Made by a program: the position numbers and the translations under genes. The notes under the pieces were generated by a model. It ran no database searches, was not told the DNA's origin, and worked only from the letters and a program-made list of their open reading frames with translations. Below are positions 1-64,000 of a stretch of 64,000 bases of DNA, one piece after another (positions within the stretch are counted from its first letter, which is position 1; the number at the start of each line of letters is the position of its first letter). Source of the stretch: Bacteroidales bacterium (GTDB lineage Bacteria; Bacteroidota; Bacteroidia; Bacteroidales; P3); contig JAKSMO010000003.1 in the NCBI GenBank assembly GCA_024400545.1, forward strand, positions 1,170-65,169, in the 5' to 3' direction.

Positions 1-1012
1 GCTTCTCACCTTCACTTAATCGGTCTAATACCATTTCTACATTATCTTGCTTCCATGAAATTCGAACAGAGTCTAAAATATCATCACATAACAATGTATC
101 GAAAAAACCCAACACTTGACCAGAAGATAACTCAAAGAGATTAAAAAATTCTTGAATGTCATTAACCCCATAAAAAACATACTGATATTGATCCTTATTA
201 CCTTTTTCTTTAAGGGTTCCAAAACTATTCAGACCATCAATAAAATCGGTTGAAACTTTGCCTTGTATCCCCCATGGATAGGCACTGTCTTTACTATTTT
301 TTTTAGCCCAGTAAGGTTTTTTTATGGTAATTGTAATCGAACAGTTGTTTACATTGACACCAATTTTGTTGAGTATCTTATTAGCAGTTTCTGACTTTTG
401 TGCCATCAAAGCCAATGTTATGAATTCAACGTATTCGGCTTTAATATAAACGAATGGGTTCGTTTCTGGAAGGTTTAGTGGTTTAAGTGAATAATTCTTT
501 TGGGTATTAATAATTTTGTCAATGTATTTGTCCTCAAAATGTTTGTTTAATTGGTATATGTGTTTAGAAATACCCGAATATGATAACACAATCTTTGATG
601 GTAAATACCGAATAAAGTTCTTGCGTTGAGACTTTTTTGCCATATCAATAGGCTTACCATCTATAGTAATATATGGAGCAAAGGTATTTGTGTTAGAATC
701 AGAATAATGACTTTCTATATTGATATCCCGACCACCAATAACGTATTCTATTTTGTAGTTGTTTATGAATTCGGCTGTTAAGTCGTCTAACACGAAATAC
801 TTGTAAAGATGTCCAAAAATATCAGCAAGACATTCAATAACCGTAGATTTTCCACTACCGTTTTCTCCAATTAGAACTACTAAATTGCTACTGATTCGGA
901 TATCAAATTTCTTTAATTTAAAGAAATCCTCTACCCATAAATATCTCAATTGGAAAGAGTCTATCTCGTCAACCATCTCATTCTTGAGCTCTTGTTGTTC
1001 TTTCTTTCGCAT
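1..1012 (-). CDS. P-loop ATPase (ABC/SMC-like, AAA_15/21 type), N-terminal 337 codons; the C-terminus lies beyond the window start
   Basis: Not in the supplied track because it is edge-truncated. Hand translation of the minus strand from ATG 1012..1010 gives MRKKEQQELKNEMVDEIDSFQLRYLWVEDFF..VVLIGENGSGKSTVIECLADIF (Walker A). The frame stays open to base 1, ending ..VLDRLSEGEK (LSxGE signature-like). It starts 16 nt after the hsdS stop on the same strand. Confidence 0.6.
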   Translation of the reverse strand, partial: MRKKEQQELKNEMVDEIDSFQLRYLWVEDFFKLKKFDIRISSNLVVLIGENGSGKSTVIECLADIFGHLYKYFVLDDLTAEFINNYKIEYVIGGRDINIESHYSDSNTNTFAPYITIDGKPIDMAKKSQRKNFIRYLPSKIVLSYSGISKHIYQLNKHFEDKYIDKIINTQKNYSLKPLNLPETNPFVYIKAEYVEFITLALMAQKSETANKILNKIGVNVNNCSITITIKKPYWAKKNSKDSAYPWGIQGKVSTDFIDGLNSFGTLKEKGNKDQYQYVFYGVNDIQEFFNLFELSSGQVLGFFDTLLCDDILDSVRISWKQDNVEMVLDRLSEGEK

Positions 1013-1028
1013 AACCTTAGATTATTTG

Positions 1029-2273
1029 TTATTCAAATATTTCGTTTTCAAAATCCGATAATGCTTTTTTGCGGAGGTCGGAGGCTTGTTGCTCAAGTAT
1101 CATGATTTGCTGTCTTCTCTCTAATATATGAGAAGTAATTATACTTTGAACATCAGCGGGTGGGATATTGATTTGTTGCTGTAATATCCGACTTTGAGAA
1201 AGAGACGGTTGTGCTGATACTGTTTTATGCGTATTAAGATTCAAATAAGAAATAGCTATCTCTAAATATTCCCAAGACACCTCTTCAAGTTTTTTATCGA
1301 CAATAAAAGCATTATCTGTAACCCAATAATAACCATCCACAAGATGAACATTCCCACAATATTCACCTACTCTTCCTATAATAATTCTTTTCCCACAATA
1401 ATTATACTTATCATGCGAACCTGTGATCCCATTACCCCCATAGACATGATACGTTGTCCCTATTTGCTCAGCAGCAGGGAGGAATGTTCCACTTTTAAGA
1501 CTTATCACATTTTTTAGAGAAATTCGGTTGTGTTTATCTGGGAAATAGTCTGTGGTTGCATTCCATAAGTCCCAGCGATCAGTATCTGTGAATCTTTTAT
1601 AATTTAGTCCAGTTTCAATACTTCCTTTTGCGTACCTAATTCCAAATTCACTTTGTAAGTACTGATTGATTTCCTTTTCAAGCTCTACTATTCGTCTCTC
1701 TTTTTCAAGTGCTTCAGCAATGGTAAGATTATATTTAGAAACAAGTTCGTTTTGGATGGAGGTTTTAGGTAAAGGTAATCTTAATTTCTGTAAGGTTTTA
1801 AACGATAAGTTCTGCCTTACTGATCCGGTTGTATTCTCTCGAATGATCTTATTGAAAGAGGGGGTTTTCATCAAGAGGAATAGATATTCTGGTAATAAAT
1901 CTGACGTGCAGCTAAATACAACATACGCTGGACTAATATATTCATATTGATGTTTGCGATACTTTATACCGATTGAACCCACATTAATACGATATGGGTT
2001 ATATGCTATCCACCCATCATCCATTTTTTTGTATTTTTGATGGATGTTAGATCCTTTTTCAATATAGGCATCAAATATTCCTATTTTATTGTTTACTCCG
2101 AGTATTCCATATTGTTGGTCGGATTCGCTAATATAGTATTTTTGATTTTGTTCAATAATATGACCTCCTAAAGATGAAATCGGCAGCTTTGAATGAAAAT
2201 GAGATTGCACAAGCCGCTTAATATCCCATTGTTGTAATTGGCTAAACTTGATTGTATTTAATGCATTCATCAC
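1029..2273 (-). CDS. hsdS: Restriction-modification specificity (S) subunit with two target-recognition halves
   Basis: 414 aa with a 4-nt overlap with the upstream methylase gene. It has two repeated halves, each followed by a conserved helical spacer (..LEKERRIVELEKEINQYL.. and ..RRQQIMILEQQASDLRKKAL..), which is typical of HsdS. Confidence 0.75.
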   Translation of the reverse strand: MMNALNTIKFSQLQQWDIKRLVQSHFHSKLPISSLGGHIIEQNQKYYISESDQQYGILGVNNKIGIFDAYIEKGSNIHQKYKKMDDGWIAYNPYRINVGSIGIKYRKHQYEYISPAYVVFSCTSDLLPEYLFLLMKTPSFNKIIRENTTGSVRQNLSFKTLQKLRLPLPKTSIQNELVSKYNLTIAEALEKERRIVELEKEINQYLQSEFGIRYAKGSIETGLNYKRFTDTDRWDLWNATTDYFPDKHNRISLKNVISLKSGTFLPAAEQIGTTYHVYGGNGITGSHDKYNYCGKRIIIGRVGEYCGNVHLVDGYYWVTDNAFIVDKKLEEVSWEYLEIAISYLNLNTHKTVSAQPSLSQSRILQQQINIPPADVQSIITSHILERRQQIMILEQQASDLRKKALSDFENEIFE

Positions 2274-4546
2274 GAGTCCCCTTTCTGATATTCAAGTTCC
2301 ATTTCTTGCACTTCCCCATTGGGTAGAACAACTTCTCGATATAGATTACCCCTATCATCTTTCCTGTAGGATACTTTATTGGTTGTATTGTCCCACAGTT
2401 TATGCGCTTGCCTATATGCAGTAAATTCCTTACAAACTTCAGGCAACTCATCGCTGATACTAGCACCCGTAGTGGATATACCTGCATATTTGACTTCGGC
2501 AATGGGTATTTCATAGTCAAAGAGTTCTTTTGTGCGTGCAACTATCTCATTGGCCATACGGTCTTCTAACCGCTTCAGTTGAGCCTTCAACTGCTTCTTT
2601 TCTTCCGCGGTAGGTGATTTCTTACCTTTTGCTTCTATCTTTTTCACCAATTCCTCTTTTTCGGTCTTATGGTGCGCTCTTACCTCAATTCCAGACTTGT
2701 AGGCAGCATTGTCAAATTGTTGGCGTTCTTCATCGGTGAATTTCTTGAAGAAGATAAGGCTGGGTTTTACTGTTGCTCCCGATGCGATAAAAACATCCTG
2801 AGGTATGGACACTATAAGCAATATTTTAGCCTTGCCCTCAATATATTCGCGAACTTTTTGTAATTTACCAGTATTAAGTACACCTTCAGGCAACACAATG
2901 CCCATACGTCCGCCAGGCTTGAGCAGATTGATGCATCGCTCGATGAACATTACCTCGGTAAGACCACCACTCATCTTGCCAGTCTCGTACAGACTCCAAA
3001 ATGGTTTGCCAATGTTGTCGTTGACTTGACGTAGTGCATTGTCGTAGTCTTTACCATAATGCTCTCGATATGCTTTGATCTTATCTTGGTCGGTAAATCG
3101 GTCGGCCTCATTAATCTTCATATCTTTGCTCACCCGCTGACCAAATGGCGGATTGGTCAGGATGACATCAAACCGGTTCTCCCAGATGCCATTCACGTTC
3201 AACAAGCCATCGTGATGATGCACACCACCGTGTCCATCACCGTGCATAATCATGTTCATTTTGGCAGTACGAGCCATACGAGGATTTGCATCAGTACCAA
3301 AAATGCAGTTGTACGAAAGATTGCGCAATCGGCCGTTAGGGTTGCTAAGATCAATTTCATAATTCATCTTAGCAAATGTTTCGGTGATTTTTTCATCAAT
3401 CTCTTCCTTTTGATCTTCAGAAAGAGATTCGTAGTCATCGGGATAGAGTTGATTCTTGAGTTTTCGTTTGTGTTCCGAAAGTTCGTTCTCGATCTTCTCT
3501 CTTACATACTCAAAGGCCTTGATTAAGAATCCGCCACTACCACAACATGGGTCACAGATGAGTTCCCCTTCCACGGGGTCGAGCACTTCAGTCATGAAAT
3601 TCACGATAGTGCGGGGGGTGAAGAATTGTCCTAACTCACCACGGAAGGTCTTGCCCAAGAATTTTTCAAAAGCTATGCCTTTCACATCGTCGCTGGTAAT
3701 AGACAGATTGTAAACTTCCAACTCCTTTACAATTTTCTCAAAACTATCTTCACGAATGCGAATAGTCTCTGTGGCTTCAAAAAGATTGTCGTTCTTGAAT
3801 TCATCTTTGGTCTGTTGAAACAAGAACTGATAAAAGACAGGGCCATCTTTTGGCCGATACTTGTTATATGTGTCACGGTCTTTTTTGAAGGTATCGAGTG
3901 AGAAAATCTGAGTCTTCGAGTTCTGCCGTTCGTAGCGAATCTTGATGAAAAGTATCTTGCTTATCTCATCAAATGCAGCTTCTGGCGACAATTTATCATT
4001 GTTACGGATGATATTGTGGCAGGTCATTAGCAGTCTGGTGAATTCCTCGCGGGTAAATTCTCGAGTCTGCTTCAGAATTTCTTGAATTTTTTTTCTATCG
4101 TTAGCTATGTCTGCTTTAGGAATGTCTGCAATCTCATCCAGTTCCTTTGGCATCTTAGACTTATCAACTTTGAAGATGCGAGTTTCTTTTAGGTTGGTTG
4201 TGACAAAGAAGTCTGCTCCGGCCCAACCAGCATAATTGTAGCCCTGGAAGTAGTCTGCTTGGCGGATTGTTACATTTTCTGCTTTGCACTCCACAACAAT
4301 CAAAGGAGTTTTTGAGTCCAACTTATCCTGTTCGTTTCGCCAAATGACAATGTCGGCTCTAGCCATACCCTGTCCACGTTGTGAGTTATTGACTTGCATT
4401 TCCTGTGCCATCTGGCTGAGACTATAGCCATAGTAATCCACCAAGCGGCAAATATAAGTTTGGCGTACCTCTTCTTCAGGTTTCAATACCAGCCACTTTT
4501 CTTTCAGTGGTGCGTATATCTTATTGTCTTTTATTTGAATTTCCAT
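2270..4546 (-). CDS. hsdM: N6-adenine DNA methyltransferase (HsdM-like) with an N-terminal PD-(D/E)xK HSDR_N-type domain
   Basis: 758 aa. Catalytic motif IV is ILTNPPFGQ and the AdoMet motif is DPCCGSGGFL. The N-terminal ~130 aa carry RADIVIW..(x19)..IVVECK, a PD-ExK-like signature. Confidence 0.8.
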   Translation of the reverse strand: MEIQIKDNKIYAPLKEKWLVLKPEEEVRQTYICRLVDYYGYSLSQMAQEMQVNNSQRGQGMARADIVIWRNEQDKLDSKTPLIVVECKAENVTIRQADYFQGYNYAGWAGADFFVTTNLKETRIFKVDKSKMPKELDEIADIPKADIANDRKKIQEILKQTREFTREEFTRLLMTCHNIIRNNDKLSPEAAFDEISKILFIKIRYERQNSKTQIFSLDTFKKDRDTYNKYRPKDGPVFYQFLFQQTKDEFKNDNLFEATETIRIREDSFEKIVKELEVYNLSITSDDVKGIAFEKFLGKTFRGELGQFFTPRTIVNFMTEVLDPVEGELICDPCCGSGGFLIKAFEYVREKIENELSEHKRKLKNQLYPDDYESLSEDQKEEIDEKITETFAKMNYEIDLSNPNGRLRNLSYNCIFGTDANPRMARTAKMNMIMHGDGHGGVHHHDGLLNVNGIWENRFDVILTNPPFGQRVSKDMKINEADRFTDQDKIKAYREHYGKDYDNALRQVNDNIGKPFWSLYETGKMSGGLTEVMFIERCINLLKPGGRMGIVLPEGVLNTGKLQKVREYIEGKAKILLIVSIPQDVFIASGATVKPSLIFFKKFTDEERQQFDNAAYKSGIEVRAHHKTEKEELVKKIEAKGKKSPTAEEKKQLKAQLKRLEDRMANEIVARTKELFDYEIPIAEVKYAGISTTGASISDELPEVCKEFTAYRQAHKLWDNTTNKVSYRKDDRGNLYREVVLPNGEVQEMELEYQKGDS

Positions 4547-4714
4547 AATTGCTTAGCCGACTAGTTATTTTTAAATAGGAGCGTTATCGCTTGTGATACA
4601 CATTTTCAAATGTGATATATTATCATTGACCAGCACTCATCAAATGGCTTATGACTCTGTGCGAACGATTCGGCCAACTTCAAGTCGGCGATGATATGGT
4701 TTCTACTTGTCATT

Positions 4715-5905
4715 CTACTTGGCGCGTTTCAGTTTGAGATAAAGATGATAAAGCCTGTCGTACTCGTCACCGATGACATCAGACACAGAGTCTAGGCTGT
4801 TTATACCGATGAGACGAGTCTTCTCGTCAATCAAACTTTTGCAATAAATATCGGATTCAGGATCCAATGAATAAACACTAATCAACTCATCATTCAAATA
4901 TACGCCATCATACACCTCCTTCAAGTGCTCAGCCCCACCATCGAACTCATTAATGATGCGATATGCTAATAGTGTCACATTCAGGCAAGACAATATATAG
5001 GGGCTATGTGTTGTGATTACCAAATTATGAAGAAGATCCATTCTGTGCATCAGAAATTTCAGCAGTTCTCTCTGATTGGTAGGGAAGAGATTCTGTTCTG
5101 GCTCTTCGATGACAAACGAGTCAAAGCAGGCTAACTTCAATGCATAATCTATCACCATCACCAAGGGTAGTACACACTGAATACCCGAAGAGCATGCTTG
5201 GAACGGCAAAAGACGTTCAGCCCCGTCTTGCCCATCAGCAATGCGGATACGTTCCTTCCCATCTTTGATGGTGAAGTGGGCATTCAAGAAAGGAACATCA
5301 TAATCCTTCAGCGTATTCTTGGCCTTCTCAAACACGCTCATGTATTCAATCAAGGCATCGTAGAGTGGCACTTGCGCGGCCAGCATACTCGCTAGGGAGG
5401 TGGACAATGTGCCGGCAAGATTTCGTTCGGCCGGAACATAGAGGATGGTTCGGGCATTGGAATTGATAATCTTGCCATATTTCTCCATCACGGAAGGATC
5501 GCTAAAATCCGATACACCCAACTGCGACAGAAGGGTTTGGTTAGATGATAATAGATTTTGCTGAATCTTTTTGGCAAGATCCTCTTTTGCCTGGCCAAAA
5601 ACATTTATTCCAAAGACGCCTTTTGTGTATGTGATTGCATAATGGCCCCACACTCTCTCAAACTCGTATAGCAACTCGGTATCGTCATAAAAAAACTCAT
5701 CAATACAGAACTTGGCGAAAGGAGCTATCGGGTTCTCTTCAGCTTTCAGCAGCTTCAGTATCCAACTCATGTCCCTACAGATGGTGAGCACTTTTGATAT
5801 GGTGCTCTTGCCACAGCCTTGGGTGCCGATGAATACCGTCAGTGGTAGTATACCGACATTCAAATCCTTTACTGGACCCAAATGATGAATTTTTAACTTT
5901 TCCAT
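4715..5905 (-). CDS. ABC-like P-loop ATPase (AAA_21-type), stand-alone
   Basis: 396 aa. Motifs: Walker A GTQGCGKST, Walker B/D-loop VIEEPEQNLFP, H-loop TTHSPYIL. It is a paralog of the ATPase at 25823..27007. Confidence 0.7.
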   Translation of the reverse strand: MEKLKIHHLGPVKDLNVGILPLTVFIGTQGCGKSTISKVLTICRDMSWILKLLKAEENPIAPFAKFCIDEFFYDDTELLYEFERVWGHYAITYTKGVFGINVFGQAKEDLAKKIQQNLLSSNQTLLSQLGVSDFSDPSVMEKYGKIINSNARTILYVPAERNLAGTLSTSLASMLAAQVPLYDALIEYMSVFEKAKNTLKDYDVPFLNAHFTIKDGKERIRIADGQDGAERLLPFQACSSGIQCVLPLVMVIDYALKLACFDSFVIEEPEQNLFPTNQRELLKFLMHRMDLLHNLVITTHSPYILSCLNVTLLAYRIINEFDGGAEHLKEVYDGVYLNDELISVYSLDPESDIYCKSLIDEKTRLIGINSLDSVSDVIGDEYDRLYHLYLKLKRAK

Positions 5906-6150
5906 ATTGCTATAAATCCATTACTTCACAACAAGAAGGCTTTATTATTATTAATACTTCTGCAATGGGTGTATTTATAATTTGCCTATATTATTAATTA
6001 TTAATATTTCTCAGCAAACAGCATCTACTATTCGCTATTGCAAAAATACAAAAAAAATCCAATATTGTCCAAATATTTTTTTCCGATAAGGCATTCTTAA
6101 ATTCGAGTTTACAGTTGAGAGCAGAATATCGAAGAGCGGGGCGATACGGC

Positions 6151-7023
6151 TTACGCTTCACCAAGTTGCGCTGCCAACATCTCGGGCGAGGAGTAATGGT
6201 CGAAGAGGGTGCTATCGGAGAGGAGGAGCTGCTGGCGGGAGACCCGGAGGCCGGACTTGTTGTTGCGGGTGTGAACCAAGGCACCGGCATAGTAGGTTGG
6301 TGCATATCGGCTTTCTGCTACAATGGGCGAGAAACACAACAGTCCACCACTAACGGCCAGCGGGTTGCGGGCAGCCGCCCACAATTGTTCTCTGACAAAT
6401 TTGTCTAGGGAATCACCACAACCGCGGTCCATCGGAATTCGGAATACGAGGAATCTCAGTCCGGTCAAGTGCGGCTCAGAGTCTTCATGTAATCCCGCAT
6501 CCCGCAAAGATTGCTCACCGACAATCACTTGCAGGCTATCGCCATACTCCCATCCGGCATTATTGCGCACAATAGCATTGGCCAAGTCGCACACCCGGGT
6601 TCGGTCGGAAATTGTCAGTCCGCCTACATTCAAATCAGAGCAATACATTTCATTCACATACGAATATCCGATAGGCTGGAGCGTACCGCTGGACACGACC
6701 ATCGGAGCCAACACGCCCGTGTCATCGACACCACGTGACGGAATCCACGCATGGTTGGGCAGCACCAAGTTGGCACCTCTGAAAACATGGCAGGCACGGC
6801 GAGTGCCGGAAACCTCTTCGAAATTCTCCTTCAAACCGTCTTTCAGCCTTCTATATGTCAGCAGAATATTATTCAGTTTCATCCTTTGCACCAACTGCTT
6901 GCGAGTCTTAGCGTCGTGAAAAAAGCCGGGCAGTTCCGACACAACTGTTACACCATCTTTCTGACTGTATTTCAAGCCACCAACTTTGCCGCTCAGGGCA
7001 GGTCCTTTTTTGAGTATTGCCAT
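6151..7023 (-). CDS. Hypothetical protein (290 aa)
   Basis: Long GC-rich ORF with ATG start MAILKKGPALSGK. I recognise no motif. The shift from AT-rich to GC-rich composition begins about 6120. Confidence 0.5.
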   Translation of the reverse strand: MAILKKGPALSGKVGGLKYSQKDGVTVVSELPGFFHDAKTRKQLVQRMKLNNILLTYRRLKDGLKENFEEVSGTRRACHVFRGANLVLPNHAWIPSRGVDDTGVLAPMVVSSGTLQPIGYSYVNEMYCSDLNVGGLTISDRTRVCDLANAIVRNNAGWEYGDSLQVIVGEQSLRDAGLHEDSEPHLTGLRFLVFRIPMDRGCGDSLDKFVREQLWAAARNPLAVSGGLLCFSPIVAESRYAPTYYAGALVHTRNNKSGLRVSRQQLLLSDSTLFDHYSSPEMLAAQLGEA

Positions 7024-7155
7024 ATTAAAACGTATTAATCCTTATCTCCTATTATCAAAAACCATGCCACACGCTAATCTGTCATACATACGACCATCAT
7101 CCTTCGCACTACTGCCATTCTGACATCATTGCAAATCCATTGCATCCTCATTGGT

Positions 7156-7197
7156 GGAATGAAGTTGCAATGAACTTGGAATGAAGTTGCAATGAAG
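7156..7197. repeat. Tandem direct repeat, 2 x ~20 nt (ggaatgaagttgcaatgaa), period 22
   Basis: Copies at 7156..7174 and 7178..7197, read directly from the sequence. Confidence 0.85.
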
Positions 7198-7240
7198 ATG
7201 CAGCGAAATATCTACGGACAAAATATCTTGGCTTAGTTGT

Positions 7241-7441
7241 TTAGCTGCTTGGTTGTTTAGTTGCTTAGTTGTTGTCGCAACGTTTAAGCAACTAAGCAAT
7301 TAAACGTCTAAGCTTTGATTCTCGCAACGTTTAAGCAACTAAACGATTTAATGATTAAGCAACTAAACAACCCCATAAACTCATAAACCTATAAACAAGT
7401 AAACTACTAAGCAACTAAGCAATTAAACGTCTAAGCTTTGA
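7241..7441. repeat. Composite direct and inverted repeat cluster downstream of the M64 peptidase gene
   Basis: A 33-nt direct repeat aagcaactaagcaattaaacgtctaagctttga occurs at 7286..7318 and 7409..7441. A 21-nt repeat tcgcaacgtttaagcaactaa occurs at 7275..7295 and 7322..7342. A 16-nt inverted pair is ggttgtttagttgctt (7250..7265) and aagcaactaaacaacc (7357..7372). Confidence 0.85.
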
Positions 7442-7454
7442 GGTGCTAACAGTT

Positions 7455-8765
7455 CTATTTCACATAGAGGTCGAACACCTGGTTGAGGCGCTGGGCGCAG
7501 ACGGGACAGAAGGGAGCGTAGTCGCGCATCATGCAGCGCATGGTGGGTCGGTAGATGCCGTGGGCGTGATAGCCGGCACCTTCGTAAACGCCCAGGGGGC
7601 CGCACTGATTGCGGGGGATGTTGTTGTCGGCAGGGGTGGGAATGGCGGTGCCTTTGGGGAGCATCGACTTCCATTTTTGGTCGAAATGGACGAGGGTGGT
7701 GATGTTGGGCTCAGTGGGCTCAAAACTGGCAGCATGGGTGTCGGCATAGCTGAGGTCTTCATCAACATATTCGTCGGCCAGGCCGCCAATGCTGTGACCC
7801 AGCTCGTGGGGCAGCACCATGCCTGCCATCTTGTTGAGCGAGCTCATGGCATAGAAGTTATAAATGCCGCCACCGCCATAGGTCTCGCTGTTGGCCATGA
7901 TGATGATGTGGTCGCAGGGTGTGATGCCGATGGCGTCGTGGAGGCGGAAGAGGTGCATGGTCATGAGGTAGCGGTCGGCACCAAAGGTATTGTAGCTGGC
8001 GCCCACAAGACTTTTGACGAAAATGCCTTTGTTGGGATCGGTGATGCCCGACTCGCGCCCGGTGGCGGGGATGCCCCAGACGTTGAAGTCGGACTTGCGG
8101 CTGGCAAAGGGTTCCTGGCCGAGGAGGTACTGGCAGAATTTCTGCAGGTCGGCGCGCATCTTGGCGGTGTCGGCAGGGCCATAGCCTTCGGGCACGATGA
8201 CGACATCAACTTTCTGATGCACATCGCCCATGAACTGAAGCTCTATGGGCTCGACGACACTGAGCTTGACATATTCGCGCTGGCGCAGGGCACGGAGACG
8301 CTCCTCGGGATTGTATCGCACGACGGACTGGGTGAAGAATTTCTGGTCGGCGCCACGCTCTTCCCAACAGATGTCTACCGGACGTTTGGGCCAGGGCAGA
8401 CGTACCACTTCTTCAAAGAACTGGATGCTGTCTTTGCCTTCAGGGGTGTCGCGATATTCCGCAAAGAGGCTGTTGTAGCAGCGCGAATAGATGGTTTTGC
8501 CGCTCTTGGCATCTTTCATCACAATGCGGAAAAGACCGTTGTCGAAAGGGTCGATGAGCTGGGTGAGGGAGCCCGACCACTGCGGAAGGCGTTCGTCGTA
8601 GGCACCCAGAACGGTGTCGGACTGACGGTTGCCAGCGCGCTGATAGTCGATACGCAGGGTGGCATCTTCAAAATACTTGGAAAACTTGACTTTCTGCGCT
8701 GCTGCGCCGCCGTTTGCCAACAGGGCAAACAGTACTACGAAGGTGGTAAGAATGTGTTTCATCAT
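7455..8765 (-). CDS. M64-family (IgA-peptidase-like) zinc metallopeptidase, secreted
   Basis: 436 aa. It has a signal peptide MMKHILTTFVVLFALLANGGAAAQ and the zinc motif HELGHSIGGLADEY. Confidence 0.75.
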   Translation of the reverse strand: MMKHILTTFVVLFALLANGGAAAQKVKFSKYFEDATLRIDYQRAGNRQSDTVLGAYDERLPQWSGSLTQLIDPFDNGLFRIVMKDAKSGKTIYSRCYNSLFAEYRDTPEGKDSIQFFEEVVRLPWPKRPVDICWEERGADQKFFTQSVVRYNPEERLRALRQREYVKLSVVEPIELQFMGDVHQKVDVVIVPEGYGPADTAKMRADLQKFCQYLLGQEPFASRKSDFNVWGIPATGRESGITDPNKGIFVKSLVGASYNTFGADRYLMTMHLFRLHDAIGITPCDHIIIMANSETYGGGGIYNFYAMSSLNKMAGMVLPHELGHSIGGLADEYVDEDLSYADTHAASFEPTEPNITTLVHFDQKWKSMLPKGTAIPTPADNNIPRNQCGPLGVYEGAGYHAHGIYRPTMRCMMRDYAPFCPVCAQRLNQVFDLYVK

Positions 8766-8835
8766 GCACTAAAAACGAGATTTTATAAAAAAAAGTATTT
8801 TAATTCATAAAAAGTTTGTACTTTTGCAATCTGTT

Positions 8836-9456
8836 ATGATAACAAAGATATTTGCCGACAACCCCAATACACGCGAAGTAAGACGCGTGGTGGATTTGCT
8901 GAACGAGGGCGGAATAGTGGTGGTGCCCACCGACACGATTTACGCTTTTGCCTGCAGCATGGAGTTTAAACGCTCTGTGGAGAAGATAGCCCAGCTGAAG
9001 GGTTTCTCGCTGAAAAAAGCCCGCTACTCGATGCTGTGCTCGAGCCTGAGCATGGCCTCGGAATATGTGCGCCCCATGGACAAGGATACTTTTTCACTGT
9101 TGAAAGAATGCCTGCCCGGCCCTTATACCTTTGTGATGGACGCCAACAACAACGTGCCACGCAACTACTTGAACCCCAATAAGACGATTGGCATTAGAGT
9201 GCCCGACAACAATATACTGCGCACGATTATCGAGGCGATGGGATGCCCGCTGATAGGCACCTCGGTGCGGCGCGAAGATGCCGACCAAGAGACTGAATAC
9301 CTGACCGACGCCGAGCTGATAAACGAGGATTTTGGCAACCGTGTGGATTTGGTGGTTGACGGCGGCATTGGCGACGACCAGCCCTCGACAGTAATAGACT
9401 GCTCGGGCAGCAACCTGGAGGTGATTCGCTACGGCAAAGGCGAGATTGACCTTTGA
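8836..9456 (+). CDS. tsaC: L-threonylcarbamoyladenylate synthase (YrdC/Sua5 family)
   Basis: The track ORF starts at TTG 8824, and the first ATG is at 8836 (MITKIFADNPNTREV). YrdC-like motifs are VVVPTDTIYAFAC and IGIRVPDN. A TAnnTTTG box (TACTTTTG) lies at 8819..8826, only 10 nt upstream. Confidence 0.8.
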   Translation: MITKIFADNPNTREVRRVVDLLNEGGIVVVPTDTIYAFACSMEFKRSVEKIAQLKGFSLKKARYSMLCSSLSMASEYVRPMDKDTFSLLKECLPGPYTFVMDANNNVPRNYLNPNKTIGIRVPDNNILRTIIEAMGCPLIGTSVRREDADQETEYLTDAELINEDFGNRVDLVVDGGIGDDQPSTVIDCSGSNLEVIRYGKGEIDL

Positions 9457-9487
9457 TACTGACATTCAAAAAAATGATTATTCCATA

Positions 9488-9970
9488 ATGAAAACGATAA
9501 AGATTACAAGCAAAACGTACTCCGGCCCCTGGGGTTTTCTGGCCCAGCTGGTGGTGATGACCCTGGCCGCAATACTGGCCACCCGGATATTGCCCGGCGT
9601 GCAGATTGACTCGGTGAAGGCCGCCATCCTTACCGCTTTGGTTATTGCGCTACTCAACAATTTCATACGTCCGATTCTGATTGTGCTGACGCTGCCGTTC
9701 ACCATTTTCAGCATGGGGCTGTTTCTGCTCATCATTAATGCCTTGATTATTATGATGGCAGCCGGACTGGTGCCGCAATTCCATGTGGAGAGCTTTGGTA
9801 GCGCACTGCTTTTCAGCCTGCTGCTCACGGTGCTGAACTATGTGCTGGAGATACCCAACCGACTGATGCGCCGCCCCACGTACCAACCCTCCGACAGCCA
9901 TACCACCGATGCCCATGTGGACACGGACGAGGATGGTTTTACCGAGTATGAAGAGGTGAAGGACGAATAA
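9488..9970 (+). CDS. Four-TM membrane protein, phage-holin-family-IV/YvlD-like
   Basis: The track ORF starts at TTG 9446, and the first ATG at 9488 gives MKTIKITSK. It has hydrophobic segments ..ALLNNFIRPILIVLTLPFTIFSMGLFLLIINALIIMM.. and an acidic C-terminal tail. Confidence 0.6.
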   Translation: MKTIKITSKTYSGPWGFLAQLVVMTLAAILATRILPGVQIDSVKAAILTALVIALLNNFIRPILIVLTLPFTIFSMGLFLLIINALIIMMAAGLVPQFHVESFGSALLFSLLLTVLNYVLEIPNRLMRRPTYQPSDSHTTDAHVDTDEDGFTEYEEVKDE

Positions 9971-10008
9971 ATAGGAACACAAAGTAAACAACTACAAATC
10001 AATAATAA

Positions 10009-10878
10009 ATGCAGATTATCACTACTGTGGCTGCCCTCACCGCAGCCATTGAGGAAGCTAAAAAGAGCAACAAGACTATCGGCCTTGTGCCTACTATGGG
10101 TGCCCTTCACGAGGGCCACCTTTCCCTTATCGAACGCGCTCGCAAGGAGAACGACCTTGTGGTGGTTTCGGTGTTCGTAAACCCCATTCAGTTTAACAAC
10201 CAGGAAGATCTGGCCAAATATCCCCGCACGGTGGAGGCCGACTGCGAGAAACTGCAGGGTGCCGGTGCCGATATAGCCTTTGTGCCCTCGGTGGAGGAGA
10301 TGTATCCTGAACCCGTGGAGACAGTATATCATTTTGGTCCTATCGAGGAGGTGATGGAAGGGCCTCGCCGTCCCGGTCACTTCTCGGGCGTAGCCGTGGT
10401 GGTGCGCCGCCTGTTCGACCTGACCCAGCCCAACCGCGCTTATTTTGGCGAGAAAGACTTCCAGCAGATTGCCATTATCCGCAACCTTCTGGAGCAGATC
10501 AAGTATCCCATCGAGCTGGTCCCCTGCCCCATCGTCCGCGCCGAAGACGGCCTGGCTCTGAGCAGCCGCAACATGCGACTCAGCGCCGAAGCTCGCGCCG
10601 TGGCCCCCAATATCTACGACACCTTGCAGCAGGCTGTGGAAATGAGCGAATGCGAGGATGTGGAAAGTGTGCACGACTGGGTGCTTGACACCCTGGCCAG
10701 TTTCCACGAGGTGAACGGCATTGACGAAAGTCTGAAATTTGACCCCGAATACTTTGAGATTGTGGACGACACCACCCTCCAGCCCATTACCGACTGGGAC
10801 GAAGCAAAAGGCGTTGTGGGCTGCATTACCGTATGGCTCACCGGAGTACGTCTGATCGACATGGTTCGTTTCCGCTAA
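10009..10878 (+). CDS. panC: Pantoate--beta-alanine ligase
   Basis: 289 aa. Motifs PTMGALHEGHLSLI and FGEKDFQQ are classic PanC motifs. Confidence 0.93.
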   Translation: MQIITTVAALTAAIEEAKKSNKTIGLVPTMGALHEGHLSLIERARKENDLVVVSVFVNPIQFNNQEDLAKYPRTVEADCEKLQGAGADIAFVPSVEEMYPEPVETVYHFGPIEEVMEGPRRPGHFSGVAVVVRRLFDLTQPNRAYFGEKDFQQIAIIRNLLEQIKYPIELVPCPIVRAEDGLALSSRNMRLSAEARAVAPNIYDTLQQAVEMSECEDVESVHDWVLDTLASFHEVNGIDESLKFDPEYFEIVDDTTLQPITDWDEAKGVVGCITVWLTGVRLIDMVRFR

Positions 10879-10887
10879 AAAACTGCT

Positions 10888-11328
10888 ATGCATATCGTTA
10901 TCATTAACGGACCCAATCTTAACCTCCTCGGCAAGCGTGAGCCTACCATTTACGGCTCACGCTCGTTTGAGGACTACTTGGAGCACCTCCACACCAGTTT
11001 CCCTGAGGTGGAAATTGAGTATTATCAAAGCAATGTGGAGGGCGAGATTATCAACAAACTACACGAAGTGGGTTTTTCGGCCAACGGTATCGTTCTCAAC
11101 GCCGGAGGCTACAGCCACACAAGCGTGGCCATTCACGATGCCATTGCCAGCATCGACACACCAGTAATAGAAGTGCACATCAGCAACATCTACGCACGAG
11201 AGCCGTACCGCCACAAATCGCTACTAAGCGATGCCTGCCAAGGCGTTATATGCGGATTAGGCCTGCCGGGCTACCGGCTGGCAATACAAAGCATTTTAGA
11301 AAGTGGAGAGTTGAAAATTGAAAGTTGA
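10888..11328 (+). CDS. aroQ: Type II 3-dehydroquinate dehydratase
   Basis: 146 aa, with MHIVIINGPNLNLLGKREPTIYG and HISNIYAREPYRH. Confidence 0.93.
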   Translation: MHIVIINGPNLNLLGKREPTIYGSRSFEDYLEHLHTSFPEVEIEYYQSNVEGEIINKLHEVGFSANGIVLNAGGYSHTSVAIHDAIASIDTPVIEVHISNIYAREPYRHKSLLSDACQGVICGLGLPGYRLAIQSILESGELKIES

Positions 11329-11380
11329 AAGTTGGCTGCCGCCCACGATACAATCTACAATCCGAATTCTACAATCCCAC

Positions 11381-12190
11381 TTACATATAGCAAGTGTTGA
11401 CGAAATTGAGAATACGGGGGCGCACATAGTCGCGTTCCTCAAGGTGAGACATGTGGGCAACATTGTCGAGCACCATAATTTCGGCATGACGAGCCTCCCA
11501 AGCCTGAGCCAGCCCTAATTCAATGGGAATGCGGGTGTCGTTCTTTCCGTAAACGAAGAGGATGGGCACCTCCAAATCCTGAAGCACATCAACCCGTGAC
11601 TGTCGCTCGAACATGCCACGCTGACTGGCTATAATGCTGGCCGCTTTGGTTTCGAGACACTGATCTTGAAGGTCTTTGATTTCCTGATTCATGGCCTCCA
11701 ACTTAGAGGCATCGAACAGCGAAGGAACAAAATTGACAATATAGCTGGCACGATTCTGATCCACCATATCGCAGGTGGCCAGACGGCGCTCCTTAATCTC
11801 CATCGTATCGGCAAAGGCATGAGAATGAAGCAGTCCCAAACCGCGCAGACAATGCGGGAAAAGGTGAGCAAACTCCAACGCCACATAGCCTCCCATAGAA
11901 TGGCCAATGAGCACGCACTGGTCAACGCCAGCATTGTCGAGCACGGCCTTCACAGCCCTTGCCATGAGGCCCATATCGTGCACTTCGCCAAAACATTCGC
12001 TATAGCCATGGCCGGGCAAATCGATTGTTATCACTCTCATCGATCGCATATACGACAGCACATAGGAAGTCCACACATCAAGGCTCTGAAGATAGCCATG
12101 CAAAAGCACCAAAGTCTGGTTGTGGCTACGACCCTCATCGCGATAATGCAGTGTATGTCCCTCAAATATAATTGTTTTATGCTGTTCCAT
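11381..12190 (-). CDS. Alpha/beta-fold hydrolase
   Basis: 269 aa, with the HG oxyanion motif LVLLHGY and the nucleophile elbow GHSMGG. Confidence 0.8.
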   Translation of the reverse strand: MEQHKTIIFEGHTLHYRDEGRSHNQTLVLLHGYLQSLDVWTSYVLSYMRSMRVITIDLPGHGYSECFGEVHDMGLMARAVKAVLDNAGVDQCVLIGHSMGGYVALEFAHLFPHCLRGLGLLHSHAFADTMEIKERRLATCDMVDQNRASYIVNFVPSLFDASKLEAMNQEIKDLQDQCLETKAASIIASQRGMFERQSRVDVLQDLEVPILFVYGKNDTRIPIELGLAQAWEARHAEIMVLDNVAHMSHLEERDYVRPRILNFVNTCYM

Positions 12191-12276
12191 GGCTTATTAA
12201 AATCTACATATTACAACTTACAAAAATACATATTTTTTTTGAACTATGAAAAAAATTAAATAAATTTTAAGATTTT

Positions 12277-15030
12277 TCAAAAGAAGCGGATACCGACACC
12301 CACCTGCGAGGGGTCGGTTTTGTGGCGCACATTGCCATAAGCCGAAAGGCGGATGCGCGAAGCATCCACACCGTAATCCACCAAGAAGGCCCTGATTGCT
12401 TTGGCTCGCTCCAACGAAAGGTCATAGCACTGCGAGTCGTCGGTGCCTTCCACATTCACCTCAATCTCAATATTGGTGGTGGTGCGCTGCTGCATGAAGC
12501 GACCCAGGTGACGCAACTCGGTTTCGGCCAACGACAACAAACGCGAAGTGCCCTCGTAAAAGCGCACCAACGGCAGAGGCAGGGCATTGGGCATGGACTT
12601 GAGCTGGTCGATGCCATAGGCCTGCAACGACAACTCGCCCGTGGCCGCGCCATCGATATAGAGTGTGGGGATATAGAGCCAATCGGACTCGGCCAGGATG
12701 GCATAATCCTTATTTTTGTAAAGTCGGTAAGTCATCACCGAATCGACCTGACGATCGGTGAGATGGCCTGTGGTTTGGTTGCGCCACACCAGAGCAAGGT
12801 CGATATTGCGCAACACATTGCGCACAGTACGCAGATCCACCTGCACGGTGCGATAGGCACTAGTGGTATCGTGCTGGGTGGCAAATGTGTAAACGGAAGG
12901 CTGCCCGCCCTGAGGCGAACGAGAGGTGAGCAGGATATGGCGTTCGTCGGGGAAGAAAGTGACCACCGACTCGTCGAAAGCACCATTCACATTGCGGCCC
13001 ATGTTCACAGGCTGAGACCAGTGGGTCCAGTCGTCGATATCGCTACGAGTAGCACAATACACATCGGCATAGCCCAACCCGCTGGCATCGGTAGCGAAAT
13101 AGAGGGTGCGCATATTGCGACTAAGGATAGGGCTGAGTTCGCAATAGGGCGAGTTGACGGTGATACCCAGATTGATGGCATCGCCCCAACGGCCCGAGGT
13201 GAAAGGAATGAAATAGATATCGGTAGCGGGTTTGTGGTCGCCATGGAAATAGGCACCCGACTGCTGCATATTGTGCCCCCCTGGGCGGTCGGACACCAGC
13301 AGCAGGCCAGTGCCGTCGGCCAGCATAAAGGCATCCTTTTCCAACGAAGGTGTGTTCACAGGATTAGGCAGATGCTGGTCGAGCCGCCAAACGGTATCGT
13401 TGAGCACACGCGCCGTCCAAATATCGCCACCCATGCCGAGAAGCACCTGGGTGCCATTGTCGAAGAAATTATAAGCCACCACATCGGAAGCAGTGCCTTC
13501 CACCGTTACTTTGCCATCCAGTTTCCACCCGCCTTTCTTGCCCGAAGTGTGCTTGGCATAGAAGATTGCGTTGTGGCCATGATGGCGACGCGTAAAATAC
13601 ATTGCCCCAGACGGATGCATTATGGCATGGCTGATGCTGTCGGCCGTAAGCTGCAGCTGGGTGGCCGGACCCGGATTGTTGCTCAAGAGCGAAGACAGCT
13701 CGTTGTATTCTTGGTTGGTGAAATCTTCAAAACTGAGTTCGAACTTCTGCATTCTGCGTTTGGCCGAAGCCCAGTCTTTCTTGGCAATCTGCTGTTGGAG
13801 CACACGTTGCAAGGCCACGAAAGCGATCCTGCGGCCTGTGAGCAGACGGATGACGGTGGAAAGGGTATCGAAATCAGACTCCACAAAAGGCTTCGACAGA
13901 TCAAAGGCATCAATCTTTCGGCCTTGCTCGATATCGGAGCTCACTGCCAATTGGTAAGGATAGTCGGGATACTTTGCCGCAAAGGCCTCAACAGGCTGCA
14001 AGTTTCCTTCGGCAGAAAACCAACTATAATATTCCTTAAATATAGAATAGTAGCCCTGGTCCAGAGGGAATTTTTCGAGATACAGTTGAGCGGCAGCCAC
14101 ATCGTGATTTTGGACAATCATCTGGCGGATACGTGCCAAAGCGCTGTCGGCCAAAGGGTCGTCAACATGACTTTCGGCAAAATCGGCCAAATCCTGGACC
14201 GAGGAGATGGAACCATAATCCACATCGCGCAGCTGTTGCAGACGTGCCAAAGCTTCTAAATAATCCACTCCACGAGGATATTTTTCCAGATAAGACGAGT
14301 ACGAATCGACGGTATTGGCCCTGCAGGCCTGGGCAAAAGCCATGCGACTTTTTTGTGCTACGGCGGCCTGCTGCACGGCACGGCTGACGCCATACACCGC
14401 CGCAAGGCTGTCGATTTCCTCTTCGCTACCCAAGGTGGATAACTGGCGTGCGGCCAACGGCAGGATCCGTGCCTCCACGCTGTCGGTGAATCGGGTAACG
14501 GGATTGGCCTGCAAAAAAGCGTAGTAGGCTTGCAGTGTGCCCTCGGCACAGGCGCGGGCATAAGTCTCTTCCAAGGCCTTAGAACGCAGATGCTTAACAA
14601 TTACAGAATTTTTGGGAAAGGCGGCCAACAATGCGTTGGCCTCGTTGGTGCGGATAGTCTGCACATTGGCAAGCACATAGGCCTCGGCCTGGCGCTCTAT
14701 TTGTTTGCTCTGTTCGCGAATAGTGGTGATTGTAACCCCTTTGCGAATAAGCTTGTGCACCTCGCTATAGGATTTGGGGTCTTGCACACGGGCGGTATAA
14801 AGCTCTTCGGCCTTGCTGATATAGCCTTTGGCCAGAGGCAGATAGTACTGCGGATTGAGGCTATCGGAAAAAAAGCCTGCCATGGCAATGAGATTAACCA
14901 CATTATCTGGATTGCGCGAATATTCCTTATACAGTTGCACATACCGCTCTTGATAGTCGATGGTCTTTTTCTGGCCCCTCATGGGCATGGCCGCAACAAG
15001 CACCAGCAATATGATTAATACCTTTTTCAT
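12277..15030 (-). CDS. OmpA-family protein with TPR-like and beta-propeller-like regions
   Basis: 917 aa with a signal peptide. The C-terminus ..LSLERAKAIRAFLVDYGVDASRIRLSAYG.. is OmpA_C-like. Confidence 0.7.
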   Translation of the reverse strand: MKKVLIILLVLVAAMPMRGQKKTIDYQERYVQLYKEYSRNPDNVVNLIAMAGFFSDSLNPQYYLPLAKGYISKAEELYTARVQDPKSYSEVHKLIRKGVTITTIREQSKQIERQAEAYVLANVQTIRTNEANALLAAFPKNSVIVKHLRSKALEETYARACAEGTLQAYYAFLQANPVTRFTDSVEARILPLAARQLSTLGSEEEIDSLAAVYGVSRAVQQAAVAQKSRMAFAQACRANTVDSYSSYLEKYPRGVDYLEALARLQQLRDVDYGSISSVQDLADFAESHVDDPLADSALARIRQMIVQNHDVAAAQLYLEKFPLDQGYYSIFKEYYSWFSAEGNLQPVEAFAAKYPDYPYQLAVSSDIEQGRKIDAFDLSKPFVESDFDTLSTVIRLLTGRRIAFVALQRVLQQQIAKKDWASAKRRMQKFELSFEDFTNQEYNELSSLLSNNPGPATQLQLTADSISHAIMHPSGAMYFTRRHHGHNAIFYAKHTSGKKGGWKLDGKVTVEGTASDVVAYNFFDNGTQVLLGMGGDIWTARVLNDTVWRLDQHLPNPVNTPSLEKDAFMLADGTGLLLVSDRPGGHNMQQSGAYFHGDHKPATDIYFIPFTSGRWGDAINLGITVNSPYCELSPILSRNMRTLYFATDASGLGYADVYCATRSDIDDWTHWSQPVNMGRNVNGAFDESVVTFFPDERHILLTSRSPQGGQPSVYTFATQHDTTSAYRTVQVDLRTVRNVLRNIDLALVWRNQTTGHLTDRQVDSVMTYRLYKNKDYAILAESDWLYIPTLYIDGAATGELSLQAYGIDQLKSMPNALPLPLVRFYEGTSRLLSLAETELRHLGRFMQQRTTTNIEIEVNVEGTDDSQCYDLSLERAKAIRAFLVDYGVDASRIRLSAYGNVRHKTDPSQVGVGIRFF

Positions 15031-15043
15031 AGCAGAATATCAG

Positions 15044-15574
15044 TTAAAATTTCAAACTACGCAATATGGCCTCAAACTCTTTCTCCATTTGCGGATAGGT
15101 GGCCCTTGTGGTCTCTAAGCGGAATTCCACCACCGTGTTCTGCACCTTGAAATACACCATGCGGAACTGATAGTCTTTCTTATCCTTCAGGTTGGTATAG
15201 GCACCAATGTAGCCCATGCCGCCAGTTTTAGGCAATCCAAGACCTTGCGTATAGTCGCTCAGCGACTGATAAGGCTCTTTATTGTAACGGTCGAAAACAA
15301 AGTCGAACACTTCGCCCGTGTAGTTCTTGCGAATATAGATGCGCAAGAAAGGCAAAGCGGTGTCGCCTTTGGCCACAATGGGTTTGGCCGTATAGCAGTA
15401 GAGGTACTGCATTGTGTTGGCATTGACTTTCTGCGAGCTGAGGTATTTCCATTTGGTGGGGAATTTATACTGCACCTTGGTGCCGGGAATGGCCACCTGA
15501 GCCTGCAGCACACCGCCACACAGCAGCATCAGCATCAGTCCACAAATCAAACGTACCGTTTTAAATCTTTTCAT
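15044..15574 (-). CDS. Hypothetical secreted protein
   Basis: The track ORF extends to 15682, but the plausible start is MKRFKTVRLICGLMLMLLCGGVLQAQ (ATG 15574), directly after the glycosyltransferase stop codon. Confidence 0.5.
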   Translation of the reverse strand: MKRFKTVRLICGLMLMLLCGGVLQAQVAIPGTKVQYKFPTKWKYLSSQKVNANTMQYLYCYTAKPIVAKGDTALPFLRIYIRKNYTGEVFDFVFDRYNKEPYQSLSDYTQGLGLPKTGGMGYIGAYTNLKDKKDYQFRMVYFKVQNTVVEFRLETTRATYPQMEKEFEAILRSLKF

Positions 15575-15575
15575 A

Positions 15576-16775
15576 TTATTCATGGTCAGAGATTTTATTA
15601 TAAAATTGCAACACGCGCTCGGTAAGGCGCTCGTTGCCATATTCCGAAGCAATGAGCGAGAAAGCATTTCGGCCCACGGCACTACAGTATTCGCGGTCCG
15701 ACACGCAGCGCTCTATCTGCTCCACAAACTGGCTAGGGGTGTCGGCAATCAGCAAATCATGCCCGTTGGTGTATTTGATGCCTTCGGCACCCACCGAAGT
15801 GGTTATCACCACCTTGCCGGCCGACATGGCCTCTATTATCTTCACCCTGATGCCGCTACCGCTAAGCAGGGGCACAACATTGATTTGCTTGGAAGCTATG
15901 AAGTACATGGCATCGGGCACTTCGCCCACCACCCGCACTCCGGGCATTTCCATGTTCGTCAACTCCGAAGGCATCTTGCGACCTGCCAGATAAAGCGTAA
16001 GCTGCGGCATACGCATGTGCACCTCGGGCCACACTTTGTCCAAAAACCATTTCACGCCCTCCTGGTTGGGCATCCAGTCCATCGACCCGATATGGAACAG
16101 CGTGTTCTCTTCGGCCTCCACCTGGGGAGCCCCTTCGGGTATGATGCCGAATGGCACCGACACGATGGGCTTGCGGCACCCCATCTCGCGGAAAGTCTGC
16201 GCATCGGTATCGGTAATACTCAGCACACCGTCGTAATCGTTCAGATGTTCGCACTCATAAGCCCTGAGCGTGAGCGACAAATGTTTGATATATTTGCGTT
16301 TGAGCAGATTGCGCTCGCTCTTGGCAATACGCTGCCATATCATGTGCTCCACATTATGGGCTCGAAGCATTATCTTGGCTTTGCTGTGTTTGCGTATCAC
16401 CGGCACATAGGGAGTGAGAAAAATGCTCTCCACATGCACTATGTCAAATTCTTCCTCGTCCAAAATCTTGCGTAAGCGGGCGGCAAAGTCGTTGCTCACA
16501 AAGCGTTTGACATGGTACGACTCGCCACACAGCCACGACACTCCGGCATCGAGCACATGAATACCCAAATCGACATGCACAGCCTCAAAACGAGTGGCAC
16601 GCAGATAGTCGTCGGTCATTCGGCCAGTCAACACCGGATGCTTGTCGCTGCACATCGACAGCACACGCACCTCGCAGCCAGCACCCAGCAATCCTTGCGT
16701 AATGCTGTTCATGGCCAATGTGCCGCCATCCACCGACGGATAAGGAGGTTTATTGCAAAGCTGAAGAACCTTCAT
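15576..16775 (-). CDS. Glycosyltransferase, GT4/GT1 family
   Basis: 399 aa. The C-terminal nucleotide-sugar binding region is ..VVPLLSGSGIRVKIIEAMSAGKVVITTSVGAEGI.. Confidence 0.8.
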   Translation of the reverse strand: MKVLQLCNKPPYPSVDGGTLAMNSITQGLLGAGCEVRVLSMCSDKHPVLTGRMTDDYLRATRFEAVHVDLGIHVLDAGVSWLCGESYHVKRFVSNDFAARLRKILDEEEFDIVHVESIFLTPYVPVIRKHSKAKIMLRAHNVEHMIWQRIAKSERNLLKRKYIKHLSLTLRAYECEHLNDYDGVLSITDTDAQTFREMGCRKPIVSVPFGIIPEGAPQVEAEENTLFHIGSMDWMPNQEGVKWFLDKVWPEVHMRMPQLTLYLAGRKMPSELTNMEMPGVRVVGEVPDAMYFIASKQINVVPLLSGSGIRVKIIEAMSAGKVVITTSVGAEGIKYTNGHDLLIADTPSQFVEQIERCVSDREYCSAVGRNAFSLIASEYGNERLTERVLQFYNKISDHE

Positions 16776-16796
16776 TTGATTTTAGCTTGTAGAATA

Positions 16797-16839
16797 TAGA
16801 ATGTAGAGTTTCTGCTGACACCAGTCACTCTACATTCTA
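16797..16839 (-). terminator. Hairpin downstream of the YitT-family gene
   Basis: The 13-nt arms tagaatgtagagt and actctacattcta flank a 17-nt loop. There is no clear T-run afterwards. Confidence 0.4.
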
Positions 16840-16854
16840 CAATCTCAAAAAATT

Positions 16855-17796
16855 TTATTCATTAGGCAGGGCCTTGAAGCCTTTACCCATAATCTCAGAG
16901 CTCTCGATCACGTTGACGAAAGCAGTGGGGTCGAGGCGGCGCAGATTGGAGCGGAGCTTCACAAAGTCGGCACGTTCCATAGTCACATAAATCATCTTGC
17001 GTTCCACACCATTGTAGAGACCCTCAACGGTGATGCAGGTACCGCCGCGATGCAGGTCGTTGAGCACATAGTTGCGCACTTCCTCCATGTGGTCGGTAAC
17101 GATGAATGCGGTCTTGTAGCTCTTGGTGCCATCCACCACGAGGTCAATAATCTTACCTTCAAGGAAGATAATGATGATGGAGTAGATAGGCAGGCGGATA
17201 TCGCCAAAAGCAATGAGGGTGGTGAGGGTGATGCAGCTATCCACAATCATCACAAGGGTGCCAAGGCTGATCTTGGTGTATTTGTGAAGAATCATGGAGA
17301 TAATGTCGCTACCGCCAGAGGTTGCGCCGGAACGGAAGATGAGGCCGATAGCCACACCGTAGATGATGCCGGCCACCACAGTGTTGAGGAAATAGTCGGG
17401 GGTGAAGAAACCGCCATCGTTGACGATTGCCACCATGGCGTCATTCAGCTTGGTGCTCTCAATCAAGCCGTCGTGGATAACGGGAGCATAACCCCAAGTA
17501 GCCTCCAACACCCAGGTAAAGAGGAAGATAAGGATGGTGGAAATGATGGTCTTGATACCGAATTTGGGACCGAGAATCCAAGTGCCGATAAGCAGCAGAG
17601 GTACATCCATGCAGATTGCATACCACGAAATTTTCCAAGGCCACAGGGTGTTAAACACGTTGGAAAGACCATAAGTGCCACCAGGAGCGAGCAGATAGGG
17701 GTTGACAAACATTACATCGCCAACAGCAAACAGGGCGCTACCCACAATGAGCAGCACATAGGCAATAATTTCTTGCTTTACTTTCGAATTGTCCAT
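16855..17796 (-). CDS. YitT-family membrane protein (DUF2179 C-terminal domain)
   Basis: 313 aa with multiple TM segments and a C-terminus ..TCITVEGLYNGVERKMIYVTMERADFVKL.. Confidence 0.75.
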   Translation of the reverse strand: MDNSKVKQEIIAYVLLIVGSALFAVGDVMFVNPYLLAPGGTYGLSNVFNTLWPWKISWYAICMDVPLLLIGTWILGPKFGIKTIISTILIFLFTWVLEATWGYAPVIHDGLIESTKLNDAMVAIVNDGGFFTPDYFLNTVVAGIIYGVAIGLIFRSGATSGGSDIISMILHKYTKISLGTLVMIVDSCITLTTLIAFGDIRLPIYSIIIIFLEGKIIDLVVDGTKSYKTAFIVTDHMEEVRNYVLNDLHRGGTCITVEGLYNGVERKMIYVTMERADFVKLRSNLRRLDPTAFVNVIESSEIMGKGFKALPNE

Positions 17797-18045
17797 ATAT
17801 TTTTTTATCTATTATTATTTACTTAATTGTCAGTGTGTATATTGCGCACTTAGCCCATATACAAACCAATTTGCAAAGTTACAAAAATATTTTGATTCTT
17901 GCACTTTCCCGCAACAAATATCTTTTGCACCTCCGCCCCACACCCACCTGTTATCCTAAAGTATAACGAGCGGAACTGGGGCGGAATCGCCCTGAGATGC
18001 CGGGGATTTTTTCGCTTAGAAACAACCTATGTCGAAAAAAATGCG

Positions 18046-18053
18046 TAAATTTG
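18046..18053 (+). promoter_or_regulatory. Bacteroidetes -7 promoter box (TAAATTTG)
   Basis: Matches TAnnTTTG, ~83 nt upstream of the uvrA-like ATG. Confidence 0.4.
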
Positions 18054-18135
18054 CAGTCTGAATTGCCCTCGCCATGCAGGCAATGCTTCGACTTGGAGGT
18101 CGGCATAAGTTAATATTAAAGAAAAAGTTAGGAGA

Positions 18136-20445
18136 ATGAACAATATCGTCATCAAAGGTGCCACAGAGAACAATCTGAAGAATGTATCGCTGGTAATCCC
18201 CAAGGGGAAAATCACTGTATTTACTGGAGTTTCCGGATCGGGCAAGTCGTCGCTCTGCCTCGACACCATTGCTGCCGAAAGCCGTCGCGAGCTGAATGAG
18301 ACCTTCCCCAGCTTTGTACAGCAGTATCTGCCCAAATATGGCCGACCCAAAGTGGAGCGCATTGAGAACATGCCTGTTACGATAGTGATCGACCAGAAGA
18401 AGCCGGCCAACAACAGCCGTTCCACTGTGGCCACCTATACCGACATCTATGCCTTGCTGCGACTGCTTTTCTCGCGCGTGGGCGAACCTTTTGTAGGCTA
18501 TTCCGATACTTTTTCGTTCAACCACCCCTCCGGCAGTTGTCCGCGGTGCGACGGCCTGGGCACTGTTACCGACCTAGACATCCACAAGTTGGTGGACTTC
18601 GACAAATGCCTCAACGACGAGGATGTGATTCATTTTCCGACTTTCACCACCGGCGCATGGCGTTGGAAACGATATGCTTACAGCGGACTTTTCGACCTCA
18701 ACAAAAAGATACGCGACTACAACGACGAGGAGATGCAACTCCTCCTCTACTCTCCGCAAATCAAGCTCAAGAATCCGCCCAGCAACTGGCCCAAATCGGC
18801 CAAGTTTGAGGGTCTTTACCCCCGCATGTACCGCAGCATTATCACCACCAAGGAGGGCAAGCGACAGCAGAAGGTGCTGGACACTATGATCTGCACCACC
18901 ACCTGCCCCGACTGCCACGGCACCCGCCTGAATGAGCGTGTGCGCAGCTGCAAGATCGACGGCAAGAATCTGGCCGACGTGGTGGATATGCCTATTACCG
19001 ACGCACTTACATTTATCCAGCACATCAGCCACCCTTTGGCCCACGATTTGAAGGAAGAGCTCGGCAAACGACTCCAAGCGCTCTGCGACATCGGCCTGGG
19101 CTATCTCTCGCTCAGCCGCGGCACCGGCACCCTAAGCGGGGGCGAGGCGCAGCGTATCAAGATTGCCAAGTATATCAACTCGGCCCTTACCGACATGGCC
19201 TATGTCCTCGATGAGCCCAGCGTCGGCCTTCACCCACAGGATATCAGCCGATTGAAGCAATCGCTCCTTCAGCTGCGCGACCACGGCAACACTATCCTCA
19301 TTGTAGAACACCACCGCGAGATTATTGCCATGGCCGACCATATAGTGGATATGGGACCCGGTGCCGGTGACCATGGTGGCAACATCGTTTATCAGGGCGA
19401 CTTTGCCGGACTATGCCTTTGCGACACCACCACGGGCCGTATGCTCCGGCACACCACCACATTGAAGGAGAATCCGCGCAAGCCCCAGGGCTGGCTGGCA
19501 ATAGAGCATGCCAAACTGCACAATCTGAAGGATTTGTCGCTAAAAATCCCCGAAGGGGTGATGACCGTGGTGGCCGGCGTGGCCGGTTCGGGCAAGAGCT
19601 CGCTCATGGAACATTTCATGCAACACAGCCCCAAAGACATCATCTTTATCGGCCAGAAAGACATCGGCATCAACCTCCGCAGCACTCCCGCCACTTACCT
19701 TAATATTGCCGATACCATACGCAAACTCTTTGCCAAAGAAGGAGCTTGCCACGATGAGCAATACCGCAGCCTCCGTCCCACCATGCAACTTTTCTCGTTC
19801 AATAGCCACGGCGCCTGCCCAGCCTGCAAGGGCAAAGGCATCATTGTAAGCGACATGGCTTTTATGGAAAGCATTGAGACCCAATGCGAGGAATGTCACG
19901 GCAGCCGCTACAATCGCCAAGCACTGGCCTACCGCTACCACGGCAAGACCATTGCCGAGGTGATGGACCTCACCGTGGAAGAAGCCATCCAATTCTTTGA
20001 CGGACAGCCTTTCATCGCCCAACTGCGGATGCTGCAAAAAGTCGGCCTCGGCTATCTGCACCTCAACCAAAGCATGACCACCCTCAGCGGCGGCGAGTTG
20101 CAGCGCGTGAAGTTGGCCGACCATCTTTACAGCACTGCCATCCACCTAAAAAACAATGAGACACAACTTTCCTCAGGTCACACATATATTATAGATGAAC
20201 CCACCGACGGCCTCCATCTGGACGATGTGCGTCGCCTCCTGTTGCTCTTCAACGAGATGACAGATGCCGGCAACACCCTCATCCTCATAGAGCACAGCCT
20301 TGAGGTGATGAAGCAGGCCGACTACCTCATCGAGCTTGGTCCGGGCGGCGGTGCCTCCGGCGGCCACCTTCTTTTCTGCGGCCAGCCACGAGATATCCTC
20401 CAGGCAAAACAATCAGTAACCTCAGAATATTTACAAGCACGATAG
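18136..20445 (+). CDS. UvrA-like ABC ATPase paralog, short form
   Basis: 769 aa. It has two ABC modules (GVSGSGKSSL / LSGGEAQRIKIA and GVAGSGKSSL / LSGGELQRVKLA) and Cys-cluster zinc modules (CPRCDGLG, CPDCHGTR, CPACKGKG). It is ~170 aa shorter than canonical UvrA. Confidence 0.85.
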   Translation: MNNIVIKGATENNLKNVSLVIPKGKITVFTGVSGSGKSSLCLDTIAAESRRELNETFPSFVQQYLPKYGRPKVERIENMPVTIVIDQKKPANNSRSTVATYTDIYALLRLLFSRVGEPFVGYSDTFSFNHPSGSCPRCDGLGTVTDLDIHKLVDFDKCLNDEDVIHFPTFTTGAWRWKRYAYSGLFDLNKKIRDYNDEEMQLLLYSPQIKLKNPPSNWPKSAKFEGLYPRMYRSIITTKEGKRQQKVLDTMICTTTCPDCHGTRLNERVRSCKIDGKNLADVVDMPITDALTFIQHISHPLAHDLKEELGKRLQALCDIGLGYLSLSRGTGTLSGGEAQRIKIAKYINSALTDMAYVLDEPSVGLHPQDISRLKQSLLQLRDHGNTILIVEHHREIIAMADHIVDMGPGAGDHGGNIVYQGDFAGLCLCDTTTGRMLRHTTTLKENPRKPQGWLAIEHAKLHNLKDLSLKIPEGVMTVVAGVAGSGKSSLMEHFMQHSPKDIIFIGQKDIGINLRSTPATYLNIADTIRKLFAKEGACHDEQYRSLRPTMQLFSFNSHGACPACKGKGIIVSDMAFMESIETQCEECHGSRYNRQALAYRYHGKTIAEVMDLTVEEAIQFFDGQPFIAQLRMLQKVGLGYLHLNQSMTTLSGGELQRVKLADHLYSTAIHLKNNETQLSSGHTYIIDEPTDGLHLDDVRRLLLLFNEMTDAGNTLILIEHSLEVMKQADYLIELGPGGGASGGHLLFCGQPRDILQAKQSVTSEYLQAR

Positions 20446-20723
20446 TTGACTCTGAGCGCAGCTTACCTAAAATGCTCCGATATCTGCTCGACCACAATAT
20501 ATTGCCCGACGCCTCCCTGGTATCGCTCCATGACGAGAAACACGGCCGCAAAATAGCACAAGACAACACCTATTTCCTTGCCCGTTGCATGCGGTGCGAT
20601 AGTGGTGAACTTTGATTGGTGAATTGTGACTTGTTGAACGGCAGCACAAATTAACATTGACTTTGACGTTAACTTTAACTGGGGCGGCAGCCTGTTAAAG
20701 TCAAGGTTTACGTTAAAGTTGTT

Positions 20724-21977
20724 TTATGAAAGCAATGCCGCTGCAGCCACCGCAGTAACGCCGGGATGCAACTCCCACGAGCGCGAGTCATTAGAGATTA
20801 CATAAGAATGAAGCAATGGCTTGTCTAAGAATTCCTCCAAACCGCGCAGATGTCGGGCATCTGTAGGTTGCACATGCTGTGTTTGCTTTATTTCAAAAGC
20901 CAGATACCCTTCCGGCAATTCTACCAACAAATCCACCTCACGGCCATCATGTGTGCGCAGATGATGGAACTTGGCCGAAGATAACACATTCTTTGCCTGT
21001 TTATACATCTCCGTCACCACAAAACTCTCGAATTCTGATCCCGACATTCCACCACGTTTTTGCAACACTGCCTGAAGCACACCATAGTCCATCATATGAA
21101 CTTTGGGAGCTTTCGATATCCGTTTTCCTTCATTGCGATCCCATGCCGGCAGCACCAAAGCCTGATAACTGATAACTAAATACTGCAAATAGCGCTGCAC
21201 TGTCTTTGCCGACACGCCGGCATCACGACTCAACGTGGCTAGACTATACGTCTGTCCAGTCTGGGCAGCCACGGCTCGCTGTAACTTGGCGTATGGCTCC
21301 AAATCTCTAAAATTGGCCAAATCTCTCACATCACGTTCCAAATAAGTTCGCACATAGTTGTTGAGCCATAGATATCGATCCTCGTCAGTCATCTGTTCAT
21401 CCACCAAGGCCGGATAGCCACCAAAACGGGTCAGAAAATCCCACGCTTGCTGTATCTCAGCCATCCTCGGGTCTAGCACAAACGAGGGCAGTAATGCCAC
21501 ACCATCTTTGGGGTTGGCCAACAACTGCTGAAAGCTACTAAGTCCACATGCATCATTCCAACCATGAGTCAACAACTCTGGCAATGTCAACGGAAACATT
21601 TCAACTATCACGCACCGTCCTGCCAAACTCTCACGCACCTTCTCCAGCAACAAAAACTGAGAGGAGCCCAACAACATATAACGCACATCAGCATAACTGT
21701 CGTATGCAGCTTTAATGCTCTCCACTAGCCGTGGCGACTTCTGCACCTCATCCAAGGCCGCATGCGGATAAAGCTGGTGCCATTGCTGAGCAGTCAGACT
21801 CAAGTAGGCATCTCTGCCCACAGGGTCTTCTATCGATAAATATTGGTAATTTTTCATAGCCGAACGCACCAAAGTAGTCTTTCCGACTTGTCTCGCACCC
21901 GAAAGAACCACAATTCTGCCCAATTTAGAGTCAGCTATATCTTTCAATTTATCAACTATTTGCCGATATTTTCCCAT
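20724..21977 (-). CDS. AAA ATPase, AAA_14 + DUF4143 type
   Basis: The likely start is MGKYRQIVDKL at ATG 21977; the track extends to 22058. Walker A is LSGARQVGKTTLV. A TATATTTG box lies on the minus strand at 22003..22010. Confidence 0.8.
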   Translation of the reverse strand: MGKYRQIVDKLKDIADSKLGRIVVLSGARQVGKTTLVRSAMKNYQYLSIEDPVGRDAYLSLTAQQWHQLYPHAALDEVQKSPRLVESIKAAYDSYADVRYMLLGSSQFLLLEKVRESLAGRCVIVEMFPLTLPELLTHGWNDACGLSSFQQLLANPKDGVALLPSFVLDPRMAEIQQAWDFLTRFGGYPALVDEQMTDEDRYLWLNNYVRTYLERDVRDLANFRDLEPYAKLQRAVAAQTGQTYSLATLSRDAGVSAKTVQRYLQYLVISYQALVLPAWDRNEGKRISKAPKVHMMDYGVLQAVLQKRGGMSGSEFESFVVTEMYKQAKNVLSSAKFHHLRTHDGREVDLLVELPEGYLAFEIKQTQHVQPTDARHLRGLEEFLDKPLLHSYVISNDSRSWELHPGVTAVAAAALLS

Positions 21978-22033
21978 AATTATGTCCGTATTTTTCGCAC
22001 TGCAAATATACGAATAAAAATCGACTTGCTCCC

Positions 22034-22119
22034 ATTTTTGGCGTAAAATCAGGACCAAAAGTCCTATTTTTAGCGTAAATTCGGGACTTACCGTCTCATT
22101 TTTGGCGTAAATTCGGGAC
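22034..22119. repeat. 3 x 22-nt direct repeat, period 32 (atttttGgcgtaaaWtcRggac)
   Basis: Copies at 22034..22055, 22066..22087 and 22098..22119, located upstream of the minus-strand ATPase promoter. Confidence 0.85.
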
Positions 22120-22254
22120 TACACATGAATGGTTGAATTAAAAATAAAAAATAGGAAGTGGCTGCCGCGGCAAAACTCTTTATTTTTCATTCTTCATTCT
22201 GGAGTTGTTAAAACCTCTTTATTTTTATTCTTAATTTTAGGCTCATAAAGCGGT

Positions 22255-22379
22255 ATTCCACAAAAAAAGTGTGGAATAATTCTAAACATTCCACAAAAAA
22301 AGTGTGGAATAATTTCAATATTCCCCAAGAAAAATGTAATTTTCTTAATCTATTCCGCAAAAAAAGTGTATTTTTGCAC
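22255..22379. repeat. 4 x ~27-nt direct repeat, period 32-33 (attccacaaaaaaagtgtggaataatt and degenerate copies)
   Basis: Units begin at 22255, 22288, 22320 and 22352. The first two are identical and each contains the palindrome ttccaca-N7-gtgtggaa. The last unit carries the TATTTTTG -7 box at 22369..22376. Confidence 0.8.
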
Positions 22380-22404
22380 ATTAAACACAAACACCTCAAA
22401 CACC

Positions 22405-23724
22405 ATGAAGAGATTAGTTTACAGCAAGTTAATATCATGGAAAAACAACACCAAGCACAAACCGCTCATCATCCTTGGTGCCCGACAAGTGGGGAAAACC
22501 TACATTTTAAAAGAATTTGGTACAAAAGAATTCGAGTCTATGGTTTACGTCAACTGCCACCGCGATACATTTGCCAAGCAGCTATTCCGAGACCTCAACG
22601 TGGTGCGTATCACGAAAGAGCTGGAACGATATTTCGACACCACTATCGTCCCAGGCAAAACGCTTGTCGTATTCGACGAAATCCAAGAAGTAGAAAATGG
22701 CATCGCCAGCTTGAAATACTTCTGTGAAGACATGCACTCACTGCATGTTGCCGTGGCAGGGTCTTTGTTGGGAATCTCTATCCGCGAAAACGAATCCTAC
22801 CCTGTGGGCAAAGTGCAGACCCTACACATGTTCCCCATGAGCTTCATAGAGTTCCTTATGGCCAGAGGGAAAAATGGCATGGTCGAGACCCTTACCGAGC
22901 TCAACTGGGACATGATGAGTGCCCAACACGAACCACTCATAGAATTGATGCGCGAATACTTTTTTGTGGGAGGCATGCCGGAAGCCGTTGCAGACTACTG
23001 CGAAAACCAAAATCCGACAACGGTACGACAAATACAATCAGAGATACTTGACGCTTACCAACGCGACATAGCCAAGCACACCAAAAACATGGCACAACGC
23101 ATACGCATGGTATGGGACAACATACCGGCACAACTCGCCCGCGAAAACAAGAAATTCATTTTCGGAGCAGTGCGCAAGGGAGGCCGGGCCGCTGATTTCG
23201 AACTAGCACTGCAATGGTTAGCCGAAGCCGGTATCATCACACAGGTGTCCCGAGCCAAGTCAGTCGCCCTTCCATTGAAATTTTATGCCGACCCATCTGC
23301 CTTCAAAGTTTACATGCTCGACTGCGGACTACTCGCATGCATGGCAGGAGCCAACCCCAACGACATGTTACTGGGCACTAATGCCTTTGTCGAATTTAAA
23401 GGAGCTTTTACCGAAAACTACATCCTACAGCAACTCTGTTCAACCTTAGGACGCGACAACATCTACTATTTCGCCAAAGACAACTCAACACAAGAAATCG
23501 ACTTCCTTGTCCAAACACAGGCTAGAACGCTTCCCATCGAGGTCAAGGCCACAGTCAATGTCAAGAGTAAATCGCTGTCAACCTTTATCAACAACGACCA
23601 TGCCGACCAAGGCCTCAAAGGACTGCGTTGCTCCCTCCTACCCTACGCTGACCAAGATTGGATGGAGAACATCCCCCTCTACGCTGCCGAGACTTACTTC
23701 CAACAATATGCTGAATACGTTTAG
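22405..23724 (+). CDS. AAA ATPase, AAA_14 + DUF4143 type
   Basis: The track starts at GTG 22366, and the first ATG at 22405 gives MKRLVYSKLISWK. Walker A is ILGARQVGKTYIL and Walker B is LVVFDEIQ. Confidence 0.8.
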   Translation: MKRLVYSKLISWKNNTKHKPLIILGARQVGKTYILKEFGTKEFESMVYVNCHRDTFAKQLFRDLNVVRITKELERYFDTTIVPGKTLVVFDEIQEVENGIASLKYFCEDMHSLHVAVAGSLLGISIRENESYPVGKVQTLHMFPMSFIEFLMARGKNGMVETLTELNWDMMSAQHEPLIELMREYFFVGGMPEAVADYCENQNPTTVRQIQSEILDAYQRDIAKHTKNMAQRIRMVWDNIPAQLARENKKFIFGAVRKGGRAADFELALQWLAEAGIITQVSRAKSVALPLKFYADPSAFKVYMLDCGLLACMAGANPNDMLLGTNAFVEFKGAFTENYILQQLCSTLGRDNIYYFAKDNSTQEIDFLVQTQARTLPIEVKATVNVKSKSLSTFINNDHADQGLKGLRCSLLPYADQDWMENIPLYAAETYFQQYAEYV

Positions 23725-23758
23725 CCAACCATTTTGATAATTAGCAATCCTCAACACC

Positions 23759-25060
23759 ATGGATTACCTCTACGAAACACGTCGCTTAAAAGAATACTAC
23801 CAAGGACTTGCCAAGGCAGCCGCTTCCATCTTGCCAAAGCAGATGGAAGACGAACTTCGCCAAGACATCGCAGACCCTGCCACCGATCAGCAATATCGCG
23901 AAACCATGTCTTTCTGGGCTTTTGTGTTCCTGCCTTTCTTCAACACCATGGCCTATATTGTCAACAACCGATTCATTCATGAGGATGAGTCCAACATCCT
24001 CGGCGACCTCGACCCTCACAAGCCAACCCTGCCCCCGCAGTCTATCTATCAATTCCTGCTACGTCTCAACCCTATGCCAGCCGAGGAGTTTGTGCGCACC
24101 ATCCAAAGTTCATCTGCCGTCCACGACCACCTTTTAGATGCTCTAACGCAACGCGACGAAGCGCAGTTCTGCACCATCTTGAGCGAGAATCATTGCGGAC
24201 TCGATGTCATCAGCCACCTGTGCAACCAGTTGTGGGACAATGTAAGCGATGTTTTTACATTAGAAGAAAACGAAATACCGATCATGATGGAGGCTTCCCT
24301 TGGCATCACCCGCAGCATCAATGCCTCCACTCCAAACCCCATGATTCCTCACATGGAGCAGGTGGTGCGGTCCGGCGAGCGGCTGGAAGCCGAAGACTCG
24401 GACAAGAATTTCCAGCAGTACATCATTGACTTTAACACCTTTCTCTGCAAATATTTTACCTATCTCATATCGCACTACCTTGACTGGCAAGCGTATTTTT
24501 CCCAGCAAGAAGCCGACCTTCTCAGCCAAATCCTGGCGCGCCCCGAAGGACAGATGCAGTATCAAGCAGCCTTGGCGCAATATCATCAGCAGCAATCCGC
24601 TGCGCACGATGACCTTTCCGCTGCGACCCTGTCCTGGACTCTGCCGTCCGACTTCTTCACCCTTCGTTGCGATGCTGCCCATTGTGAAGAGTATCTTGCC
24701 ATCAACGATGAAATCATCTCGGCCGGTGCCGACAAGTTCGCCCAGCTAATCAACTACTTGGCCGAGAACGACTACATCGGTTCGTCAGCCCAGACCAAAC
24801 AACTTCTGGCCTATCGGCTGGTCGGCAAGATGCGCCCCGATGATGTTGACACGCTAGAATGGCACGGCCACAACAACCAGCCCTACGAGCTCATCTATCT
24901 CATCAAACATCTCTCTGCCCGGGCCAACTACCGCAAGATGCGCCAGTTCTTCACTGGTCCGCAATGGGTCAAAGACCGCGACAGCAGCTATGCCAAGAGT
25001 GCCCATTACGACTTCCGCCGCTTCCTCCACCACCTCTATCCCACCTCATGTCCCCTCTAG
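23759..25060 (+). CDS. Hypothetical protein (433 aa)
   Basis: Long ORF with an ATG start, 35 nt after the ATPase stop. I recognise no motif. Confidence 0.55.
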   Translation: MDYLYETRRLKEYYQGLAKAAASILPKQMEDELRQDIADPATDQQYRETMSFWAFVFLPFFNTMAYIVNNRFIHEDESNILGDLDPHKPTLPPQSIYQFLLRLNPMPAEEFVRTIQSSSAVHDHLLDALTQRDEAQFCTILSENHCGLDVISHLCNQLWDNVSDVFTLEENEIPIMMEASLGITRSINASTPNPMIPHMEQVVRSGERLEAEDSDKNFQQYIIDFNTFLCKYFTYLISHYLDWQAYFSQQEADLLSQILARPEGQMQYQAALAQYHQQQSAAHDDLSAATLSWTLPSDFFTLRCDAAHCEEYLAINDEIISAGADKFAQLINYLAENDYIGSSAQTKQLLAYRLVGKMRPDDVDTLEWHGHNNQPYELIYLIKHLSARANYRKMRQFFTGPQWVKDRDSSYAKSAHYDFRRFLHHLYPTSCPL

Positions 25061-25262
25061 CTCTGCATCCTTACAGTCATGCTTTATGTCGGGGCGAACA
25101 AGTATATAAGTTTATGAGGGACTGGCTTAGTAGCATAATTGATTTGGCGCAGAAGTTGGCAACTTCTTCCGTTTTTAAGAAGGAGGGGGGCAGCCTCACG
25201 CCTGCAGAAAATCAGTTTGTGATAAAAGACCTCTAGGACTTGGCGAATAACGGTACCCTGAC

Positions 25263-25826
25263 TTAGTGCGAATCCAGCTCACCCACAAAATACCTTTTTG
25301 CCGTTTCTGCCGTGGCTTTATATTTGTTCTTAATGAGATACTGAAGCGTTGCTTGGAGCGACCTCATTTCAGGAACATCCTTCATGCCCCAGAAAAGCTT
25401 TGTGAACCTAGAGTCCAAATTGGATGTATTCTGCTTGGATTCTGACAAGAAATTCTTAAAGTCCGTAGGCAAATCATATTTTTCCAAACTTATCTTATTC
25501 TCAGCCGCATTATCAAGAATAAACTTATCAATTGCAGGATTAATTGTGATCAGATATTGTGAGCGACTATTATGCTTGAATAATGTCAGATGACTTGTTT
25601 CTGCAATCTTGCTGCATTGGCTAAAGAAATTATTCTTGCGATGCTGAACACGATCCAAGTCGATAATACCTATAGCGAACCTATCTTTGAACGTATTGTT
25701 CAAACTTCCAATTACATTGTTGCAACCATGCTGATGATTAACCGTACCATGTACTAAGGTCTGTATCAGATTTGTGTCAACGAAACACTCTGGGATAACT
25801 TCTGGATGGTCTAATTTATTCTTCAT
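25263..25826 (-). CDS. Small partner protein of the upstream ATPase, possibly PIN/Toprim-like
   Basis: 187 aa with a 4-nt overlap with the ATPase gene. The N-terminal ECFVDTNLIQTLV and the later GIIDLD are acidic motifs reminiscent of PIN/Toprim nucleases. This is a weak call made by eye only. Confidence 0.6.
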   Translation of the reverse strand: MKNKLDHPEVIPECFVDTNLIQTLVHGTVNHQHGCNNVIGSLNNTFKDRFAIGIIDLDRVQHRKNNFFSQCSKIAETSHLTLFKHNSRSQYLITINPAIDKFILDNAAENKISLEKYDLPTDFKNFLSESKQNTSNLDSRFTKLFWGMKDVPEMRSLQATLQYLIKNKYKATAETAKRYFVGELDSH

Positions 25827-27007
25827 AGATATGCTTCAAAATTAAAAAACAAATCAACCCCATTATAAATCGTATCCTCAATCATATCCTCGGAGAATGA
25901 GACAACATCATATTGATCATCATCGATTGGTCTTGTCATATATAATCGAAAATCTTTCGGACGATACTCCAACATTTGATTTAGCACATAAGGGCTATGT
26001 GTTGTCACGAAAATGGTATGCTTCCTATCACCGGCCATCAACCGATCCAGAATCCAGTTGATGAACTTATACTGAGTTGGAGGAAATAGGTTGTTTTCAG
26101 GTTCCTCTAGGAATATTTCGCTATGGTCAGTCTTTAGCAATCGATTCACATAACCATTAAATTTCTCTCGCTCCTCTTCAGTGCTAAACAGGTACGATTG
26201 CAGCTTGCTATTGAGGTAAAATTCAGTAGTCACTTTCTTTGAACCGCTTTTGGTTGCAAGACAACGGTTATAAATGATGTCGAATGTATGCTTGATTTCT
26301 GCGACCTTATTCAAGGAAAGATTTTGGAGATTCTTCTTTTCATCATCAAAGATTCCATTAAGAAGATAGTCCGTATGCACAAACAAAGGCATAAGCGACT
26401 GAATACCGCTGGATGTTTCAGCCAATTCCAATTCTTTACCACTTTTGAGAACAACAAGATCTTTCTCCTCTGTAGAATCAAAGTGGTAGTTTATTCCTAG
26501 ATTTAGTACGTTTTCTGTAGCGGCTTTGCTTCTTCGCGAAACATCCCACTCTTCCATAAATTCTTGAAGATGCGGGGATACATTTGACAAACCTTTATAA
26601 TCTTTAAAGAGAGAAACAACATTTCTGTCAGATGTGATGTAAGAAACTTTTGGTCTACAGTACCTCCAAGCGTTTCTATTCGTTTTGCAAGAGAATTTTG
26701 CCCTGGGCTTAGCATTGTCAAACGCAAACTTAAGATATGTGGTGCTATATTCAATATAAGAATCTTGTTTCAGGTAATTTCCCATGCCGTAATAATTGAT
26801 CAGATGCTCAATAAAGCAATTCTCCTTCTCAAAATAATCAGAAGATTGGAGTAGCATTATTCTTTTCTCTACCCATGAGCAGAAGCTAGCAATACGCAAG
26901 ATAGAACTTTTCCCCGAACTCTGCACGCCAAAAATCACATTCACCCGATCCAGTTCTATGTCGGCGTTACGTAGCGGTCCAAATCTTTTTACAATCAGAT
27001 GTTTCAT
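25823..27007 (-). CDS. ABC-like P-loop ATPase (AAA_21-type)
   Basis: 394 aa. Motifs: Walker A GVQSSGKSS, LEEPENNLFP, and H-loop TTHSPYVL. Confidence 0.75.
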   Translation of the reverse strand: MKHLIVKRFGPLRNADIELDRVNVIFGVQSSGKSSILRIASFCSWVEKRIMLLQSSDYFEKENCFIEHLINYYGMGNYLKQDSYIEYSTTYLKFAFDNAKPRAKFSCKTNRNAWRYCRPKVSYITSDRNVVSLFKDYKGLSNVSPHLQEFMEEWDVSRRSKAATENVLNLGINYHFDSTEEKDLVVLKSGKELELAETSSGIQSLMPLFVHTDYLLNGIFDDEKKNLQNLSLNKVAEIKHTFDIIYNRCLATKSGSKKVTTEFYLNSKLQSYLFSTEEEREKFNGYVNRLLKTDHSEIFLEEPENNLFPPTQYKFINWILDRLMAGDRKHTIFVTTHSPYVLNQMLEYRPKDFRLYMTRPIDDDQYDVVSFSEDMIEDTIYNGVDLFFNFEAYL

Positions 27008-27089
27008 TATATTTCAATCGTTTGCGAGACACAACTGTAAGTCGATGCTGCGGCATGCAGAATCAAGTTGGTATACTTTTTTTCAGTTG

Positions 27090-27097
27090 CAAAGATA
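27090..27097 (-). promoter_or_regulatory. -7 promoter box (TATCTTTG on the minus strand) for the ATPase/partner operon
   Basis: The plus strand reads caaagata. The box is 83 nt upstream of ATG 27007. Confidence 0.45.
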
Positions 27098-27629
27098 CGA
27101 TTTTTTTTCAAAATACTGCTTTTGTTTGTTTAAAACCAACTTAAATTATGAATCATTGGTGATGTTCGGCACAAAAAATCCTCTCAGCATTTCACTAAGG
27201 AGATGAAATGAAAAAAGTGATACAATGTGTCGTTTTGTCAAGTTGTCATTTTGTAATTTTTTCAATTCTTTCCAAGCAAGCTTGGCTAGAAGGACTGAAA
27301 GAAATTATCAGAAATGTTCCAGAAATTATTGACAACTAGCAATTTCTGATTAACAATGACTTTCTCGGATTTTCACTGGAAATCCTCGTCTTTCAGTGCA
27401 TAAGTTTCGCTTGCGAAACTTAAATAATCCAATTATTAGAGGCTACGCAGAATTATCCGAAGTAACCAACTTCAGGGCGTATTGTAGCGAAATCTGGTCT
27501 ATTGGAGAATATCTGACAACAACCGCGTCAGCCATCTCGCTCTTTTTGAGGGAGGGGGTGGGGCAGGGCGTTTCATGGCTATAGTTACCTATAATTGCCT
27601 ATGGCTCGACGAATCCGAGGATTTTTTTG

Positions 27630-27637
27630 TACTTTTG
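27630..27637 (+). promoter_or_regulatory. -7 promoter box (TACTTTTG)
   Basis: Matches TAnnTTTG and is preceded by a T-run. It is the first of three same-strand boxes upstream of the operon. Confidence 0.35.
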
Positions 27638-27737
27638 CAACACCTAAACAGAGCAGCGCGACACAAATAAAAGACTGAATCATATTGCTTTGGAAAGGAA
27701 AGTCAAGGAGCAAAGGCATTGTTTCAAAAAAAGTGCG

Positions 27738-28060
27738 TATCTTTGCACTCGGAAAACGGCGAGCGACATGCCGTTTCCACACAAAGGTAGCATTACTATC
27801 GTCAGTGTATAGGAATTTGCCCAAATCCCATTGCCAACATGACGAGAAACCGGTGCCTTACTACTTGACGAATGTTCTCGGCGAGAGCCGTTGGACATAT
27901 CCTCCAAGCATAGTACTAGGTCTGAAATCTCTGTTGGCAAGGTCGGGCAAAACCTCTATACGCAGCGATCAGGACCCCGGTTCTATGCTTTTTCTTTGTG
28001 TCACCCGCTCAGCAGAGACACCCACAATACTCCGCCTTGACAGGTTGCAGAACATGAAAA
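27738..28060 (+). ncRNA. Leader-like unit A: promoter box plus a ~300-nt non-coding transcript homologous to the operon 5' UTR
   Basis: TATCTTTG box at 27738..27745. A 5' hairpin pairs GGAAAACGGC with GCCGTTTCC (27751..27778). An internal helix pairs AAGCATAG (27906..27913) with CTATGCTT (27983..27990). The conserved box ggttctatgctttttctttgt lies at 27979..27999. The only ORF is a 3-codon ATG-AAA-AAT-TAA. Confidence 0.4.
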
Positions 28061-28106
28061 ATTAAGAAAAATTTGCAAATAAAGGCTCAGTATCAAAAAA
28101 AATGTG

Positions 28107-28435
28107 TATCTTTGCACCCGGAAATGGAAGAGAGTTTATTCCATTTTCATGCAGCGAAAGCATTTGTATAGGCCGTGAACTAAAAATCGCCAATTTTTAC
28201 AACAGAAGGTCTAGATACTGATGCCTTTCTATTACTTATCGTGCAAGTATGTGTCCCTATCATACTTCTCTTTAAGCATAGAATCGAAGGTCTTCTCAGT
28301 CTCTGTTTCTGTTAGGTGTTTGGCGATACCTTAGTTCCGCGGAGACGATACACCAGAGTTCTATGCTTTCTTTGTACCCAATTATTAACCGCCAACCCGG
28401 GAACTCTGTACGGCAACAAAAAGCATAATAAGCCT
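28107..28435 (+). promoter_or_regulatory. Leader unit B: promoter box plus a ~320-nt structured 5' UTR of the operon
   Basis: TATCTTTG box at 28107..28114. A 5' hairpin pairs GGAAATGGAA with TTCCATTTTC (28120..28148). A helix pairs AAGCATAGAA (28274..28283) with TTCTATGCTT (28359..28368). The unit runs into ATG 28436. Confidence 0.45.
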
Positions 28436-28657
28436 ATGCCGATATTCAGAATCACAGTAAAGAATCCCAAGTTCACCAGTGGAGTCAGGGTGGAGAAAGG
28501 CATGTCTGTAGATGTGGTCACCAACAGCATGGTCAACCCTGTCACAACCAATGGCGGCCAAGAAGTAGCCAACGCCTTTATGAGAATCTACGGAATCGAC
28601 ATCAAAAAAGTCGGTGCCCTCAACATGGCTTATTTGGATGTAGAACGAATTAACTAA
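28436..28657 (+). CDS. Small protein P1 (73 aa)
   Basis: The track ORF starts at GTG 28316 inside the leader. The first ATG at 28436 gives MPIFRITVKNPKFTSGVRVEKGMSVDVV... Confidence 0.55.
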   Translation: MPIFRITVKNPKFTSGVRVEKGMSVDVVTNSMVNPVTTNGGQEVANAFMRIYGIDIKKVGALNMAYLDVERIN

Positions 28658-28671
28658 AATAAATCAAAAAT

Positions 28672-29256
28672 ATGATTGATAATATTCTATTAAATGCAAG
28701 TTCTAATGGGATTGGCCCTTTAGGATGGATTATTATTGGTGGTATAGCGATTGGTGGAGCTGCTTATTGGGCAAAAAAAGGAGAAAAGGATCAAGGTCAA
28801 ACCTCGAGTTCAAATCCCGAGCCAGATTCAAAACCCCATGTCCTATCAGACACACCAAACCAAGTTGAAGCGAAGAAGACTTTCTTGAACAATATTAACG
28901 TCTTCATTCCATTATTAAGATGTACCTCGGACACTAGAGAATCGAAAGATGCTTGGACTGACGCGATTATTGGTACAAATGACTTCAACTTGATTTCTTA
29001 TTGGAAATTGTGTTCCACCAAACCCTTTTCTACTTGGCGCAATGTGCTTGCTTCATGGGGGATAAAAGCAGAGACGTGCACAAGCTTCGTTTACGGTGAT
29101 TTGCTCAAGGGAATGTACATCACACATAACAAATCTGACTTAATTGTTGGCAAAGAATATATTGTTGTTGAACCTTGTTGGTTACAAACTTATGAAGACA
29201 GCAAAGGGAAAACAGTTAAAAGAATACTTTTAGCTGGCGTCGTAAGAGAAAAATAG
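28672..29256 (+). CDS. P2: single-pass membrane protein with a glycine-zipper TM (194 aa)
   Basis: The N-terminal GPLGWIIIGGIAIGGAAYWA is followed by a polar linker and a ~120-aa domain. It starts 14 nt after P1. Confidence 0.6.
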   Translation: MIDNILLNASSNGIGPLGWIIIGGIAIGGAAYWAKKGEKDQGQTSSSNPEPDSKPHVLSDTPNQVEAKKTFLNNINVFIPLLRCTSDTRESKDAWTDAIIGTNDFNLISYWKLCSTKPFSTWRNVLASWGIKAETCTSFVYGDLLKGMYITHNKSDLIVGKEYIVVEPCWLQTYEDSKGKTVKRILLAGVVREK

Positions 29257-29279
29257 ATTCCCTAAAAATAAGATTGAAC

Positions 29280-29870
29280 ATGGCAAAACTTCATACCTAT
29301 AACATTTGCTTTATCGGTAGAACAGGCAACGGGAAAACAAGCTTAATAAACGCATTGTTTAACACCCAATTTCCGACTGACACTCTTGTTGCATGCACAA
29401 AAGAAATGTATTCAGTCACCACTATGGATATCCACCCTATTGGATATGATGCAACAAGTGTTTATGACACACCTGGTATCGGAGAGTTTTCAACAAACGA
29501 CCGATACCAACGGTACTACGAGGATGCAGTTGCAAAAGCCAATTGTGTGGTACTTGTCACAACAATGGATCGTACAGATGCACCTGCCCAACGATTACTG
29601 ATGAGCCTAAAGCAAATTGCACATGAGAGAGACACCAAATTTGTAATTGCTCTCAACCATATTGACTCTAGAATCGTGGCAGACAATGACGAATATAATC
29701 CATGGGACGATAACACAAACTCACCAACAGAATCATGTTTGGCTAAGGTGCAAGAAAGAATTACAATTATCCAGCAGAAATTTGACAACAAGTTTTTGCC
29801 TTTTAATGTAATTCCTGTTTGTGCGAAAAGGAAATACAATATTGACCAATTATTACATATACTATTATGA
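29280..29870 (+). CDS. P3: small TRAFAC GTPase (MMR_HSR1-like)
   Basis: The track starts at TTG 29274, and ATG 29280 gives MAKLHTYNICFIG. Motifs: G1 GRTGNGKTS, G3 DTPGIG, G4 variant LNHID, G5-like VCAK. Confidence 0.75.
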   Translation: MAKLHTYNICFIGRTGNGKTSLINALFNTQFPTDTLVACTKEMYSVTTMDIHPIGYDATSVYDTPGIGEFSTNDRYQRYYEDAVAKANCVVLVTTMDRTDAPAQRLLMSLKQIAHERDTKFVIALNHIDSRIVADNDEYNPWDDNTNSPTESCLAKVQERITIIQQKFDNKFLPFNVIPVCAKRKYNIDQLLHILL

Positions 29871-30691
29871 GTGACCAAAACGAGTATAAATTCCTAGTTG
29901 AACAGATTTTTGCTGCCATTTTAGGAAATAATGTTTCTCAAGAAGATAAAGAAAAAGTCTTCGGAGCATTGGACAAAGAAATCAAGGATAAGCCATTTAG
30001 GGTTGCCGTTATCGGACAGTCCGGTGTTGGAAAATCAACCACGTTAAACGCGGTTTTTGGATTGGAAAATTACACCTCCAGTGTTGCCGAGGGCACAACG
30101 GATATCATCGAAAAAGTGTTCCCTATGAGAGATGGGTTTAACCTCTCGATTTATGATATGCCTGGGCTAAATAATGATGTTGACAAAGACATCGAGTACG
30201 AGAAAATGTATCAGAAGATTCTTCCGGAATGTGATGTAATTGTCTATATTATCAATGCCCATTCAAGAGATTTGGGTGAAGATTGTAGAATCCTAAAAGA
30301 TGTGGTCTTACCTATTTGCTCTGAAAATAAATTGATGGATAATCTAATTCTAGCATTTAACAAGATAGACACCATTGGAGAAACAGAAGACCCTAATGAC
30401 CCAGAACTTCAATGGGATATAGTGCGGAACCTTCCAACAGAAAAGCTGAAAAAGGCCATAAAAATCAAATTGTCTGATTTGAATGATAAATTAATTGATG
30501 AGCAATTGGTAATGAACGGTGTAGAAAATGCCATCTCAACCGACAAGGTTGTGTTTTATTCTGCACAGTTTAACTACAATCTAGGATGCCTTCTCGAAGC
30601 TATCACTAAAGCTGGTAAACGAGGCTGGATTTGGACTGCGACAGTTGGCTTTGAAAGAATCGGCAAATGGAGCGACAAACGATTGATGTAA
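29867..30691 (+). CDS. P4: small TRAFAC GTPase (MMR_HSR1-like)
   Basis: 274 aa with an ATGA overlap with P3. Motifs: G1 GQSGVGKST, G2 EGTTD, G3 DMPGLN, G4 FNKID. Confidence 0.75.
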   Translation: MSDQNEYKFLVEQIFAAILGNNVSQEDKEKVFGALDKEIKDKPFRVAVIGQSGVGKSTTLNAVFGLENYTSSVAEGTTDIIEKVFPMRDGFNLSIYDMPGLNNDVDKDIEYEKMYQKILPECDVIVYIINAHSRDLGEDCRILKDVVLPICSENKLMDNLILAFNKIDTIGETEDPNDPELQWDIVRNLPTEKLKKAIKIKLSDLNDKLIDEQLVMNGVENAISTDKVVFYSAQFNYNLGCLLEAITKAGKRGWIWTATVGFERIGKWSDKRLM

Positions 30692-30696
30692 AATCT

Positions 30697-31107
30697 ATGG
30701 CAAAACTCAATCTATGGAAATATGAATCTTTTCTATCCAAACATGATACTGGTAATATGACAGAAGAACAAAAAAGACAATACAATGAATTGTCCCCAAA
30801 TGGGAAAGCTGAGTACTTAAAGTCAATGGAAAGACATCCTGATTGGTCTCATAATCAACATATGGCCAAAGTTTCTATTATGGAACAAGCTGACGCAACT
30901 ATTGAGGATGGCGGTGTAAATGTAAATCCTAGTGACCCAAAACTGTGGAAAATTGTTTTGGAAAAGGCCAGCTCATTTTTGCATACAATCGGTGCTCTAA
31001 CTAAAGAAATCAAACAAAAATTTGACTATGCTCTTGGCGCAATTAAGTCGTTAATTTCCATGGGCGTAAAAAAAATTGGAGATATCATAACCTCTATTTT
31101 TGGCTAA
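30697..31107 (+). CDS. P5: small helical protein, paralog of P6
   Basis: The likely start is MAKLNLWKYE at ATG 30697; the track start 30667 overlaps P4. It shares the core HPDWS..GG.(N/D).(N/D)P.DP.L.K with P6. Confidence 0.6.
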   Translation: MAKLNLWKYESFLSKHDTGNMTEEQKRQYNELSPNGKAEYLKSMERHPDWSHNQHMAKVSIMEQADATIEDGGVNVNPSDPKLWKIVLEKASSFLHTIGALTKEIKQKFDYALGAIKSLISMGVKKIGDIITSIFG

Positions 31108-31160
31108 GCAAACTGCTACTAAATATAGAATAATAACTTATTTACTTAATTATAATTCAT

Positions 31161-31487
31161 ATGAATAACGAACTGTTCGAAAACATGAAAAAACTCCATC
31201 CTGATTGGAGTGATGCGCAAATTTGGACTGCCATTAGCTTGGACATGGAAAGTGAAAAGCAAATTGAAAAAGGCGGGAAAGACATTGACCCTAATGACCC
31301 TGGCCTGTTAAAGTCCATTGTAGCAGGTGCTAGAGCATGGCTCAAAGAAGTTCTTCCGATTATTTTCGAGAAAGTAAAAGCATTCTTTGATTACATCAAA
31401 GACCATATCGGAGAGTGGGTCGCTGCTGGTCTTGAGGCTGTTAAGAGATGGATTGGCGAAATCCTGCCTACATTTATCGGCTTCTAA
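31161..31487 (+). CDS. P6: small helical protein, paralog of P5
   Basis: 108 aa. LHPDWSDAQIWTAISLDMESEKQIEKGGKDIDPNDPGLLKSIV aligns with the P5 segment RHPDWSHNQHMAKVSIMEQADATIEDGGVNVNPSDPKLWKIVL. Confidence 0.6.
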   Translation: MNNELFENMKKLHPDWSDAQIWTAISLDMESEKQIEKGGKDIDPNDPGLLKSIVAGARAWLKEVLPIIFEKVKAFFDYIKDHIGEWVAAGLEAVKRWIGEILPTFIGF

Positions 31488-31501
31488 TCAAGTTGTGTCG
31501 A

Positions 31502-31532
31502 AAATAGGGGATAGCCTTGCTTTCCCCTATTT
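31502..31532 (+). promoter_or_regulatory. Intra-operon hairpin with a 9-bp stem
   Basis: AAATAGGGG (31502..31510) pairs with CCCCTATTT (31524..31532) around a 13-nt loop. No T-run follows. Confidence 0.45.
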
Positions 31533-31583
31533 CCGATACATATGAACTACCCAGACTAAAGTTAAACAAGCGTAATACGTATT

Positions 31584-32216
31584 ATGGCTGAAAAAGAAGT
31601 TTCTCAGAGTACAATAATGAAAGCAATGGACTGGGCATACGACAAAGCTGTGAACGGAATCCCAGGTTTTGACTCAGCAGAGGACATGGCTCACGACTAT
31701 CTTCAAGGAGATGGATCATTAAGAGATAAGGCCAATCGATTGATTCGATGGCAAAATGCAAAGTCAGGAACATCAGGATTTGTAACTGGCCTTGGTGGAC
31801 TACTAACATTGCCACTCACTCTTCCTGCAAATATTACTAGTGTGTTATATGTCCAGATTAGAATGATTGCCGCAATCGCAAAGATGGGAGGATATGACCT
31901 TAAAGACGACCGCGTAAAATCATTAGTATATTCTTGCTTGGTGGCCACCTCTGCTGCTGATGTGGTAAAGCAAACAGGACTAAAAATAGGCGAGAAAATT
32001 GCAGTCAATGCCGTCAAAAACATATCAAAAGAAACAATAAAACAAATTAATGCAAAAGTTGGATTTAAGCTCTTTACAAAGTTCGGAGAGAAAGGGGTAA
32101 TCAACATTGGTAAAACCATTCCAATTTTAGGAGGTCTTATTGGTGGTATTTTTGATGTTGTCAGCACCAATACTATCGGCAATGTTGCAAGAGACACATT
32201 CATCCCTAGACCTTAG
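31584..32216 (+). CDS. P7: EcsC/DUF697-like protein with glycine-zipper segments (tentative)
   Basis: 210 aa, with GTSGFVTGLGGLLTLPLTLPANITSVLYVQIRMIAAIAKMGG and IPILGGLIGGIFDVVS. The family assignment is by eye only. Confidence 0.55.
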   Translation: MAEKEVSQSTIMKAMDWAYDKAVNGIPGFDSAEDMAHDYLQGDGSLRDKANRLIRWQNAKSGTSGFVTGLGGLLTLPLTLPANITSVLYVQIRMIAAIAKMGGYDLKDDRVKSLVYSCLVATSAADVVKQTGLKIGEKIAVNAVKNISKETIKQINAKVGFKLFTKFGEKGVINIGKTIPILGGLIGGIFDVVSTNTIGNVARDTFIPRP

Positions 32217-32302
32217 TTCAAATAACACACGCTGATGTCAATTGGCAGCCTGATAAAACAGTAAATATCAAATTCTTTCGTTTTTCAAGGAAAACCAATT
32301 AC

Positions 32303-32719
32303 ATGAAAATAGAATTATCATTTGAAGAGATTCTGTCGGTTTTGGCAGATAATTATAACATTCCGAGCCTTAGAGTGACACAAGTTGACGAGAACACCAT
32401 CAAAATTGCCAAACCTTTATTGATTGTTTCTCCGTCCGTGAAGGTCTCAATTATGGATGTGAGCGATAATGATATTATCATTCATCAAAACAAGCTAACC
32501 ACAGCAGCTACTAAGATTCTCGATTTCTTTGGTTCCAATATTAACACATCAGTTGTAAGCATGGCCGATGACAGAATCACTATTCACCTAAAGCAAATCC
32601 CTCAACTGGCCAAAGTACTTGAGAAAGTAAACCTTGAAAACATTCGATTTACGAATGATTCTGTAGTCTTGAACTTGTCAGCAGTTCATCCACTTAAATT
32701 CAAGACGAATTTATCATGA
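32303..32719 (+). CDS. P8: hypothetical protein (138 aa)
   Basis: ATG-initiated ORF on the same strand. I recognise no motif. Confidence 0.5.
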   Translation: MKIELSFEEILSVLADNYNIPSLRVTQVDENTIKIAKPLLIVSPSVKVSIMDVSDNDIIIHQNKLTTAATKILDFFGSNINTSVVSMADDRITIHLKQIPQLAKVLEKVNLENIRFTNDSVVLNLSAVHPLKFKTNLS

Positions 32720-32752
32720 AACCAAAATCAGACATACTTAATACATACTTTT

Positions 32753-34486
32753 ATGATAAATGAAGACACTCTTATTGATCTGACACTGGAGGTTGCCAAA
32801 TATTATTTCAAGAAAAACAACCCCATTCTAAAAGAGGCAAAAGTCTCTGTTGATCGTGTAGCAGCAAAGCACCTCAGCCAGAAGCTTATGGATGTTATAA
32901 AAAAACATGCTAATGTTGTTTCGTTGGCGGGCATGGCAGATGCTATTCCTGCGGTAGGAGCGGCTGTGGACATTGGCGCAGTGATAGCATCCACATGGAA
33001 AATGTATGCTGGGATAAATGAATGTTTAGGAATCTCTATCTCCGAAAATAAATTGAAGTCCATGGCATCCGGGGTAGTGTCAAATTTAGCTGGCAATGGA
33101 GTTGGGTATGCGGCGCATTCTGTGGCGAATGGGGTCGCCACATCAGTTCCAATATTTGGCAATGTTGTAGGTGCCGTCTGTGGTTGTGTGGTCAACCGTG
33201 CGTCATTATATACTTCAGCTGCGACTTATCTGAATATTATGTGTAAGATAATGTCTTCTGGTGGCACATTTGATGAAAATTCATTGTCCGACCTTACCAG
33301 TAACAATCGGCACATATGGAATGATCCCTATTCTGAAGTTATCAACATAGGAACGATAGGGCATGCAGGGCACGGAAAGTCAACGCTGACGGCTGCTATA
33401 ACTCAGGTTTTAGCCTGTTATGGGACATGCGAAACTGTGTCGGTAAGAGATTTGGATCGTGCACCTAATGAAATCCAACAGGGTGTTTCTATCCAGACGG
33501 CCCATATAGGATACGCCATTAATGACATTCAGTTCCATCACATTGACTGTCCTGGTCATGCTAACTATGTGAAGAATATGATTGTAGGATCAAGCCAAAT
33601 GGATGCGGCCATACTTGTTGTTGCTGCAACTGATGGTCCAATGCCACAAACACGAGAGCACCTCTTATTAGCACGACAAAATGGAATAAAAAAAATAATA
33701 GTATTCCTGAACAAAATTGAGGTAATAGATGATGATGATTTACTCGATTTAGTTGAATTCGAGATTAGAGAACTATTAGATACTTATGATTATGATGGAA
33801 CCAGCACACCCATCATAAGAGGCTCGGCATTGCAAGCACTCAAGGGCAATCGAACTGCAATTCAATCAGTCGAAAACCTAATCCATGAAATGAGTTTGTT
33901 GCCCTTACCCAAAAGATGTATTTCAAAACCATTCAGACTACCTGTTGAGAAAGCAATACCGATAGACAATTACACTGTACAAATTATGGGTACTGTCAAT
34001 ACTGGCAGAATCACTATTGGGGAAAAAATTGATATTGTTGGATTAATGAATGAATCAATTACTGCCAGTGTGATGTCTATCCAAGTTGATAACCATGATT
34101 CTTCATATTGCCAAGCAGGAATGTACGCCTCTCTCATATTAAATGGAGATTTCAAAAACAAAGTGAAAAGAGGGGCTACTGCAGCAGCAATAGATACAGT
34201 CTACCCATCATCCTGCTTTGAGGCTTCTGCTTATATTTTAAAAAAGGAAGAAGGTGGACGCCAAACTGCATTTCGCAATAACTATCAACCTCAATTTTAC
34301 ATCGGAACAGCAAACATAACAGGCACAATTTCACTTCCTGATAGTAGAATCCTGGCCAACCCCGGCGACAACCTCACGTTCAAGGTAAAATTAAGTATGC
34401 CTTTGGCAATTAATCAGTACGAAAGGTTTTCCATGAGAGATAATGGCAAAACTATTGGGGCAGGAATAATAACAAAATTACTTTAA
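32753..34486 (+). CDS. P9: divergent EF-Tu paralog (all three domains) fused to a ~190-aa N-terminal glycine-zipper domain
   Basis: 577 aa. From ~aa 195 it is collinear with EF-Tu. Matching segments are INIGTIGHAGHGKSTLTAAIT (G1), DCPGHANYVKNMI (G3), ILVVAATDGPMPQTREHLLLARQ, IIVFLNKIEVIDDDDLLDLVEFEIRELL (G4 region), PIIRGSALQAL (G5) and the C-terminus GKTIGAGIITKLL. The N-terminus carries AIPAVGAAVDIGAVIAS and VPIFGNVVGAVCGCVVN. Confidence 0.85.
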   Translation: MINEDTLIDLTLEVAKYYFKKNNPILKEAKVSVDRVAAKHLSQKLMDVIKKHANVVSLAGMADAIPAVGAAVDIGAVIASTWKMYAGINECLGISISENKLKSMASGVVSNLAGNGVGYAAHSVANGVATSVPIFGNVVGAVCGCVVNRASLYTSAATYLNIMCKIMSSGGTFDENSLSDLTSNNRHIWNDPYSEVINIGTIGHAGHGKSTLTAAITQVLACYGTCETVSVRDLDRAPNEIQQGVSIQTAHIGYAINDIQFHHIDCPGHANYVKNMIVGSSQMDAAILVVAATDGPMPQTREHLLLARQNGIKKIIVFLNKIEVIDDDDLLDLVEFEIRELLDTYDYDGTSTPIIRGSALQALKGNRTAIQSVENLIHEMSLLPLPKRCISKPFRLPVEKAIPIDNYTVQIMGTVNTGRITIGEKIDIVGLMNESITASVMSIQVDNHDSSYCQAGMYASLILNGDFKNKVKRGATAAAIDTVYPSSCFEASAYILKKEEGGRQTAFRNNYQPQFYIGTANITGTISLPDSRILANPGDNLTFKVKLSMPLAINQYERFSMRDNGKTIGAGIITKLL

Positions 34487-34504
34487 TATTTTCATAGATA
34501 TTCG

Positions 34505-34873
34505 ATGAAATCAAACTCCATTGAATTTAATCAGAACGCACGGCGGGTTTATACTGCGGTGAGGCATACTTTTGAGACTTGCGATATGTTTCATCGGGTG
34601 AAGTGCGACGATATGAACTTTGTGATTACTGCCAAGCATGGGGCTAGTCTGCTGGCTTTGGGTGAGAATATCAAGGTGAGGGTGGTGGCAACTAGCACCC
34701 AAAGCAGCAAGGTGGTGGTGGAGTCGGGCAACCAATTCCCCATCAACATCCTCAACATAGGGCAGAACAAGCAGAACGTCACCACCCTCACCGAGTTCAT
34801 AGCCAACCGTGTATATCGACTCTGCAGCGATGAGGAAATCAAATTGCGCCCTACAGAAATCAAATTCAAATAG
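34505..34873 (+). CDS. P10: hypothetical protein (122 aa)
   Basis: It starts 18 nt after P9 on the same strand and is visibly more GC-rich than P1-P9. I recognise no motif. Confidence 0.5.
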   Translation: MKSNSIEFNQNARRVYTAVRHTFETCDMFHRVKCDDMNFVITAKHGASLLALGENIKVRVVATSTQSSKVVVESGNQFPINILNIGQNKQNVTTLTEFIANRVYRLCSDEEIKLRPTEIKFK

Positions 34874-35169
34874 TCTCCTTGCTTCTGTTGAGTAGGGCCC
34901 GCAATACTATGCGCTTTTAATAATAGAATTGACTTCAGGCCCCAATGTGGCTTTAAATCCCCTAGGTTTTTACTACTCTCACTACAGTTACGGTCATTCT
35001 ACGGAGATGCTACGGACTTGGAACGGTTATGCACAAGCGGACCTACACCGTAAGATCACCGCAGGATGACCGTAGGATGACTGAACTTGCAACGAAACTT
35101 TGGGTGAACGGCAACCTTAACGAGCACTTGAATGAGCGGAGTTAAGGGCTGGAAGCCTTTGCGGTTTGA

Positions 35170-35245
35170 TGGAGCGATAGACGGGGTTCGAACCCGCGAC
35201 CTGCGGCTTGGGAAGCCGCCGCTCTGCCAACTGAGCTACTATCGC
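35170..35245 (-). tRNA. tRNA-Gly (anticodon CCC), CCA encoded
   Basis: The reverse complement is GCGATAGTAGCTCAGTTGGCAGAGCGGCGGCTTCCCAAGCCGCAGGTCGCGGGTTCGAACCCCGTCTATCGCTCCA. It folds as a cloverleaf: 7-bp acceptor stem, GCTC/GAGC D stem, GCGGC/GCCGC anticodon stem with loop TTCCCAA, and T-loop TTCGAAC. Confidence 0.93.
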
Positions 35246-35334
35246 ATGAGGGTGTCTGCCTTCGATGTCGGGAGACAGACACCTTATATTAACTCGCCTT
35301 TTTATTTTTTATTGTACAAAAGGCAAAAGTTTTT

Positions 35335-37611
35335 TTAGTGACGATGATTTTCGCCATCGCTGCGACGACGGTCGCCTTCACGACGGGGACCACGATCGCC
35401 TTCGCGACGAGGGCCACGGTCGCCATCACGGCGGGGACCGCGATCGCCATCACGACGAGGACCACGAGGACGCTGTTCTTCCTCTACATAGCCTTCGGGC
35501 TTGGGCAGAAGGGCCTTGCGGCTGAGCTTGAGCTTGCCGTTCTTTTCGTCGATAGCGATAATCTTGACCTGGACGGTGTCACCCACATTGAGGAGACCTT
35601 CGAGGGTCTCGGTGCGGGCGTAGTCGTACTCGGAGATGTGCATGAGACCTTCCTTACCGGGGAGGAACTCGAGGAATGCGCCAAACTCAACGATGCTGAC
35701 AACCTTTGCGTCATAGACCTGACCGACCTCGGGCACAGTGCAGATTTCTTTGATCCACTTGAGGGCAGCCTCGATGGAAGCCTTGTCGGCAGATGCGATA
35801 TCGACAATACCCATGCCGTCTTTCTCTTCGATATTGATGATGGAGCCAGTCTCTTTCTGGATTTTCTGGATAACCTCGCCACCCTTGCCGATAACAGCGC
35901 CGATGAAGTCTTTGGCAATCTGAATCTGAACGATACGGGGCACGAAGGGTTTGTAATCCTCGCGAGGCTGTTCGATAGTGCTCTGGATGTGGTCGAGGAT
36001 GTGGAGACGACCCTGGCGAGCCTGCTCAAGAGCCTTGGCAAGTACGTCGTAGCTGAGACCATCAACCTTGATATCCATCTGGCAAGCGGTGATACCATCG
36101 CGGGTACCGCAGACCTTGAAGTCCATGTCGCCAAGGTGGTCTTCATCGCCGAGGATGTCGGAGAGGACGGCCCACTTATCACCCTTGGAGATAAGGCCCA
36201 TGGCGATACCGGCAACGGGCTTGCGAATCTGCACACCAGCGTCCATCAATGCCAAGCAGCCTGCGCATACGGTGGCCATGGAGCTGGAGCCGTTGGACTC
36301 GAGAATATCGGAGACAACGCGGATGGTATAGGGGCAGTCGGACTCTGCGGGAAGGACTTCCTTAAGGGCGCGCCATGCAAGGTGGCCATGACCAACCTCA
36401 CGACGGCTGAGGCCGCGGTTGCCCTTGACCTCGCCAGTAGCGAAACCGGGGAAGTTGTAGTGGAGGAGGAAACGGCGGGTGCCTTCGACCACAGCACCAT
36501 CGATGACCTGCTCGTCGAGCTTGGTGCCGAGGGTGACGGTGGAGAGGGACTGGGTCTCACCACGGGTAAAGATGGCGCTACCGTGAGCGGAGGGCAGATA
36601 GCTGACTTCGCTCCAGAGAGGGCGGATCTCGTCGAGCTGACGGCCGTCGAGACGGGTGCGCTCGGCCAGCACCATATCGCGCATAGCTTCGCGCTCGGTG
36701 TCGTGGTAGTAGCGGTCGATCATGAACTGGATTTCGTCGGTAAGGGTTTCCTCGGTATAGTTGGCCTCGATGAATTCCTGCTTGATGGCAGCAAAGCCTT
36801 CTTCGCGCTGATGCTTGTTGGCAATGCCCTGCTTGGAGAACTCGTAGCATTTCTGATAGACGGCATCGCGGACACGCTGGCGGAGCTCTTCGTCGTTGAC
36901 CTCGTGGCAGTATTCGCGCTTCTCGGTCTTGCCGGCCTCGATGGTGAGTTCGGCAATGGCGCGGCACTGGATCTTGATAGCCTCGTGAGCGGCCTTGAGG
37001 GCGTTGAGCATAACGTCTTCGCTGACTTCCTTCATCTCACCTTCTACCATCATGATATTGTCTTCGGTAGCGGCAACGATGAGGTCGAGGTCGGCACGTT
37101 CGATATCCTGCATGGGAGTGTTGATGACATACTGACCATCGAGATAGGATACGCGAACTTCGGAAACGGGGCCATTGAAGGGGATGTCGGACACTGCGAG
37201 AGCGGAAGCTGCAGCGAGAGCGGCAAGCTGGTCGGGCATGGTGTTGGCATCGCCAGAGATGAGGGTGATCTGAACCTGGACTTCGGCATGGAAGTTATCG
37301 GGGAAGAGGGGACGGAGAGCGCGATCGACGAGACGAGCAATGAGAATCTCGTGCTCGGAGGGGCGCTGCTCACGCTTGAAGAAACCGCCGGGGAAACGTC
37401 CCATGGCGGCATACTTCTCCTGGTAGTCAACAGTAAGGGGCATGAAATCGACATTCTCGCCCACTTCGCGCTTGGAGCACACGGTGGCAAGAAGCATGGT
37501 GTCGTTCATACGTACAACGGCGGAGCCGTCGGCTTGTTTGGCAAGTTTGCCAGTTTCGATTTCGACCATGCGGCCATCGCCGAGGTCGAATTTTTTGGTG
37601 ATAATGTTCAT
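35335..37611 (-). CDS. pnp: Polyribonucleotide nucleotidyltransferase (PNPase) with an Arg/Gly/Asp-repeat C-terminal tail
   Basis: 758 aa. It has two RNase PH-like halves, then KH ([11 protein letters not shown]) and S1 ([20 protein letters not shown]) domains. The gene lies immediately downstream of rpsO. Confidence 0.93.
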
Positions 37612-37683
37612 TTTCTTTTCCTTTCAGTTTCTTTTATTCCTCTACATGCCACACCGTGCGGCATGCACTTGGTATTTGATTGT

Positions 37684-37715
37684 AAAAAAAGACTCCCGGA
37701 GAACCCAGGAGTCTC
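37684..37715 (-). terminator. rpsO terminator / pnp leader hairpin
   Basis: The minus strand reads GAGACTCCTGG-GTTCT-CCGGGAGTC followed by TTTTTTT. Confidence 0.7.
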
Positions 37716-37744
37716 AACCATAACCAAATAAATATGAAAAACTA

Positions 37745-38014
37745 TTACTTTCTTAAGTTGAGTTTCTTGATGATGGCACGATAACGCTCGATATCGTTGG
37801 CTTTGAGGTAGTCGAGCAGACGACGACGCTTACCTACGAGGGTGACGAGCGCACGCTCACTGACCTGGTCTTTCTTGTTCTTCTTCATGAGTTCGGTGAG
37901 ATGCTGAATTCTATAGGTGAAAAGAGCGATCTGTGCCTCGATAGAACCAGTATCCTGAGCATTTTTGCCATATTCAGCAAAGATTTCTTCTTTTTTTTCT
38001 TTAGTTAGATACAT
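37745..38014 (-). CDS. rpsO: 30S ribosomal protein S15
   Basis: 89 aa, with MYLTKEKKEEIFAEYGKNAQDTGS..LVGKRRRLLDYL. Confidence 0.93.
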   Translation of the reverse strand: MYLTKEKKEEIFAEYGKNAQDTGSIEAQIALFTYRIQHLTELMKKNKKDQVSERALVTLVGKRRRLLDYLKANDIERYRAIIKKLNLRK

Positions 38015-38193
38015 AAAATGTTATATTTTGTATAAATTATATCTTGTTTAAATTCGGCTGCAAAATTACAACTTTTTTTTCACATAACAGCATCTCTATC
38101 TAAAAAAATACCAATTTTAACTTTTATTAAGAAAGTTGGCGGATTTTTACAAAAACTAATAATCTTTTTTTCAATTATATAAAAAAAAATTTG

Positions 38194-38201
38194 TACTTTT
38201 G
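38194..38201 (+). promoter_or_regulatory. -7 promoter box (TACTTTTG)
   Basis: Matches TAnnTTTG, 140 nt upstream of ATG 38341. Confidence 0.45.
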
Positions 38202-38340
38202 CAATTGGATAGTTTTTAAGCGCAAAAGGCGACTTAAGTGCGACATTTTGTTGATAATTATTCTATTCTAAGGCATTTTAGATGCATTTTGGTATGCTTT
38301 TGTGCACTAAAAACAGATAAAAGAAGACAAAATTATTATT

Positions 38341-39513
38341 ATGGATACATTAAAATACAATCTTCGCGGTGTGTCGGCCTCTAAAGAGGACGTACACAAT
38401 GCCATTAAGAACATTGATAAGGGTCTTTACCCTAAGGCTTTCTGCAAAATCATTCCCGACTACGTGGGTGGCGATGCCGAATATTGCAACATTATGCACG
38501 CCGATGGCGCAGGCACCAAATCGTCGCTGGCTTATCTGTATTGGAAAGAGACCGGCGATATAAGTGTGTGGAAAGGCATTGCGATAGATGCTATAGTGAT
38601 GAACTTGGACGACCTGCTGTGCGTGGGTGCTGTAGATAACATTCTGCTGTCATCGACCATTGGCCGAAACAAGAACCTAGTGCCCGGCGAGGTGATTAGC
38701 GCAGTGATTAACGGAACTGAGGAATTTTTGCAGCAGATGCGCGATTTGGGCATCGGCATTTATCTGACCGGCGGCGAAACCGCTGATGTAGGCGACCTGG
38801 TGCGCACAATTATTGTGGATTCGACGGTGACTGCCCGCATGCGCAGAGCTGACGTGGTGGACAACGGAAAGATTCATGCCGGCAATGTGATTGTTGGTTT
38901 GGCATCGTTTGGCCAGGCCACTTACGAAACGGAATACAACGGCGGCATGGGCAGCAACGGACTGACCTCGGCACGCCATGATGTGTTCTCGAAATTCTAT
39001 GCAGAGAATTTCCCCATGAGCTACGACCACAACCTGCCCCAAGAGGTGGTTTATACCGGAACCCGAAAACTGACCGACCCCACGGAAGTGCCCGGAGTGG
39101 ATGCCGGCAAGATGGTGCTTTCGCCCACCCGCACCTATGCACCTATTATCCGCAGAGTGCTTGACGAATACAGACCTAAGATTAGCGGTATGATTCATTG
39201 CAGCGGCGGCGCGCAGACCAAAGTGTTGCACTTTATTGACAACTTGCACGTGGTGAAGGACAACTTGTTTGCTGTACCCCCACTGTTCCGCATGATTCAC
39301 AACGAAAGTGGCACGGATTGGAAGGAGATGTATAAGGTGTTTAACATGGGTCACCGCATGGAGATTTACACCGACGAAGAAACGGCAAAGGGCATCATTG
39401 AGATTTCGAAGAGCTTTAATGTGGATGCACAGATAATTGGCCGAGTAGAAGAGAACGACGTGGCTCAGGTGACAGTGAGCACTGAGAACGGCACTTTTGT
39501 ATATAATAATTAA
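38341..39513 (+). CDS. AIR synthase-related protein (PurM-like)
   Basis: 390 aa, with ..MHADGAGTKSSLAY.. and ..DDLLCVGA.. typical of the PurM/AIR-synthase superfamily. Confidence 0.75.
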   Translation: MDTLKYNLRGVSASKEDVHNAIKNIDKGLYPKAFCKIIPDYVGGDAEYCNIMHADGAGTKSSLAYLYWKETGDISVWKGIAIDAIVMNLDDLLCVGAVDNILLSSTIGRNKNLVPGEVISAVINGTEEFLQQMRDLGIGIYLTGGETADVGDLVRTIIVDSTVTARMRRADVVDNGKIHAGNVIVGLASFGQATYETEYNGGMGSNGLTSARHDVFSKFYAENFPMSYDHNLPQEVVYTGTRKLTDPTEVPGVDAGKMVLSPTRTYAPIIRRVLDEYRPKISGMIHCSGGAQTKVLHFIDNLHVVKDNLFAVPPLFRMIHNESGTDWKEMYKVFNMGHRMEIYTDEETAKGIIEISKSFNVDAQIIGRVEENDVAQVTVSTENGTFVYNN

Positions 39514-39525
39514 TACACATTGATT

Positions 39526-39918
39526 ATGGCATCAATTTTTTCAAAGATAGTGGCAGGGGAAATTCCCTGCTACAAGGTGGCCGAGACAGAGAACTGCTTT
39601 GCATTTTTGGACATAAACCCCGTGGCAAAAGGTCACGTGTTATGTATTCCCAAACAAGAAGTGGATTATATTTTCGACCTTGACGAAAAAGCATATGCAG
39701 AGCTGCAAGTGTTTGCGCAAAGAGTGGCCAAAAGCATCAAGAAGGTTTGCCCCTGCACCAAAGTGGGTGTAGCAGTGCTCGGCCTCGAAGTGCCCCATGC
39801 ACACATCCACCTAATTCCTTTGCAAAGCGAGGCCGATATGGATTTTCACCATCACGTGAAAATGGAGCAACAGGAATTTGTAGATTTGGCTGCCGAACTG
39901 GCCAAAAATTTCGAATAA
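39526..39918 (+). CDS. HIT-family (histidine triad) protein
   Basis: The track starts at TTG 39520, and ATG 39526 gives MASIFSKIVAGEIPCYKV. The histidine triad is HAHIHLIP. Confidence 0.88.
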   Translation: MASIFSKIVAGEIPCYKVAETENCFAFLDINPVAKGHVLCIPKQEVDYIFDLDEKAYAELQVFAQRVAKSIKKVCPCTKVGVAVLGLEVPHAHIHLIPLQSEADMDFHHHVKMEQQEFVDLAAELAKNFE

Positions 39919-39940
39919 CCAACACTCCATATCAGAGAAT

Positions 39941-39969
39941 AAGGCTGCGCTTTAAATAAGCGCAGCCTT
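39941..39969. terminator. Hairpin terminator after the HIT gene
   Basis: AAGGCTGCGC-tttaaataa-GCGCAGCCTT is followed by a T-rich tract. Confidence 0.65.
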
Positions 39970-40072
39970 ATTTATTATAATACAATAATAAACAACGAGC
40001 ATAAGGCAAGCACTGCTTAACCAAACGCCAACAAAAAAGAAATAAAAATGTATGGGAATTAAAAAAACAGGA

Positions 40073-40531
40073 CTAAATCGGGACCGACAAACCGAAATAA
40101 TAGAATAACAAAGTCCAACATAAAAAGCGTAGAAATTTACCGACAAGCATTAATAATGATGACAATACTGGCTTGATACGATAAAAACCTAAGGCTATGG
40201 CGATAATATCACCGATGAAGGGTAACCATGTAAGCAAAGCCAGCCAAGGTCCATATTTAGCGACTCGCACTCGATGACGTAAGATCTTGTTGTGATTGAT
40301 ATGGAACCATCGCTCAATCCAATCCCAACGCCCAAGCCAACCAATAAAATAGGACAATACACCACCCAACCAATTGCCGAGAGAGGCAACTAGCAGGCAC
40401 AGCAAAGGATTATGGGTGACAAGCAACATTCCGGCATACAACGCATCTGAAGAAAAAGGGATTACTGTTGCAGCCAAAAACGAACCTAGGAAAAGGCCCC
40501 AGAGACCATATGATTGAAGAAATGACAGCAT
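40073..40531 (-). CDS. YqaA/DedA-type small membrane protein
   Basis: 152 aa with four hydrophobic segments, including ..IPFSSDALYAGMLL.. and ..LPFIGDIIAIALGF.. Confidence 0.65.
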   Translation of the reverse strand: MLSFLQSYGLWGLFLGSFLAATVIPFSSDALYAGMLLVTHNPLLCLLVASLGNWLGGVLSYFIGWLGRWDWIERWFHINHNKILRHRVRVAKYGPWLALLTWLPFIGDIIAIALGFYRIKPVLSSLLMLVGKFLRFLCWTLLFYYFGLSVPI

Positions 40532-40570
40532 AAAAAAGAAGAGACCTCTAGGGTAGAATAGAGGTCTCTT
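40531..40570 (-). terminator. greA rho-independent terminator
   Basis: AAGAGACCTC (40539..40548) pairs with GAGGTCTCTT (40561..40570), and a T-run follows on the minus strand. Confidence 0.65.
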
Positions 40571-40585
40571 ATAAATAGCTAAAAA

Positions 40586-41059
40586 TTAGCGTTCGATGGT
40601 AAGAATTTCGAACTGCATTTTACCAGCAGGAACGACAACATCGACCATCTCACCTGCGCGCTTGCCAAGGAAAGCCTGGGCAAAGGGCGAGGAAATGGAG
40701 ATCTTGGCTTCTTTGAGATTAGCTTCGCTTTCGGGAACAATGGTATAGACCTGCTTCATATTATTCTTTGTGTTGCGGATGGTAATCTTGGACAGCAGAA
40801 GAACTTTAGAAGTGTCGATTTTAGACTCGTCAAGAAGGCGAGCATTAGCCACGAGATCCTGAAGCTTAGAAATACGAGCCTCGAGCAAACCCTGAGCCTC
40901 TTTGGCGGCATCGTACTCGGCATTCTCAGAGAGATCGCCTTTATCACGTGCCTCGGCAATAGCTGCAGCAGCGGCAGGACGCTCAACGGCTATAAGTTGA
41001 TGAAGTTCGTCTTTGAGATTTTGAAGACCCTCTTCACTATAATATCTAATTTCAGACAT
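40586..41059 (-). CDS. greA: Transcription elongation factor GreA
   Basis: 157 aa, with ..ARDKGDLSENAEYDAAKEAQ.., which is canonical for GreA. Confidence 0.92.
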   Translation of the reverse strand: MSEIRYYSEEGLQNLKDELHQLIAVERPAAAAAIAEARDKGDLSENAEYDAAKEAQGLLEARISKLQDLVANARLLDESKIDTSKVLLLSKITIRNTKNNMKQVYTIVPESEANLKEAKISISSPFAQAFLGKRAGEMVDVVVPAGKMQFEILTIER

Positions 41060-41090
41060 GAATCAAAGGAATAAAGAAAATTTAAAAATT

Positions 41091-41114
41091 AGGAAAGGCC
41101 CGAAAGCCTTTCCT
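41091..41114 (-). terminator. Hairpin terminator after the PorV-like gene
   Basis: AGGAAAGGC-ccgaaa-GCCTTTCCT with a T-rich flank on the minus strand. Confidence 0.6.
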
Positions 41115-41139
41115 AATTCTCAATTATGTGTTACAGAAT

Positions 41140-42216
41140 TTAGAATCTAAAGGTAGCACCAATTGAATGAGTTCCTTTCAGATTGTAGCCCTGACGGAAC
41201 GAGTAATCGATAGAGAGACCAGAGTTGCTCTCCTCGCCTTTCTTGTGCAGAGGAACATTCAACGAAGCACCAGCAGTGAGGCCCTGGAAGGCGGTAGTGC
41301 GAGCAGATTCGCTGAAAATGTCGGTCTGATAGACATAGCCGCAACGAAGGTTGAACATGTCGAGAAGACCGTATTCAACACCTACAGCGAAATTGTCTTT
41401 CAAGAAAGCGTTGGAGGTGAAAGCAGCGGCGAGGGTCACTTTCTGATTCCAGGTTTCGAAAAGGAAATCGTAGGAAACACCAATGTTCAAGCAAGTGGGA
41501 AGTTCCATCTCGTCGGAACGGTACTCAGCAGTCATGTCGTTCTGTGCGTCGTTGGGGAATTGGAAAGACATACCAGTGCCGCCAAAGCTGTAGGAAGGAC
41601 CCCAGTTTTTGAGGCTGATACCGAATTTCAACTCATCGTCAGCACCAGTGACATACTGGATACCTGCATCAACTGCGAAAGCACTACCGCTGATATTGTC
41701 GGTGGTTTCGTTGATGATCTTAATGTTCACACCACCATGGATAGACAGGGTGAAAGAGTGAGCATAAGCAACGTTGATGTTCATGAAAGTGGGAGAGAAA
41801 GTACCGTTGATGGGCTCAGGGCTGTTGGCAGTGGTGACATCGATGTCGCCAAAACCCATGGTCATAATACCGAGACCGAGAACGCCTTTATCAAACACGC
41901 GCATACCCAAACCAAAAGCATTGAGAGTGGCACCGCTGTTGAGACCAGACTTGCCACCATAAAGCATGGTGTTGGAATAAGAAACTTCCATCTTGCTAAT
42001 GAAGCTGAGACCTGCGATGTTGGAATAGAAAGCGTCGATACCACGAACGTTGGCAACGCTAGCGCTACCCCAACCAGTGCTGCGAGCCCAAGGATTGACG
42101 AGGAGCTCGGTGGCACCAGCAGTACCTCTACGCTTGTCGTTACCAGCCCAAACAGACTGATACGACAGCAGCATAACGATAGCCACTAAAGCAAATATTC
42201 TAAAAGTCTTTTTCAT
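41140..42216 (-). CDS. PorV/PorQ-family outer-membrane beta-barrel (T9SS-associated)
   Basis: 358 aa with a signal peptide. The N-terminal pattern RRGTAGATELLVNPWARSTGWGSASVANVRGIDAFYSNIAGLSF matches the family, and the protein ends in F. Confidence 0.6.
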   Translation of the reverse strand: MKKTFRIFALVAIVMLLSYQSVWAGNDKRRGTAGATELLVNPWARSTGWGSASVANVRGIDAFYSNIAGLSFISKMEVSYSNTMLYGGKSGLNSGATLNAFGLGMRVFDKGVLGLGIMTMGFGDIDVTTANSPEPINGTFSPTFMNINVAYAHSFTLSIHGGVNIKIINETTDNISGSAFAVDAGIQYVTGADDELKFGISLKNWGPSYSFGGTGMSFQFPNDAQNDMTAEYRSDEMELPTCLNIGVSYDFLFETWNQKVTLAAAFTSNAFLKDNFAVGVEYGLLDMFNLRCGYVYQTDIFSESARTTAFQGLTAGASLNVPLHKKGEESNSGLSIDYSFRQGYNLKGTHSIGATFRF

Positions 42217-42248
42217 TTCAATAATTTTTAAAAGTTAACTAACAAAAC

Positions 42249-45200
42249 TTAGAAACCGAAGGAGTTCAGGTCAACAGGACGCATGGTGCCGAACCACTTG
42301 ACTACACGTTCGCCGACATTGGGAACCTTGAAATGAATCAGGTAAACACCACCTGCAATGGGAATACCATTGTGGTTGTGGAGATCCCAGTCGAGAGTAG
42401 TGGCAGTGCCGGAGGTGGGGCCAAGACGGCGGACCAGAGTACCATCGATAGTGTAGATAGAAACAACAGTTCCAGTGGGCACGTTGACGAAACGAACCTT
42501 GGTTTCGAGCTGGCTACCGGTTTCGTAAGTAGAGTAACTATAATAAGGATTAGGAACAACACCGATGATGCTCAAGATAGAATCCTTGGCAGACTGAGTG
42601 GAGGCAGTATTGCTGGCTACACCAGTGCGGGTAGCGATATCCTCGGAAAGCTCGAACATGTACATAGGATAGTTGCTGTTCTGCTCGGAGTAAGCATTGC
42701 CGTTTTCGTCACTGAACAGTTTAACCTGAGCACCGTTGCGAGAGAGGTAACGGCCGTAAGGAGAATTAACATCGATATCGACAGTTACATCGCAAGGAAT
42801 ATTGATAGGATTATCGAAAGCAAAACGCTTGTTGACGAAAGGCATGTTGACCCAAGCAACAGAAGCGAAAAGGAATGCAGCGGAGTCGCGCTGAGCCATG
42901 AGTTTGACTGCACGCTCGGAAGTGAGCAGACCATGGTTCATACGGAGACGGTCGGCATCGGAAGTGGGGGTGAAATCCATAAGACGATCGAGAGAACCGA
43001 GCATCTTAGCAGCCCAACGACCAGCATCGTAGGAAGGAGTCTTGAAAGAGGTAACAACATCACCATTATTGTTAGCGAGGTCGTAGAAAATCTGGTCGGT
43101 AGCATTGAGAACATAGATGAAGTGACGACCACCCATTACATAATTCTGAGTACCTTCCATGATGTTTTCAAGCGAAGTGGGGTTCCACATCATATCAGCA
43201 CCATTGTACTGAACGTAACGAGAATCCTCACCAAACATGATGTTGAGACGCTCACCGGTTACGGTGTTGATTGCGTAGCCGGGGAACCAACCCATACCAT
43301 TCTCGCCAATGTAAGCGGGATTGTTGGGATCGTCGGCGTTGGCAGTGATACCACGGTCTGCGCAAGTGCGGCCAAGTTTATCGACAGAAGCGTGACGACG
43401 CATCTGGAAACGGCGAGCATTGCCCTGAGACTGGGAATAGTCGTCGCACATCTCAATGACAGGACAACGAGTCCACTTAGTAGTATCAGCGGTGAACACT
43501 ATGCGGACGCTGGGGAGCTTGGAAAGATCGTTGAAATTGATTGCTTTGTTATAGAAGTTATCCATATTGTCACGGGTAAGCTTCCACTTGTTATACTGAC
43601 GGCTGAAGACAGTGCTGACATTGCAAAGGCTGTCGAGGATATGGTCGTCAGAAATAAAGTAACGGTAGCTGAAACCGGGATGGAAGGGAAGAGTGGAAAC
43701 GAGGCCGTAAGGAGCCCAAGTACCACCTACACAAGATTCGAAAACCTGATATTTATCGATACCGACATACTCAGCGGGTTTCTGAAGGTCAACGAGGAAG
43801 CCTTTGAAATAGTCTTCGTCGAGATAGGTCTCGTTAAGGCTAATTTCGCCAGTAGTAGAGGTGAACGCATTGTGGGTACCAGCAGCAAACTGGCTACCAG
43901 AACGGATCCAGTTCTGAATCATGTAGCTGTCGTTATCGCTAAGACCAGTCAACCAAGCGCGGGACTCATCAGCATATCTGATAGTAGAGTTGAGGAGTGC
44001 GTTGGCATTGACAAGACCACCCCAGTAGTGAGAAACTAAGTTATCACCAGCCTGGAGAGTGATGAGGAGGTCAGAAGCAACGGCACTAGGATTGCTCAGA
44101 GAAACTGCGATACCGAGATCGAGGAAGAGCTGCTCGTTGAAACGACCGAGAGTAAAGTCGGACTTAACTTTAAGAACAGTGTCGAAAAGATAGGGATTCT
44201 CAGCGTAAGTGGGATCTTCAGGAGACTTGGAGATAGTCCAACCAGCATTGCTAATATCGTCACTCTTATCGAAGGAAATGACATATTTACCAGCGTGAAC
44301 GTTGAGAGGATCGATAATGCGGACATTGACAGGACCGTAGTTCTCTTCGTAATGAGGACGGAGGATCTGGCAAGGATTATCCATCATACCGGAACCGTTA
44401 GCCTTGAATTTACCAGCAGGTTTACCCTCTACACCAGGAGCACCCATGAGCTCTTCGATGGAAGCATCGGTGAGACGGAGTACGAAACCACCATTACCAT
44501 AACCCTCGATACGGGTGATATTGGGGCTCATACCGAACTCAGCATTGATGATGGTACCACCATTCTCGGACGAAGGATCGTGAGGAATAGCAGTTACAGG
44601 AGCGATGGTTTTACCAAACTCGTCTTTACGACCAGCGAGATAGGGTTCTTTCTGACCATCGAGGAAAGCAGCCTCGGTCTGAGAGTACTCTTTATAACGG
44701 TTCTGAGCGTAAGCAATACAAATAAAGTAGTATTCTTTATTATTAACAAGAGCGGTGTTGGTACCAGTTGCGAAAGCATCGGTAGTGATACGGAACACGT
44801 GCTGGATGCCCTTATTTGCACCTTCAACCATGATGGAAGGAGTGAGCAAGCCAGTAGCGGAATTCTGAGAATAGTTAACAAGAGTTCCGATAGGCAGAGT
44901 GTGTTCATCATCATAGTAGTTCTCAATATCGCACTGAGCAACGAGCTGAGCTTTGGTCACGTCGCGGATATCAGCAACGGAAACATTAGCGTTGCGGAGC
45001 TGATAAATCTGATAACCTTCAAACTTATAGGAACGCTGTTCGTCGGTGTAAGGAACGCTGTTACCATCAGCATCAGTGTAGGAACGAACGATAGCGGGGT
45101 CAACCTCGTTGTAGGACTCGCCGTAGTTGTTGGAACTGGGGTTGTCGTATTTGATATAGAGGAGGATCTCGTTATTCATTTCCTGAACAACTACAGAGGG

Positions 45201-47048
45201 AGCATCGGGACCATCGAGGACCTTGAAGCAGTTCTCGAACAGAGCCTGGCAAACATCGTCGATTTCGCGAAGAAGTTCAACAGAAGACCAAGCATTTCCA
45301 GAGGGAGCCTGAGCGAAAGGAATACCAACGGTGACATAGTTAAGAGCACCAGGTTTGAGGGTGAAAGGACCAGCAGACTGCATGAAACGACGGTCGGCAG
45401 GGCTGTTGCCAGCGGTAACCTCAGACCAATCGTCAACAACGTTACCATCGGTACCCCAGAAATACTTATCGGAGTTGCCGGGGAACATGAAGTCGCAGTC
45501 GAACTCGGTGGTACCGGTGTTGAAACCATTTCCACCATATTTCATACGTTGACCGTTTTTCCAGAAACCACGGAGGTAGTTGTAGTAGTCGGTAGCTTTG
45601 GAGGGCTCACCATTAGTGCTAAGGTCATTGTTATAATAAACGAAGCGGCGCATACCGAAACGCTCATCGTCAACAATGTTGTTACCAAAGTTTACACCAT
45701 TGATAGCGCAGTTGCCAATAGCATCGCCAGGGGTGAAATACCAAGCATGTTCGTAGTAGAGGTCAGCATCGTCGGTAAGAGCGATAGTATCATAAGTACC
45801 ATCAGGCAGTTTGTAGCGTTCAAGCTGAGCGGGATAGTAGGCACGCATCTTGTTGATGTCGATCTTAGGATTGTCCTTACCATCGGGATCCATATAAGGA
45901 CCCTGGAAGAAGTCGATACCTACTGCAGGAGGAATGCCGGAATAAGAACCGGAACCGGGCATATCAACATCCTGACCATTGTAGCAATAGCCAAGACCAC
46001 GCTTAACGTCGCAACCCACGAAGTCGTCCTTAGCATTACCCAGATCGGGGTCAACCCACTGGCTGAAGTAAGTCTCGCGGAGTTCATAAGTAGAACGGTT
46101 GATAATCTCGTAGGTGTAGAAAGTCATGTTGTTGATCTCGTCGTTGGTAGAGAAAGCGAAAGCCTGAGCACGGATTTCCATACCAATGGGCTGACCTTGA
46201 GTCTCGGTGTGAACGTTACCCATATCGTTGAAGACCCACCAAATGGTCTGGTCGCCCTTCAGCACCTGGTCGGAGAGAAGACCGCCAGTAACGATACCAG
46301 CCTCGGTTTCGAGAGTGGTAGCGACGTGAGAAGTATAGTCACGACCCCACTTTGCTTTCAAAGTACGGGGGCAGAGATCATTGTTGAAATCGTAGTAAGG
46401 ATAGTCACCATCTTCCCAGTTGTAAGCGCCATCATGATTAGCATCATAATAAGGAGCGAGGTAGGGAGACTGGTTGGAGTTGATACCGGAAGCGGGCCAG
46501 TTTTTGATAGTAGAAGAGATGGCATCGGGAGCAAAGCTCTCATTGGGGGTAGCGCCATTCTCATCATAGTCGAACATGGACATAAAGGCCTGAACTTCGG
46601 TCTTGGTGATGATGAAATGCTTATCGAAAGCATTACATACGGGGAGGTCAACAGTTGCACCAGTCAGGGTAAGGGGACCGGGCCAGTAATCGTCGCCATC
46701 CTGACCGAAACGAAGAGCAGCAATACGCAGCTGGTCGTTAACGTCGGTACCACCAATCCAGAGAGCGGCACAATAGAGAGGGCAAGTATTACTGTTTTTG
46801 GGTAAGTGATACTGAGCAACGCTACCATCATACCACATATTACCATAAGCGTTAATCTGTGCTCTGACATTGTTAACATTCAGCTCAGCGGTACTCTGTG
46901 CTCTTTTGCACACGGCAGCTTTGGTCTGCAGAGCGGTCTTTTGAGAACCGTTTTTCTTGCAAACCTTGCAGTCTTCGGCAAAAGCCGTCCCCATCGTGAA
47001 GGAGAGGACGAAAAACGCCAATACTAATTTGCTAAATATTTTATTCAT
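42249..47048 (-). CDS. Large secreted protein (1599 aa) with a T9SS C-terminal sorting-domain-like tail
   Basis: It has a signal peptide. The last ~80 aa (..VVSIYTIDGTLVRRL..GGVYLIHFKV..) resemble the Por secretion tail. Confidence 0.6.
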   Translation of the reverse strand: MNKIFSKLVLAFFVLSFTMGTAFAEDCKVCKKNGSQKTALQTKAAVCKRAQSTAELNVNNVRAQINAYGNMWYDGSVAQYHLPKNSNTCPLYCAALWIGGTDVNDQLRIAALRFGQDGDDYWPGPLTLTGATVDLPVCNAFDKHFIITKTEVQAFMSMFDYDENGATPNESFAPDAISSTIKNWPASGINSNQSPYLAPYYDANHDGAYNWEDGDYPYYDFNNDLCPRTLKAKWGRDYTSHVATTLETEAGIVTGGLLSDQVLKGDQTIWWVFNDMGNVHTETQGQPIGMEIRAQAFAFSTNDEINNMTFYTYEIINRSTYELRETYFSQWVDPDLGNAKDDFVGCDVKRGLGYCYNGQDVDMPGSGSYSGIPPAVGIDFFQGPYMDPDGKDNPKIDINKMRAYYPAQLERYKLPDGTYDTIALTDDADLYYEHAWYFTPGDAIGNCAINGVNFGNNIVDDERFGMRRFVYYNNDLSTNGEPSKATDYYNYLRGFWKNGQRMKYGGNGFNTGTTEFDCDFMFPGNSDKYFWGTDGNVVDDWSEVTAGNSPADRRFMQSAGPFTLKPGALNYVTVGIPFAQAPSGNAWSSVELLREIDDVCQALFENCFKVLDGPDAPSVVVQEMNNEILLYIKYDNPSSNNYGESYNEVDPAIVRSYTDADGNSVPYTDEQRSYKFEGYQIYQLRNANVSVADIRDVTKAQLVAQCDIENYYDDEHTLPIGTLVNYSQNSATGLLTPSIMVEGANKGIQHVFRITTDAFATGTNTALVNNKEYYFICIAYAQNRYKEYSQTEAAFLDGQKEPYLAGRKDEFGKTIAPVTAIPHDPSSENGGTIINAEFGMSPNITRIEGYGNGGFVLRLTDASIEELMGAPGVEGKPAGKFKANGSGMMDNPCQILRPHYEENYGPVNVRIIDPLNVHAGKYVISFDKSDDISNAGWTISKSPEDPTYAENPYLFDTVLKVKSDFTLGRFNEQLFLDLGIAVSLSNPSAVASDLLITLQAGDNLVSHYWGGLVNANALLNSTIRYADESRAWLTGLSDNDSYMIQNWIRSGSQFAAGTHNAFTSTTGEISLNETYLDEDYFKGFLVDLQKPAEYVGIDKYQVFESCVGGTWAPYGLVSTLPFHPGFSYRYFISDDHILDSLCNVSTVFSRQYNKWKLTRDNMDNFYNKAINFNDLSKLPSVRIVFTADTTKWTRCPVIEMCDDYSQSQGNARRFQMRRHASVDKLGRTCADRGITANADDPNNPAYIGENGMGWFPGYAINTVTGERLNIMFGEDSRYVQYNGADMMWNPTSLENIMEGTQNYVMGGRHFIYVLNATDQIFYDLANNNGDVVTSFKTPSYDAGRWAAKMLGSLDRLMDFTPTSDADRLRMNHGLLTSERAVKLMAQRDSAAFLFASVAWVNMPFVNKRFAFDNPINIPCDVTVDIDVNSPYGRYLSRNGAQVKLFSDENGNAYSEQNSNYPMYMFELSEDIATRTGVASNTASTQSAKDSILSIIGVVPNPYYSYSTYETGSQLETKVRFVNVPTGTVVSIYTIDGTLVRRLGPTSGTATTLDWDLHNHNGIPIAGGVYLIHFKVPNVGERVVKWFGTMRPVDLNSFGF

Positions 47049-47075
47049 ATTAGATTATTTTTTCTCTTTTTGACA

Positions 47076-50000
47076 TTAGAAGTTGTAGGACAAAGTAACC
47101 TTGAACGTGCGAGGAGAGCTGAATCTCCAGTAGTTGTTGTTCAGGCTGATTGCATACAAATCGCGATAGGACTCGACATTGAGCTGGCTATTGATGACGG
47201 TCTGAGTTTCAGGATCGGTCAGATAACCATCGTCGGTGGGGTTACCAGTAACGGGGAATACGCTAGTGGTGTTACGAATGTCGAAAAGGTTGTTGATGGT
47301 CAAGGATACAGCGAACAGGTTGGTACGTTTGCCAACTTTGACAGGGAATTTCTTGTCGATCATCACATCAAAGAAGAAGCACCAAGGCAGACGAGCACCG
47401 TTGTAGCTACCAACGATGGTGGGCTGGTTGTGGCTGAAAGCTTTGGTATAAGGACGACCAGACTGAGCAACGGCTACGAAATTAACGCCGAAGTTCTCAA
47501 GGAGCTTGATGGTCTGTTTGCGTTCTTCACCAGTTTCTTTATCCTTAACAACGCGGTCGATGGTAGGTCCGTTGTACTTAGAACCACCTGCGAGGTTGTA
47601 ACCGAAGCTGAGTTTGAACTCGTGACGACGGTCGTCGGCAATAGGATTGAGCATCTTAAGGGTGGTGTAACCTTCCTTAATAAGCTCAGTCATGGTGGTG
47701 GAAGAAAGACCGGTACCCTCGGCATACTGAAGGGTGTAGTTAGCGTTGATGTTGATGTTCTTGGACTGACGGAGGTCGTAGCTCAAGGTGAGACCCTTAA
47801 TGGTCTTGAAGTCGAGGTTGTCGTAGGAATACAGACCCTGGTTAGGATCAGCACCTGCGTACTGAACGAGCTGGATAAGGTCGCGAGTCTCTTTATAGTA
47901 AGCTGTGATACCGATAGCACTGGTCTTGTTGAGAGCCTGCTGGAAACCGAGCTCATAGTTGGTGATGCGCTCAGGCTTCAGGTTAGGATTGCTGACGGTC
48001 TGAACCTGGGAGAGGTAGAGATAGCTGAGGTAGTTGGCCTGCCAACCGGTGGAAGGACGACGAGCGATAATGTCGTAGCTAGCCTTGAACTGAGAGTTCT
48101 CACCAACGGGGAAGGAGAATGCGATACGGGGCATAACAACCACCTGAGGAGTATAGTCAACGAATGCCTCGGTACCAACAGTATTGTTGGAAGCAGCGCG
48201 ACGACCATTCTCGGTACGATAGGGAGTGGGTTTACCAGAGATACCAGAGATGGGAGTGGGGGAGCTCAGCTCAATACCGTTAACATCATACCAAGTGGAA
48301 CCATTACGGTAACCATAGATGGTGGGGAGGTCGGCGTCGGCGGCGTCAACATAAACGGTCCAGTCGTCACCAGCACCGGCATAGATGTCGCCCTGGTAAG
48401 CAGCTTTACCTTTCTTAAGATCGCCAACAGTGTAGGATTCATAAAGCAGATAGGGATCTTTAAGAACCATCTGGTTGTTGTCGAAGATATCGACGCGAAC
48501 ACCTACATTGAAGATAAGGTCTTGGAAGTAGAACTGATCCTGAATGTAGCCAGCCATGTAGGTGGGAGTGTATTCGGGGAGATAACGATACTTAGCATTG
48601 CTGGGGCTGAAGAAGTCTTTGAGGCTCCAGTTGCCGTCGTTATATTTCTTACCGGTGTGGTCATAACCATAGTAGCTGACGATAGCGTTACCATTGTTGA
48701 AGAGCTCATCGGAGGAGAACATATCCATGCCACCAGCCTGAGCATACTGTTCGGGACGATAACGGTCGATGTCGAGATAAGTACGTTCGCCATCATAATC
48801 GCCGGACCAACCTAAGAAGTCACGCATAGACTTGTCGAAATAAGACTGCTGTTCGGGCATGAGCAGACGGTCGTAGTCAACAAAGAGGGTAGAACCTTCC
48901 CAACGATAGTGGGGGTTGGAGAGATCCATCTGGGCAATGTGCTTGTTAGCATTCTGACGCATGATGGTCCAGAGGCTGGAAGCACCAACAGAATAAGCGG
49001 AGTAAGCAGAACGGTCGTACTGGAAACCAAGTTCGATCTGATGACCCTTGATTTCGGCACTAGCTTTAGCGCTAACATAAATAAATTCGGACTGAGAGTA
49101 GGAGAAACCAGTACCCTGAACACCTACGTTGTCGAGGAGGCCGAAGATATTGTCGGGGGTGTCGCCATTGGCAAGGCCCTTGAACTGGCGGAGGTAGTCA
49201 ATGTTGGAAAGATAACCGTCAAGTTCGGGGATGCCGAGGAGCTGAAGGTTATAGTTGGCATAAACCTGGTTGCCAGAATAAGGCTCATAGGAATCCCAGT
49301 TGATCTGGTCAACCCAGTTGTTCTGAACCATTGCAGTACGGCTGATGCCGTTGTAGTCGAAAGAAGGATTGAGTTCGTAAGTACGCTGTTTGTCGATTTC
49401 GAGATAACCATTATAGCCATACTTGAAAACATCATCGATAGAACCGCCGAAGACCTCATTGTAGCTGTGAGATTTTGCGCGGTTGTACATAGCGGTGATA
49501 TTGTACATCACGTTGGTGATTGCTTTGGCTTTCTTGCTTTCGCCTTCGGTGTTGTTAGCGTCAGCTTCTTCAACATCGGGGAAGCGCTGGGTAAAGTCAA
49601 CAGTAATATCCCAGTTGGTATATTTCTGAACATTGTTCGCAGAACGAGTCATGTTGAGAGGCATACGGCTGTAGTTGGGAGCGTAGCTGTAGTCGAAGTC
49701 GCCAGTAACGGTCAAGGTAGCATAGTCGGTAAAACGAACGTCGAAAGCTAACTGACCATCGAAATTATAAGAAGAGGTGTGGGGAACGCGGCTCTTGTTG
49801 CCACCAAAATCCTTAGCAGTGAGGTTTTTGATTTCGACAAAGTCGCTGCGATAAAGACCGGTTTCAGCAGCATAGTTAACGGTGAAGTTAATAGGATCAA
49901 AACTGATGGGGTTCTGTTCCAACTGCTGAACGAGTTCATCGTTCACAACAAGATAACGACGGTCCTTGGGACGATAGTTGTTATTGTTGCGATAAGAGCC

Positions 50001-50840
50001 CTGGAGAGTGAGACGGAAACCAACAAGAGTTTGGTCGCCAGTCTTGGTACCGTTCTCGTCATAGATGTTTTTCTTGAAGACGGGGCCGGTCAGCCAGGTA
50101 GTAAGATAGTTGTAGAAACGATAGTTGAGCTGGGTTTCGTAACGAACGACACCTTTGAACTGGCTCGTTGGCGGTTTGAGGGTGATGATCTGGGTACCAC
50201 CGATAGCTTCACCGATGCTAGCAGGAGTACCACCAAGGATAACCTGAATTTCGGCGATAGCCTCTTTAGGAACGTTAACACCGGTGCGCTTAACAACGCC
50301 ACCTGTCATGGTGACCATGTTGTCCTCACCACGTGCGGAGCTAGTACCACCATCATTGTAACCGACACCACCAACAGCGGCGACGATATTTTCGACAGAG
50401 GTACCGGGCATGCGAGCGATATCATCAGCGCTCATACGCTGACCACTCTCAGCGGATCCGATATCGATGATGGGGTTCTTTGCCTCTTTAATCTCGACCA
50501 CCTCCAACTGCTTGGCAGCGGTGGTGAGCTCGATGTTACAGGGCGAGATACCGGAAGCTTTTACGGTAAAGCCTTCACGAGTGTAGGTGTTGTAACCTAC
50601 GCAGGATGCCTGAATGTCGTATTGGCCGACGGGCAGGGGCTTGAGCGTAAAATTACCATCGATGTCAGTCTGCGTACCCTTGATTTGTTTTCCGTCTTGC
50701 TTAGCAACGACGTTGGCAAAAGGCACAGGCTCTTTTGTCTTTGGATCGGTGATGGTACCTTTGATAGTACCTTGTGCGAGGACGAAATTCGCCATCAGCA
50801 ACAGACCGATTGTCATTAGTACTTTTCTAAACATACTCAT
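47076..50840 (-). CDS. TonB-dependent-receptor-like outer membrane protein with an N-terminal carboxypeptidase-regulatory-like domain
   Basis: 1254 aa. The N-terminus GTIKGTITDPKTKEPVPFANVV is followed by a plug-like region, and the protein ends with an aromatic residue (..TLSYNF). Confidence 0.7.
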   Translation of the reverse strand: MSMFRKVLMTIGLLLMANFVLAQGTIKGTITDPKTKEPVPFANVVAKQDGKQIKGTQTDIDGNFTLKPLPVGQYDIQASCVGYNTYTREGFTVKASGISPCNIELTTAAKQLEVVEIKEAKNPIIDIGSAESGQRMSADDIARMPGTSVENIVAAVGGVGYNDGGTSSARGEDNMVTMTGGVVKRTGVNVPKEAIAEIQVILGGTPASIGEAIGGTQIITLKPPTSQFKGVVRYETQLNYRFYNYLTTWLTGPVFKKNIYDENGTKTGDQTLVGFRLTLQGSYRNNNNYRPKDRRYLVVNDELVQQLEQNPISFDPINFTVNYAAETGLYRSDFVEIKNLTAKDFGGNKSRVPHTSSYNFDGQLAFDVRFTDYATLTVTGDFDYSYAPNYSRMPLNMTRSANNVQKYTNWDITVDFTQRFPDVEEADANNTEGESKKAKAITNVMYNITAMYNRAKSHSYNEVFGGSIDDVFKYGYNGYLEIDKQRTYELNPSFDYNGISRTAMVQNNWVDQINWDSYEPYSGNQVYANYNLQLLGIPELDGYLSNIDYLRQFKGLANGDTPDNIFGLLDNVGVQGTGFSYSQSEFIYVSAKASAEIKGHQIELGFQYDRSAYSAYSVGASSLWTIMRQNANKHIAQMDLSNPHYRWEGSTLFVDYDRLLMPEQQSYFDKSMRDFLGWSGDYDGERTYLDIDRYRPEQYAQAGGMDMFSSDELFNNGNAIVSYYGYDHTGKKYNDGNWSLKDFFSPSNAKYRYLPEYTPTYMAGYIQDQFYFQDLIFNVGVRVDIFDNNQMVLKDPYLLYESYTVGDLKKGKAAYQGDIYAGAGDDWTVYVDAADADLPTIYGYRNGSTWYDVNGIELSSPTPISGISGKPTPYRTENGRRAASNNTVGTEAFVDYTPQVVVMPRIAFSFPVGENSQFKASYDIIARRPSTGWQANYLSYLYLSQVQTVSNPNLKPERITNYELGFQQALNKTSAIGITAYYKETRDLIQLVQYAGADPNQGLYSYDNLDFKTIKGLTLSYDLRQSKNININANYTLQYAEGTGLSSTTMTELIKEGYTTLKMLNPIADDRRHEFKLSFGYNLAGGSKYNGPTIDRVVKDKETGEERKQTIKLLENFGVNFVAVAQSGRPYTKAFSHNQPTIVGSYNGARLPWCFFFDVMIDKKFPVKVGKRTNLFAVSLTINNLFDIRNTTSVFPVTGNPTDDGYLTDPETQTVINSQLNVESYRDLYAISLNNNYWRFSSPRTFKVTLSYNF

Positions 50841-50868
50841 TTAGGTATTATTACTATAAATAATTGAA

Positions 50869-51285
50869 TTAATTTTCGTGCGAAGGCATCTCAGAGAGAT
50901 ACTTGTTGGTAAGAATAGTTTGATAGATTACAGCCTGACGAAGGTCGAATTCAGGGATCGGGTTTTCGGCAACCTTGGAAGCCTCTTCCTCCTGCAGAGC
51001 CTCTGCAGCCGAGGCTGCGGAAGCGACATTCATTTCGGACTCCTGCTGCTCGAAGTTTTCAAAATCCAGAAATGGATCAACCTCGGGAGCTTGGCTGGCA
51101 GTCTCAAATTCCGGAACGTCAACAAACTCGTTGAAGAGCGACTCGAAAGTGCTCTTCGCAAAGCCTTGGTTGGGGCTCTCGGAACTGGAAGTGTCCTCCA
51201 GGTCGGCGCCGCTTTTTGCCGAAGCAATCTTGGCGCGGACGACGACCCAGAGCACAACTGCCATTATGAAAAAGAATGTTTTCAC
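50869..51285 (-). CDS. Hypothetical membrane-anchored acidic protein (138 aa)
   Basis: An N-terminal TM segment is followed by a D/E-rich low-complexity region. Confidence 0.45.
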   Translation of the reverse strand: MKTFFFIMAVVLWVVVRAKIASAKSGADLEDTSSSESPNQGFAKSTFESLFNEFVDVPEFETASQAPEVDPFLDFENFEQQESEMNVASAASAAEALQEEEASKVAENPIPEFDLRQAVIYQTILTNKYLSEMPSHEN

Positions 51286-51312
51286 TATCTTTCAAATTAT
51301 TCTATGTTGCGA

Positions 51313-54300
51313 CTATGCGTTCAGCTTGGTCTGCTCCTTACGAGAGATCTCGTAAACAACCGCACATGCGATGCAGACAGAGGAGAATACGCCGACGATA
51401 ACGCCGATGAGGATTGCGAATACAAAGCCACGGATAACTTCACCACCGAAGATGAACATCATAAGGAGGGTGAAGAAGGTGGTACCGCTGGTGTTGATGG
51501 TACGAGCCAAAGTGGAGTTGATTGCATCGTTCATCTGAGTCATGAGATCGCGTTTGGGATAGAGTTTACGATTTTCACGAACACGGTCGAAGATAACCAC
51601 AGTTGCGTTGATAGAATAACCAATGATGGTCAACACAGCTGCAATGAACGACTGGTCAACATCGAGGTTGAAGGGAAGGAGACCGTGAAGGAGAGCGAAG
51701 AGACCGATAACCAAGATGGTATCGTGGGCCAGAGCAACAACGCTACCAACACCGAAACGCCAGCTACGGAAACGGAGTCCAATGTAAACAAACATTACGA
51801 GCAGACCGCCAATAACTGCAAGGATAGCGTTGCGGACGAGGTCGTTGGCAATGGTAGCACCCACCTGCTCGGACTGGATAATACCGAGAGGATTGGTTTC
51901 GGCGCTACGGAAATCTTCTTCAGAAATCTGGTTAGCAAAGTACTGCTTGGTACCAGCATAGAGTTTGCTGAGGATTTCGTTGTTAACTTCCTCACCATCT
52001 TCGTTAACTTTGTACTTGGTGGTAATCTTGAGCTGAGAAGTGGGACCATAGGTCTTCACCTCAGGAGCGTCGCCAAATTCGGCATCAAGAGTGGAACGAA
52101 CATCAACAGCATTGACAGGCTGGTCGAAGCGGACAACATAAGTACGACCACCAGTGAAGTCGATACCGCGGCTCAAACCACGGGTGAAGATACCGAGGAG
52201 GCAGATAGCGATAGCCACACAAGCTACAATATAGAAGGTTTTACGTTTGCCAATGAAATCAACCTTTGCATCACGCATGAAGTTCTCGGAGAAGGGGAAG
52301 GAGAAATTGAGAGTCTTCTTGTGGTTGAGCATCCAGTCGATGCAGATGCGGGTGATGAAGATGGAGGTGAACAAAGAGGTTACAATACCAATACAGAGGG
52401 TTACTGCGAAACCCTGGACAGGACCGGAACCGAACATAATGAGCACGAGACCCAGGAGGAAGGTGGTAACCTGACCATCGATAATAGCAGAGTAAGCATT
52501 GCTGAAACCAGCTGCGACAGCATTGACCATGCTAACGCCATTGCGAAGTTCTTCCTTGATACGCTCGTAGATAATAACGTTACCGTCAACAGCCATTGCA
52601 AGGGTGAGGACGATACCTGCGATACCAGGCATGGTGAGTACTGCGCCCACGGAGGCGAGAACACCCATCAGGAGGAAGATGTTGGTGATAAGAGCGATGA
52701 CCGATACCCAACCGCCACGGTTGTAGAACACGACCATATAAATAAGTACAATAATAAATGCAAGGATGAAAGAGATGAGACCTCTGTTGATAGACTCCTG
52801 ACCGAGAGAAGGTCCGACAACTGCTTCCTGGACGATAACGGCGGGAGCAGGGAGTTTACCGGATTTAAGAATGTTGGCAAGGTCCTTAGCCTCGTCAAGG
52901 GTGAAGTCGCCAGTGATAGAGGAACGGCCACCTGCAATCTCGCCATTGACGACGGGAGCGGAATAGACGAGGTCGTCGAGCACGATAGCAACACAGTTAC
53001 CAACGTTCTCGCCAGTGATGCGCTTCCATTCACGTGCGCCTTCGTTATTCATAGTCATAGAAATCTCGTTGCCACCAGACTGGCTGAAATCCTGACGAGC
53101 ATCAGTGATAACACCGCCGTCAAGAAGAGCAGAACCATCGCGAGTGTTTACGCGGATAGCATAGAGCTGATAGATGTCGGAACCGTCCTTGATGGGTTTA
53201 GCAGCCCACAGGAACTTAACGGTACGGGCGTCGATAACTTTCTTGTCGAAAGCAGTCTGAATCATGCGGCTGATAGCATCGCGATTCTTTGCCTGAGCAT
53301 AACCCACAACGGGGCCACGAAGAAGTCCGCCCTGCTCATTAATGTTGGGCATGAGCATATCCTGGTTGAAGAGAGGATGATCTTTAGCGGCTGCAGCCAG
53401 GTTGGCCTCAGCATCGTTGGTGTTGTCGGTAGCGAGAGCGTTGAGGAGGGAGTCGCCTTCAGCAGCATTTTCCTCAGCAGCAACAGTGTCGTTTTCGGCA
53501 ACTGCGGGAGCCTCGTTCATTTCGACACCGCCGATAGAAGCGATATATTTGTCAGCCTTTTCAAGCATTTGGTAAGCCTCGGCATTGTCGTAGGTCAGCC
53601 AGAACTCGAGCTGAGCGGTACCCTGGAGGAGCTTACGTACACGCTGGGGATCCTTAACGCCGGGAAGTTCGACGAGGATACGCTCGGAAGCGCGCAACTG
53701 CTGGATAGTGGGCTGAGCAACACCAAACTTGTCGATACGCTGACGGAGAATTTCATAAGTACGGTCGTATGCGCTAGCAGCTTCTTCCTTAACAACCTTG
53801 ATAACAGCGTCATTGTCGTCATTCAGCTTGATACGGTCGCGAAGTTGGGTGTTGAAATAAGAAGCCAGCTGAACGTTGGGGTTAACCTGACGAATAGCAT
53901 CGTAGAACAGAGAAACGAAGTCACGGTTAGTGGTCTTCTTCTGGTTAGCTACAGCCATGTCGATAGCCTTGTTGAAGGTCTCGTCGTCGGTGTGGCCGGC
54001 CAAAGCGCGGACCACGTCAACGGTGCTGACCTCCAGCATAACGTTCATACCACCTTTCAGGTCGAGGCCGAGATTAATCTCACGAGCCTGGCACTGACGA
54101 TAGGTGTAACCAAGGTAAACTTTCTCGCTAGCCATGGAATCGAGATACTGAGCTTCGCGATCCACCAAAAGGGAGTCGGTCAGCGTTTGAACGTAAACAT
54201 CGTCACCATTAGCTTTTGCGCTAATCAAACTTTGTGTTGCTTGATTCTGAACATAGGCGTCTGCCGCAGCTTTTGCATTCTTCTCAATTCTGCTTGTAAC

Positions 54301-54378
54301 AAAAGTAAACGACAATTGATACAAACAGACTAGGACAAATGCCCATGTAAGAAATTTGATAAGTCCTTTATTCTGCAT
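51313..54378 (-). CDS. secDF: Protein translocase subunit SecDF (fused)
   Basis: 1021 aa with two 6-TM halves and a large periplasmic domain. The fused form is typical of Bacteroidetes. Confidence 0.9.
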   Translation of the reverse strand: MQNKGLIKFLTWAFVLVCLYQLSFTFVTSRIEKNAKAAADAYVQNQATQSLISAKANGDDVYVQTLTDSLLVDREAQYLDSMASEKVYLGYTYRQCQAREINLGLDLKGGMNVMLEVSTVDVVRALAGHTDDETFNKAIDMAVANQKKTTNRDFVSLFYDAIRQVNPNVQLASYFNTQLRDRIKLNDDNDAVIKVVKEEAASAYDRTYEILRQRIDKFGVAQPTIQQLRASERILVELPGVKDPQRVRKLLQGTAQLEFWLTYDNAEAYQMLEKADKYIASIGGVEMNEAPAVAENDTVAAEENAAEGDSLLNALATDNTNDAEANLAAAAKDHPLFNQDMLMPNINEQGGLLRGPVVGYAQAKNRDAISRMIQTAFDKKVIDARTVKFLWAAKPIKDGSDIYQLYAIRVNTRDGSALLDGGVITDARQDFSQSGGNEISMTMNNEGAREWKRITGENVGNCVAIVLDDLVYSAPVVNGEIAGGRSSITGDFTLDEAKDLANILKSGKLPAPAVIVQEAVVGPSLGQESINRGLISFILAFIIVLIYMVVFYNRGGWVSVIALITNIFLLMGVLASVGAVLTMPGIAGIVLTLAMAVDGNVIIYERIKEELRNGVSMVNAVAAGFSNAYSAIIDGQVTTFLLGLVLIMFGSGPVQGFAVTLCIGIVTSLFTSIFITRICIDWMLNHKKTLNFSFPFSENFMRDAKVDFIGKRKTFYIVACVAIAICLLGIFTRGLSRGIDFTGGRTYVVRFDQPVNAVDVRSTLDAEFGDAPEVKTYGPTSQLKITTKYKVNEDGEEVNNEILSKLYAGTKQYFANQISEEDFRSAETNPLGIIQSEQVGATIANDLVRNAILAVIGGLLVMFVYIGLRFRSWRFGVGSVVALAHDTILVIGLFALLHGLLPFNLDVDQSFIAAVLTIIGYSINATVVIFDRVRENRKLYPKRDLMTQMNDAINSTLARTINTSGTTFFTLLMMFIFGGEVIRGFVFAILIGVIVGVFSSVCIACAVVYEISRKEQTKLNA

Positions 54379-54880
54379 GTTTTATGTATTTAGTTTATTT
54401 TTATTTATTTCACTTTTTTGACATGCAAAGATAAGAAAAATTATCGACACAACAAATATTTTCCTAAAAAAAACTTGAATTATATAATAAAAGGCGCAGC
54501 AAGCCCAATTCGCAGCGTCTCCAAAGAGGTTGTTTCGGCCACATTTTTCGCCTATAAAAACGACACTCAAAAAAGGCTTTCTCGCAACCGATTTTGGAGC
54601 CAAATCAAAGGGCAAAATAGCGCCATTTTCGGACCGCCAAAGTCTCGCTTCGGCGAGCGGAGCTACAGCGGAGCTTCGACGGAGGTTCGACGGAGGTTCT
54701 GTGGAGAGATTTTGAGTGAATTTTCATTGTCATTAAGCAACCTTTTCGTTAGTCCAAAAACACGAAAAAACACTGAGGAAAACTTGGTTCTCTTCAACGA
54801 ATTTTCGCCAAATACAAACGCTCAAAGCAGCCTGCCAAACATCATTTTTTGCAAAAAATCATTTTGTCAAAAAAAAGTGC

Positions 54881-54888
54881 TATCTTTG
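54881..54888 (+). promoter_or_regulatory. -7 promoter box (TATCTTTG)
   Basis: Matches TAnnTTTG, 137 nt upstream of the radC ATG. Confidence 0.45.
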
Positions 54889-55024
54889 CCCAAGGAAAAG
54901 GACGAATCTATCAGAAAAAACATCTTACCAATCATTTGATTCCATGATATTTGTAAGATTTGGTTTTTAAAACAATTTCGTCCCCAAAATTCATCATTCA
55001 AACCCTGACAGAACCGACGAAAAT

Positions 55025-55759
55025 ATGGCAAAAGATAACGAGAGTAACGAGCAGAAAAGTTTCCCCATCACACAATGGGCCGAGGAAGACCGCCCGCGCG
55101 AAAAAATGTTGGCCCAAGGCAAAAAAGCACTCACCGACAGCGAGCTTATTGCCATATTGCTTCGCACCGGAGTAAAGGGAACCAGCGCAATAGATTTGGC
55201 ACAGAAAATCCTTGCCAACAACAAAAACAGAGTCACCGAACTGGCTCGACTCGAAGTGGCCGACCTCACCACTCATTACAAAGGCTTGGGCACAGCCAAG
55301 GCCGTAACGATACTTGCCGCCTTAGAGCTAGGCACCAGAATGCTGAAAGAAGCAAATAACGACAAGGAAGACTTTATCAAGTCCAGCGACGACCTATTCC
55401 ACTACATAGCTCCTCTTATCATCGACTTGTCAAACGAAGAATTCTGGGCCATTTACCTCAATTCGCGAAACAAAGTAATAAAAAGCCAGCGTATCAGCAT
55501 TGGAGGATATACCCAAACATCAGTTGACATAAGAGTTCTCTTCAAAGGTGCGTTGGAAAATGGAGCCATAGCACTTGCCGTAGCGCACAATCACCCCACG
55601 GGGCATTTGGAGCCGAGCAAGGCCGACAAAGAACTCACCCAGCGCATTTCGGCAGCCGGAGAGACACTAAACATCAAGCTGATGGACCACCTCATTGTAG
55701 GCATCAGACCCGACGGCAGACGAGACTATTACAGCTTTACCGAGAACGGTCTTTTATAA
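55025..55759 (+). CDS. radC: RadC-like JAB-domain protein
   Basis: 244 aa, with ..DRPREKMLAQGKKALTDSELIAILLRTG.. and the JAMM motif ..AHNHPTGHLEPSKAD.. Confidence 0.88.
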   Translation: MAKDNESNEQKSFPITQWAEEDRPREKMLAQGKKALTDSELIAILLRTGVKGTSAIDLAQKILANNKNRVTELARLEVADLTTHYKGLGTAKAVTILAALELGTRMLKEANNDKEDFIKSSDDLFHYIAPLIIDLSNEEFWAIYLNSRNKVIKSQRISIGGYTQTSVDIRVLFKGALENGAIALAVAHNHPTGHLEPSKADKELTQRISAAGETLNIKLMDHLIVGIRPDGRRDYYSFTENGLL

Positions 55760-56099
55760 TTTCTACTGTCACAGAATCCAACTGACCACCCAGAGGCGGA
55801 TTCATTTTAGACACCTTCACACTCACATTTTCGACACTAGGATATTCGTTGAGTATGGCCTCCCCTATCCTATCGCCGACATGCTCAAGCAAGTGCGAGG
55901 GCTTCATCATCTCGCGTTTCACTGTGTGATACACGTCAAGATAGCTGACCGTATCGGCAATATCATCGGACTTTTGCGCCCGAGACGTTTCGGTCTCGAA
56001 CGCAACGTCAACGATGAAATATGTACCAATCTTTTGTTCTTCAGCAAAGCATCCATGAAATGCATAAAAACGCATTCCATTGAGAGTGATACGACTCAT
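55737..56099 (-). CDS. folB: Dihydroneopterin aldolase
   Basis: 120 aa, with MSRITLNGMRFYAFHGCFAEEQKIG. It overlaps the radC 3' end convergently by 23 nt. Confidence 0.85.
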   Translation of the reverse strand: MSRITLNGMRFYAFHGCFAEEQKIGTYFIVDVAFETETSRAQKSDDIADTVSYLDVYHTVKREMMKPSHLLEHVGDRIGEAILNEYPSVENVSVKVSKMNPPLGGQLDSVTVEIIKDRSR

Positions 56100-56111
56100 G
56101 GAATCAAATAA

Positions 56112-57161
56112 TTATACAATAGCGTCAAATTGTTTCAAGAAGCGCAAATCGTTCTCGAAATAGAGGCGTAAATCGCGAATCTGATATTTGAGCATAGCCA
56201 TGCGCTCAACGCCCATACCCAGGGCGAAGCCGGTGTATTCATTGGGGTCGATACCGCAAGCCTTGAGCACGTTGGGGTCAACCATACCGCAACCCAGGAT
56301 TTCCAACCAACCCGTGCCTTTGCAGATATTGCAGCCCTTACCGCCACAAACGCTACAGGAAATATCCATTTCGGCCGAAGGCTCAGTGAAGGGGAAATAC
56401 GAAGGACGGAGACGGATCTGGGTCTGCTCGCCAAACATTTCTTTAGCGAAGTAGAGCAAGGTTTGTTTCAAATCGGCAAACGACACGTTCTTGTCAACAT
56501 ACAATGCTTCCACCTGATGGAAAATACAGTGGGCACGGGCGCTGATGGCCTCGTTGCGGAACACACGACCCGGAGCAATAATACGGATAGGAGGCTGTGT
56601 TTTCTCCATCACACGAGCCTGCACCGAGGATGTATGGGTGCGCAGAGCCACCTCCTGCTTGCCTTCTTCCTTTTCCACAAAGAAAGTATCCTGCATATCG
56701 CGAGCAGGGTGATCGGGCGGGAAATTTAGTGCGGAGAACAAGTGCCAGTCATCTTCGATCTCCACCGACTCGGCCACGGTGAAGCCTATACGAGAAAAGA
56801 TTTCGGTAATTTCGTTCATCACCACTGACAGGACATGACGGCTGCCCAACTGAGTGAAATCGGTTGGCATAGTAAGGTCGTGCGACTGCTCTTCCGACTC
56901 GTGCGCCTCAACAAAGGATTTAAACTCCTCAATCTTGTCCATGGCGGCAACTTTCAGCAAATTGAGAGCTTTGCCCAAGTCCTTCTTTTCCTCGTTTGGC
57001 ACAGCCTTAAACTGCTCAAAAAGGTCGCTGATAATACCCTTTTTACCCAAGTATTTAACGCGGAACATTTCAACTTCCGCAGCCTTATCTTGGAATTTTT
57101 CAATCTGAGTGGCCTGAATATCTTCGATATAGGCCTGAATCTTGTCTTTTAACGAATTCAT
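56112..57161 (-). CDS. pheS: Phenylalanine--tRNA ligase alpha subunit
   Basis: 349 aa with class II motifs, including ..HPARDMQDTFF.. and ..GFALGMGVERMAMLKY.. Confidence 0.93.
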   Translation of the reverse strand: MNSLKDKIQAYIEDIQATQIEKFQDKAAEVEMFRVKYLGKKGIISDLFEQFKAVPNEEKKDLGKALNLLKVAAMDKIEEFKSFVEAHESEEQSHDLTMPTDFTQLGSRHVLSVVMNEITEIFSRIGFTVAESVEIEDDWHLFSALNFPPDHPARDMQDTFFVEKEEGKQEVALRTHTSSVQARVMEKTQPPIRIIAPGRVFRNEAISARAHCIFHQVEALYVDKNVSFADLKQTLLYFAKEMFGEQTQIRLRPSYFPFTEPSAEMDISCSVCGGKGCNICKGTGWLEILGCGMVDPNVLKACGIDPNEYTGFALGMGVERMAMLKYQIRDLRLYFENDLRFLKQFDAIV

Positions 57162-57236
57162 TGCTCTATTATTGTCTTCTCGTTATTACAATATCAAAAA
57201 CGAAGTCGCACTGAGCGACTCCTGAAGTGTTCAATC

Positions 57237-57941
57237 TTATTTAGTTCCCTTCCACTTTTTGAGGACAGTCATCTTCATTTTCACATCCTCAACCGGACGA
57301 TCCATCGGTCCGCACTGAACGGCGGCAATCTTATCAATAACCTCTAGACCTTCCACAACTTCGCCAAACACGGTGTAGTCGCCATCAAGGAATGGTGTGC
57401 CACCTATAGTGGCGTAGGCTTCAACCTGTTCGGGTGTAAATGACTTGCCCATACGCTGCTCCACCATTTTCAACCGGTCGGCAGTCCACACCTCGCCCTG
57501 CACAATATAAAACTGGCAGGAGGAAGATTCCTTTTTAGGATTCACCTGGTCACTTTGGCGAGCAGCGGCCAATGCGCCTTTTTTGTGGTACAAAGCGGGA
57601 TTGAACTCGGCAGGAATTGTGTATTGCAAACCGCCATCGCCCAACATCTGACCCGGCTTTGCGTTGCGTGAATTAGGATCGCCCCCTTGGATCATAAATT
57701 TACTAATCACACGATGAAATAGCAAATCATTGTAGGTGCCATCTTCCACCAACTTTATGAAATTATCTCGATGATTGGGTGTCTCATTATACAATTTCAC
57801 CACCATATCACCCATCGAGGTCTCAATTTTTACATAATAAACCTTTTCGTTATCTTTCTTCTGTTTATCAGACTTTTGCGCAAAAACGCAAAAGAAAAAA
57901 GATAGAAAAACTAATAAAAAACTAATTTTTTTTGTCATCAT
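57237..57941 (-). CDS. Peptidylprolyl isomerase, cyclophilin type, secreted
   Basis: The likely start is MMTKKISFLLVFLSFFF at 57941; the track extends to 57983. The cyclophilin motif is FHRVISKFMIQGGDP. Confidence 0.88.
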   Translation of the reverse strand: MMTKKISFLLVFLSFFFCVFAQKSDKQKKDNEKVYYVKIETSMGDMVVKLYNETPNHRDNFIKLVEDGTYNDLLFHRVISKFMIQGGDPNSRNAKPGQMLGDGGLQYTIPAEFNPALYHKKGALAAARQSDQVNPKKESSSCQFYIVQGEVWTADRLKMVEQRMGKSFTPEQVEAYATIGGTPFLDGDYTVFGEVVEGLEVIDKIAAVQCGPMDRPVEDVKMKMTVLKKWKGTK

Positions 57942-57956
57942 ACCACGAAATTTTAT

Positions 57957-57964
57957 TATCTTTG
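57957..57964 (+). promoter_or_regulatory. -7 promoter box (TATCTTTG)
   Basis: Located 56 nt upstream of ATG 58020. Confidence 0.45.
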
Positions 57965-58019
57965 CAAATGCAAAATTAGTCAAAAAAATTCATATAATCA
58001 CAAAAATAAACGATTTTTT

Positions 58020-58472
58020 ATGAAGAAAAAAAGCCTCTTTTTAATCGGTGCATTGTTACTCAGCGCATTATCCACCATGTTTTTTACCTCTTGCGACAAG
58101 GACACTTGGTGCTATATTGATGTCACTGTCCTCGATCCCAAGAATGATAACGCTCCCGCTGGCGGTGCTTGGGTCAAAATCCAATATGTGAAAGAAAACG
58201 AGTCCGACCCCAACAACCCCGTTACCGGCACCATTGCCGATACCGGCCAGTGCGATTCTCACGGTATCTATAAGACCAAATTTGCCGCACCCGCAATCTT
58301 CACCATTGCCGCCCGCATCGACGAGCCCGACACCCTTAACTTCAACAAACCCTACTACCGCGAAGGCGAAAAGTCGATCCGCTTAAAAGAAGGCGAAACC
58401 GTATATGCAACTGTTAAAGTTAATGGCGAGAAGAAACTCGGCCGCGCTGATTTCCGCCCCATTAGCAAATAA
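58020..58472 (+). CDS. Hypothetical lipoprotein (150 aa)
   Basis: It has a signal peptide with a lipobox-like FFTSC. Confidence 0.55.
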   Translation: MKKKSLFLIGALLLSALSTMFFTSCDKDTWCYIDVTVLDPKNDNAPAGGAWVKIQYVKENESDPNNPVTGTIADTGQCDSHGIYKTKFAAPAIFTIAARIDEPDTLNFNKPYYREGEKSIRLKEGETVYATVKVNGEKKLGRADFRPISK

Positions 58473-58570
58473 CAAAAGCCAACAATTACATCCAGTATAT
58501 TCACCCTTGTATCAAGGCACCGAATATACTGGATTTTTCTTATCACATTGCAAACCCAAAACAATCGCTT

Positions 58571-60118
58571 ATGGCTAAAATATTCAACGATGCCGACCTG
58601 CGCCAAATTGCCAGCCTGGGGCTGACCGAAGACGTGGTGATGCGTCAGATTGAGAATTTCCGAAAAGGTTTTCCCAAAACCCAGCTCATTGATGCTGCAA
58701 CAGTAGAGAATGGCGGCATTCTTCGCCTTGACGACAACGAGATTGACAAGTATGCCAAGCTTTATCAAAAAGTCTCAAAAGGCAAGAAAATCCTTAAATT
58801 TGTCCCTGCTTCGGGAGCGGCCACCCGTATGTTTAAGGACCTCTACGCTTTTACTTCTACCTATTTTGGCATCGACTATACCATCGAGAAGGAGCATCCC
58901 ACCGTTAAAGACTTCCTTGAAAAAATACGCACTTTTGCGTTTTTCGACGATTTGGAGGCCTGCATGGCCAAAGCCCATGCGGATTTTGGCGACTATATGG
59001 ACCGCGGCGACTTCGCCACTGTTATCAATTTCCTGCTGAAGGACCAATACATGGGCTACGGCAACCTCCCTAAAGGCTTGCTGAAATTCCACCGCTATGG
59101 TCACACCCAGCGCACACCGCTAGAAGAGCATATTGTGGAAGGTGCTGAGTATGCCCGCCAAAGCGACGGCTCCGTGAACCTACATTTCACCGTCTCGCCC
59201 GAGCACAAGTCCCTCTTCCGCAAAAGAGTTGCACAGGTGAAGACCTACTACGAGACCGCCTTCAACGTAAAATTGCATATAACATTCTCCGAGCAGAAAC
59301 ATTATACCGACATCATTGCCGTAAATGAGCAAAATGACCCCGTACGCGATGACGAAGGCCGCTTGATTTTCCGCCCTGGCGGTCACGGTGCTCTCATCGA
59401 GAACCTTAACGAGCAACGTGCCGACCTTATTTTTGTCAAGAATATCGACAACGTGGTGCCCGACTGGATGAAGCACACCACCATCATCTATAAGAAAGTT
59501 TTGGCCGGCCTGCTCCTCGACCTCCAGCAACAGGCTTTCAAACACCTCCACACCATCGACAAAGGCGCAACTCCTGCCCAAATCAAGGCTATTGAAAAGT
59601 TTGCTCAAAACAGCTTGCACCTTGTACTCCCCGAGGGTTACGACGCACTCTCACACGAAGAGAAAGCCCAGACCCTCCACAGACTGCTCAACCGGCCCAT
59701 GAGAATATGCGGTATGGTAAAGAACCAGGGCGAGCCTGGCGGCGGCCCCTTCATTACCCAAAACACTCATGGAATCAAGAGTCTGCAGATTGTTGAAACC
59801 GCACAAATCAACCGAAAAGACCCCGCACAGGAAGCCATACTGGCCGGGGCCACCCATTTCAATCCAGTTGATTTGGTGTGCACCACCAAAAACTACCGAG
59901 GCAGATATTTCGACCTGCGTCAGTTTGTTGACCCCGAAACCGGATTCATCAGCAAAAAAACAAAAGGAGCCACCGTGCTCAAATCGCAAGAGCTCCCCGG
60001 ACTCTGGAACGGTGCCATGGCCAATTGGACCACCCTTTTTGTAGAAGTGCCCCTGGCCACCTTCAACCCTGTGAAAACGGTCAACGACCTGCTCCGCAAA
60101 GAACATTTAGAGAACTAA
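58571..60118 (+). CDS. DUF4301-family protein (tentative)
   Basis: 515 aa. The N-terminus reads ..DLRQIASLGLTEDVVMRQIENFRKGFP.. The family call is from memory only. Confidence 0.55.
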   Translation: MAKIFNDADLRQIASLGLTEDVVMRQIENFRKGFPKTQLIDAATVENGGILRLDDNEIDKYAKLYQKVSKGKKILKFVPASGAATRMFKDLYAFTSTYFGIDYTIEKEHPTVKDFLEKIRTFAFFDDLEACMAKAHADFGDYMDRGDFATVINFLLKDQYMGYGNLPKGLLKFHRYGHTQRTPLEEHIVEGAEYARQSDGSVNLHFTVSPEHKSLFRKRVAQVKTYYETAFNVKLHITFSEQKHYTDIIAVNEQNDPVRDDEGRLIFRPGGHGALIENLNEQRADLIFVKNIDNVVPDWMKHTTIIYKKVLAGLLLDLQQQAFKHLHTIDKGATPAQIKAIEKFAQNSLHLVLPEGYDALSHEEKAQTLHRLLNRPMRICGMVKNQGEPGGGPFITQNTHGIKSLQIVETAQINRKDPAQEAILAGATHFNPVDLVCTTKNYRGRYFDLRQFVDPETGFISKKTKGATVLKSQELPGLWNGAMANWTTLFVEVPLATFNPVKTVNDLLRKEHLEN

Positions 60119-60318
60119 CCCAACACACCATTACAACAAGCCTCCGAGACGCCTTACTGCATTTCGGAGGCTTTTTTCTCATTATTAATGTAATGGGATG
60201 CTCGTCGCCGACAAAGCCGACCAACCACCATAGAAAAACCGTCGAACCACCTCAGTGGCATCGCATCATATCCTTTTAGCGAAAATAATAAAAGGGGGAA
60301 TAATATTATTATGGCCTG

Positions 60319-61140
60319 CTAGAACCTACCATGAGATCCACCACCGCCAAAGCTGCCGCCGCCGAAGCCACCAAATCCGCCACCCGAGCCGCCAAAACCA
60401 CCAAATCCGCCAGAGCCAAATCCTCCACGCGGCATTCCGCCCCAAAAGATTGGTCCATCGTAGGAGCGACGGTTGTTGTAACCACCATCATCCTTAAAAT
60501 GGTCACCGCCATTATTAGGATGGTTCTTATTATATCTATCGGCAACCACAAAAACAATGACAAACAACAGCATGATGACGCCAAATGCCAGGAATACCCC
60601 CCGCCTGTCGTCCTCTTTGTATTTCTCAAAACTATATTCGCCACGGCAAACGGGCTCGATAATGTCCAATGCCTTAACGATGGCCTGGTAATAATCGCCA
60701 TCTGCCAAAAGAGGCACCATCTCGTCCTCGATAATTCTATTGCAGAAAGCATCTGGCAACGCGCCTTCCAATCCATAGCCCGGAAGAATAGCCACATCGC
60801 CATAATCGTCTCTGTCGGCCTTCGACTTAATTAATATGACAACACCGTTCTTTAAATCCTTCTGACCCACGCCCCATGTGGTGCCTATGCGCGTGCCCAC
60901 ATCCATTATCTCGCAATCGTTCAAGGTGGGCGTGATGACAATCAGAATCTGGTTCGACGTACTGTCGTCAAAAGAGACTAATCTTTGTTCTAAGCCCGAC
61001 AACTCGCTTGGCGATAGCACATTGCTATAATCGTTCACCAAGGAGTTGGTTGGCTCCGGACACCAACGCGATTGTGCGCCACCCGACAACGAGCAGCACA
61101 CAACCACGATTAGTAGGATGTATGAAAAAAATCTTTTCAA
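60319..61140 (-). CDS. TPM-domain (YgcG-like) protein with a TM segment and a Gly-rich tail
   Basis: 273 aa. The tail reads GGFGSGGFGGFGGSGGGFGGFGGGSFGGGG. It lies downstream of a LemA gene, which is the usual pairing. Confidence 0.75.
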   Translation of the reverse strand: MKRFFSYILLIVVVCCSLSGGAQSRWCPEPTNSLVNDYSNVLSPSELSGLEQRLVSFDDSTSNQILIVITPTLNDCEIMDVGTRIGTTWGVGQKDLKNGVVILIKSKADRDDYGDVAILPGYGLEGALPDAFCNRIIEDEMVPLLADGDYYQAIVKALDIIEPVCRGEYSFEKYKEDDRRGVFLAFGVIMLLFVIVFVVADRYNKNHPNNGGDHFKDDGGYNNRRSYDGPIFWGGMPRGGFGSGGFGGFGGSGGGFGGFGGGSFGGGGSHGRF

Positions 61141-61146
61141 TTCAGA

Positions 61147-61743
61147 TTAGAAATTGAAATTGATGTCCACAGGTTCGTCGCTTCCCTCAGGAGCCTTGAA
61201 ATAGCCTTTCTTTTCAAAACCGCAAAGGCTGGCAATAATATTGTTGGGGAAGATACGCAATTGCTTGTTATACACAGCCACCTGCTCGTTGAATCGGCCA
61301 CGCTCGGTAGAGATTCGGTTCTCGCTACCTTCAATCTGCACCTGCAAATCGCGGAAACCCTGGGTAGCCGTCAGTTCGGGATAGCGTTCCACAACCACAT
61401 TCATCGAACGAGTGAGGGCACTTGACAATTGATCCTGAGCCTTTTGAAATTTGGCAAGGTTTTCTTCGGTAAGAGTGCTGGCATCAATCTGCACAGAACC
61501 TGCCTTGGCACGGGCCTCAATCACTTCGGTGAGGGTACCTTTCTCATAGTTGGCAGCTCCCTGCACAGCGGCAACTACCTCATTGATAAGGTCGGAACGA
61601 CGCTTATATACGTTTTCAACCTGAGCCCAAGACTCCGACACGTTTTCTTCGTTCACAACAAGCTTGTTTCTAACGCCTACGCCCCAAATAAAGGCAGCTG
61701 CAATCACACCGAGAACGGCAATAATAGGTAATGCTTTTTTCAT
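61147..61743 (-). CDS. LemA-family protein
   Basis: 198 aa with an N-terminal TM segment and ..YPELTATQGFRDLQVQIEGSENRISTERGRFNE.. Confidence 0.85.
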   Translation of the reverse strand: MKKALPIIAVLGVIAAAFIWGVGVRNKLVVNEENVSESWAQVENVYKRRSDLINEVVAAVQGAANYEKGTLTEVIEARAKAGSVQIDASTLTEENLAKFQKAQDQLSSALTRSMNVVVERYPELTATQGFRDLQVQIEGSENRISTERGRFNEQVAVYNKQLRIFPNNIIASLCGFEKKGYFKAPEGSDEPVDINFNF

Positions 61744-61862
61744 TGTACTGATGTTTAAAATTTTATCTTTAACGAGATTAGACTATTTTTATTGCTTTAC
61801 CATATAAAAAAAAGACCACACCTTAGGTGCAGCCTTATTTCTTTCAGTAAAGAAGACTGAAA

Positions 61863-61997
61863 TTACTCAGCATTGATAACAGCTTTGTGAACAGCATTCC
61901 AACCAGCGGCGTTGATACCCCAGTTGTTGGTGGAGTTCTTGTTACCATTAACTCTAACCTTTCTTCTCTTTACTTTTTTGTTAGCATTGATACCCAT
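61863..61997 (-). CDS. Small basic protein (44 aa), unannotated in the track
   Basis: Hand translation gives MGINANKKVKRRKVRVNGNKNSTNNWGINAAGWNAVHKAVINAE. A TAATTTTG box lies on the minus strand at 62073..62080, and a T8 run lies downstream (~61808..61815 as A-run on plus). Codon choice (GGT, AAC, GCT) looks like that of expressed genes. Confidence 0.45.
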   Translation of the reverse strand: MGINANKKVKRRKVRVNGNKNSTNNWGINAAGWNAVHKAVINAE

Positions 61998-62132
61998 GAC
62001 TCAATTATTTTTATTATTTAACTTCTTGATTTATTGTACGTAATACGAATACAAGACCCGAAAAACGTTCTGCAAAATTACAACTATTTTCTGATATACG
62101 CAAATTTTTTTTCTTTTTCCTTATTTTCTGCC

Positions 62133-63731
62133 CTATTTCTGCTCCGAAAAACGCCACACCATTGTGCCATGCGCGGGCAGCATCACCACAAACCTATCAT
62201 GGGCTGGCGAGAGCTTATTCTCCACATCTCCAGAGAGCAGTTCCGTGCTCATGTAGTGTTTGTTGGGGGCCAGTGTAGGGATGTCTTTCAGCGAGAGTCC
62301 CAACAATGCAGGCTCATCGTGCATATTGGTGGCCGAAACTGCCACATCGCCTCCATCCAAATCCTTCATCAACACCAACCAATCATCATCAAACACCAGC
62401 GGCTCAGCGGCTTGTGCCAGCGGGTCCTGATCAATAGCGATCAAATCGGCATTGGTAATCAACGCTAGATCGCTTTTATAATAAGGATTATACAGCCCCG
62501 CATCGATGCGGCTCTGCCCATCATACAGCGTGGTGACATCAAAACACAGTGTCAACGGACTTCCCCACATGCACCACAGCACCATTTGAGTGCGGTATTC
62601 ACTCTGGCTCATGCCTTGACCATCGGTGCCAGCATTGGAGCTCTTTCCCTTGCCGTGAAGTCCGCACATCATCATATCGGCATCGTTAAAGCGGTTAATA
62701 CCATTGTATTGCCAAATCTTGGTCATTATCTTGATGTTGTCAAGCACACCGCCCTTATAGGTCGGGTTTTCCCAGCAGTCGCGCGTGTCGGCTGTTGCGC
62801 GCCAACACGTTCCGCCTGCCTCAGCCCCCCATTTCCATGGCTCACGGCCTCCCCACTCGCATAGGTAGTACACAAAATCGTCCTTGCCAGCCGCTCCCAA
62901 CGATTTGGCCAACTGTGCACTCATGGCGCTATAGGCATCAAAGGCCCCAGCCCTATCGGTGCGGTCGTTATTGCAAAAATCATATTTCAGCAAATCCATG
63001 CCCCAGGCCGACACAAAATCGCCCGCATCCTCGGCCTCAAAACCCAGGCTTCCCGGCTGGCCACCCGAGCAAGTACGGCTTCCGGCATCGCTATAAATAC
63101 CCAATTTCAACCCCTTAGCATGCACATAATCCACCATTGCCTGAGGCCCATTGGGAAATTTCTGTCGGTTCCACACCAGATGACGATTCTCACGTTCTGC
63201 CTCGGCCCACAAATCATCCAGACACAAATATCGGTAGCCCACTTGGACCAGACCCAAATCCACCATAGCGTCAGCCACTTGGCGCACCAGCGTATCGGAA
63301 ATATCGCCTTCAAAAACATTCCAGGTGAGCAAACCCATAAACGGAGTCTTTTGCGGCAAATCATTCTTTACGTGTAAAGTAATCGTATCCACCGCCCCAT
63401 TCATCCGCACATAATAATGATATTCACCTTCTTGCGCAACAACTCCGTCCACCATTTGGCGACCCGCGTTCCAAAGCAAACCCTCTGGCAGACCCTCCAC
63501 AGCCACCTGGGCGCGAGCATCTGTAGTTCTGATTTTCTGAACAAAACGCTGCCCCGGCACACCATATACCACTTTGGCGCAATCCAGCTGCACCTGCGCA
63601 TTTGCCACCACAGCAAACATCGCATATAATATAATAAATACATTTATTTTAAGTTGATGGAGCTGGGTTGCCCCAAAAAGCTTCATCCACTTCATAACTA
63701 CATTAACTGCATTAACCTCTTCTACTTTCAT
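62133..63731 (-). CDS. GH27-family alpha-galactosidase / alpha-N-acetylgalactosaminidase-like glycoside hydrolase
   Basis: 532 aa. Motifs are ..YRYLCLDDLW.., ..GLKLGIYSDAGSRTC.. and ..WGMDLLKYDFC.. The true start may be an internal Met before the signal peptide ..IILYAMFAVVANAQ. Confidence 0.8.
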   Translation of the reverse strand: MKVEEVNAVNVVMKWMKLFGATQLHQLKINVFIILYAMFAVVANAQVQLDCAKVVYGVPGQRFVQKIRTTDARAQVAVEGLPEGLLWNAGRQMVDGVVAQEGEYHYYVRMNGAVDTITLHVKNDLPQKTPFMGLLTWNVFEGDISDTLVRQVADAMVDLGLVQVGYRYLCLDDLWAEAERENRHLVWNRQKFPNGPQAMVDYVHAKGLKLGIYSDAGSRTCSGGQPGSLGFEAEDAGDFVSAWGMDLLKYDFCNNDRTDRAGAFDAYSAMSAQLAKSLGAAGKDDFVYYLCEWGGREPWKWGAEAGGTCWRATADTRDCWENPTYKGGVLDNIKIMTKIWQYNGINRFNDADMMMCGLHGKGKSSNAGTDGQGMSQSEYRTQMVLWCMWGSPLTLCFDVTTLYDGQSRIDAGLYNPYYKSDLALITNADLIAIDQDPLAQAAEPLVFDDDWLVLMKDLDGGDVAVSATNMHDEPALLGLSLKDIPTLAPNKHYMSTELLSGDVENKLSPAHDRFVVMLPAHGTMVWRFSEQK

Positions 63732-64000
63732 TTTTGTATCAGTCCCGACATATCGGTCAATAGTTTTCTATCAAATTTCACCTGCCTCAGCTGCCCGCTG
63801 CCCCTAGAAACACAATAGGGCTCCGCCACTCCTTCATCAAACAGACTCACAAAAGCACGACGAATGCGACTGCACTTTTCGTTGATAGAGTTGCTGAACG
63901 GGTTAACCAAATCGTCCACGGAATTGCGCAATGTCTTCAAGTCCACACGGTTGGAAATCATTTGATAATACTCTATCAACTCCTCACGGTGGTCAACCAA
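63728..64000 (-). CDS. C-terminal fragment of an unidentified protein; the gene continues beyond the window end
   Basis: The frame is open to the window edge and overlaps the GH27 start by 4 nt. I recognise no motif. Confidence 0.4.
   Translation of the reverse strand: MVDHREELIEYYQMISNRVDLKTLRNSVDDLVNPFSNSINEKCSRIRRAFVSLFDEGVAEPYCVSRGSGQLRQVKFDRKLLTDMSGLIQK

What the first reader, a model, noticed from the sequence alone, without database searches (positions are those of the whole stretch)
27630..28435. Two tandem homologous promoter plus structured-leader units (period ~369 nt) upstream of the operon; one is an orphan ncRNA-like copy
Seen in the sequence:
- The TATCTTTGCAC promoter box occurs twice, at 27738 and 28107, each preceded by an A-run.
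- Each box is followed within ~6 nt by a 10-bp hairpin whose arms differ between the copies but stay complementary. Unit A pairs GGAAAACGGC with GCCGTTTCC, and unit B pairs GGAAATGGAA with TTCCATTTTC. These are compensatory changes.
- Both units share internal blocks (gtatagg, AGGTCT..TCTCTGTT).
- Both share a long-range helix, AAGCATAG with CTATGCTT, enclosing ~65-75 nt (27906/27983 in A and 28274/28359 in B).
- Both share a 3' box gttctatgcttt(t)ctttgt at 241-250 nt from the promoter box.
- Unit B runs into the P1 start codon. Unit A ends in a 3-codon mini-ORF and is followed by unit B.
- A third TACTTTTG box sits at 27630.

Inference: this is a structured cis-regulatory leader of unknown ligand or partner, plus a duplicated stand-alone copy that could act as an sRNA, decoy or antitoxin-like RNA for the system.
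Basis: partly seen in the sequence, partly recalled or inferred. Interest (0 to 1): 0.7.

Follow-up and report, generated by a model that had tools for sequence, protein, structure and literature searches.

The report
New phage-type leader RNA, two copies
The two repeated units are real copies of a large folded RNA, absent from Rfam, that sits behind a strong promoter in front of swappable accessory and defence genes in gut Bacteroidales prophages and genomic islands, and probably acts as an on/off switch for those genes.

Summary
Units A (27750-28000) and B (28119-28378) are diverged paralogues (nhmmer E about 1e-5 to 1e-14). Each starts at a consensus Bacteroidota promoter.

They belong to a large RNA family with no Rfam 15 match. 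A profile found it in 71 of 127 IMG/VR viral loci fetched, in two metagenome contigs and in five contigs carrying the same tandem. The RNA always follows a TAnnTTTG promoter. It usually ends 40-60 nt before the ATG of an unrelated gene: lipoproteins, Mrr- and HsdR_N-type nucleases, an HTH protein, or DUF6140 here.

Covariation supports several helices: a long stem (P3a, invariant P3b AUCGCCAA/UUGGCGAU, hypervariable P4), helix P2 that crosses it, and two mutually exclusive helices, H5 and P5. G-U asymmetry assigns the RNA to the + strand.

Best reading: a bistable, attenuator-like 5' leader gating mobile cargo. That it is a structured RNA is shown. The leader role is well supported. The switching mechanism is inferred.

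Unit A is intact, as conserved as unit B, and has no cargo gene; its role is open.

Corrections: the promoter box is generic, the 'gtatagg' block is not homologous, and the mini-ORF is not conserved.

The parts
27630..27637 (+). Third promoter-like box TACTTTTG, about 100 nt upstream of promoter A. Conserved in L001 and L003. No RNA unit follows it.
   Evidence: nhmmer run with --max finds no family match in 27000-27760.
27738..27745 (+). Promoter A: Bacteroidota -7 box TATCTTTG, with the inferred start near 27749-27751.
   Evidence: The same 19-mer precedes tRNA genes, RNase P RNA and many other genes in Bacteroidota. Pairwise difference among five contigs is 0.016.
27750..28000 (+). Unit A RNA, about 250 nt, a cargo-less paralogue.
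- P1 hairpin: 27751-27760 / 27770-27778.
- P2: GCAT..TCGTCA 27790-27804 with TGACGA..GTGC 27840-27856.
- P3a: GTATAGG 27807-27813 with TCTATAC 27955-27961.
- P3b: UUUGCCC 27816-27822 with GGGCAAA 27945-27951. This is the only member with a changed P3b, and the change is compensatory.
- P4: TTGCCAAC 27831-27838 with GTTGGCA 27933-27939.
- P5: 27906-27925 with 27969-27991.
- U-rich tract: 27989-27999.
   Evidence: Family profile E = 2.6e-23. Helices. Constraint. Frameshifting indels among close relatives exclude the overlapping 126-aa ORF, which also has no Pfam match.
28107..28114 (+). Promoter B: -7 box TATCTTTG.
28119..28378 (+). Unit B RNA, about 260 nt, the 5' leader of the DUF6140 operon.
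- P1 hairpin: 28120-28129 / 28139-28148.
- P2: 28159-28174 with 28208-28224.
- P3a: GAACTAA 28177-28183 with TTAGTTC 28331-28337.
- P3b: AUCGCCAA 28186-28193 with UUGGCGAU 28320-28327.
- P4: ACAGAA 28202-28207 with TTCTGT 28307-28312.
- P5: AAGCATAGAA..CAGTCTCTG 28274-28305 with CGGAGAC..GTTCTATGCTT 28340-28368.
- U-rich tract: 28366-28375.
   Evidence: Family profile E = 9e-29. Helices. The ATG lies 59 nt after the RNA end.
28436..28657 (+). P1, a 73-aa DUF6140 protein and the first cargo gene behind unit B.
   Evidence: Pfam PF19637, E = 1.4e-34. 710 homologues were found.
28672..34873 (+). Rest of the cargo operon: a 194-aa unknown, two small LeoA/LeoBC-like GTPases, 146- and 108-aa unknowns, an EcsC-like protein matching PDC-S29, a 138-aa unknown, a 577-aa DUF697-like plus EF-Tu fusion, and a 122-aa unknown.
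   Evidence: In L001, L002 and L086 different GTPase genes follow the same leader and P1.

Best explanation
Units A and B are two paralogous copies of an unannotated structured RNA family, 160-260 nt long, carried by temperate Bacteroidales phages and genomic islands.

Each copy is transcribed from its own near-consensus Bacteroidota promoter. It forms the 5' leader of whatever accessory or defence gene lies 40-60 nt downstream.

The RNA has two alternative sets of helices:
- Nested state: a long stem made of P3a, the invariant P3b (AUCGCCAA/UUGGCGAU) and P4, capped by hairpin H5. In H5, segment b pairs with segment a'.
- Two-hairpin state: P2 (a with b) and P5 (a' with b'). The long-stem strands lie in the loops of these two hairpins, and P5 is followed directly by a U-rich tract.

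Segments b and b' are near-identical direct repeats that compete for a'. The leader therefore most likely works as a transcription-attenuation-type switch: P5 plus the U-tract is the off state, and long stem plus H5 is read-through. An unknown factor, possibly one that recognises the invariant P3b region, would set the balance.

In the window, unit B gates the DUF6140-GTPase operon. Unit A is an intact, selectively maintained copy without its own gene. It either ends at its own P5/U-tract as a roughly 250-nt RNA, or adds a second gate for transcripts from promoter A.

Status of each step:
- Shown: homology, family membership, covariation of all helices, strand, position relative to promoter and ATG, heterogeneous cargo.
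- Inferred: transcription start, termination at the U-tract, switching, and the existence of an effector.
For: Homology and family:
- A and B are homologous.
- The same tandem occurs in L001, L003, L004 and L086 at 92-97% identity.
- Divergent single copies occur in L222 and L216.
- 71 of 127 IMG/VR loci match the profile at E <= 1e-3.

Structure:
- RNAalifold on four divergent copies gives 14 compensatory pairs.
- Self versus non-self duplex energies: P3a -10.4 vs -3.9, P4 -10.9 vs -5.8, P2 -19.4 vs -13.9, P5 -28.4 vs -18.7 kcal/mol.
- P3a at fixed offsets in 28 versions: 176 Watson-Crick, 13 G-U, 2 A-C.
- On alignment A4, P2+P5+P3/P4 are 87% paired vs 77% in shuffles and 33-45% when slid. 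37 of 56 pairs show double changes, vs 17.6 expected (0 of 500 shuffles reach this).
- H5 is 92.7% paired with 4 compensatory pairs. P5 has 14 of 16 compensatory pairs. Both competing helices are therefore under selection.
- Dual-partner segments are sequence-invariant, while single-partner P4 and P3a are hypervariable.

Strand and leader position:
- The + strand folds better for P2 in 48 of 48 versions and for P5 in 41 of 53.
- A promoter box lies directly upstream in the members inspected.
- The distance from RNA end to the ATG of unrelated genes is usually 40-60 nt.
- T fraction is 0.75 in the 9 nt after the P5 core, against 0.31 overall.

Cargo and context:
- Cargo includes Mrr and HsdR_N nucleases and lipoproteins.
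- In prophages the cassette lies between the capsid and portal modules, or between endolysin and integrase.
- The window cargo has PADLOC hits to LeoA/LeoBC and PDC-S29.

Constraint: units A and B differ by 0.029 and 0.034 among five contigs. The comparison values are 0.088 at P1 third positions and 0.136 in the upstream spacer.
Against: - No transcript data exist, so starts, ends and termination are all inferred.
- P5 encloses 40-75 nt, unlike canonical intrinsic terminators with small loops.
- In nested energy models the long-stem state is about 17 kcal/mol more stable than the two-hairpin state. Switching would therefore need kinetic trapping or a factor.
- P2/P5 and the long stem use different nucleotides. 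All could coexist in a compact double pseudoknot rather than alternate.
- The cargo is functionally heterogeneous, which argues against a metabolite riboswitch and leaves the signal unknown.
- Unit A and L222 have no gene within 100 nt, so the RNA can exist without cargo.
- The family alignment was seeded by a 16-mer in P3b, so the invariance of P3b is partly an ascertainment effect.
Confidence: 0.55

Rival explanations
1. The RNA adopts one compact double-pseudoknot fold. P2, the long stem and P5 form simultaneously, with the long stem bent at its two internal loops. It acts as a static aptamer or protein-binding platform, or as a self-cleaving or otherwise catalytic RNA in the 5' UTR, without terminator switching.
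For: P2, P5 and P3a/P3b/P4 use non-overlapping nucleotides and all covary. The P3b helix and its flanking internal loops (GAAA....RCCU) are invariant across subfamilies. The RNA is large, as is typical of complex folds.
Against: H5 competes with both P2 and P5 for b and a'. It is itself 92.7% paired with compensatory changes, which a single static fold does not explain. Both ends of a roughly 21-25-bp composite stem would have to meet at the closing pairs of P2 and P5, which is sterically demanding (inference). No match to any ribozyme or riboswitch model in Rfam.
Confidence: 0.17
2. The units are stand-alone small RNAs of about 160-260 nt that end at P5 plus the U-tract and act in trans. Downstream genes are expressed only by incidental read-through. 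Unit A would then be the normal form and unit B a copy that happens to sit before P1.
For: Each unit has its own strong promoter and a U-rich tract after a long GC-containing helix. Unit A and L222 have no downstream ORF and are followed by a new promoter. Unit A is under constraint.
Against: In almost all members no second promoter box lies between the RNA and the ATG. The spacing is a tight 40-60 nt whatever the gene, as expected for a 5' UTR. No conserved single-stranded seed region is evident, and the conserved segments are all engaged in intramolecular pairings.
Confidence: 0.15
3. The leader is a P1 C4 / P4 CI-like, leader-embedded antisense system. The 5' hairpin domain is processed out, and its loop (the P3a-P3b-P4 5' strands) pairs in cis or trans with the complementary 3' loop of the same or an incoming element. 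This would give type-specific control, with P3a and P4 as specificity determinants. Units A and B would be orthogonal types.
For: The element is phage-borne. Two hairpin loops are complementary over about 21 bp. P4 and P3a are hypervariable between otherwise near-identical members, while their partners always match. A and B differ in P3a, P3b and P4.
Against: No match to Rfam C4 or any other family. The hypervariability is equally explained by P4 and P3a having only one partner each. The cargo consists of morons and defence genes, not antirepressor or replication genes. There is no evidence of processing.
Confidence: 0.08
4. The element is DNA-level rather than an RNA. Possibilities are an invertible promoter flanked by the inverted repeat 27978-27990 / 28274-28286, operator repeats for a DNA-binding regulator, or a recombination or attachment site of mobile cassettes.
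For: A 13-nt inverted repeat (92% complementary) flanks promoter B (I5). The region is a synteny break point with variable neighbours. L216 lies next to a tRNA 3' end.
Against: The inverted repeat is simply the b' segment of unit A and the a' segment of unit B. All five contigs have the same orientation. No recombinase gene was identified among the neighbouring genes scanned against Pfam. G-U over A-C asymmetry and the + strand energy advantage (48 of 48 for P2) point to RNA. No tRNA-derived direct repeat of 11 nt or more bounds the island.
Confidence: 0.03

Closest known systems
Transcription-attenuation leaders and riboswitch expression platforms (for example T-box, PyrR or RAT-type antitermination leaders)
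   Same: Promoter-proximal 5' UTR position. A shared strand (a') has two competing partners (b and b'). One of the competing helices is followed by a U-rich tract. A conserved core could bind an effector.
   Different: No sequence or structure match to any Rfam model. The putative terminator helix encloses 40-75 nt. The genes controlled are functionally unrelated mobile cargo rather than a coherent regulon. The effector is unknown. A long loop-loop complementary stem crosses P2.
Phage P1/P7 C4 antisense RNA and phage P4 CI RNA (leader-embedded immunity RNAs; from my own knowledge of Rfam C4 and the P4 literature)
   Same: Phage-borne RNA inside a leader transcript that carries segments complementary to other segments of the same transcript. 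Outcome is thought to be premature termination or lack of downstream expression. Variable pairing segments could define types.
   Different: Not detected by the Rfam C4 model. Much larger. Complementary segments lie in two hairpin loops of one unit. The cargo is morons and defence genes. Processing is not shown.
Processive antitermination RNAs of mobile or accessory operons (HK022 put, EAR, LoaP-dependent leaders; from my own knowledge)
   Same: Structured RNA directly after the promoter of phage or accessory operons. Can contain or override terminators in the leader.
   Different: No similarity in fold. put and EAR act on downstream terminators rather than containing a bistable terminator. 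No NusG-type partner gene was found among the neighbouring genes scanned against Pfam.
Tandem riboswitches (for example tandem glycine or TPP arrangements; from my own knowledge)
   Same: Two homologous structured units in series upstream of one operon.
   Different: Each unit here has its own promoter. The units are only about 60% identical, with orthogonal P3a, P3b and P4 sequences. Tandem arrangement was seen only in this window's lineage, not elsewhere in the family.
Anonymous candidate structured RNAs from IMG/VR and human gut metagenomes (PMC10690425, PMC8040213)
   Same: Same data sources (IMG/VR, gut metagenomes) and the same kind of evidence (covariation in intergenic regions upstream of genes).
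   Different: Those catalogues report models of at most 151 nt, with a mean of 67 nt (PMC10690425). No named motif matches. Sequence words of this RNA were not found in the searchable supplements. Fragments of this RNA may be present there unnamed, and I could not exclude that.

Membership tests
Any Rfam 15 family | Covariance-model match at or near the gathering score | tested here: not met
   Window at gathering threshold: only one tRNA. 27300-28700 at E <= 10: only noise on the opposite strand. Homologues L326, L327, L275, L323, L371, L222, L216, L341 and ten short-type loci gave no hit on the element.
Bacteroidota sigma-AB type promoter | -7 element TAnnTTTG a few nt upstream of the start | tested here: met
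   TATCTTTG at 27738 and 28107. The identical extended 19-mer precedes tRNA, RNase P RNA and many genes in Bacteroidota genomes.
Bacteroidota sigma-AB type promoter | Mapped transcription start or activity | not testable with these tools
   No transcript data available.
Attenuation-type leader (terminator/antiterminator switch) | Located between promoter and start codon of the regulated gene | tested here: met
   Promoter box directly upstream in the members inspected. The ATG usually lies 40-60 nt downstream across unrelated genes. Exceptions are unit A and L222.
Attenuation-type leader (terminator/antiterminator switch) | Two mutually exclusive helices sharing a strand, both evolutionarily maintained | tested here: met
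   H5 (b:a') is 92.7% paired with 4 compensatory pairs. P5 (a':b') is 80% paired with 14 of 16 compensatory pairs. Self vs non-self energy for P5 is -28.4 vs -18.7.
Attenuation-type leader (terminator/antiterminator switch) | Canonical intrinsic terminator: short-loop GC-rich hairpin immediately followed by a U-tract | tested here: inconclusive
   U-rich tract present (T fraction 0.75 vs 0.31), directly after P5. However, P5 encloses 40-75 nt.
Metabolite riboswitch | Regulated genes form a functionally coherent set related to the ligand | tested here: not met
   Cargo includes lipoproteins, Mrr and HsdR_N nucleases, a TPR membrane protein, an HTH protein and DUF6140 plus GTPases.
C4 / CI-type leader-embedded antisense RNA | Match to the C4 model; processed small RNA whose loops pair with targets in the same transcript | tested here: not met
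   No Rfam C4 hit. Intramolecular loop-loop complementarity exists, but processing cannot be tested.
Invertible promoter (inverton) | Inverted repeats flanking a promoter, both orientations present in populations, and a nearby invertase | tested here: not met
   An inverted repeat is present (I5). All five homologous contigs are collinear. No recombinase gene was identified among the neighbouring genes scanned against Pfam.
Tandem riboswitch | Two aptamer units within one UTR without an intervening promoter | tested here: not met
   A full promoter box (28107-28114) separates the units.

The most novel reading that the evidence does not exclude
This is a previously undescribed, phage-borne bistable RNA switch that serves as a universal 'expression adaptor' for mobile accessory and defence cassettes in gut Bacteroidales. 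A phage- or host-encoded factor, or an infection-linked signal, would be read through the invariant P3b core. That signal would flip the leader from terminator to read-through and so turn on prophage- and island-encoded defence genes on demand. Tandem orthogonal copies, as in this window, would provide two-input or trans-acting control.
Probability: 0.25. Interest if true: 0.85.

Novelty: new variant of a known kind. Interest (0 to 1): 0.62.

Why it matters
Structured 5' leaders are a known kind of regulator. This one would be a new and abundant class, 160-260 nt long, with crossing or competing helices.

It is tied to a position rather than to a pathway: the head of swappable moron and defence cassettes in temperate phages and genomic islands of gut Bacteroidales.

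If it is a switch, several things follow:
- It gives a handle on how prophage-encoded defence and lysogenic-conversion genes are regulated in a phylum whose promoters, translation initiation and RNA regulators differ from the model organisms.
- It gives a sequence marker for finding new cargo, such as candidate defence genes like the DUF6140-GTPase-EF-Tu operon here.
- The invariant P3b helix and the hypervariable P4 make clear, directly testable predictions.

Tried and rejected
1. Genome-wide scan with the promoter-hairpin 19-mer. It returned mostly unrelated promoters and was useful only to show that the box is generic and to find L086.
2. Metagenome scan with the 3' box. Almost all hits were chance, but two real divergent homologues (L216, L222) came out after nhmmer filtering.
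3. blastn of unit B, and of short- and mid-type members, against GenBank phages and PLSDB plasmids gave nothing useful: one unannotated 74% partial hit.
4. Inverton idea: rejected (see rivals).
5. Island integrated at the tRNA-Gly gene (35170-35245, - strand): no direct repeat of 11 nt or more between the tRNA region and 24900-27800.
6. A third RNA unit behind the 27630 box: none found.
7. Coding potential of unit A (126-aa TTG ORF 27685-28065): no Pfam match, and frameshifting indels occur among close relatives.
8. Other DUF6140 loci (P0107 and P0016 clusters): DUF6140 follows a large gene there and has no such leader. The RNA-DUF6140 link is therefore not general.
9. mafft-qinsi structural alignment was unavailable. 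I used anchor-based segment tests instead.
10. My first 'state A' constraint blocked only P3b, so it was not a real comparison. It was redone.
11. Literature: no paper mentions DUF6140. Keyword searches for a Bacteroidales prophage leader RNA found nothing specific.
Full report
**1. What is in the window**

The 1.4-kb gap between the minus-strand ATPase gene (ends 27007) and P1 (ATG 28436) holds two units with a 369-nt period.
- A 44-nt direct repeat (27712-27755 / 28081-28124, 84% identical) contains the box TATCTTTG at 27738 and 28107.
- The 12-mer GTTCTATGCTTT recurs at 27980 and 28358.
- Unit B used as an nhmmer query finds the unit A copies over about 250 nt at E = 1e-5. A profile built from B, L222 and L216 alone finds unit A at E = 3e-14. 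The two are therefore true, diverged paralogues.
- Both fold far better than shuffled controls, with z-scores of -4.3 and -3.0.
- Rfam 15 has nothing for this stretch.

**2. The promoter box is generic**

Scanning species-representative genomes with GTATCTTTGCACNCGGAAA gave more than 120 hits, almost all in Bacteroidota.
- The hits lie directly in front of tRNA genes, RNase P RNA, a TPP riboswitch and ordinary ORFs.
- This shows that both units start at near-consensus promoters, and it places the start near the first base of the 5' hairpin.
- The shared box itself is not evidence of homology.
- Only one of those hits, L086 (a Bacteroidales MAG), carries the real tandem, with spacing 366.

**3. 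Close relatives**

- P1 is a DUF6140 protein.
- Contigs encoding a 97% identical P1 (L001-L004) carry the same leader at 92-97% nucleotide identity, and so does L086. L001, L003, L004 and L086 hold both units; L002 begins inside the A-B spacer and shows only unit B.
- The genes after P1 differ between these contigs: dynamin-like and EF-Tu-like GTPases of several kinds.
- In L086 the ATPase pair at window 25263-27007 is missing. The locus is therefore a variable island whose break point lies at 27474.
- Pairwise differences among the five contigs are 0.029 for unit A and 0.034 for unit B. The comparison values are 0.088 at P1 third codon positions and 0.136 in the spacer upstream.
- Unit A is thus as constrained as unit B.
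- One-base indels among these relatives rule out the 126-aa ORF that overlaps unit A. The three-codon mini-ORF is not conserved.

**4. Distant relatives: a large family**

- A metagenome scan with the 3' box, filtered by nhmmer, gave two divergent single copies. L222 is followed by another promoter and an unrelated ORF. L216 lies just after a tRNA 3' end and is followed by a small HTH-like ORF.
- An IMG/VR scan with a 16-mer from the most conserved segment (GYGTTTGGCGATRCCT), followed by an iterated profile, matched 71 of 127 fetched viral loci at E <= 1e-3.
- Three size classes appear: about 255 nt (the window type), about 220 nt and about 165 nt.
- In the members inspected, a TAnnTTTG box lies just upstream.
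- The RNA usually ends 40-60 nt before the ATG of a gene that differs from locus to locus. These genes include many lipoproteins, small membrane proteins, an Mrr_N+Mrr_cat endonuclease, an HSDR_N endonuclease, a TPR protein and an HTH protein.
- In the mid-size class the cassette points against the flanking capsid and portal genes. In the one short-class locus examined (L269) it lies between the endolysin and the integrase. These are classic moron or lysogenic-conversion positions.
- None of these loci has an Rfam hit on the element.
- GenBank phages and PLSDB plasmids lack the element.

**5. Structure**

RNAalifold on the four divergent long copies already gave 14 compensatory pairs. Using the invariant pair AUCGCCAA / UUGGCGAU (P3b) as anchors, I compared each member's own partner segments with those of other members. 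The table gives mean duplex energies in kcal/mol.

| Helix | Self | Non-self |
|---|---|---|
| P3a | -10.4 | -3.9 |
| P4 | -10.9 | -5.8 |
| P2 | -19.4 | -13.9 |
| P5 | -28.4 | -18.7 |

- P3a counted at fixed offsets in 28 distinct versions has 176 Watson-Crick, 13 G-U, 2 A-C and 5 other pairs, with three to five pair types per position.
- On an 18-sequence alignment (A4), P2+P5+P3a/P3b/P4 are 87.1% paired. Shuffles give 76.9% and slid partners give 33-45%. Double changes occur in 37 of 56 pairs, against 17.6 expected, and 0 of 500 shuffles reach any of the five measures.
- The + strand folds better than the - strand for P2 in 48 of 48 versions and for P5 in 41 of 53. The structure therefore belongs to an RNA read from the + strand, not to DNA repeats.
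In relatives it becomes AAGCGTGGG/CCCACGCTT, AAGCGCGG/CCGCGCTT, CACGAGC/GTTCGTG and so on, and it extends to 15-25 bp.

**6. Competing helices**

The order of strands along the RNA is:

a, P3a5', P3b5', P4 5', b, a', P4 3', P3b3', P3a3', b', U-rich tract.

- P2 (a:b) crosses the long stem P3a-P3b-P4, so the full set of helices cannot be nested.
- Segments b and b' are near-identical direct repeats in the short class (AAUGCCCACG), and a' is complementary to both.
- H5 (b:a') is 92.7% paired with compensatory changes. P5 (a':b') also covaries.
- Segments with two partners are sequence-invariant. Single-partner P4 and P3a are hypervariable.
- Nested folding favours long stem plus H5 by about 17 kcal/mol over P2 plus P5.
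- P5 is followed by a tract that is 75% T, against 31% overall.
- I read this as a bistable attenuator-like leader. P2+P5+U-tract would be the terminated state, and long stem+H5 the read-through state.
- This mechanism is inferred. A single double-pseudoknot fold is the main rival.

**7. The window's two copies**

- Unit B is a standard member, 59 nt upstream of P1.
- Unit A keeps every helix. It is the only member seen with a changed P3b (UUUGCCC/GGGCAAA, compensatory), and it has no gene of its own.
- Its P3a, P3b and P4 differ from those of unit B, while the P5 cores are identical. That identity also explains the cross-unit inverted repeat around promoter B.
- Whether unit A ends as a roughly 250-nt RNA or gates transcripts from promoter A cannot be decided here.

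**8. Context**

- The cargo operon has PADLOC hits to LeoA/LeoBC-like GTPases and to PDC-S29.
- The neighbouring minus-strand ATPase matches PDC-M29A and AriA.
- This fits the defence and moron flavour of the cargo seen in phages.

**9. Novelty check**

- There is no Rfam family for this RNA.
- No paper mentions DUF6140, and keyword searches found no description of such a leader.
- Two large catalogues of anonymous candidate RNAs from IMG/VR and gut metagenomes could contain fragments of it. The IMG/VR catalogue (PMC10690425) reports models of at most 151 nt. Its supplements were not available, and the searchable files of the other held no matching words.
- I therefore call this a new class within a known kind (structured 5' leaders), with that caveat.

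Noticed in passing
window 25263-27007 (- strand): Two-gene module: a 394-aa AAA_15/AAA_21 ATPase (PADLOC PDC-M29A, E = 1.5e-51; AriA-like) plus a 187-aa protein with no family. It has its own TATCTTTG promoter at 27097 (- strand). The module is absent from the otherwise syntenic L086, so it looks like an inserted candidate defence pair.
   Followed up: partly
window 32753-34486 (+ strand): A 577-aa protein fuses a DUF697-like N-terminal region to a complete EF-Tu (GTP_EFTU, D2, D3). It is the last large gene of the operon, which also holds two small LeoA/LeoBC-like GTPases and an EcsC-like PDC-S29 protein (31584-32216). An EF-Tu paralogue in a defence-like operon is unusual.
   Followed up: partly
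L001, L002, L086 compared with window 28436-29300: The leader plus DUF6140 'head' is kept at 92-97% identity, while the genes immediately after DUF6140 differ: dynamin-like proteins of 541, 686 and 744 aa, a 602-aa GTP_EFTU/dynamin protein, or small GTPases. This suggests cassette exchange downstream of a conserved head.
   Followed up: partly
L005-L014 (other DUF6140 loci): Elsewhere DUF6140 is the second gene, after a roughly 570-aa unknown or a Sel1 protein. In L011-L014 it is followed by TerB/dynamin-like GTPases. A DUF6140-GTPase association therefore seems general and is undescribed; no papers mention DUF6140.
   Followed up: partly
L015-L134 (genome-contig hits): The extended motif GTATCTTTGCACNCGGAAA is a recurrent, near-identical promoter plus start region in front of tRNAs, RNase P RNA, a TPP riboswitch and many genes across Bacteroidales. 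It could serve as a strong-promoter marker.
   Followed up: yes
L345 4071-4170, L367 10055-10152, L279 10236-10319: RT-17 RNA (RF03020) is present in three of the ten short-type phage contigs scanned that also carry the leader RNA, so these phages probably carry a reverse-transcriptase element.
   Followed up: no
L216 1-54 and 154-405: Here the leader RNA starts about 100 nt after the 3' end of a tRNA gene on the same strand. This is the kind of place where integrative elements end.
   Followed up: partly
L371 6825-6996, L381 4348-4519, L339 5192-5363: The family profile also matches the reverse complement of the same elements (E about 3e-4 to 1e-3). This is a side effect of the RNA's two mutually complementary halves and could mislead strand assignment in automated screens.
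   Followed up: partly
window 27474-27700: This stretch is conserved with L001, L003 and L086 but is much more variable than the units (0.136 pairwise difference). It contains a G-rich run (27551-27570) and the third promoter-like box at 27630. Its function is unknown.
   Followed up: partly

Follow-up and report, generated by a model that had tools for sequence, protein, structure and literature searches.

The ten genes P1–P10 of the window (the whole analysed stretch of Bacteroidales DNA, 64,000 nucleotides) are the contents of a strain-variable slot at a locus of gut Bacteroidales, not one fixed machine. Our favoured reading, with a probability of roughly 55%, is that membrane and GTPase modules of defence-like character are assembled there as a mosaic, plugged into a cassette slot, and that loci of this type are confined to Bacteroidales. 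The frame of the slot would comprise a conserved leader, the DUF6140 protein P1 and, often, a closing gene of the P10 family; homologous recombination would exchange cargo modules between P1 and P10, and the window strain would carry four separable ones (P2-P3-P4; P5-P6-P7; P8; P9). The observations behind this reading are the anatomy of the locus, cassette swaps between strains, the distribution of the modules, RNA covariation in the leader, and the degeneracy of P9.

Gene layout and surroundings

The preliminary description listed ten same-strand genes with a 4-nt overlap or gaps below 100 nt; all ten open reading frames are present at 28436–34873 (Table 1), and no gap within P1–P10 exceeds 96 nt. 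With ATG 30667 as its start, P5 overlaps P4 by 25 nt; the gene call of L007 starts P5 after P4. The AT-richness reported for P1–P9 is reproduced, with GC content 0.35–0.46 in these genes and 0.48 in P10 versus 0.50–0.60 in the flanks. Placement of the operon in a low-GC stretch by tRNA-Gly also holds; however, the island reaches further left than described, spanning 25.0–35.0 kb, and also contains a minus-strand ATPase pair. This neighbouring independent module consists of a 394-aa AAA_15/21 ATPase (2.6e-52 to PADLOC PDC-M29A) and a 187-aa partner; it is kept in L002 and missing from L008, where the tRNA-Gly/PNPase side is syntenic. A type I restriction–modification (R-M) system and additional AAA_15/21 ATPases are also found in the window. 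Domain profile scans of P1–P10 gave no nuclease, methylase, reverse transcriptase or integrase domain, in line with the first inspection.

Table 1. Coordinates of features in the window.
Feature	Position	Strand	Description
ATPase + partner module	25263..27007	-	PADLOC PDC-M29A, Pfam AAA_15/AAA_21 matches
Conserved non-coding front end	27474..28435	+	includes leader and partial promoter duplicate
Promoter segment between inverted repeats, inverton-like	28081..28228	+	alignment, repeat-arm covariation
Structured 5'-UTR core	28186..28375	+	covariation, single-sequence folds
P1	28436-28657	+	73 aa, DUF6140
Module A: P2, P3, P4	28672..30691	+	domain calls, TM prediction, trio recurrence
P2	28672-29256	+	194 aa
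P3	29274-29870	+	198 aa
P4	29867-30691	+	274 aa; 4-nt overlap with P3
Module B: P5, P6, P7	30667..32216	+	paralogy, EcsC, PDC-S29
P5	30667-31107	+	start taken as ATG 30667
P6	31161-31487	+	P5 paralogue
P7	31584-32216	+	EcsC family
P8	32303-32719	+	138 aa
P9	32753-34486	+	577 aa, N-domain + EF-Tu fusion
P10	34505-34873	+	122 aa
tRNA-Gly(CCC)	35170-35245	-	right-hand chromosomal boundary; PNPase gene next

Cassette swaps between strains

The loci compared are L002 (sister strain), L007 (near-identical strain) and L008 (syntenic species representative). The entire P1–P10 block occurs elsewhere only in L007, at ~100% identity, hence in the same lineage as the window strain; the anticipated co-occurrence of the EF-Tu fusion with the GTPase pair in other genomes thus failed to appear. 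The window and L002 have matching flanks (24219–28685 and 32301–34871) and a differing middle: L002 keeps P1 and P8–P10, while in place of P2–P7 it has two GTPases of dynamin-like type alongside a coiled-coil membrane protein. The right-hand recombination junction lies 2 nt upstream of P8. Within the island, what L008 shares with the window is limited to P10 and the leader–P1 unit; P2–P9 are replaced by three Dynamin_N proteins. These swaps take place at one chromosomal site. Codon differences from L002 are unequal, with 6 in P9 (0 synonymous, 6 nonsynonymous), 38/136 in P8 (17 synonymous, 21 nonsynonymous), and 25/122 in P10 (20 synonymous, 5 nonsynonymous); therefore, the modules move independently.

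The recurring frame: P1 and P10

P1 matches Pfam DUF6140 (1.4e-34), and its family has 710 cluster representatives. Together with the leader, it heads hypervariable operons: P1 is found in at least 79 Bacteroidales genome loci at 62–99% identity, it is followed there by unrelated genes, and in one common gut species identical P1 stands beside different neighbours. Its AF2 model (pLDDT 84) has no structural neighbour in PDB or BFVD. P10 has no family match and no PDB match; it shares 90% DNA identity with its counterpart at the same position in L008. In 40 loci, the sequence downstream of P1 is at least 9 kb long; 15 of these have a P10 relative at 1.4–8.3 kb, so that the P10 family often provides the closing gene of DUF6140 operons.

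Leader, promoter and 5'-UTR

The ~370-nt leader occupies 28047–28421, with a partial copy of its promoter segment upstream (27712–27857). The front end is 92–97% identical to L002 and L008, versus 80–90% in the housekeeping flanks. Searched with an nhmmer profile, at least 45 of 87 regions upstream of DUF6140 operons contain the leader, as do 10/10 loci of another species. The promoter segment lies between a left (28081–28094) and a right (28214–28228) repeat and includes a Bacteroides-type -7 box, TATCTTTG, at 28107–28114; the TAnnTTTG box shows no variation in alignment A3. The repeat arms (10–19 bp) covary across loci, with 348/380 positions Watson–Crick and only 7 G:T and 6 A:C, which argues for pairing at the DNA rather than the RNA level. 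None of the assemblies examined has the promoter in the flipped orientation.

In the 5'-UTR, helix H2 pairs 28186–28193 with 28320–28327, helix H3 pairs 28276–28283 with 28359–28366, and a terminator-like U-rich tract (28367–28375) follows H3 directly. Over 35 sequences, the covariation score is 0.367 versus 0.185 for shuffled alignments (0/500 shuffles as high), and drops to 0.06–0.12 when helix partners are slid. In H3, all nine pairs are altered on both sides, 94.6% of cells are paired, and G-U pairs are numerous (same 35 sequences). Single-sequence folds yield z of -3.9 and -5.4. The leader, with its repeat-flanked promoter and covarying RNA structure, is absent from Rfam (no match across the front end). 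It probably sets the expression of the installed cargo, through putative attenuation or putative promoter inversion.

Cargo modules P2–P8

In module A, the first reading of P2 as a glycine-zipper membrane protein stands as to the membrane, a single Gly-rich N-terminal TM segment being found. As previously proposed, P3 and P4 are small GTPases of the MMR_HSR1 type (9e-11 and 6e-14), with G1/G3/G4 motifs visible in both; they match PADLOC LeoA/LeoBC at 1e-10 to 7e-14 in the G domain only. The trio recurs behind P1 in L086 (36%, 62%, and 68% identity for P2, P3, and P4).

In module B, the proposed paralogy of the small helical proteins P5 and P6 is supported (30% identity, E 2e-14); neither has relatives in the other loci compared. 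P7 was described as EcsC/DUF697-like, and the EcsC assignment is correct (8e-14, 52 bits, cutoff 30); along its whole length it also matches PDC-S29, a PADLOC candidate (2.8e-89). Across 57 metagenome loci, P7 relatives are mostly solitary (~50 loci) and hardly ever accompanied by P3–P6, P8 or P9; P7 relatives in L073, L091, and L093 lie directly behind P1. P8 has no match in Pfam, PADLOC, PHROG or PDB; its relatives occur in L002, L045, L057, L078, and L021, and the one in L078 adjoins a P10 relative, without P9. PADLOC likewise gives no match for P2, P5, P6, P9 or P10.

P9, a fusion with divergent EF-Tu

In P9, residues 1–194 make up an N-domain that is DUF697-like, rich in Gly/Ala and has two hydrophobic segments; residues 195–577 are a divergent three-domain EF-Tu. 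As first described, the EF-Tu homology is complete: residues 197–577 match solved structures of EF-Tu from one end to the other (E 3e-114). The N-domain scores 17.5–21.3 bits against DUF697, below the cutoff of 27.7, and a relationship to P7 is not demonstrable (hhalign probability 2.7%). The structure model of P9 has pLDDT 31.

The EF-Tu part shares 49% of its residues with Bacteroidales EF-Tu, against 94% among housekeeping copies. P9 scores under the NCBIfam EF-Tu cutoffs and is missing from the L008 locus; the possibility that it is the housekeeping or only tuf gene, raised at the outset, is ruled out. Of 302 positions invariant in housekeeping EF-Tu, 127 are changed; GHGKS, DCPGH, and SAL are kept, and the substitutions include D21G, T61S, NKCD to NKIE, and VFSITGRGTVVTGR to AIPIDNYTVQIMGT. 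Replacements affect the acceptor-end pocket motif of domain 2 and many residues that contact tRNA or the ribosome, and so the suggestion that P9 monitors aa-tRNA status fails. Judged from its sequence, P9 is a genuine but degenerate three-domain EF-Tu homologue and not a translation factor. Most likely, the EF-Tu-shaped body would serve as a bait or sensor surface, switched by nucleotide and attached to the membrane domain. The N-domain family (235 representatives, N-terminal in all) would offer a parallel, as its members bear ACP (PP-binding x5), EF-Tu (x3), Sel1/TPR, HSP20, or TRADD-like_N C-termini. A second EF-Tu fusion, with an N-domain of a different type, is present in another DUF6140 operon (L030).

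Link to phage defence and alternative explanations

Two DUF6140 operons (L033 and L074) contain complete Eleos (LeoA 3.8e-147, LeoBC 8.7e-103), and others encode IetA-like (4e-28), HerA-like, and pVip-like/viperin-like (8e-16) proteins; these matches come from a sample of ~30 cargo proteins. As anticipated, the window cluster as a whole matches no known multi-gene defence system; P7, however, hits PDC-S29. Both PDC-S29 and PDC-M29 are computational candidates only, and in the literature found PDC-S29 is merely listed, in one paper. No effector with established killing activity was recognised in the cargo. The locus has the appearance of a conflict/defence locus, given the PDC-S29 match of P7, the PDC-M29A match of the adjacent ATPase, and Eleos, IetA-like, HerA-like, and viperin-like proteins in this slot of other genomes; this part of the earlier proposal of a conflict system survives, while a single ten-gene system does not.

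The cargo could serve phage defence, or conflict more broadly. NTPase switches (P3, P4, and the P9 G domain) would gate membrane-active partners (the P2 TM segment, P7 EcsC, and the P9 N-domain), and the outcome would be abortive infection via membrane damage. In the window strain, the ten genes may be co-transcribed and interact functionally.

Dynamin-like and EcsC/DUF697-type proteins act in membrane maintenance too, so the cargo theme also suits a non-immune role. Vesicle-associated secretion was the first process connected with LeoABC, and YcjX/YcjF is a pair of an NTPase and a DUF697 membrane protein in a heat-shock regulon. Accordingly, the locus might be an accessory membrane-remodelling or envelope-stress locus, in which dynamin-like and small GTPases, EcsC/DUF697, DUF1232, and AAA+ proteins repair or reshape membrane or form vesicles, and strain variation reflects niche adaptation. 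The dominance of membrane-associated NTPases and small TM proteins, with neither a nuclease nor another classical immune effector found, fits this; still, we consider it unlikely, in view of presence/absence and wholesale swaps among strains of one species, co-located R-M and Abi-like ATPases, the strong matches to Eleos models, and the TRADD-N, TPR, and Sel1 fusions typical of conflict systems (PMC8195603).

It is improbable that the island is a recently integrated mobile element with unrelated cargo, its operon look an accident of insertion history. The low-GC island does abut tRNA-Gly, and in another species (L148 and L149) a DUF6140 unit is part of an element that carries resolvase and SSAP genes as well; but neither the island nor the ORFs tested include an integrase or recombinase, both P10 and the leader–P1 unit keep their chromosomal position in L008, the 433-aa upstream neighbour family recurs in L014, L018, and L021, and IMG/VR contains no relatives. 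Somewhat less credible still is interbacterial antagonism by polymorphic effector/immunity arrays, a constant N-domain directing variable C-terminal payloads. Such an architecture is seen in the P9 N-domain and Zn-ribbon families, and P1-headed units form tandem arrays (L028, L049, L074, and L093); however, the variable C-termini (EF-Tu, ACP, HSP20, TPR/Sel1, LRR) appear binding- or bait-like rather than toxic, ~40 cargo proteins scanned include no secretion-system gene or toxin family, and P9 (beginning MINEDTLIDL) has no evident signal peptide.

Least probable of all, and largely refuted by failed co-conservation, is the preliminary model of one co-evolved system, in which two GTPases and the EF-Tu paralogue cooperate as a module that monitors translation or aa-tRNA and triggers glycine-zipper effectors: tight same-strand packing, the complete block in L007, P-loop and switch motifs kept in P3, P4, and P9, and the standing of EF-Tu as a phage-defence node (Lit, type IV Thoeris, Avs7; PMC12803255) speak for it, but L007 is of the same lineage, the site carries other cargo in L002 and L008, P7 is mostly solitary, P2–P4 in L086 show no sign of the other genes (the contig ends there), a P8 relative adjoins a P10 relative without P9 in L078, and P9 has lost its aa-tRNA pocket.

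Architecture of the ten-gene block and its island

The ten plus-strand ORFs, P1–P10, are all present as the preliminary description had reported them, with intergenic gaps of 14–96 nt and a 4-nt overlap of P3 and P4. Read from the ATG at 30667, P5 overlaps P4 by 25 nt; a later start is chosen in the gene call of the near-identical strain L007. The GC content of P1–P9 is 0.35–0.46 vs 0.50–0.60 in the housekeeping flanks. The low-GC operon beside tRNA-Gly thus stands as described, except that the island is wider than the operon; it also includes an ATPase gene pair, of which the ATPase matches the PADLOC candidate PDC-M29A (2.6e-52). The coordinates are collected in the table.

P2 has a single Gly-rich TM segment at its N-terminus; P3 and P4 are MMR_HSR1-type GTPases with intact G1, G3, and G4 motifs readable in the sequence; P5 and P6 are paralogues (30% identity, E 2e-14). 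Domain searches assign no family to P2, P5, P6, P8, or P10, and PDB sequence searches with P8 and P10 yield nothing significant. In PHROGs, P3 and P4 match at the P-loop level only, and P10 matches weakly (1e-3).

Several neighboring genes deserve mention. Shortly before the island come two divergent AAA_14/DUF4143 ATPase genes. The 433-aa protein, with no Pfam or PDB-sequence match, is encoded upstream of the leader and DUF6140 unit in the window and in four compared loci (L008, L014, L018, L021), hence, it may belong to the conserved frame. A second low-GC stretch carries restriction–modification and ATPase genes, so that the window holds several defence-type loci. The 1599-aa ORF has no Pfam match at 1e-5 and adjoins a gene for a CarboxypepD_reg/OMP beta-barrel protein.

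Features of the window, by coordinate
Feature	Coordinates	Strand	Remarks
Second low-GC stretch	1029–5905	minus	type I R-M specificity subunit, N6_Mtase/HsdR_N fusion, AAA_15/21 ATPase
AAA_14/DUF4143 ATPase gene	20724–22058	minus
AAA_14/DUF4143 ATPase gene	22366–23724	plus
433-aa protein	23759–25060	plus
Low-GC island	~25.0–35.0 kb
AAA_15/21 ATPase (394 aa) and 187-aa partner without family	25263–27007	minus	inside the low-GC island
Partial second copy of promoter segment	27712–27857
Leader	28047–28421		~370 nt, conserved, non-coding, upstream of DUF6140 operons; nhmmer iteration
Inverted-repeat arms	28081–28094 and 28214–28228
-7 box	28107–28114
Helix H2	28186–28193 with 28320–28327
Helix H3	28276–28283 with 28359–28366		followed by U-rich tract
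P1–P10	28436–34873	plus
P9	32753–34486	plus	N-domain (residues 1–194), EF-Tu part (195–577)
tRNA-Gly(CCC)	35170–35245	minus	PNPase gene next

A conserved DUF6140 frame with hypervariable cargo

P1 matches Pfam DUF6140 (PF19637) over positions 1–69 of 69 with 118.3 bits (1.4e-34; gathering cutoff 27). A scan of 185,579 species genomes yields P1 matches at 79 loci with 62–99% identity, nearly all in Bacteroidales MAGs; the protein collection contains 710 cluster representatives of the DUF6140 protein. An identical P1 (P0228) is present on at least 876 contigs of one very common gut species, where it is preceded by a gene of a Zn-ribbon family (~570–600 aa) and followed by different genes in different assemblies.

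Gene content downstream of P1 is hypervariable among loci. The recurrent cargo comprises dynamin-like GTPase pairs or trios; small TM-anchored GTPases; an AAA+ ATPase; FGE-sulfatase-like, Sel1, DUF1232, and Zn-ribbon/Gly-rich proteins; and relatives of the P9 N-domain. P2, P3, and P4 together follow P1 in L086. A relative of P10, the frequent closing gene, is seen on the same strand, 1.4–8.3 kb downstream of P1, in 15 of the 40 loci that extend far enough. Four loci (L028, L049, L074, L093) carry two P1-headed units each, in tandem.

The model of P1, a confident one (pLDDT 84), consists of four strands, two helices, and one strand; structure searches of the PDB (best E 0.5) and BFVD (best E 0.13) reveal no significant neighbor and no detectable NusG or KOW similarity. 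Our literature search found no mention of DUF6140. IMG/VR contains no relatives of P1 or P9, profile search included, and a phage origin of these two genes is rejected on this ground. In another species, two loci (L148, L149, ~1–12600) show the leader, the Zn-ribbon gene, the DUF6140 unit, and then a gene for a 728-aa LRR/Big_2 protein, all inside an element with resolvase, SSAP, and DUF3871 genes; the unit can thus travel on mobile DNA.

Promoter segment and RNA of the leader

The leader shared by DUF6140 operons contains a promoter, inverted repeats, and a covarying RNA. The Bacteroides -7 box TAnnTTTG is invariant and lies inside a segment of ~130–190 bp bracketed by inverted repeats of 10–19 bp. 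The repeat arms vary among loci, yet stay complementary (348 of 380 positions Watson–Crick, G:T 7, A:C 6); this pattern points to DNA repeats, as expected in invertible promoters. An RNA helix formed by the same arms is rejected, since G:U is not favored among the mismatches (7 vs 6 A:C); G:U pairs make up 1.8% here vs ~14–16% of cells in the genuine RNA helix H3. No flipped segment is seen in the assemblies (87 upstream regions, 143 loci, the window, and 10 further assemblies), and the window ORFs scanned include no site-specific recombinase; invertases of Bacteroides are able to act in trans.

At the RNA level, helix H3 shows compensatory changes in 9/9 pairs, with many G-U pairs, and helix H2 occurs in four sequence variants. 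For the leader RNA as a whole, 28 of 32 pairs are changed on both sides; the covariation score over the 32 pairs is 0.367 vs 0.185 for shuffled alignments (0/500 reach the observed value) and no higher than 0.124 with slid partners. Folding of single sequences gives greater stability than folding of their shuffled versions (z -3.9 and -5.4). Three leader copies have no match in Rfam 15 at E up to 1–5, and identity with a known RNA is rejected. The leader may control expression by attenuation through H3 and the U-rich tract, with alternative pairings, and possibly also by inversion.

Exchange of cassettes among related strains

The complete ten-gene order is found only in L007, at ~100% identity. 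The sister strain L002, on whose contig the P9 relative P0001 is encoded, has on the left the ATPase pair, leader, and P1 (94% DNA identity over 24219–28685), and on the right P8–P9–P10 (96% over 32301–34871); P2–P7 are replaced there by two dynamin-like proteins (685 and 660 aa) and a 334-aa coiled-coil TM protein, with one breakpoint where P2 begins and the other 2 nt ahead of P8. In L008, which represents the same or a sister species in GTDB, synteny holds on either side of the island (80% identity over 18136–25092, 89.5% at tRNA-Gly/PNPase). Inside the island it has in common with the window only 27474–28651 (leader and P1, 93.6%) and P10 (89.8%), while its cargo comprises three Dynamin_N proteins, a small coiled-coil protein, and a PP-binding protein. 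The ATPase pair, kept in L002, is missing from L008, which indicates an independent indel in the same island.

Codon differences between the window and L002 are 17 synonymous and 21 nonsynonymous in P8, and 20 synonymous and 5 nonsynonymous in P10; P9 (L002 10001–11740) has 0 synonymous and 6 nonsynonymous differences and a 2-codon indel, with 5 of the 6 changes in the hydrophobic N-domain. That P8 and P10 are far more diverged than P9 suggests a recent exchange of P9 alone.

The architecture is therefore modular, with recombinational exchange of cargo, and the proposal that the ten genes form one co-conserved unit is contradicted by both L002 and L008. From the context, we infer that four or more separable modules occupy a cassette slot of the defence type.

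P9 carries a degenerate EF-Tu

A search of 5.8 billion proteins gives only two genuine full-length relatives of P9, P0001 (99% identical) and P0003 (43% identical); all other matches are housekeeping EF-Tus with ~50% identity over the C-terminal two thirds. Three more candidate long relatives (P0002, P0004, P0005) are rejected: each is an ordinary tuf gene, located in a str or secE-nusG context, whose extension is a miscall or misassembly. Following ~195 aa, P9 has the three-domain architecture of EF-Tu (Pfam GTP_EFTU 4e-49, D2 4e-4, D3 7e-27), in agreement with the preliminary description of an EF-Tu homolog with an N-terminal extension, and residues 197–577 align to residues 12–393 of solved EF-Tu structures (E 3e-114). 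Single-sequence structure prediction for P9 gives pLDDT 31.

P9 scores below the NCBIfam EF-Tu cutoffs (PRK12736, 440.9 bits vs 452; TIGR00485, 424.1 vs 522.4); its identity to Bacteroidales EF-Tus is 49%, against 94% among the latter. Of the 302 positions whose invariance across 41 housekeeping sequences reaches 97% or more, P9 deviates at 127. Its P-loop carries D21G and T25S, and its switch I carries K56I, R58Q, and T61S; NKCD has become NKIE (D138E), and in the domain-2 motif VFSITGRGTVVTGR has become AIPIDNYTVQIMGT. Among the further replacements are E259Q, F261D, R262N, N273Y, H319Q, R327Q, R333G, and R381K. Hence, P9 departs from the features taken as diagnostic of EF-Tu function, i.e., the P-loop GHVDHGKT, NKCD, the domain-2 VFSITGRGTV pocket (AIPIDNYTVQ at this site in P9), and E259/R262/N273, while GHGKS, DCPGH, and SAL are retained. 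With these motifs kept and so many residues replaced, P9 probably binds nucleotide and is very unlikely to carry aa-tRNA, judging by established EF-Tu structure–function knowledge.

No other EF-Tu gene is present within the window. P9 is considered accessory, because L008 lacks it at the same site; this absence, the EF-Tu cutoffs, and the replaced residues lead us to reject P9 as a housekeeping tuf, and all three also speak against its being the only tuf gene of the genome, a possibility the preliminary description had raised.

The P9 N-domain family and recurrent EF-Tu fusions

The extension of P9 contains two hydrophobic Gly/Ala-rich segments. Among 1.84 billion proteins, 235 representatives of this N-domain are found, and it occupies the N-terminus in every case. 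Family members are mostly stand-alone proteins of 120–230 aa; 33 of the 149 newly listed representatives exceed 300 aa. A Pfam scan of 46 longer members shows as C-terminal partners PP-binding (5), EF-Tu domains (3 besides P9), Sel1 (3), and TPR; also GYF_2, Zn ribbons, HSP20, MORN, TRADD-like_N, MMR_HSR1, Dynamin_N, and TerB. HSP20 and TRADD-like_N are seen once each. The acyl carrier protein (ACP, PP-binding) occurs as cargo or as a C-terminal fusion to the N-domain in L008 (16557–17321), L054 (11212–12009), P0268, P0273, and P0295.

The EF-Tu fusions P0003 and P0254 keep the canonical motifs and are 60–64% identical to housekeeping EF-Tu. Within a DUF6140 operon, L030 encodes another fusion (10700–12134), of a near-canonical EF-Tu, 75% identical to the housekeeping protein, to a different N-domain, in which two CxxC Zn-ribbon halves surround a Gly-rich hydrophobic stretch; a DUF1232 protein precedes it, and the contig ends within the gene. 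Fusion of EF-Tu to a membrane-type domain is thus recurrent, P9 being the most degenerate member.

Distant kinship of the P9 N-domain with DUF697 (PF05128) is possible, as judged from profile scores: P9 reaches 17.5–21.3 bits, below the cutoff of 27.7, and 5 of 12 family members show sub-threshold matches (best 9.7e-5). Homology to P7, or to EcsC, finds no support (no BLASTP match to P7, hhalign probability 2.7%), and profile and sequence searches of the N-domain against PDB sequences give nothing significant. The literature search on DUF697 returned nothing relevant, and the two conflict-system papers of the Aravind group do not feature EF-Tu, DUF697, EcsC, or dynamin.

Links to defence systems

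Residues 4–209 of the 210-aa P7 match the PDC-S29 profile PDLC04988 at positions 10–215 of 220 (296 bits, 2.8e-89); P7 also matches EcsC (PF12787) with 52.2 bits vs the Pfam gathering cutoff of 30.4. PDC-S29 and PDC-M29 are computational candidates, PDC-S29 appearing only as a PADLOC listing in the one paper found. In the 57 metagenome loci with P7 relatives, the gene mostly stands by itself; it directly follows P1 in L073, L091, and L093, and an adjacent GTPase is seen only in L100.

P3 matches the LeoBC model of Eleos at positions 73–190 of 601 (6.7e-14), and P4 matches the LeoA model at positions 27–190 of 559 (2.2e-10). Membership of P3 and P4 in Eleos is rejected, as only the G domain (~120–180 residues) of these models of 560–600 positions is matched. 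Complete Eleos, with LeoA (3.8e-147) and LeoBC (8.7e-103), is found in the DUF6140 operons of L033 and L074, and distant dynamin-like trios fill the slot in L008 and L002. Other cargo includes an IetA-like AAA+ protein in L018-type cassettes (4e-28), a HerA-like ATPase in L073, and a viperin-like protein in L055 (8e-16). No described system matches the ten-gene cluster as a whole.

Interpretation

We read the block as a mosaic of defence cassettes, at somewhat better than even odds (about 0.55). The modules would then be NTPase-gated membrane effectors with an abortive-infection-like outcome, and the EF-Tu body of P9 might be a nucleotide-switched bait or sensor. Given that EF-Tu surfaces are involved in Avs7 sensing and in attack by Lit and type IV Thoeris (PMC12803255), a bait role of P9 is conceivable, if speculative.

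Alternatively, the modules may have a non-immune role in membrane maintenance; the EcsC match of P7 would suit this role, and complete Eleos in the same slot would suit immunity. Even so, the locus would show modules being exchanged unusually fast at one fixed position in the chromosome. The cassettes could also serve interbacterial antagonism. A mobile-element accident would agree with DUF6140 units on mobile DNA, and less readily with the leader, P1, and P10 being kept at the same site in syntenic L008. The single ten-gene translation-sensing system of the preliminary description, consistent with the close gene spacing, is not supported, given the exchanges in L002 and L008.

Returning to the mosaic of defence cassettes, a wider proposal may be made, although we regard it as improbable when taken as a whole: DUF6140 operons would be a Bacteroidales-wide platform, and the P9 family would be integrated-decoy sensors. 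For the former, a riboregulatory, possibly phase-variable leader and a small protein would control whichever defence cassette recombines in. For the latter, a bait (EF-Tu, ACP, or HSP20, abundant host proteins that phages exploit) would restrain a DUF697-like membrane-disrupting N-domain; a phage factor binding or modifying the bait would release the membrane domain and so abort the infection.

Gut Bacteroidales are poorly covered in the present defence-system catalogues. The cassette slot, recognizable by a 73-aa protein and a leader of ~370 nt, could anchor the search for new immune or conflict genes in this major human-microbiome clade, much as defence hotspots are used in enterobacteria. 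Because Eleos, a validated defence family, is among the cargo behind the undescribed leader, immunity may be under shared control, at the RNA level or by phase variation. Should the fusions prove to be baits, bacteria would have a counterpart of integrated-decoy immune receptors, and EF-Tu a new role in phage–host conflict.

Comparison with known systems

In plant NLR integrated decoys, a copy of a pathogen-targeted host protein is fused to an immune executor. A similar arrangement would account for EF-Tu, ACP, or HSP20 as the C-terminus behind a single N-domain; the likeness of the P9 family is, however, purely an analogy, and the decoy a candidate role.

NTPases paired with DUF697/EcsC membrane proteins are known from E. 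coli YcjX-YcjF, GTPase–DUF697 fusions, and B. subtilis EcsA-EcsC. A P-loop NTPase meets an EcsC/DUF697-type domain twice here, in P3/P4 with P7 and within P9; however, the P9 N-domain is below the DUF697 threshold, and the NTPase joined to it is an EF-Tu, not a protein of the Era/Der-like or YcjX type. PDC-S29, a single-gene EcsC-family candidate of PADLOC, resembles P7 over the full length, and P7 relatives, like PDC-S29, mostly stand alone, whereas P7 lies within a larger operon, behind the paralogues P5/P6.

In Bacteroides capsule loci, UpxY/UpxZ are first-gene regulators. These loci have an invertible promoter and a long 5'-UTR (PMC13139388). DUF6140 loci share the promoter between inverted repeats, the long structured leader, the small conserved first gene, and the variable cargo; they differ in that no inverted copy is seen, no recombinase is identified among the window ORFs scanned, P1 has no detectable NusG/KOW similarity, and the cargo is not polysaccharide biosynthesis.

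As Avs7 shows, domains II and III of EF-Tu can scaffold the sensing of a phage capsid protein; EF-Tu is also attacked in defence by the Lit protease and type IV Thoeris (PMC12803255). All these cases involve EF-Tu as the protein surface; still, they use housekeeping EF-Tu in trans, whereas P9 is a diverged paralogue fused to a membrane-type domain, and the cluster contains no protease, nuclease, or STAND NTPase. Eleos, the LeoA/LeoBC dynamin-like anti-phage system (Millman et al. 2022, bioRxiv 10.1101/2022.05.11.491447), likewise encodes paired GTPases with membrane-associated partners; its GTPases are, however, of ~550–600 aa, while P3 (198 aa) and P4 (274 aa) are without stalk and paddle regions, and P2 and P5–P7 have no counterpart in it.

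As far as literature and Rfam searches go, the DUF6140 frame, its leader RNA, and the P9-type EF-Tu/ACP/HSP20 fusions are undescribed; the closest known counterparts of the ten-gene cluster are Eleos, the PDC-S29 candidate, the host-EF-Tu-dependent defences, the NTPase–DUF697/EcsC pairs, and the layout of capsule loci.

Follow-up and report, generated by a model that had tools for sequence, protein, structure and literature searches.

The window, as we call the whole stretch of 64,000 nucleotides analysed here, carries two overlapping genes for small GTPases, P3 and P4. The question raised by this locus is what kind of GTPases these are, whether they belong together and what they might do. In the sequence-only reading, it was suggested that the pair may form a heterodimer in which one subunit, marked by a non-canonical G4 motif, regulates the other. 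The reading favoured here is that a P3:P4 heterodimer acts at the membrane, is encoded within a mobile five-gene cassette (P2 to P6) and has an accessory role, probably in defence; as a whole, we judge its prospects to be about even. A heterodimeric, membrane-tethered switch is probably the best reading of the pair.

Two complete G domains

P3 (29280..29870, forward strand) is an ATG-initiated ORF of 196 aa encoding a bare G domain. P4 (29867..30691, forward strand; 274 aa) is a G domain with additional N-terminal helices, an insert and a Trp-rich tail. The two genes overlap in an ATGA, with the ATG at 29867-29869 and the TGA at 29868-29870. In the translations, P3 contains GRTGNGKTS at residues 13-21, DTPG at 63-66 and NHID at 126-129, and P4 contains GQSGVGKST at 50-58, DMPG at 97-100 and NKID at 165-168. 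The overlap, the P-loops, the DxxG motifs and the difference between NHID in P3 and the canonical NKID in P4 are therefore all as originally described.

Among 120 homologues of P3, the family motifs, namely G1 GRTGNGK(T/S), switch I ACTKE, G3 DTPG followed by Ile, G4 NHID and G5 VCA, are invariant or nearly so. No homologue departs from the P-loop Lys, switch I Thr, DxxG or guanine-specifying Asp, and NHID is present in 120/120. The corresponding motifs of P4 (GQSGVGKS, EGTT, DMPG then Leu, NKID and YSA) are conserved in an alignment of 27 homologues. Together with the AlphaFold2 model, this alignment gives a layout of two N-terminal helices, the G domain and a tail. The insert separates G4 from G5 and includes the DPNDPELxW loop as well as a long helix. 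The Trp-rich C-terminal tail is conserved in the same alignment (KAGKRGWIW.ATVGFE..GKWSD). Both proteins lack the catalytic Gln; DTPG is followed by I67, which is invariant, in P3, and DMPG by Leu or Ile in P4. The Walker B residue is Asp in both, D63 in 120/120 homologues of P3 and the invariant D97 of P4.

Both proteins match the Pfam profile MMR_HSR1, a generic TRAFAC small G domain, at scores above its gathering threshold of 21.9 bits (42.3 bits for P3 and 52.5 bits for P4). Pfam Dynamin_N was also matched at 29.9 bits by each (cutoff 27), over a segment of about 40 residues (9-46 in P3, 92-133 in P4). No KH or other RNA-binding domain was found in P3 or P4 in the Pfam search. The AlphaFold2 models are confident G-domain folds (pLDDT 89.6 for P3 and 83.0 for P4). 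The P3 chain ends with the G domain and is without the N- and C-terminal extensions present in P4, where the helical residues outside the G domain are limited to ~45 at the N-terminus and ~30 at the C-terminus, and the tail is of low confidence. Structure searches with P3 retrieved the generic G-domain fold, with many families tied (Z 15.5-17.4), and tied Z values in Foldseek and VIA-align assigned neither P3 nor P4 to one GTPase family, dynamin/IRG-like matches being inseparable from those to Era, Rag or Rab. The two are 25 % identical, with a mutual score of 40 bits. P3 and P4 are complete, intact G domains.

The cassette and the island that carries it

The linkage of P3 and P4 was assessed in loci from other assemblies. 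The 14 genome loci were chosen via P4 and were found by an alignment-based search (a genome search with a single P4 sequence gave no match), and the 51 metagenome loci were chosen via P3. P4 follows P3 in 14/14 of the former and in 50/50 assessable loci of the latter. Overall, P4 is directly after P3 in 65/65 assessable loci, and none of these has P3 or P4 alone. The median gap between the two genes is ~5 nt and the gap is ≤50 nt in 61/65 loci. However, the exact ATGA overlap is found in just four of the 65, two of which (L011 and L112) are apparently one contig, and the conserved feature is the very tight spacing rather than the overlap. Recurrence of the adjacent genes far exceeds chance, and the pair first noted from its overlap is an obligate, closely spaced one.

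The conserved gene order is P2 (the membrane anchor), P3, P4, P5, P6, with P2 5′ and P5/P6 3′ of the pair in nearly all of the genome and metagenome loci. Some metagenome loci carry P3-P4-P4′. The surrounding five-gene cassette, of which the GTPase genes are only the middle, was overlooked in the sequence-only reading.

P2 (28672..29256, forward strand; 194 aa), the first gene of the cassette, is predicted from hydropathy to be a membrane anchor. It has one N-terminal, glycine-rich TM helix (approximately residues 17-33) followed by KKGEK, and by the positive-inside rule the ~130-aa C-terminal domain is probably cytoplasmic. Each of the 14 genome loci has P2 immediately 5′ of P3 (that in L007 was recognised by clustering), as do nearly all of the metagenome loci whose contigs extend upstream. 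It is fast-evolving, with homologues just 26-40 % identical. P2 had no match in Pfam, PADLOC, NCBIfam or PHROG, and its ESM Atlas matches are to unnamed Bacteroidota clusters only.

P5 (30667..31107, forward strand) is a small all-helical protein that follows P4 in most loci, both genome and metagenome. Its ORF can be extended to 146 aa at most, whereas the orthologues begin at the Met corresponding to position 30757, giving ~116 aa. P5 contains a conserved HP(D/N)WS motif as well as a (D/N)PxDP loop, and its C-terminus is hydrophobic (...IITSIFG). P6 (31161..31487, forward strand; 108 aa) is a paralogue of P5 (hhalign probability 99.7 %, E 1.6e-26 between the two families), and one or two copies are present per cassette elsewhere. 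The (D/N)PxDP loop is common to P4, P5 and P6. Neither P5 nor P6 belongs to a known family in Pfam, PADLOC, NCBIfam or PHROG, and P6 matched only an unnamed Bacteroidota cluster in the ESM Atlas. The possibility that P5 and P6 are split-off C-terminal tails of the proteobacterial GTPases described below found no support (hhalign probability <1 %, with only three sequences per tail set).

Further genes flank the cassette. The ORF at 28316..28657 (forward strand) matches Pfam DUF6140 (E 4.5e-34). A DUF6140 gene is found 5′ of P2 in L001-L004, L006 and L015 and in eight metagenome loci and is missing from the long-form operons described below; it thus often precedes the short-form cassette but is probably not a functional partner. 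P10 (34505..34873, forward strand; 122 aa), which has no assigned function, directly follows P6 in other short-form loci (L001, with 82 % identity, L002, L126, L128 and L129), and in the window the P7-P9 block separates it from P6. Three genes of the window operon, those for EcsC, P8 and the EF-Tu fusion, were found in 0/14 genome loci and 0/51 metagenome loci, and the EcsC and EF-Tu fusion genes are outside the conserved cassette. Given this absence, a functional link between EcsC and the GTPases, for which the window operon and a 5.9-kb E. coli plasmid had been considered, is no more than a weak lead. Scans of the window for sigma-70 promoters and terminators were at chance (25 versus 21.9 and 9 versus 6.3, respectively), with models unsuited to Bacteroidota.

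In ~23 of the 51 metagenome loci and five of the 14 genome loci, the cassette is part of a longer operon with the order NusG-like gene, DUF445, P2-P6, AAA+ (AAA_lid_6) and two paralogous proteins. Some of these long forms add DUF1232, a GH25 muramidase (lysozyme) or, in three loci, a true Dynamin_N protein of 551-567 aa. The cassette in the window is the short form, without these extra genes. With its NusG-like regulator, AAA+ and GH25 genes, the long form could serve envelope maintenance or vesicle formation equally as well as defence.

P3 and P4 are carried by a 14.8-kb island that is missing from two genomes of the same genus, G041 and G021, where the gap is between a uvrA-like gene and tRNA-Gly. 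No P4 orthologue was found in 40 relatives, nor any P3 orthologue among the 400 genomes of the order that were sampled; the 25 genus relatives all lack the cassette. The cassette is rare and horizontally mobile in gut Bacteroidales, with an accessory role. The island includes four PADLOC candidate defence genes (two copies of PDC-S01, PDC-M29A and PDC-S29), and AbiEii, AbiD, PDC-S27 and a DO-GTPase2 system are near the cassette in other loci, where most of its neighbours are ordinary core genes; this defence context is drawn mostly from PADLOC candidate families, not validated ones. Phage genome collections yielded one weak match in INPHARED and no relatives in IMG/VR, and the near-empty searches therefore provide no direct tie of the cassette to phage biology. 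A phage origin was rejected on these results for the cassette itself, not for the wider family; phrog_16468 (PHROG, function not assigned) matches P4 (E 7e-17).

The presence of P2-P6 within a long operon in so many loci, with DUF1232, GH25 muramidase or Dynamin_N genes added in some, would also suit a device for membrane maintenance, or for vesicle formation or secretion, in which a stalk-less relative of the bacterial dynamin pairs acts with AAA+ and membrane proteins in membrane repair, fusion or budding. The dynamin-like LeoABC has been linked to vesicle-associated secretion (PMC4159319). However, a wider spread than that documented here for the order and the genus would be expected of such a device, and the short form, which does without the extra genes, lies among candidate defence genes. 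We consider this alternative unlikely, though by no means idle, and prefer a heterodimeric switch with an accessory, probably defensive role.

YkfA-type relatives and the G4 motif

YkfA-type small stand-alone GTPases are common on prophages, plasmids and islands, and we know of none with a known function. The kinship to such prophage GTPases proposed from the sequence was borne out by significant profile matches to E. coli K-12 YkfA (E 1.9e-18 for P4 and 9e-12 for P3). In BLASTP, YkfA is 30 % identical over 91-103 residues, an alignment confined to the first half of the G domain. Judged from these matches, P3 and P4 are distant kin of YkfA.

YkfA, YfjP and YeeP, found in CP4 cryptic prophages and with relatives on plasmids, are annotated as 'GTPase family protein' and, like P3 and P4, are stand-alone small G domains on mobile elements. 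They share the ACT(K/R)E switch I motif with P3 and, as in P3, their G4 is without Lys (YkfA has SQSD and the copies on plasmids have NQxD). Also in common is an insert between G4 and G5 in which a W...N.P loop precedes a helix. However, the YkfA-type proteins are encoded by single genes, are ~290 aa, end in a hydrophobic tail (...VWDFFF) and have no P2, P5 or P6 partners. Against this motif set, which was drawn here from a few sequences and is not a published definition, P3 has ACTKE and NHID and lacks the extensions, including the tail, whereas in P4 the motifs are EGTT and NKID and the tail is of another, Trp-rich type.

Pairs of adjacent long and short paralogous GTPase genes, 3-50 nt apart, are present in accessory DNA on plasmids of Photobacterium, Acinetobacter and Comamonas; one (Photobacterium) adjoins Csm6/Cas1/Cas2 and one adjoins a RelE/ParE pair. 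In these proteobacterial pairs, however, the order is long then short, both members have NQxD, the long member has a glycine-zipper tail and there are no P2-, P5- or P6-like genes. Their members are 44-47 % identical to each other, as against 25 % for P3 and P4, and hence arose by a separate duplication. Proteins of ~400 aa in which a degenerate and an intact G domain are fused also exist. Paired G domains working together have recurred independently, as paralogue pairs and as tandem fusions.

This recurrence and the strict co-occurrence in 65/65 loci argue against P3 and P4 acting singly or as homodimers, with adjacency reflecting only shared operon regulation. That arrangement would be in keeping with the single YkfA-type genes found on small plasmids and in prophage remnants, and with P3 and P4 each scoring 80-99 bits against those GTPases, compared with 40 bits between themselves. 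As YkfA-like GTPases encoded singly evidently function with no paralogue, homodimers of P3 or of P4 keep some probability, but we regard this arrangement as improbable and retain the heterodimer.

Among the best 150 representatives of the wider family, the G4 motif is NQxD in 39, NKxD in 18, NFxD in 12 and NHxD in 7. By these counts, Lys is a minority residue at G4, NQxD being the commonest form, and because of this the His of P3 is no sign of a degenerate regulatory subunit. It is a variant fixed in the P3 family, in which the guanine-specifying Asp is retained, and its effect is probably a lower nucleotide affinity and not a loss of binding. The earlier proposal that NHID marks P3 as a regulator, with G4 Lys replaced by His in a degenerate or re-specified subunit controlling the canonical GTPase P4, could draw on the fixation of NHID in P3 while P4 retains NKID, and on the absence from P3 of the P4 extensions. 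It was not supported, and we now find it very hard to credit, since NHID is present in 120/120 homologues in which the P-loop Lys, switch I Thr, DxxG and guanine-specifying Asp are kept, YkfA has SQSD, and both members of the proteobacterial pairs have NQxD. A G4 without Lys is normal in this family, and such substitutions should not be over-read.

A housekeeping role for P3 and P4 in ribosome assembly or tRNA modification, like that of Era, Der and MnmE, might be suggested by Era and Der being the best sequence matches among solved structures (E ~1e-8) and by the source annotation of P4 homologues as '50S ribosome-binding GTPase'. It can be set aside with near certainty, because scores are far below every NCBIfam equivalog cutoff (Era/Der/MnmE/YihA/HflX; Der, the highest, 51 versus 306.7, MnmE 49.8 versus 252.6 and Era 40.4 versus 237 bits), there is no KH domain in the Pfam search, the genome has separate genes of Der/MnmE size (440-460 aa), and the core orthologues in related genomes that the sequence-only reading had named as the mark of a housekeeping family were not found, the island being missing from the two sister genomes. 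The stand-alone small G domains recognised in that reading are thus not of the Era/Der type.

Dynamin-like features and a possible mechanism

Among TRAFAC GTPases, P3 and P4 are best placed with the YkfA-like proteins, in a part related to the dynamins. Their best PADLOC matches are to LeoBC and LeoA (8e-14 and 2e-10) and are confined to the G domain; the relationship to LeoA-type dynamins is through this domain only. The longest structural alignments of P4 are with IRG-type GTPases, BDLP and LeoA (Z 14-15.6 over 212-232 residues), and these include the N-terminal helices, with Z values tied with those of the Rag and Era matches. For BDLP and LeoA, Z is 14.2-14.7 over 212-217 residues. Bacterial dynamin-like genes are mostly paired and hydrolysis needs heterotypic G-dimerisation (PMC6104087). 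In the Leo operon, one dynamin is split over two genes (PMC4159319), and a two-dynamin defence system requires both P-loops (10.1101/2022.05.11.491447). The dynamin-like pairs, such as Eleos LeoA/LeoBC and Cj-DLP1/2, resemble P3/P4 in having paired GTPase genes per operon and, as proposed for P3/P4, in associating with membrane. However, P3 and P4 have no neck, trunk (stalk) or paddle and are only 196 and 274 aa, compared with 550-700 aa for dynamins.

The top structural alignments of P4 are with the IRG (p47) GTPases GM4951, Irga6 and Irgb10 (Z 13.8-15.6 over 212-232 residues, from the N-terminal helices through the G domain), and an Irgb10 sequence profile match covers P4 residues 5-115. However, the C-terminal helical domain of the IRG proteins is missing from P4, identity is 15-20 % and the Z values are tied with those of Rag, Era and BDLP. 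The resemblance may amount simply to the combination of a G domain and a helical hairpin at the N-terminus.

The DO-GTPase conflict systems (Kaur, Burroughs, Iyer and Aravind 2020) are mobile neighbourhoods that include two paralogous TRAFAC GTPases, predicted to be dimers and often accompanied by transmembrane components, with Bacteroidetes among the hosts (PMC7159879). Their defining feature is a Glu in Walker B (PMC7159879), whereas P3 and P4 have Asp at this position (DTPG and DMPG). Neither DO-GTPase nor GAP1 was matched in Pfam at E ≤0.1 by P3, P4 or other operon proteins, and no GAP1 or GASH partner was found with the cassette. Three genes beside the cassette elsewhere match DO-GTPase2 at 3.4e-11 and were attributed to L013 on the basis of cluster and gene size.

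In the mechanism we favour, P3 and P4 would be the two nucleotide-binding subunits of a cassette in a variable island. GTPases in which a hydrophobic residue replaces the catalytic Gln (HAS-GTPases) are often activated by dimerisation, and a hydrophobic residue right after DxxG is present in both P3 (Ile) and P4 (Leu/Ile). As the Ras-type Gln is missing, hydrolysis most likely requires dimerisation of the G domains, which would occur across the nucleotide pockets. Because P3 and P4 are always co-encoded, a few nucleotides apart, the working unit is most likely the P3:P4 heterodimer. We infer a membrane location from the TM helix of P2, the conserved tail of P4 and the DUF445 and DUF1232 membrane proteins of the long forms; P2 and the Trp-rich tail would hold the heterodimer against the inner membrane, on its cytoplasmic side. 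The GTP cycle of binding and hydrolysis would then switch the assembly or the membrane action of P5 and P6, the putative effectors, and the cassette would counter invaders such as phage by remodelling membrane or by abortive infection. A role in phage defence is possible.

In a more speculative version, the cassette would be a dynamin-like machine of a kind so far undescribed, broken up into five small proteins (two G domains, an anchor and helical stalk-like elements), where a classical bacterial dynamin pair has these parts in two large polypeptides. The heterodimer would gate attack on, or repair of, the membrane by P5 and P6 in response to phage, and the (D/N)PxDP loop would be a docking motif. 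We hold this version to be doubtful.

The cassette provides a compact and strictly conserved context, made up of an anchor, two GTPases and two to three helical partners, in which to study GTPases of the YkfA type. If a heterodimeric defence switch proves correct, dynamin-like immunity, as represented by Eleos, Mx and IRG, would extend to proteins that are only a G domain, and the large orphan group annotated as 'GTPase family protein' would gain a function. It would also add one more native system to gut Bacteroidales, the phage defences of which are poorly charted.

The P3 and P4 genes and their island

P3 extends from an ATG at 29280 to a TGA at 29870 (196 aa) and P4 from an ATG at 29867 to a TAA at 30691 (274 aa), as seen in the ORF list, raw sequence and translation, and four bases, ATGA (29867-29870), are common to the end of P3 and the start of P4. 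The motifs are GRTGNGKTS, DTPG and NHID in P3, and GQSGVGKST, DMPG and NKID in P4. Both exceed the Pfam MMR_HSR1 threshold of 21.9 bits (42.3 for P3 and 52.5 for P4), and no KH or other RNA-binding domain was found in either by the Pfam search. The initial description of the pair (ATGA overlap, P-loops, DxxG motifs, NHID versus NKID, sizes and lack of a KH domain) thus matches the ORFs and translations. P3 and P4 are only 25 % identical (E 1e-8). AlphaFold2 produced confident G-domain models (pLDDT 89.6 for P3 and 83.0 for P4), that of P4 with two additional helices at the N terminus and a C-terminal tail modelled at low confidence; in the homologue alignment, this tail is Trp-rich and strongly conserved.

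A housekeeping GTPase was rejected, all NCBIfam equivalogs being far under their cutoffs (Der, 51 versus 306.7; MnmE, 49.8 versus 252.6; Era, 40.4 versus 237). P4 is single-copy in its own 2.64-Mb genome; apart from P4 itself, the search matched only P3 and two ORFs that, at 440-460 aa, are as long as Der or MnmE. There was no P4 orthologue in 24 same-genus and 16 same-order genomes; the best matches in these 40 relatives (E >= 2.5e-10) lie in long ORFs, mostly 400-520 aa. Similarly, no P3 orthologue at E <= 1e-25 was present in 400 genomes sampled across 237 genera of the order.

When positions 19000-38900 of the window were compared with the DNA of 25 genus relatives, only the flanks of the region were conserved, namely a uvrA-like gene on one side and tRNA-Gly (35170-35245) and PNPase on the other. 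In two same-genus genomes (G041:C53:113963-117937 and G021:C53:23219-27433), these flanks are 160-350 bp apart and everything between is missing. The approximately 14.8 kb involved, roughly 20.4-35.16 kb (20446-35245 including tRNA-Gly), therefore forms a variable island, in which no integrase was seen. The part bearing the operon (~25-35 kb) has a G+C content of 0.37-0.44, compared with 0.50-0.60 in the flanks. Given the missed NCBIfam cutoffs, the lack of orthologues in the 40 and 400 genomes and the variability of the island, assignment to a housekeeping family with orthologues at core positions in relatives, the outcome that the sequence-only reading had named as fatal to it, does not apply, and the P3-P4 pair is accessory.

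The P2-P6 cassette

A large protein collection includes 254 P3 and 229 P4 homologues, all of similar length and many from contigs of equal length. With one genome taken per species, a profile scan recovered 14 true P4 loci, all from gut or rumen Bacteroidales. In 14/14, P3 is directly upstream of P4 and a gene resembling P2, the predicted membrane anchor, is upstream of P3, and one P5-like and one or two P6-like genes, for small helical proteins, are downstream of P4 in every genome locus that reaches far enough. In a further 51 metagenome loci, from a scan chosen through P3, P4 follows P3 in 50/50 reaching far enough. Across the 65 assessable loci, some of which duplicate a contig already in the set (apparently L011 and L112, for example), P4 starts a median of approximately 5 nt from the stop of P3, with 61 at <=50 nt, and only four share the ATGA overlap. 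Identities to the window proteins are 42-76 % for P4, 47-63 % for P3, 26-59 % for P6, 26-40 % for P2 and 25-40 % for P5, which makes P2 (the anchor) and P5 (the first of the helical proteins) the fastest to evolve. No published description of the P2-P6 cassette was found in a literature search. The P3-P4 pair is real and obligate, and is the nucleotide-binding core of a five-gene, probably membrane-associated cassette that appears to have been undescribed so far.

Some loci (L094, L096, L100, L101 and L114) include two tandem P4 paralogues after P3, ~62 % and ~76 % identical to the window P4, and hence three consecutive GTPase genes. P3 in L142:8001-8562 and P4 in L120:2242-3049 were each matched as two pieces in different frames, which suggests frameshifted copies or assembly errors.

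From its sequence, P2 has one glycine-rich transmembrane helix near the N terminus; the residues after it are basic and lead into a domain of 130 aa. The helical proteins P5 and P6 are paralogous (hhalign 99.7 %), and both have a hydrophobic C-terminal end, a (D/N)PxDP loop and an HP(D/N)WS motif. None of P2, P5 and P6 matched an entry in Pfam, NCBIfam, PADLOC or PHROGs, and a protein atlas search with P2- and P6-type proteins returned only unnamed Bacteroidota clusters. The (D/N)PxDP loop is also present in P4, within the G4-G5 loop (DPNDPELQW, 30389-30415, residues 175-183); the counterparts are NPSDPKLW in P5 (~30925-30939) and DPNDPGLL in P6 (~31287-31301). It was found in 25/27 P4, 6/13 P5 and 4/16 P6 homologues, and did not occur in 57,802 residues of neighbouring ORFs.

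In the window, P7 (an EcsC protein), P8 and P9 (an EF-Tu fusion) lie between P6 and P10, which encodes a 122-aa protein, and were found in no other cassette locus among the 14 genome and 51 metagenome loci. As P10 directly follows P6 in L001, L002, L126, L128 and L129, this three-gene block (31488-34486) looks like an insertion into a short-form operon consisting of DUF6140, P2, P3, P4, P5, P6 and P10. In other genomes, stand-alone proteins like the N-terminal DUF697-like domain of the EF-Tu fusion (L004:992-1465, L005:3453-3824 and L009:6607-7215) and P8-like proteins (L006:11918-12310 and L009:3859-4296) adjoin the cassette, and these modules therefore recur around it but are not fixed parts.

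A long form was found in about 23/51 metagenome loci and 5/14 genome loci (L007, L092, L096, L136 and about 25 others). A NusG-like gene and a DUF445 membrane protein gene precede P2-P6; after these come genes for an AAA+ ATPase, in which a Sel1-like N terminus is combined with AAA and AAA_lid_6, and for two proteins of ~166 and ~240 aa that are paralogous to each other. Further genes in some of these loci encode a genuine Dynamin_N protein of 551-567 aa (L136 group), a GH25 muramidase (L132/L133 group) or a DUF1232 protein.

Relatives and the G4 motif

Relatives of P4 on plasmids were 24-30 % identical over 80-92 % of P4 (tblastn). ColE1-type plasmids of 4.8-5.9 kb in E. coli, Salmonella and Klebsiella carry them, in some cases with EcsC as a neighbour, and an E. 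coli plasmid has one that follows a WYL gene in CP4-like surroundings. The E. coli K-12 protein YkfA, encoded by the CP4-6 prophage, is 42-43 % identical to the plasmid GTPases and is matched by the profiles of P4 (E 1.9e-18) and P3 (E 9e-12), bearing out the proposed relationship to stand-alone GTPases of the E. coli prophage type. Some of the plasmid relatives are neighbouring long and short pairs, found in Photobacterium, Acinetobacter and Comamonas, that in Photobacterium adjoining Csm6, Cas1 and Cas2. Members of proteobacterial pairs are 44-47 % identical to one another, whereas both P3 and P4 resemble single YkfA-like proteins more closely than they resemble one another, and paired paralogues have therefore arisen more than once. 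In ~400-aa representatives from the P3-profile search (P0308, P0325, P0328, P0343 and P0376), two G domains are naturally fused: an intact one of this family is preceded by a degenerate G-like domain that lacks a complete P-loop/DxxG set.

The long proteobacterial/YkfA-type GTPases (L080, L079, L081, L087, L088, L089 and L090) have hydrophobic or glycine-zipper C-terminal tails, ending in ...VWGLLFG, ...SKLKFW, ...SRIFSWF, ...SSFFGW, ...KSIFGF or ...AVWDFFF, that resemble membrane-targeting sequences. P5-type ends (...WIFD, ...SIFG) look akin to these tails, a likeness for which profile comparison did not show homology.

In 120/120 homologues, His127 of the P3 G4 motif is invariant; so too are Asp129, the P-loop Lys and DxPG. 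A P3-profile search of 1.84 billion representatives returned 1127 relatives at E <= 1e-3, of which 244 reached E <= 1e-10 and 11 reached E <= 1e-30, and a motif scan of the best 150 of the 1127 found NQxD (39), NKxD (18), NFxD (12), THxD (9), NRxD, TKxD and NCxD (8 each) and NHxD (7). NQxD is present in both members of the proteobacterial pairs, and YkfA has SQSD. Members of this family have thus mostly lost the Lys while keeping the guanine-specifying Asp. In Ras-like G domains, the G4 Lys lies against the base and ribose, and the main effect of losing it is lower affinity, which would suit GTPases that need no exchange factor to cycle. The pair had been suggested to form a heterodimer with one subunit regulating the other; with His127 fixed and a Lys-less G4 usual among relatives, casting P3 as the regulator on account of NHID is not upheld, and the non-canonical G4 is a family trait and not the mark of a regulatory pseudo-enzyme.

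Known systems and likely function

The best PADLOC matches of P3, P4 and the plasmid/YkfA-type relatives are the G domains of LeoBC and LeoA. The P3 model has the fold of G domains in general, SelB, Era, Der and Rab scoring equally well (Z 15.5-17.4). For P4, the longest structural alignments (212-232 residues, Z 14-15.6) are with IRG proteins, BDLP and LeoA, and Rag and Era score equally. In bacteria, dynamin-like proteins usually come in pairs, with GTP hydrolysed by heterotypic G-dimers (PMC6104087), one Leo dynamin is split into two genes (PMC4159319), and both P-loops are required in a two-dynamin defence system (10.1101/2022.05.11.491447). On paper, P3 and P4 would work in the manner of such a pair, but having no stalk they do not belong to that family.

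DO-GTPase systems also include two paralogous GTPases but their defining features are a Glu in Walker B and a GAP1 partner (PMC7159879), both of which the P3/P4 cassette lacks. Neither P3 nor P4 is recognised by the Pfam DO-GTPase models, which do match genes beside the cassette in other loci. Three paralogous genes are directly downstream of the cassette in L013:13661-18052 (also in L120, L121 and L124), and we attribute three Pfam DO-GTPase2 (Double-GTPase 2) matches to this set, an apparent assignment based on clustering.

The island also includes two DUF4143 ATPases and an AAA_15/21 ATPase with an overlapping 187-aa partner of no known family (20724-23724 and 25263-27007). The DUF4143 ATPases match PDC-S01 (E 1e-168 and 5e-85), the AAA_15/21 ATPase matches PDC-M29A (1.5e-51) and P7 strongly matches PDC-S29 (2.8e-89), all PADLOC candidate families that are not validated. 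The 129 neighbours of the 14 genome loci are mostly core genes, and AbiEii, AbiD, PDC-S27, PDC-S01 and the DO-GTPase2 set are also among them. Among candidate mechanisms, a heterodimeric P3:P4 switch has the best support. As for the role of the cassette, defence is the most likely, with membrane maintenance as its chief competitor, and we consider the chance that defence is correct to be about even.
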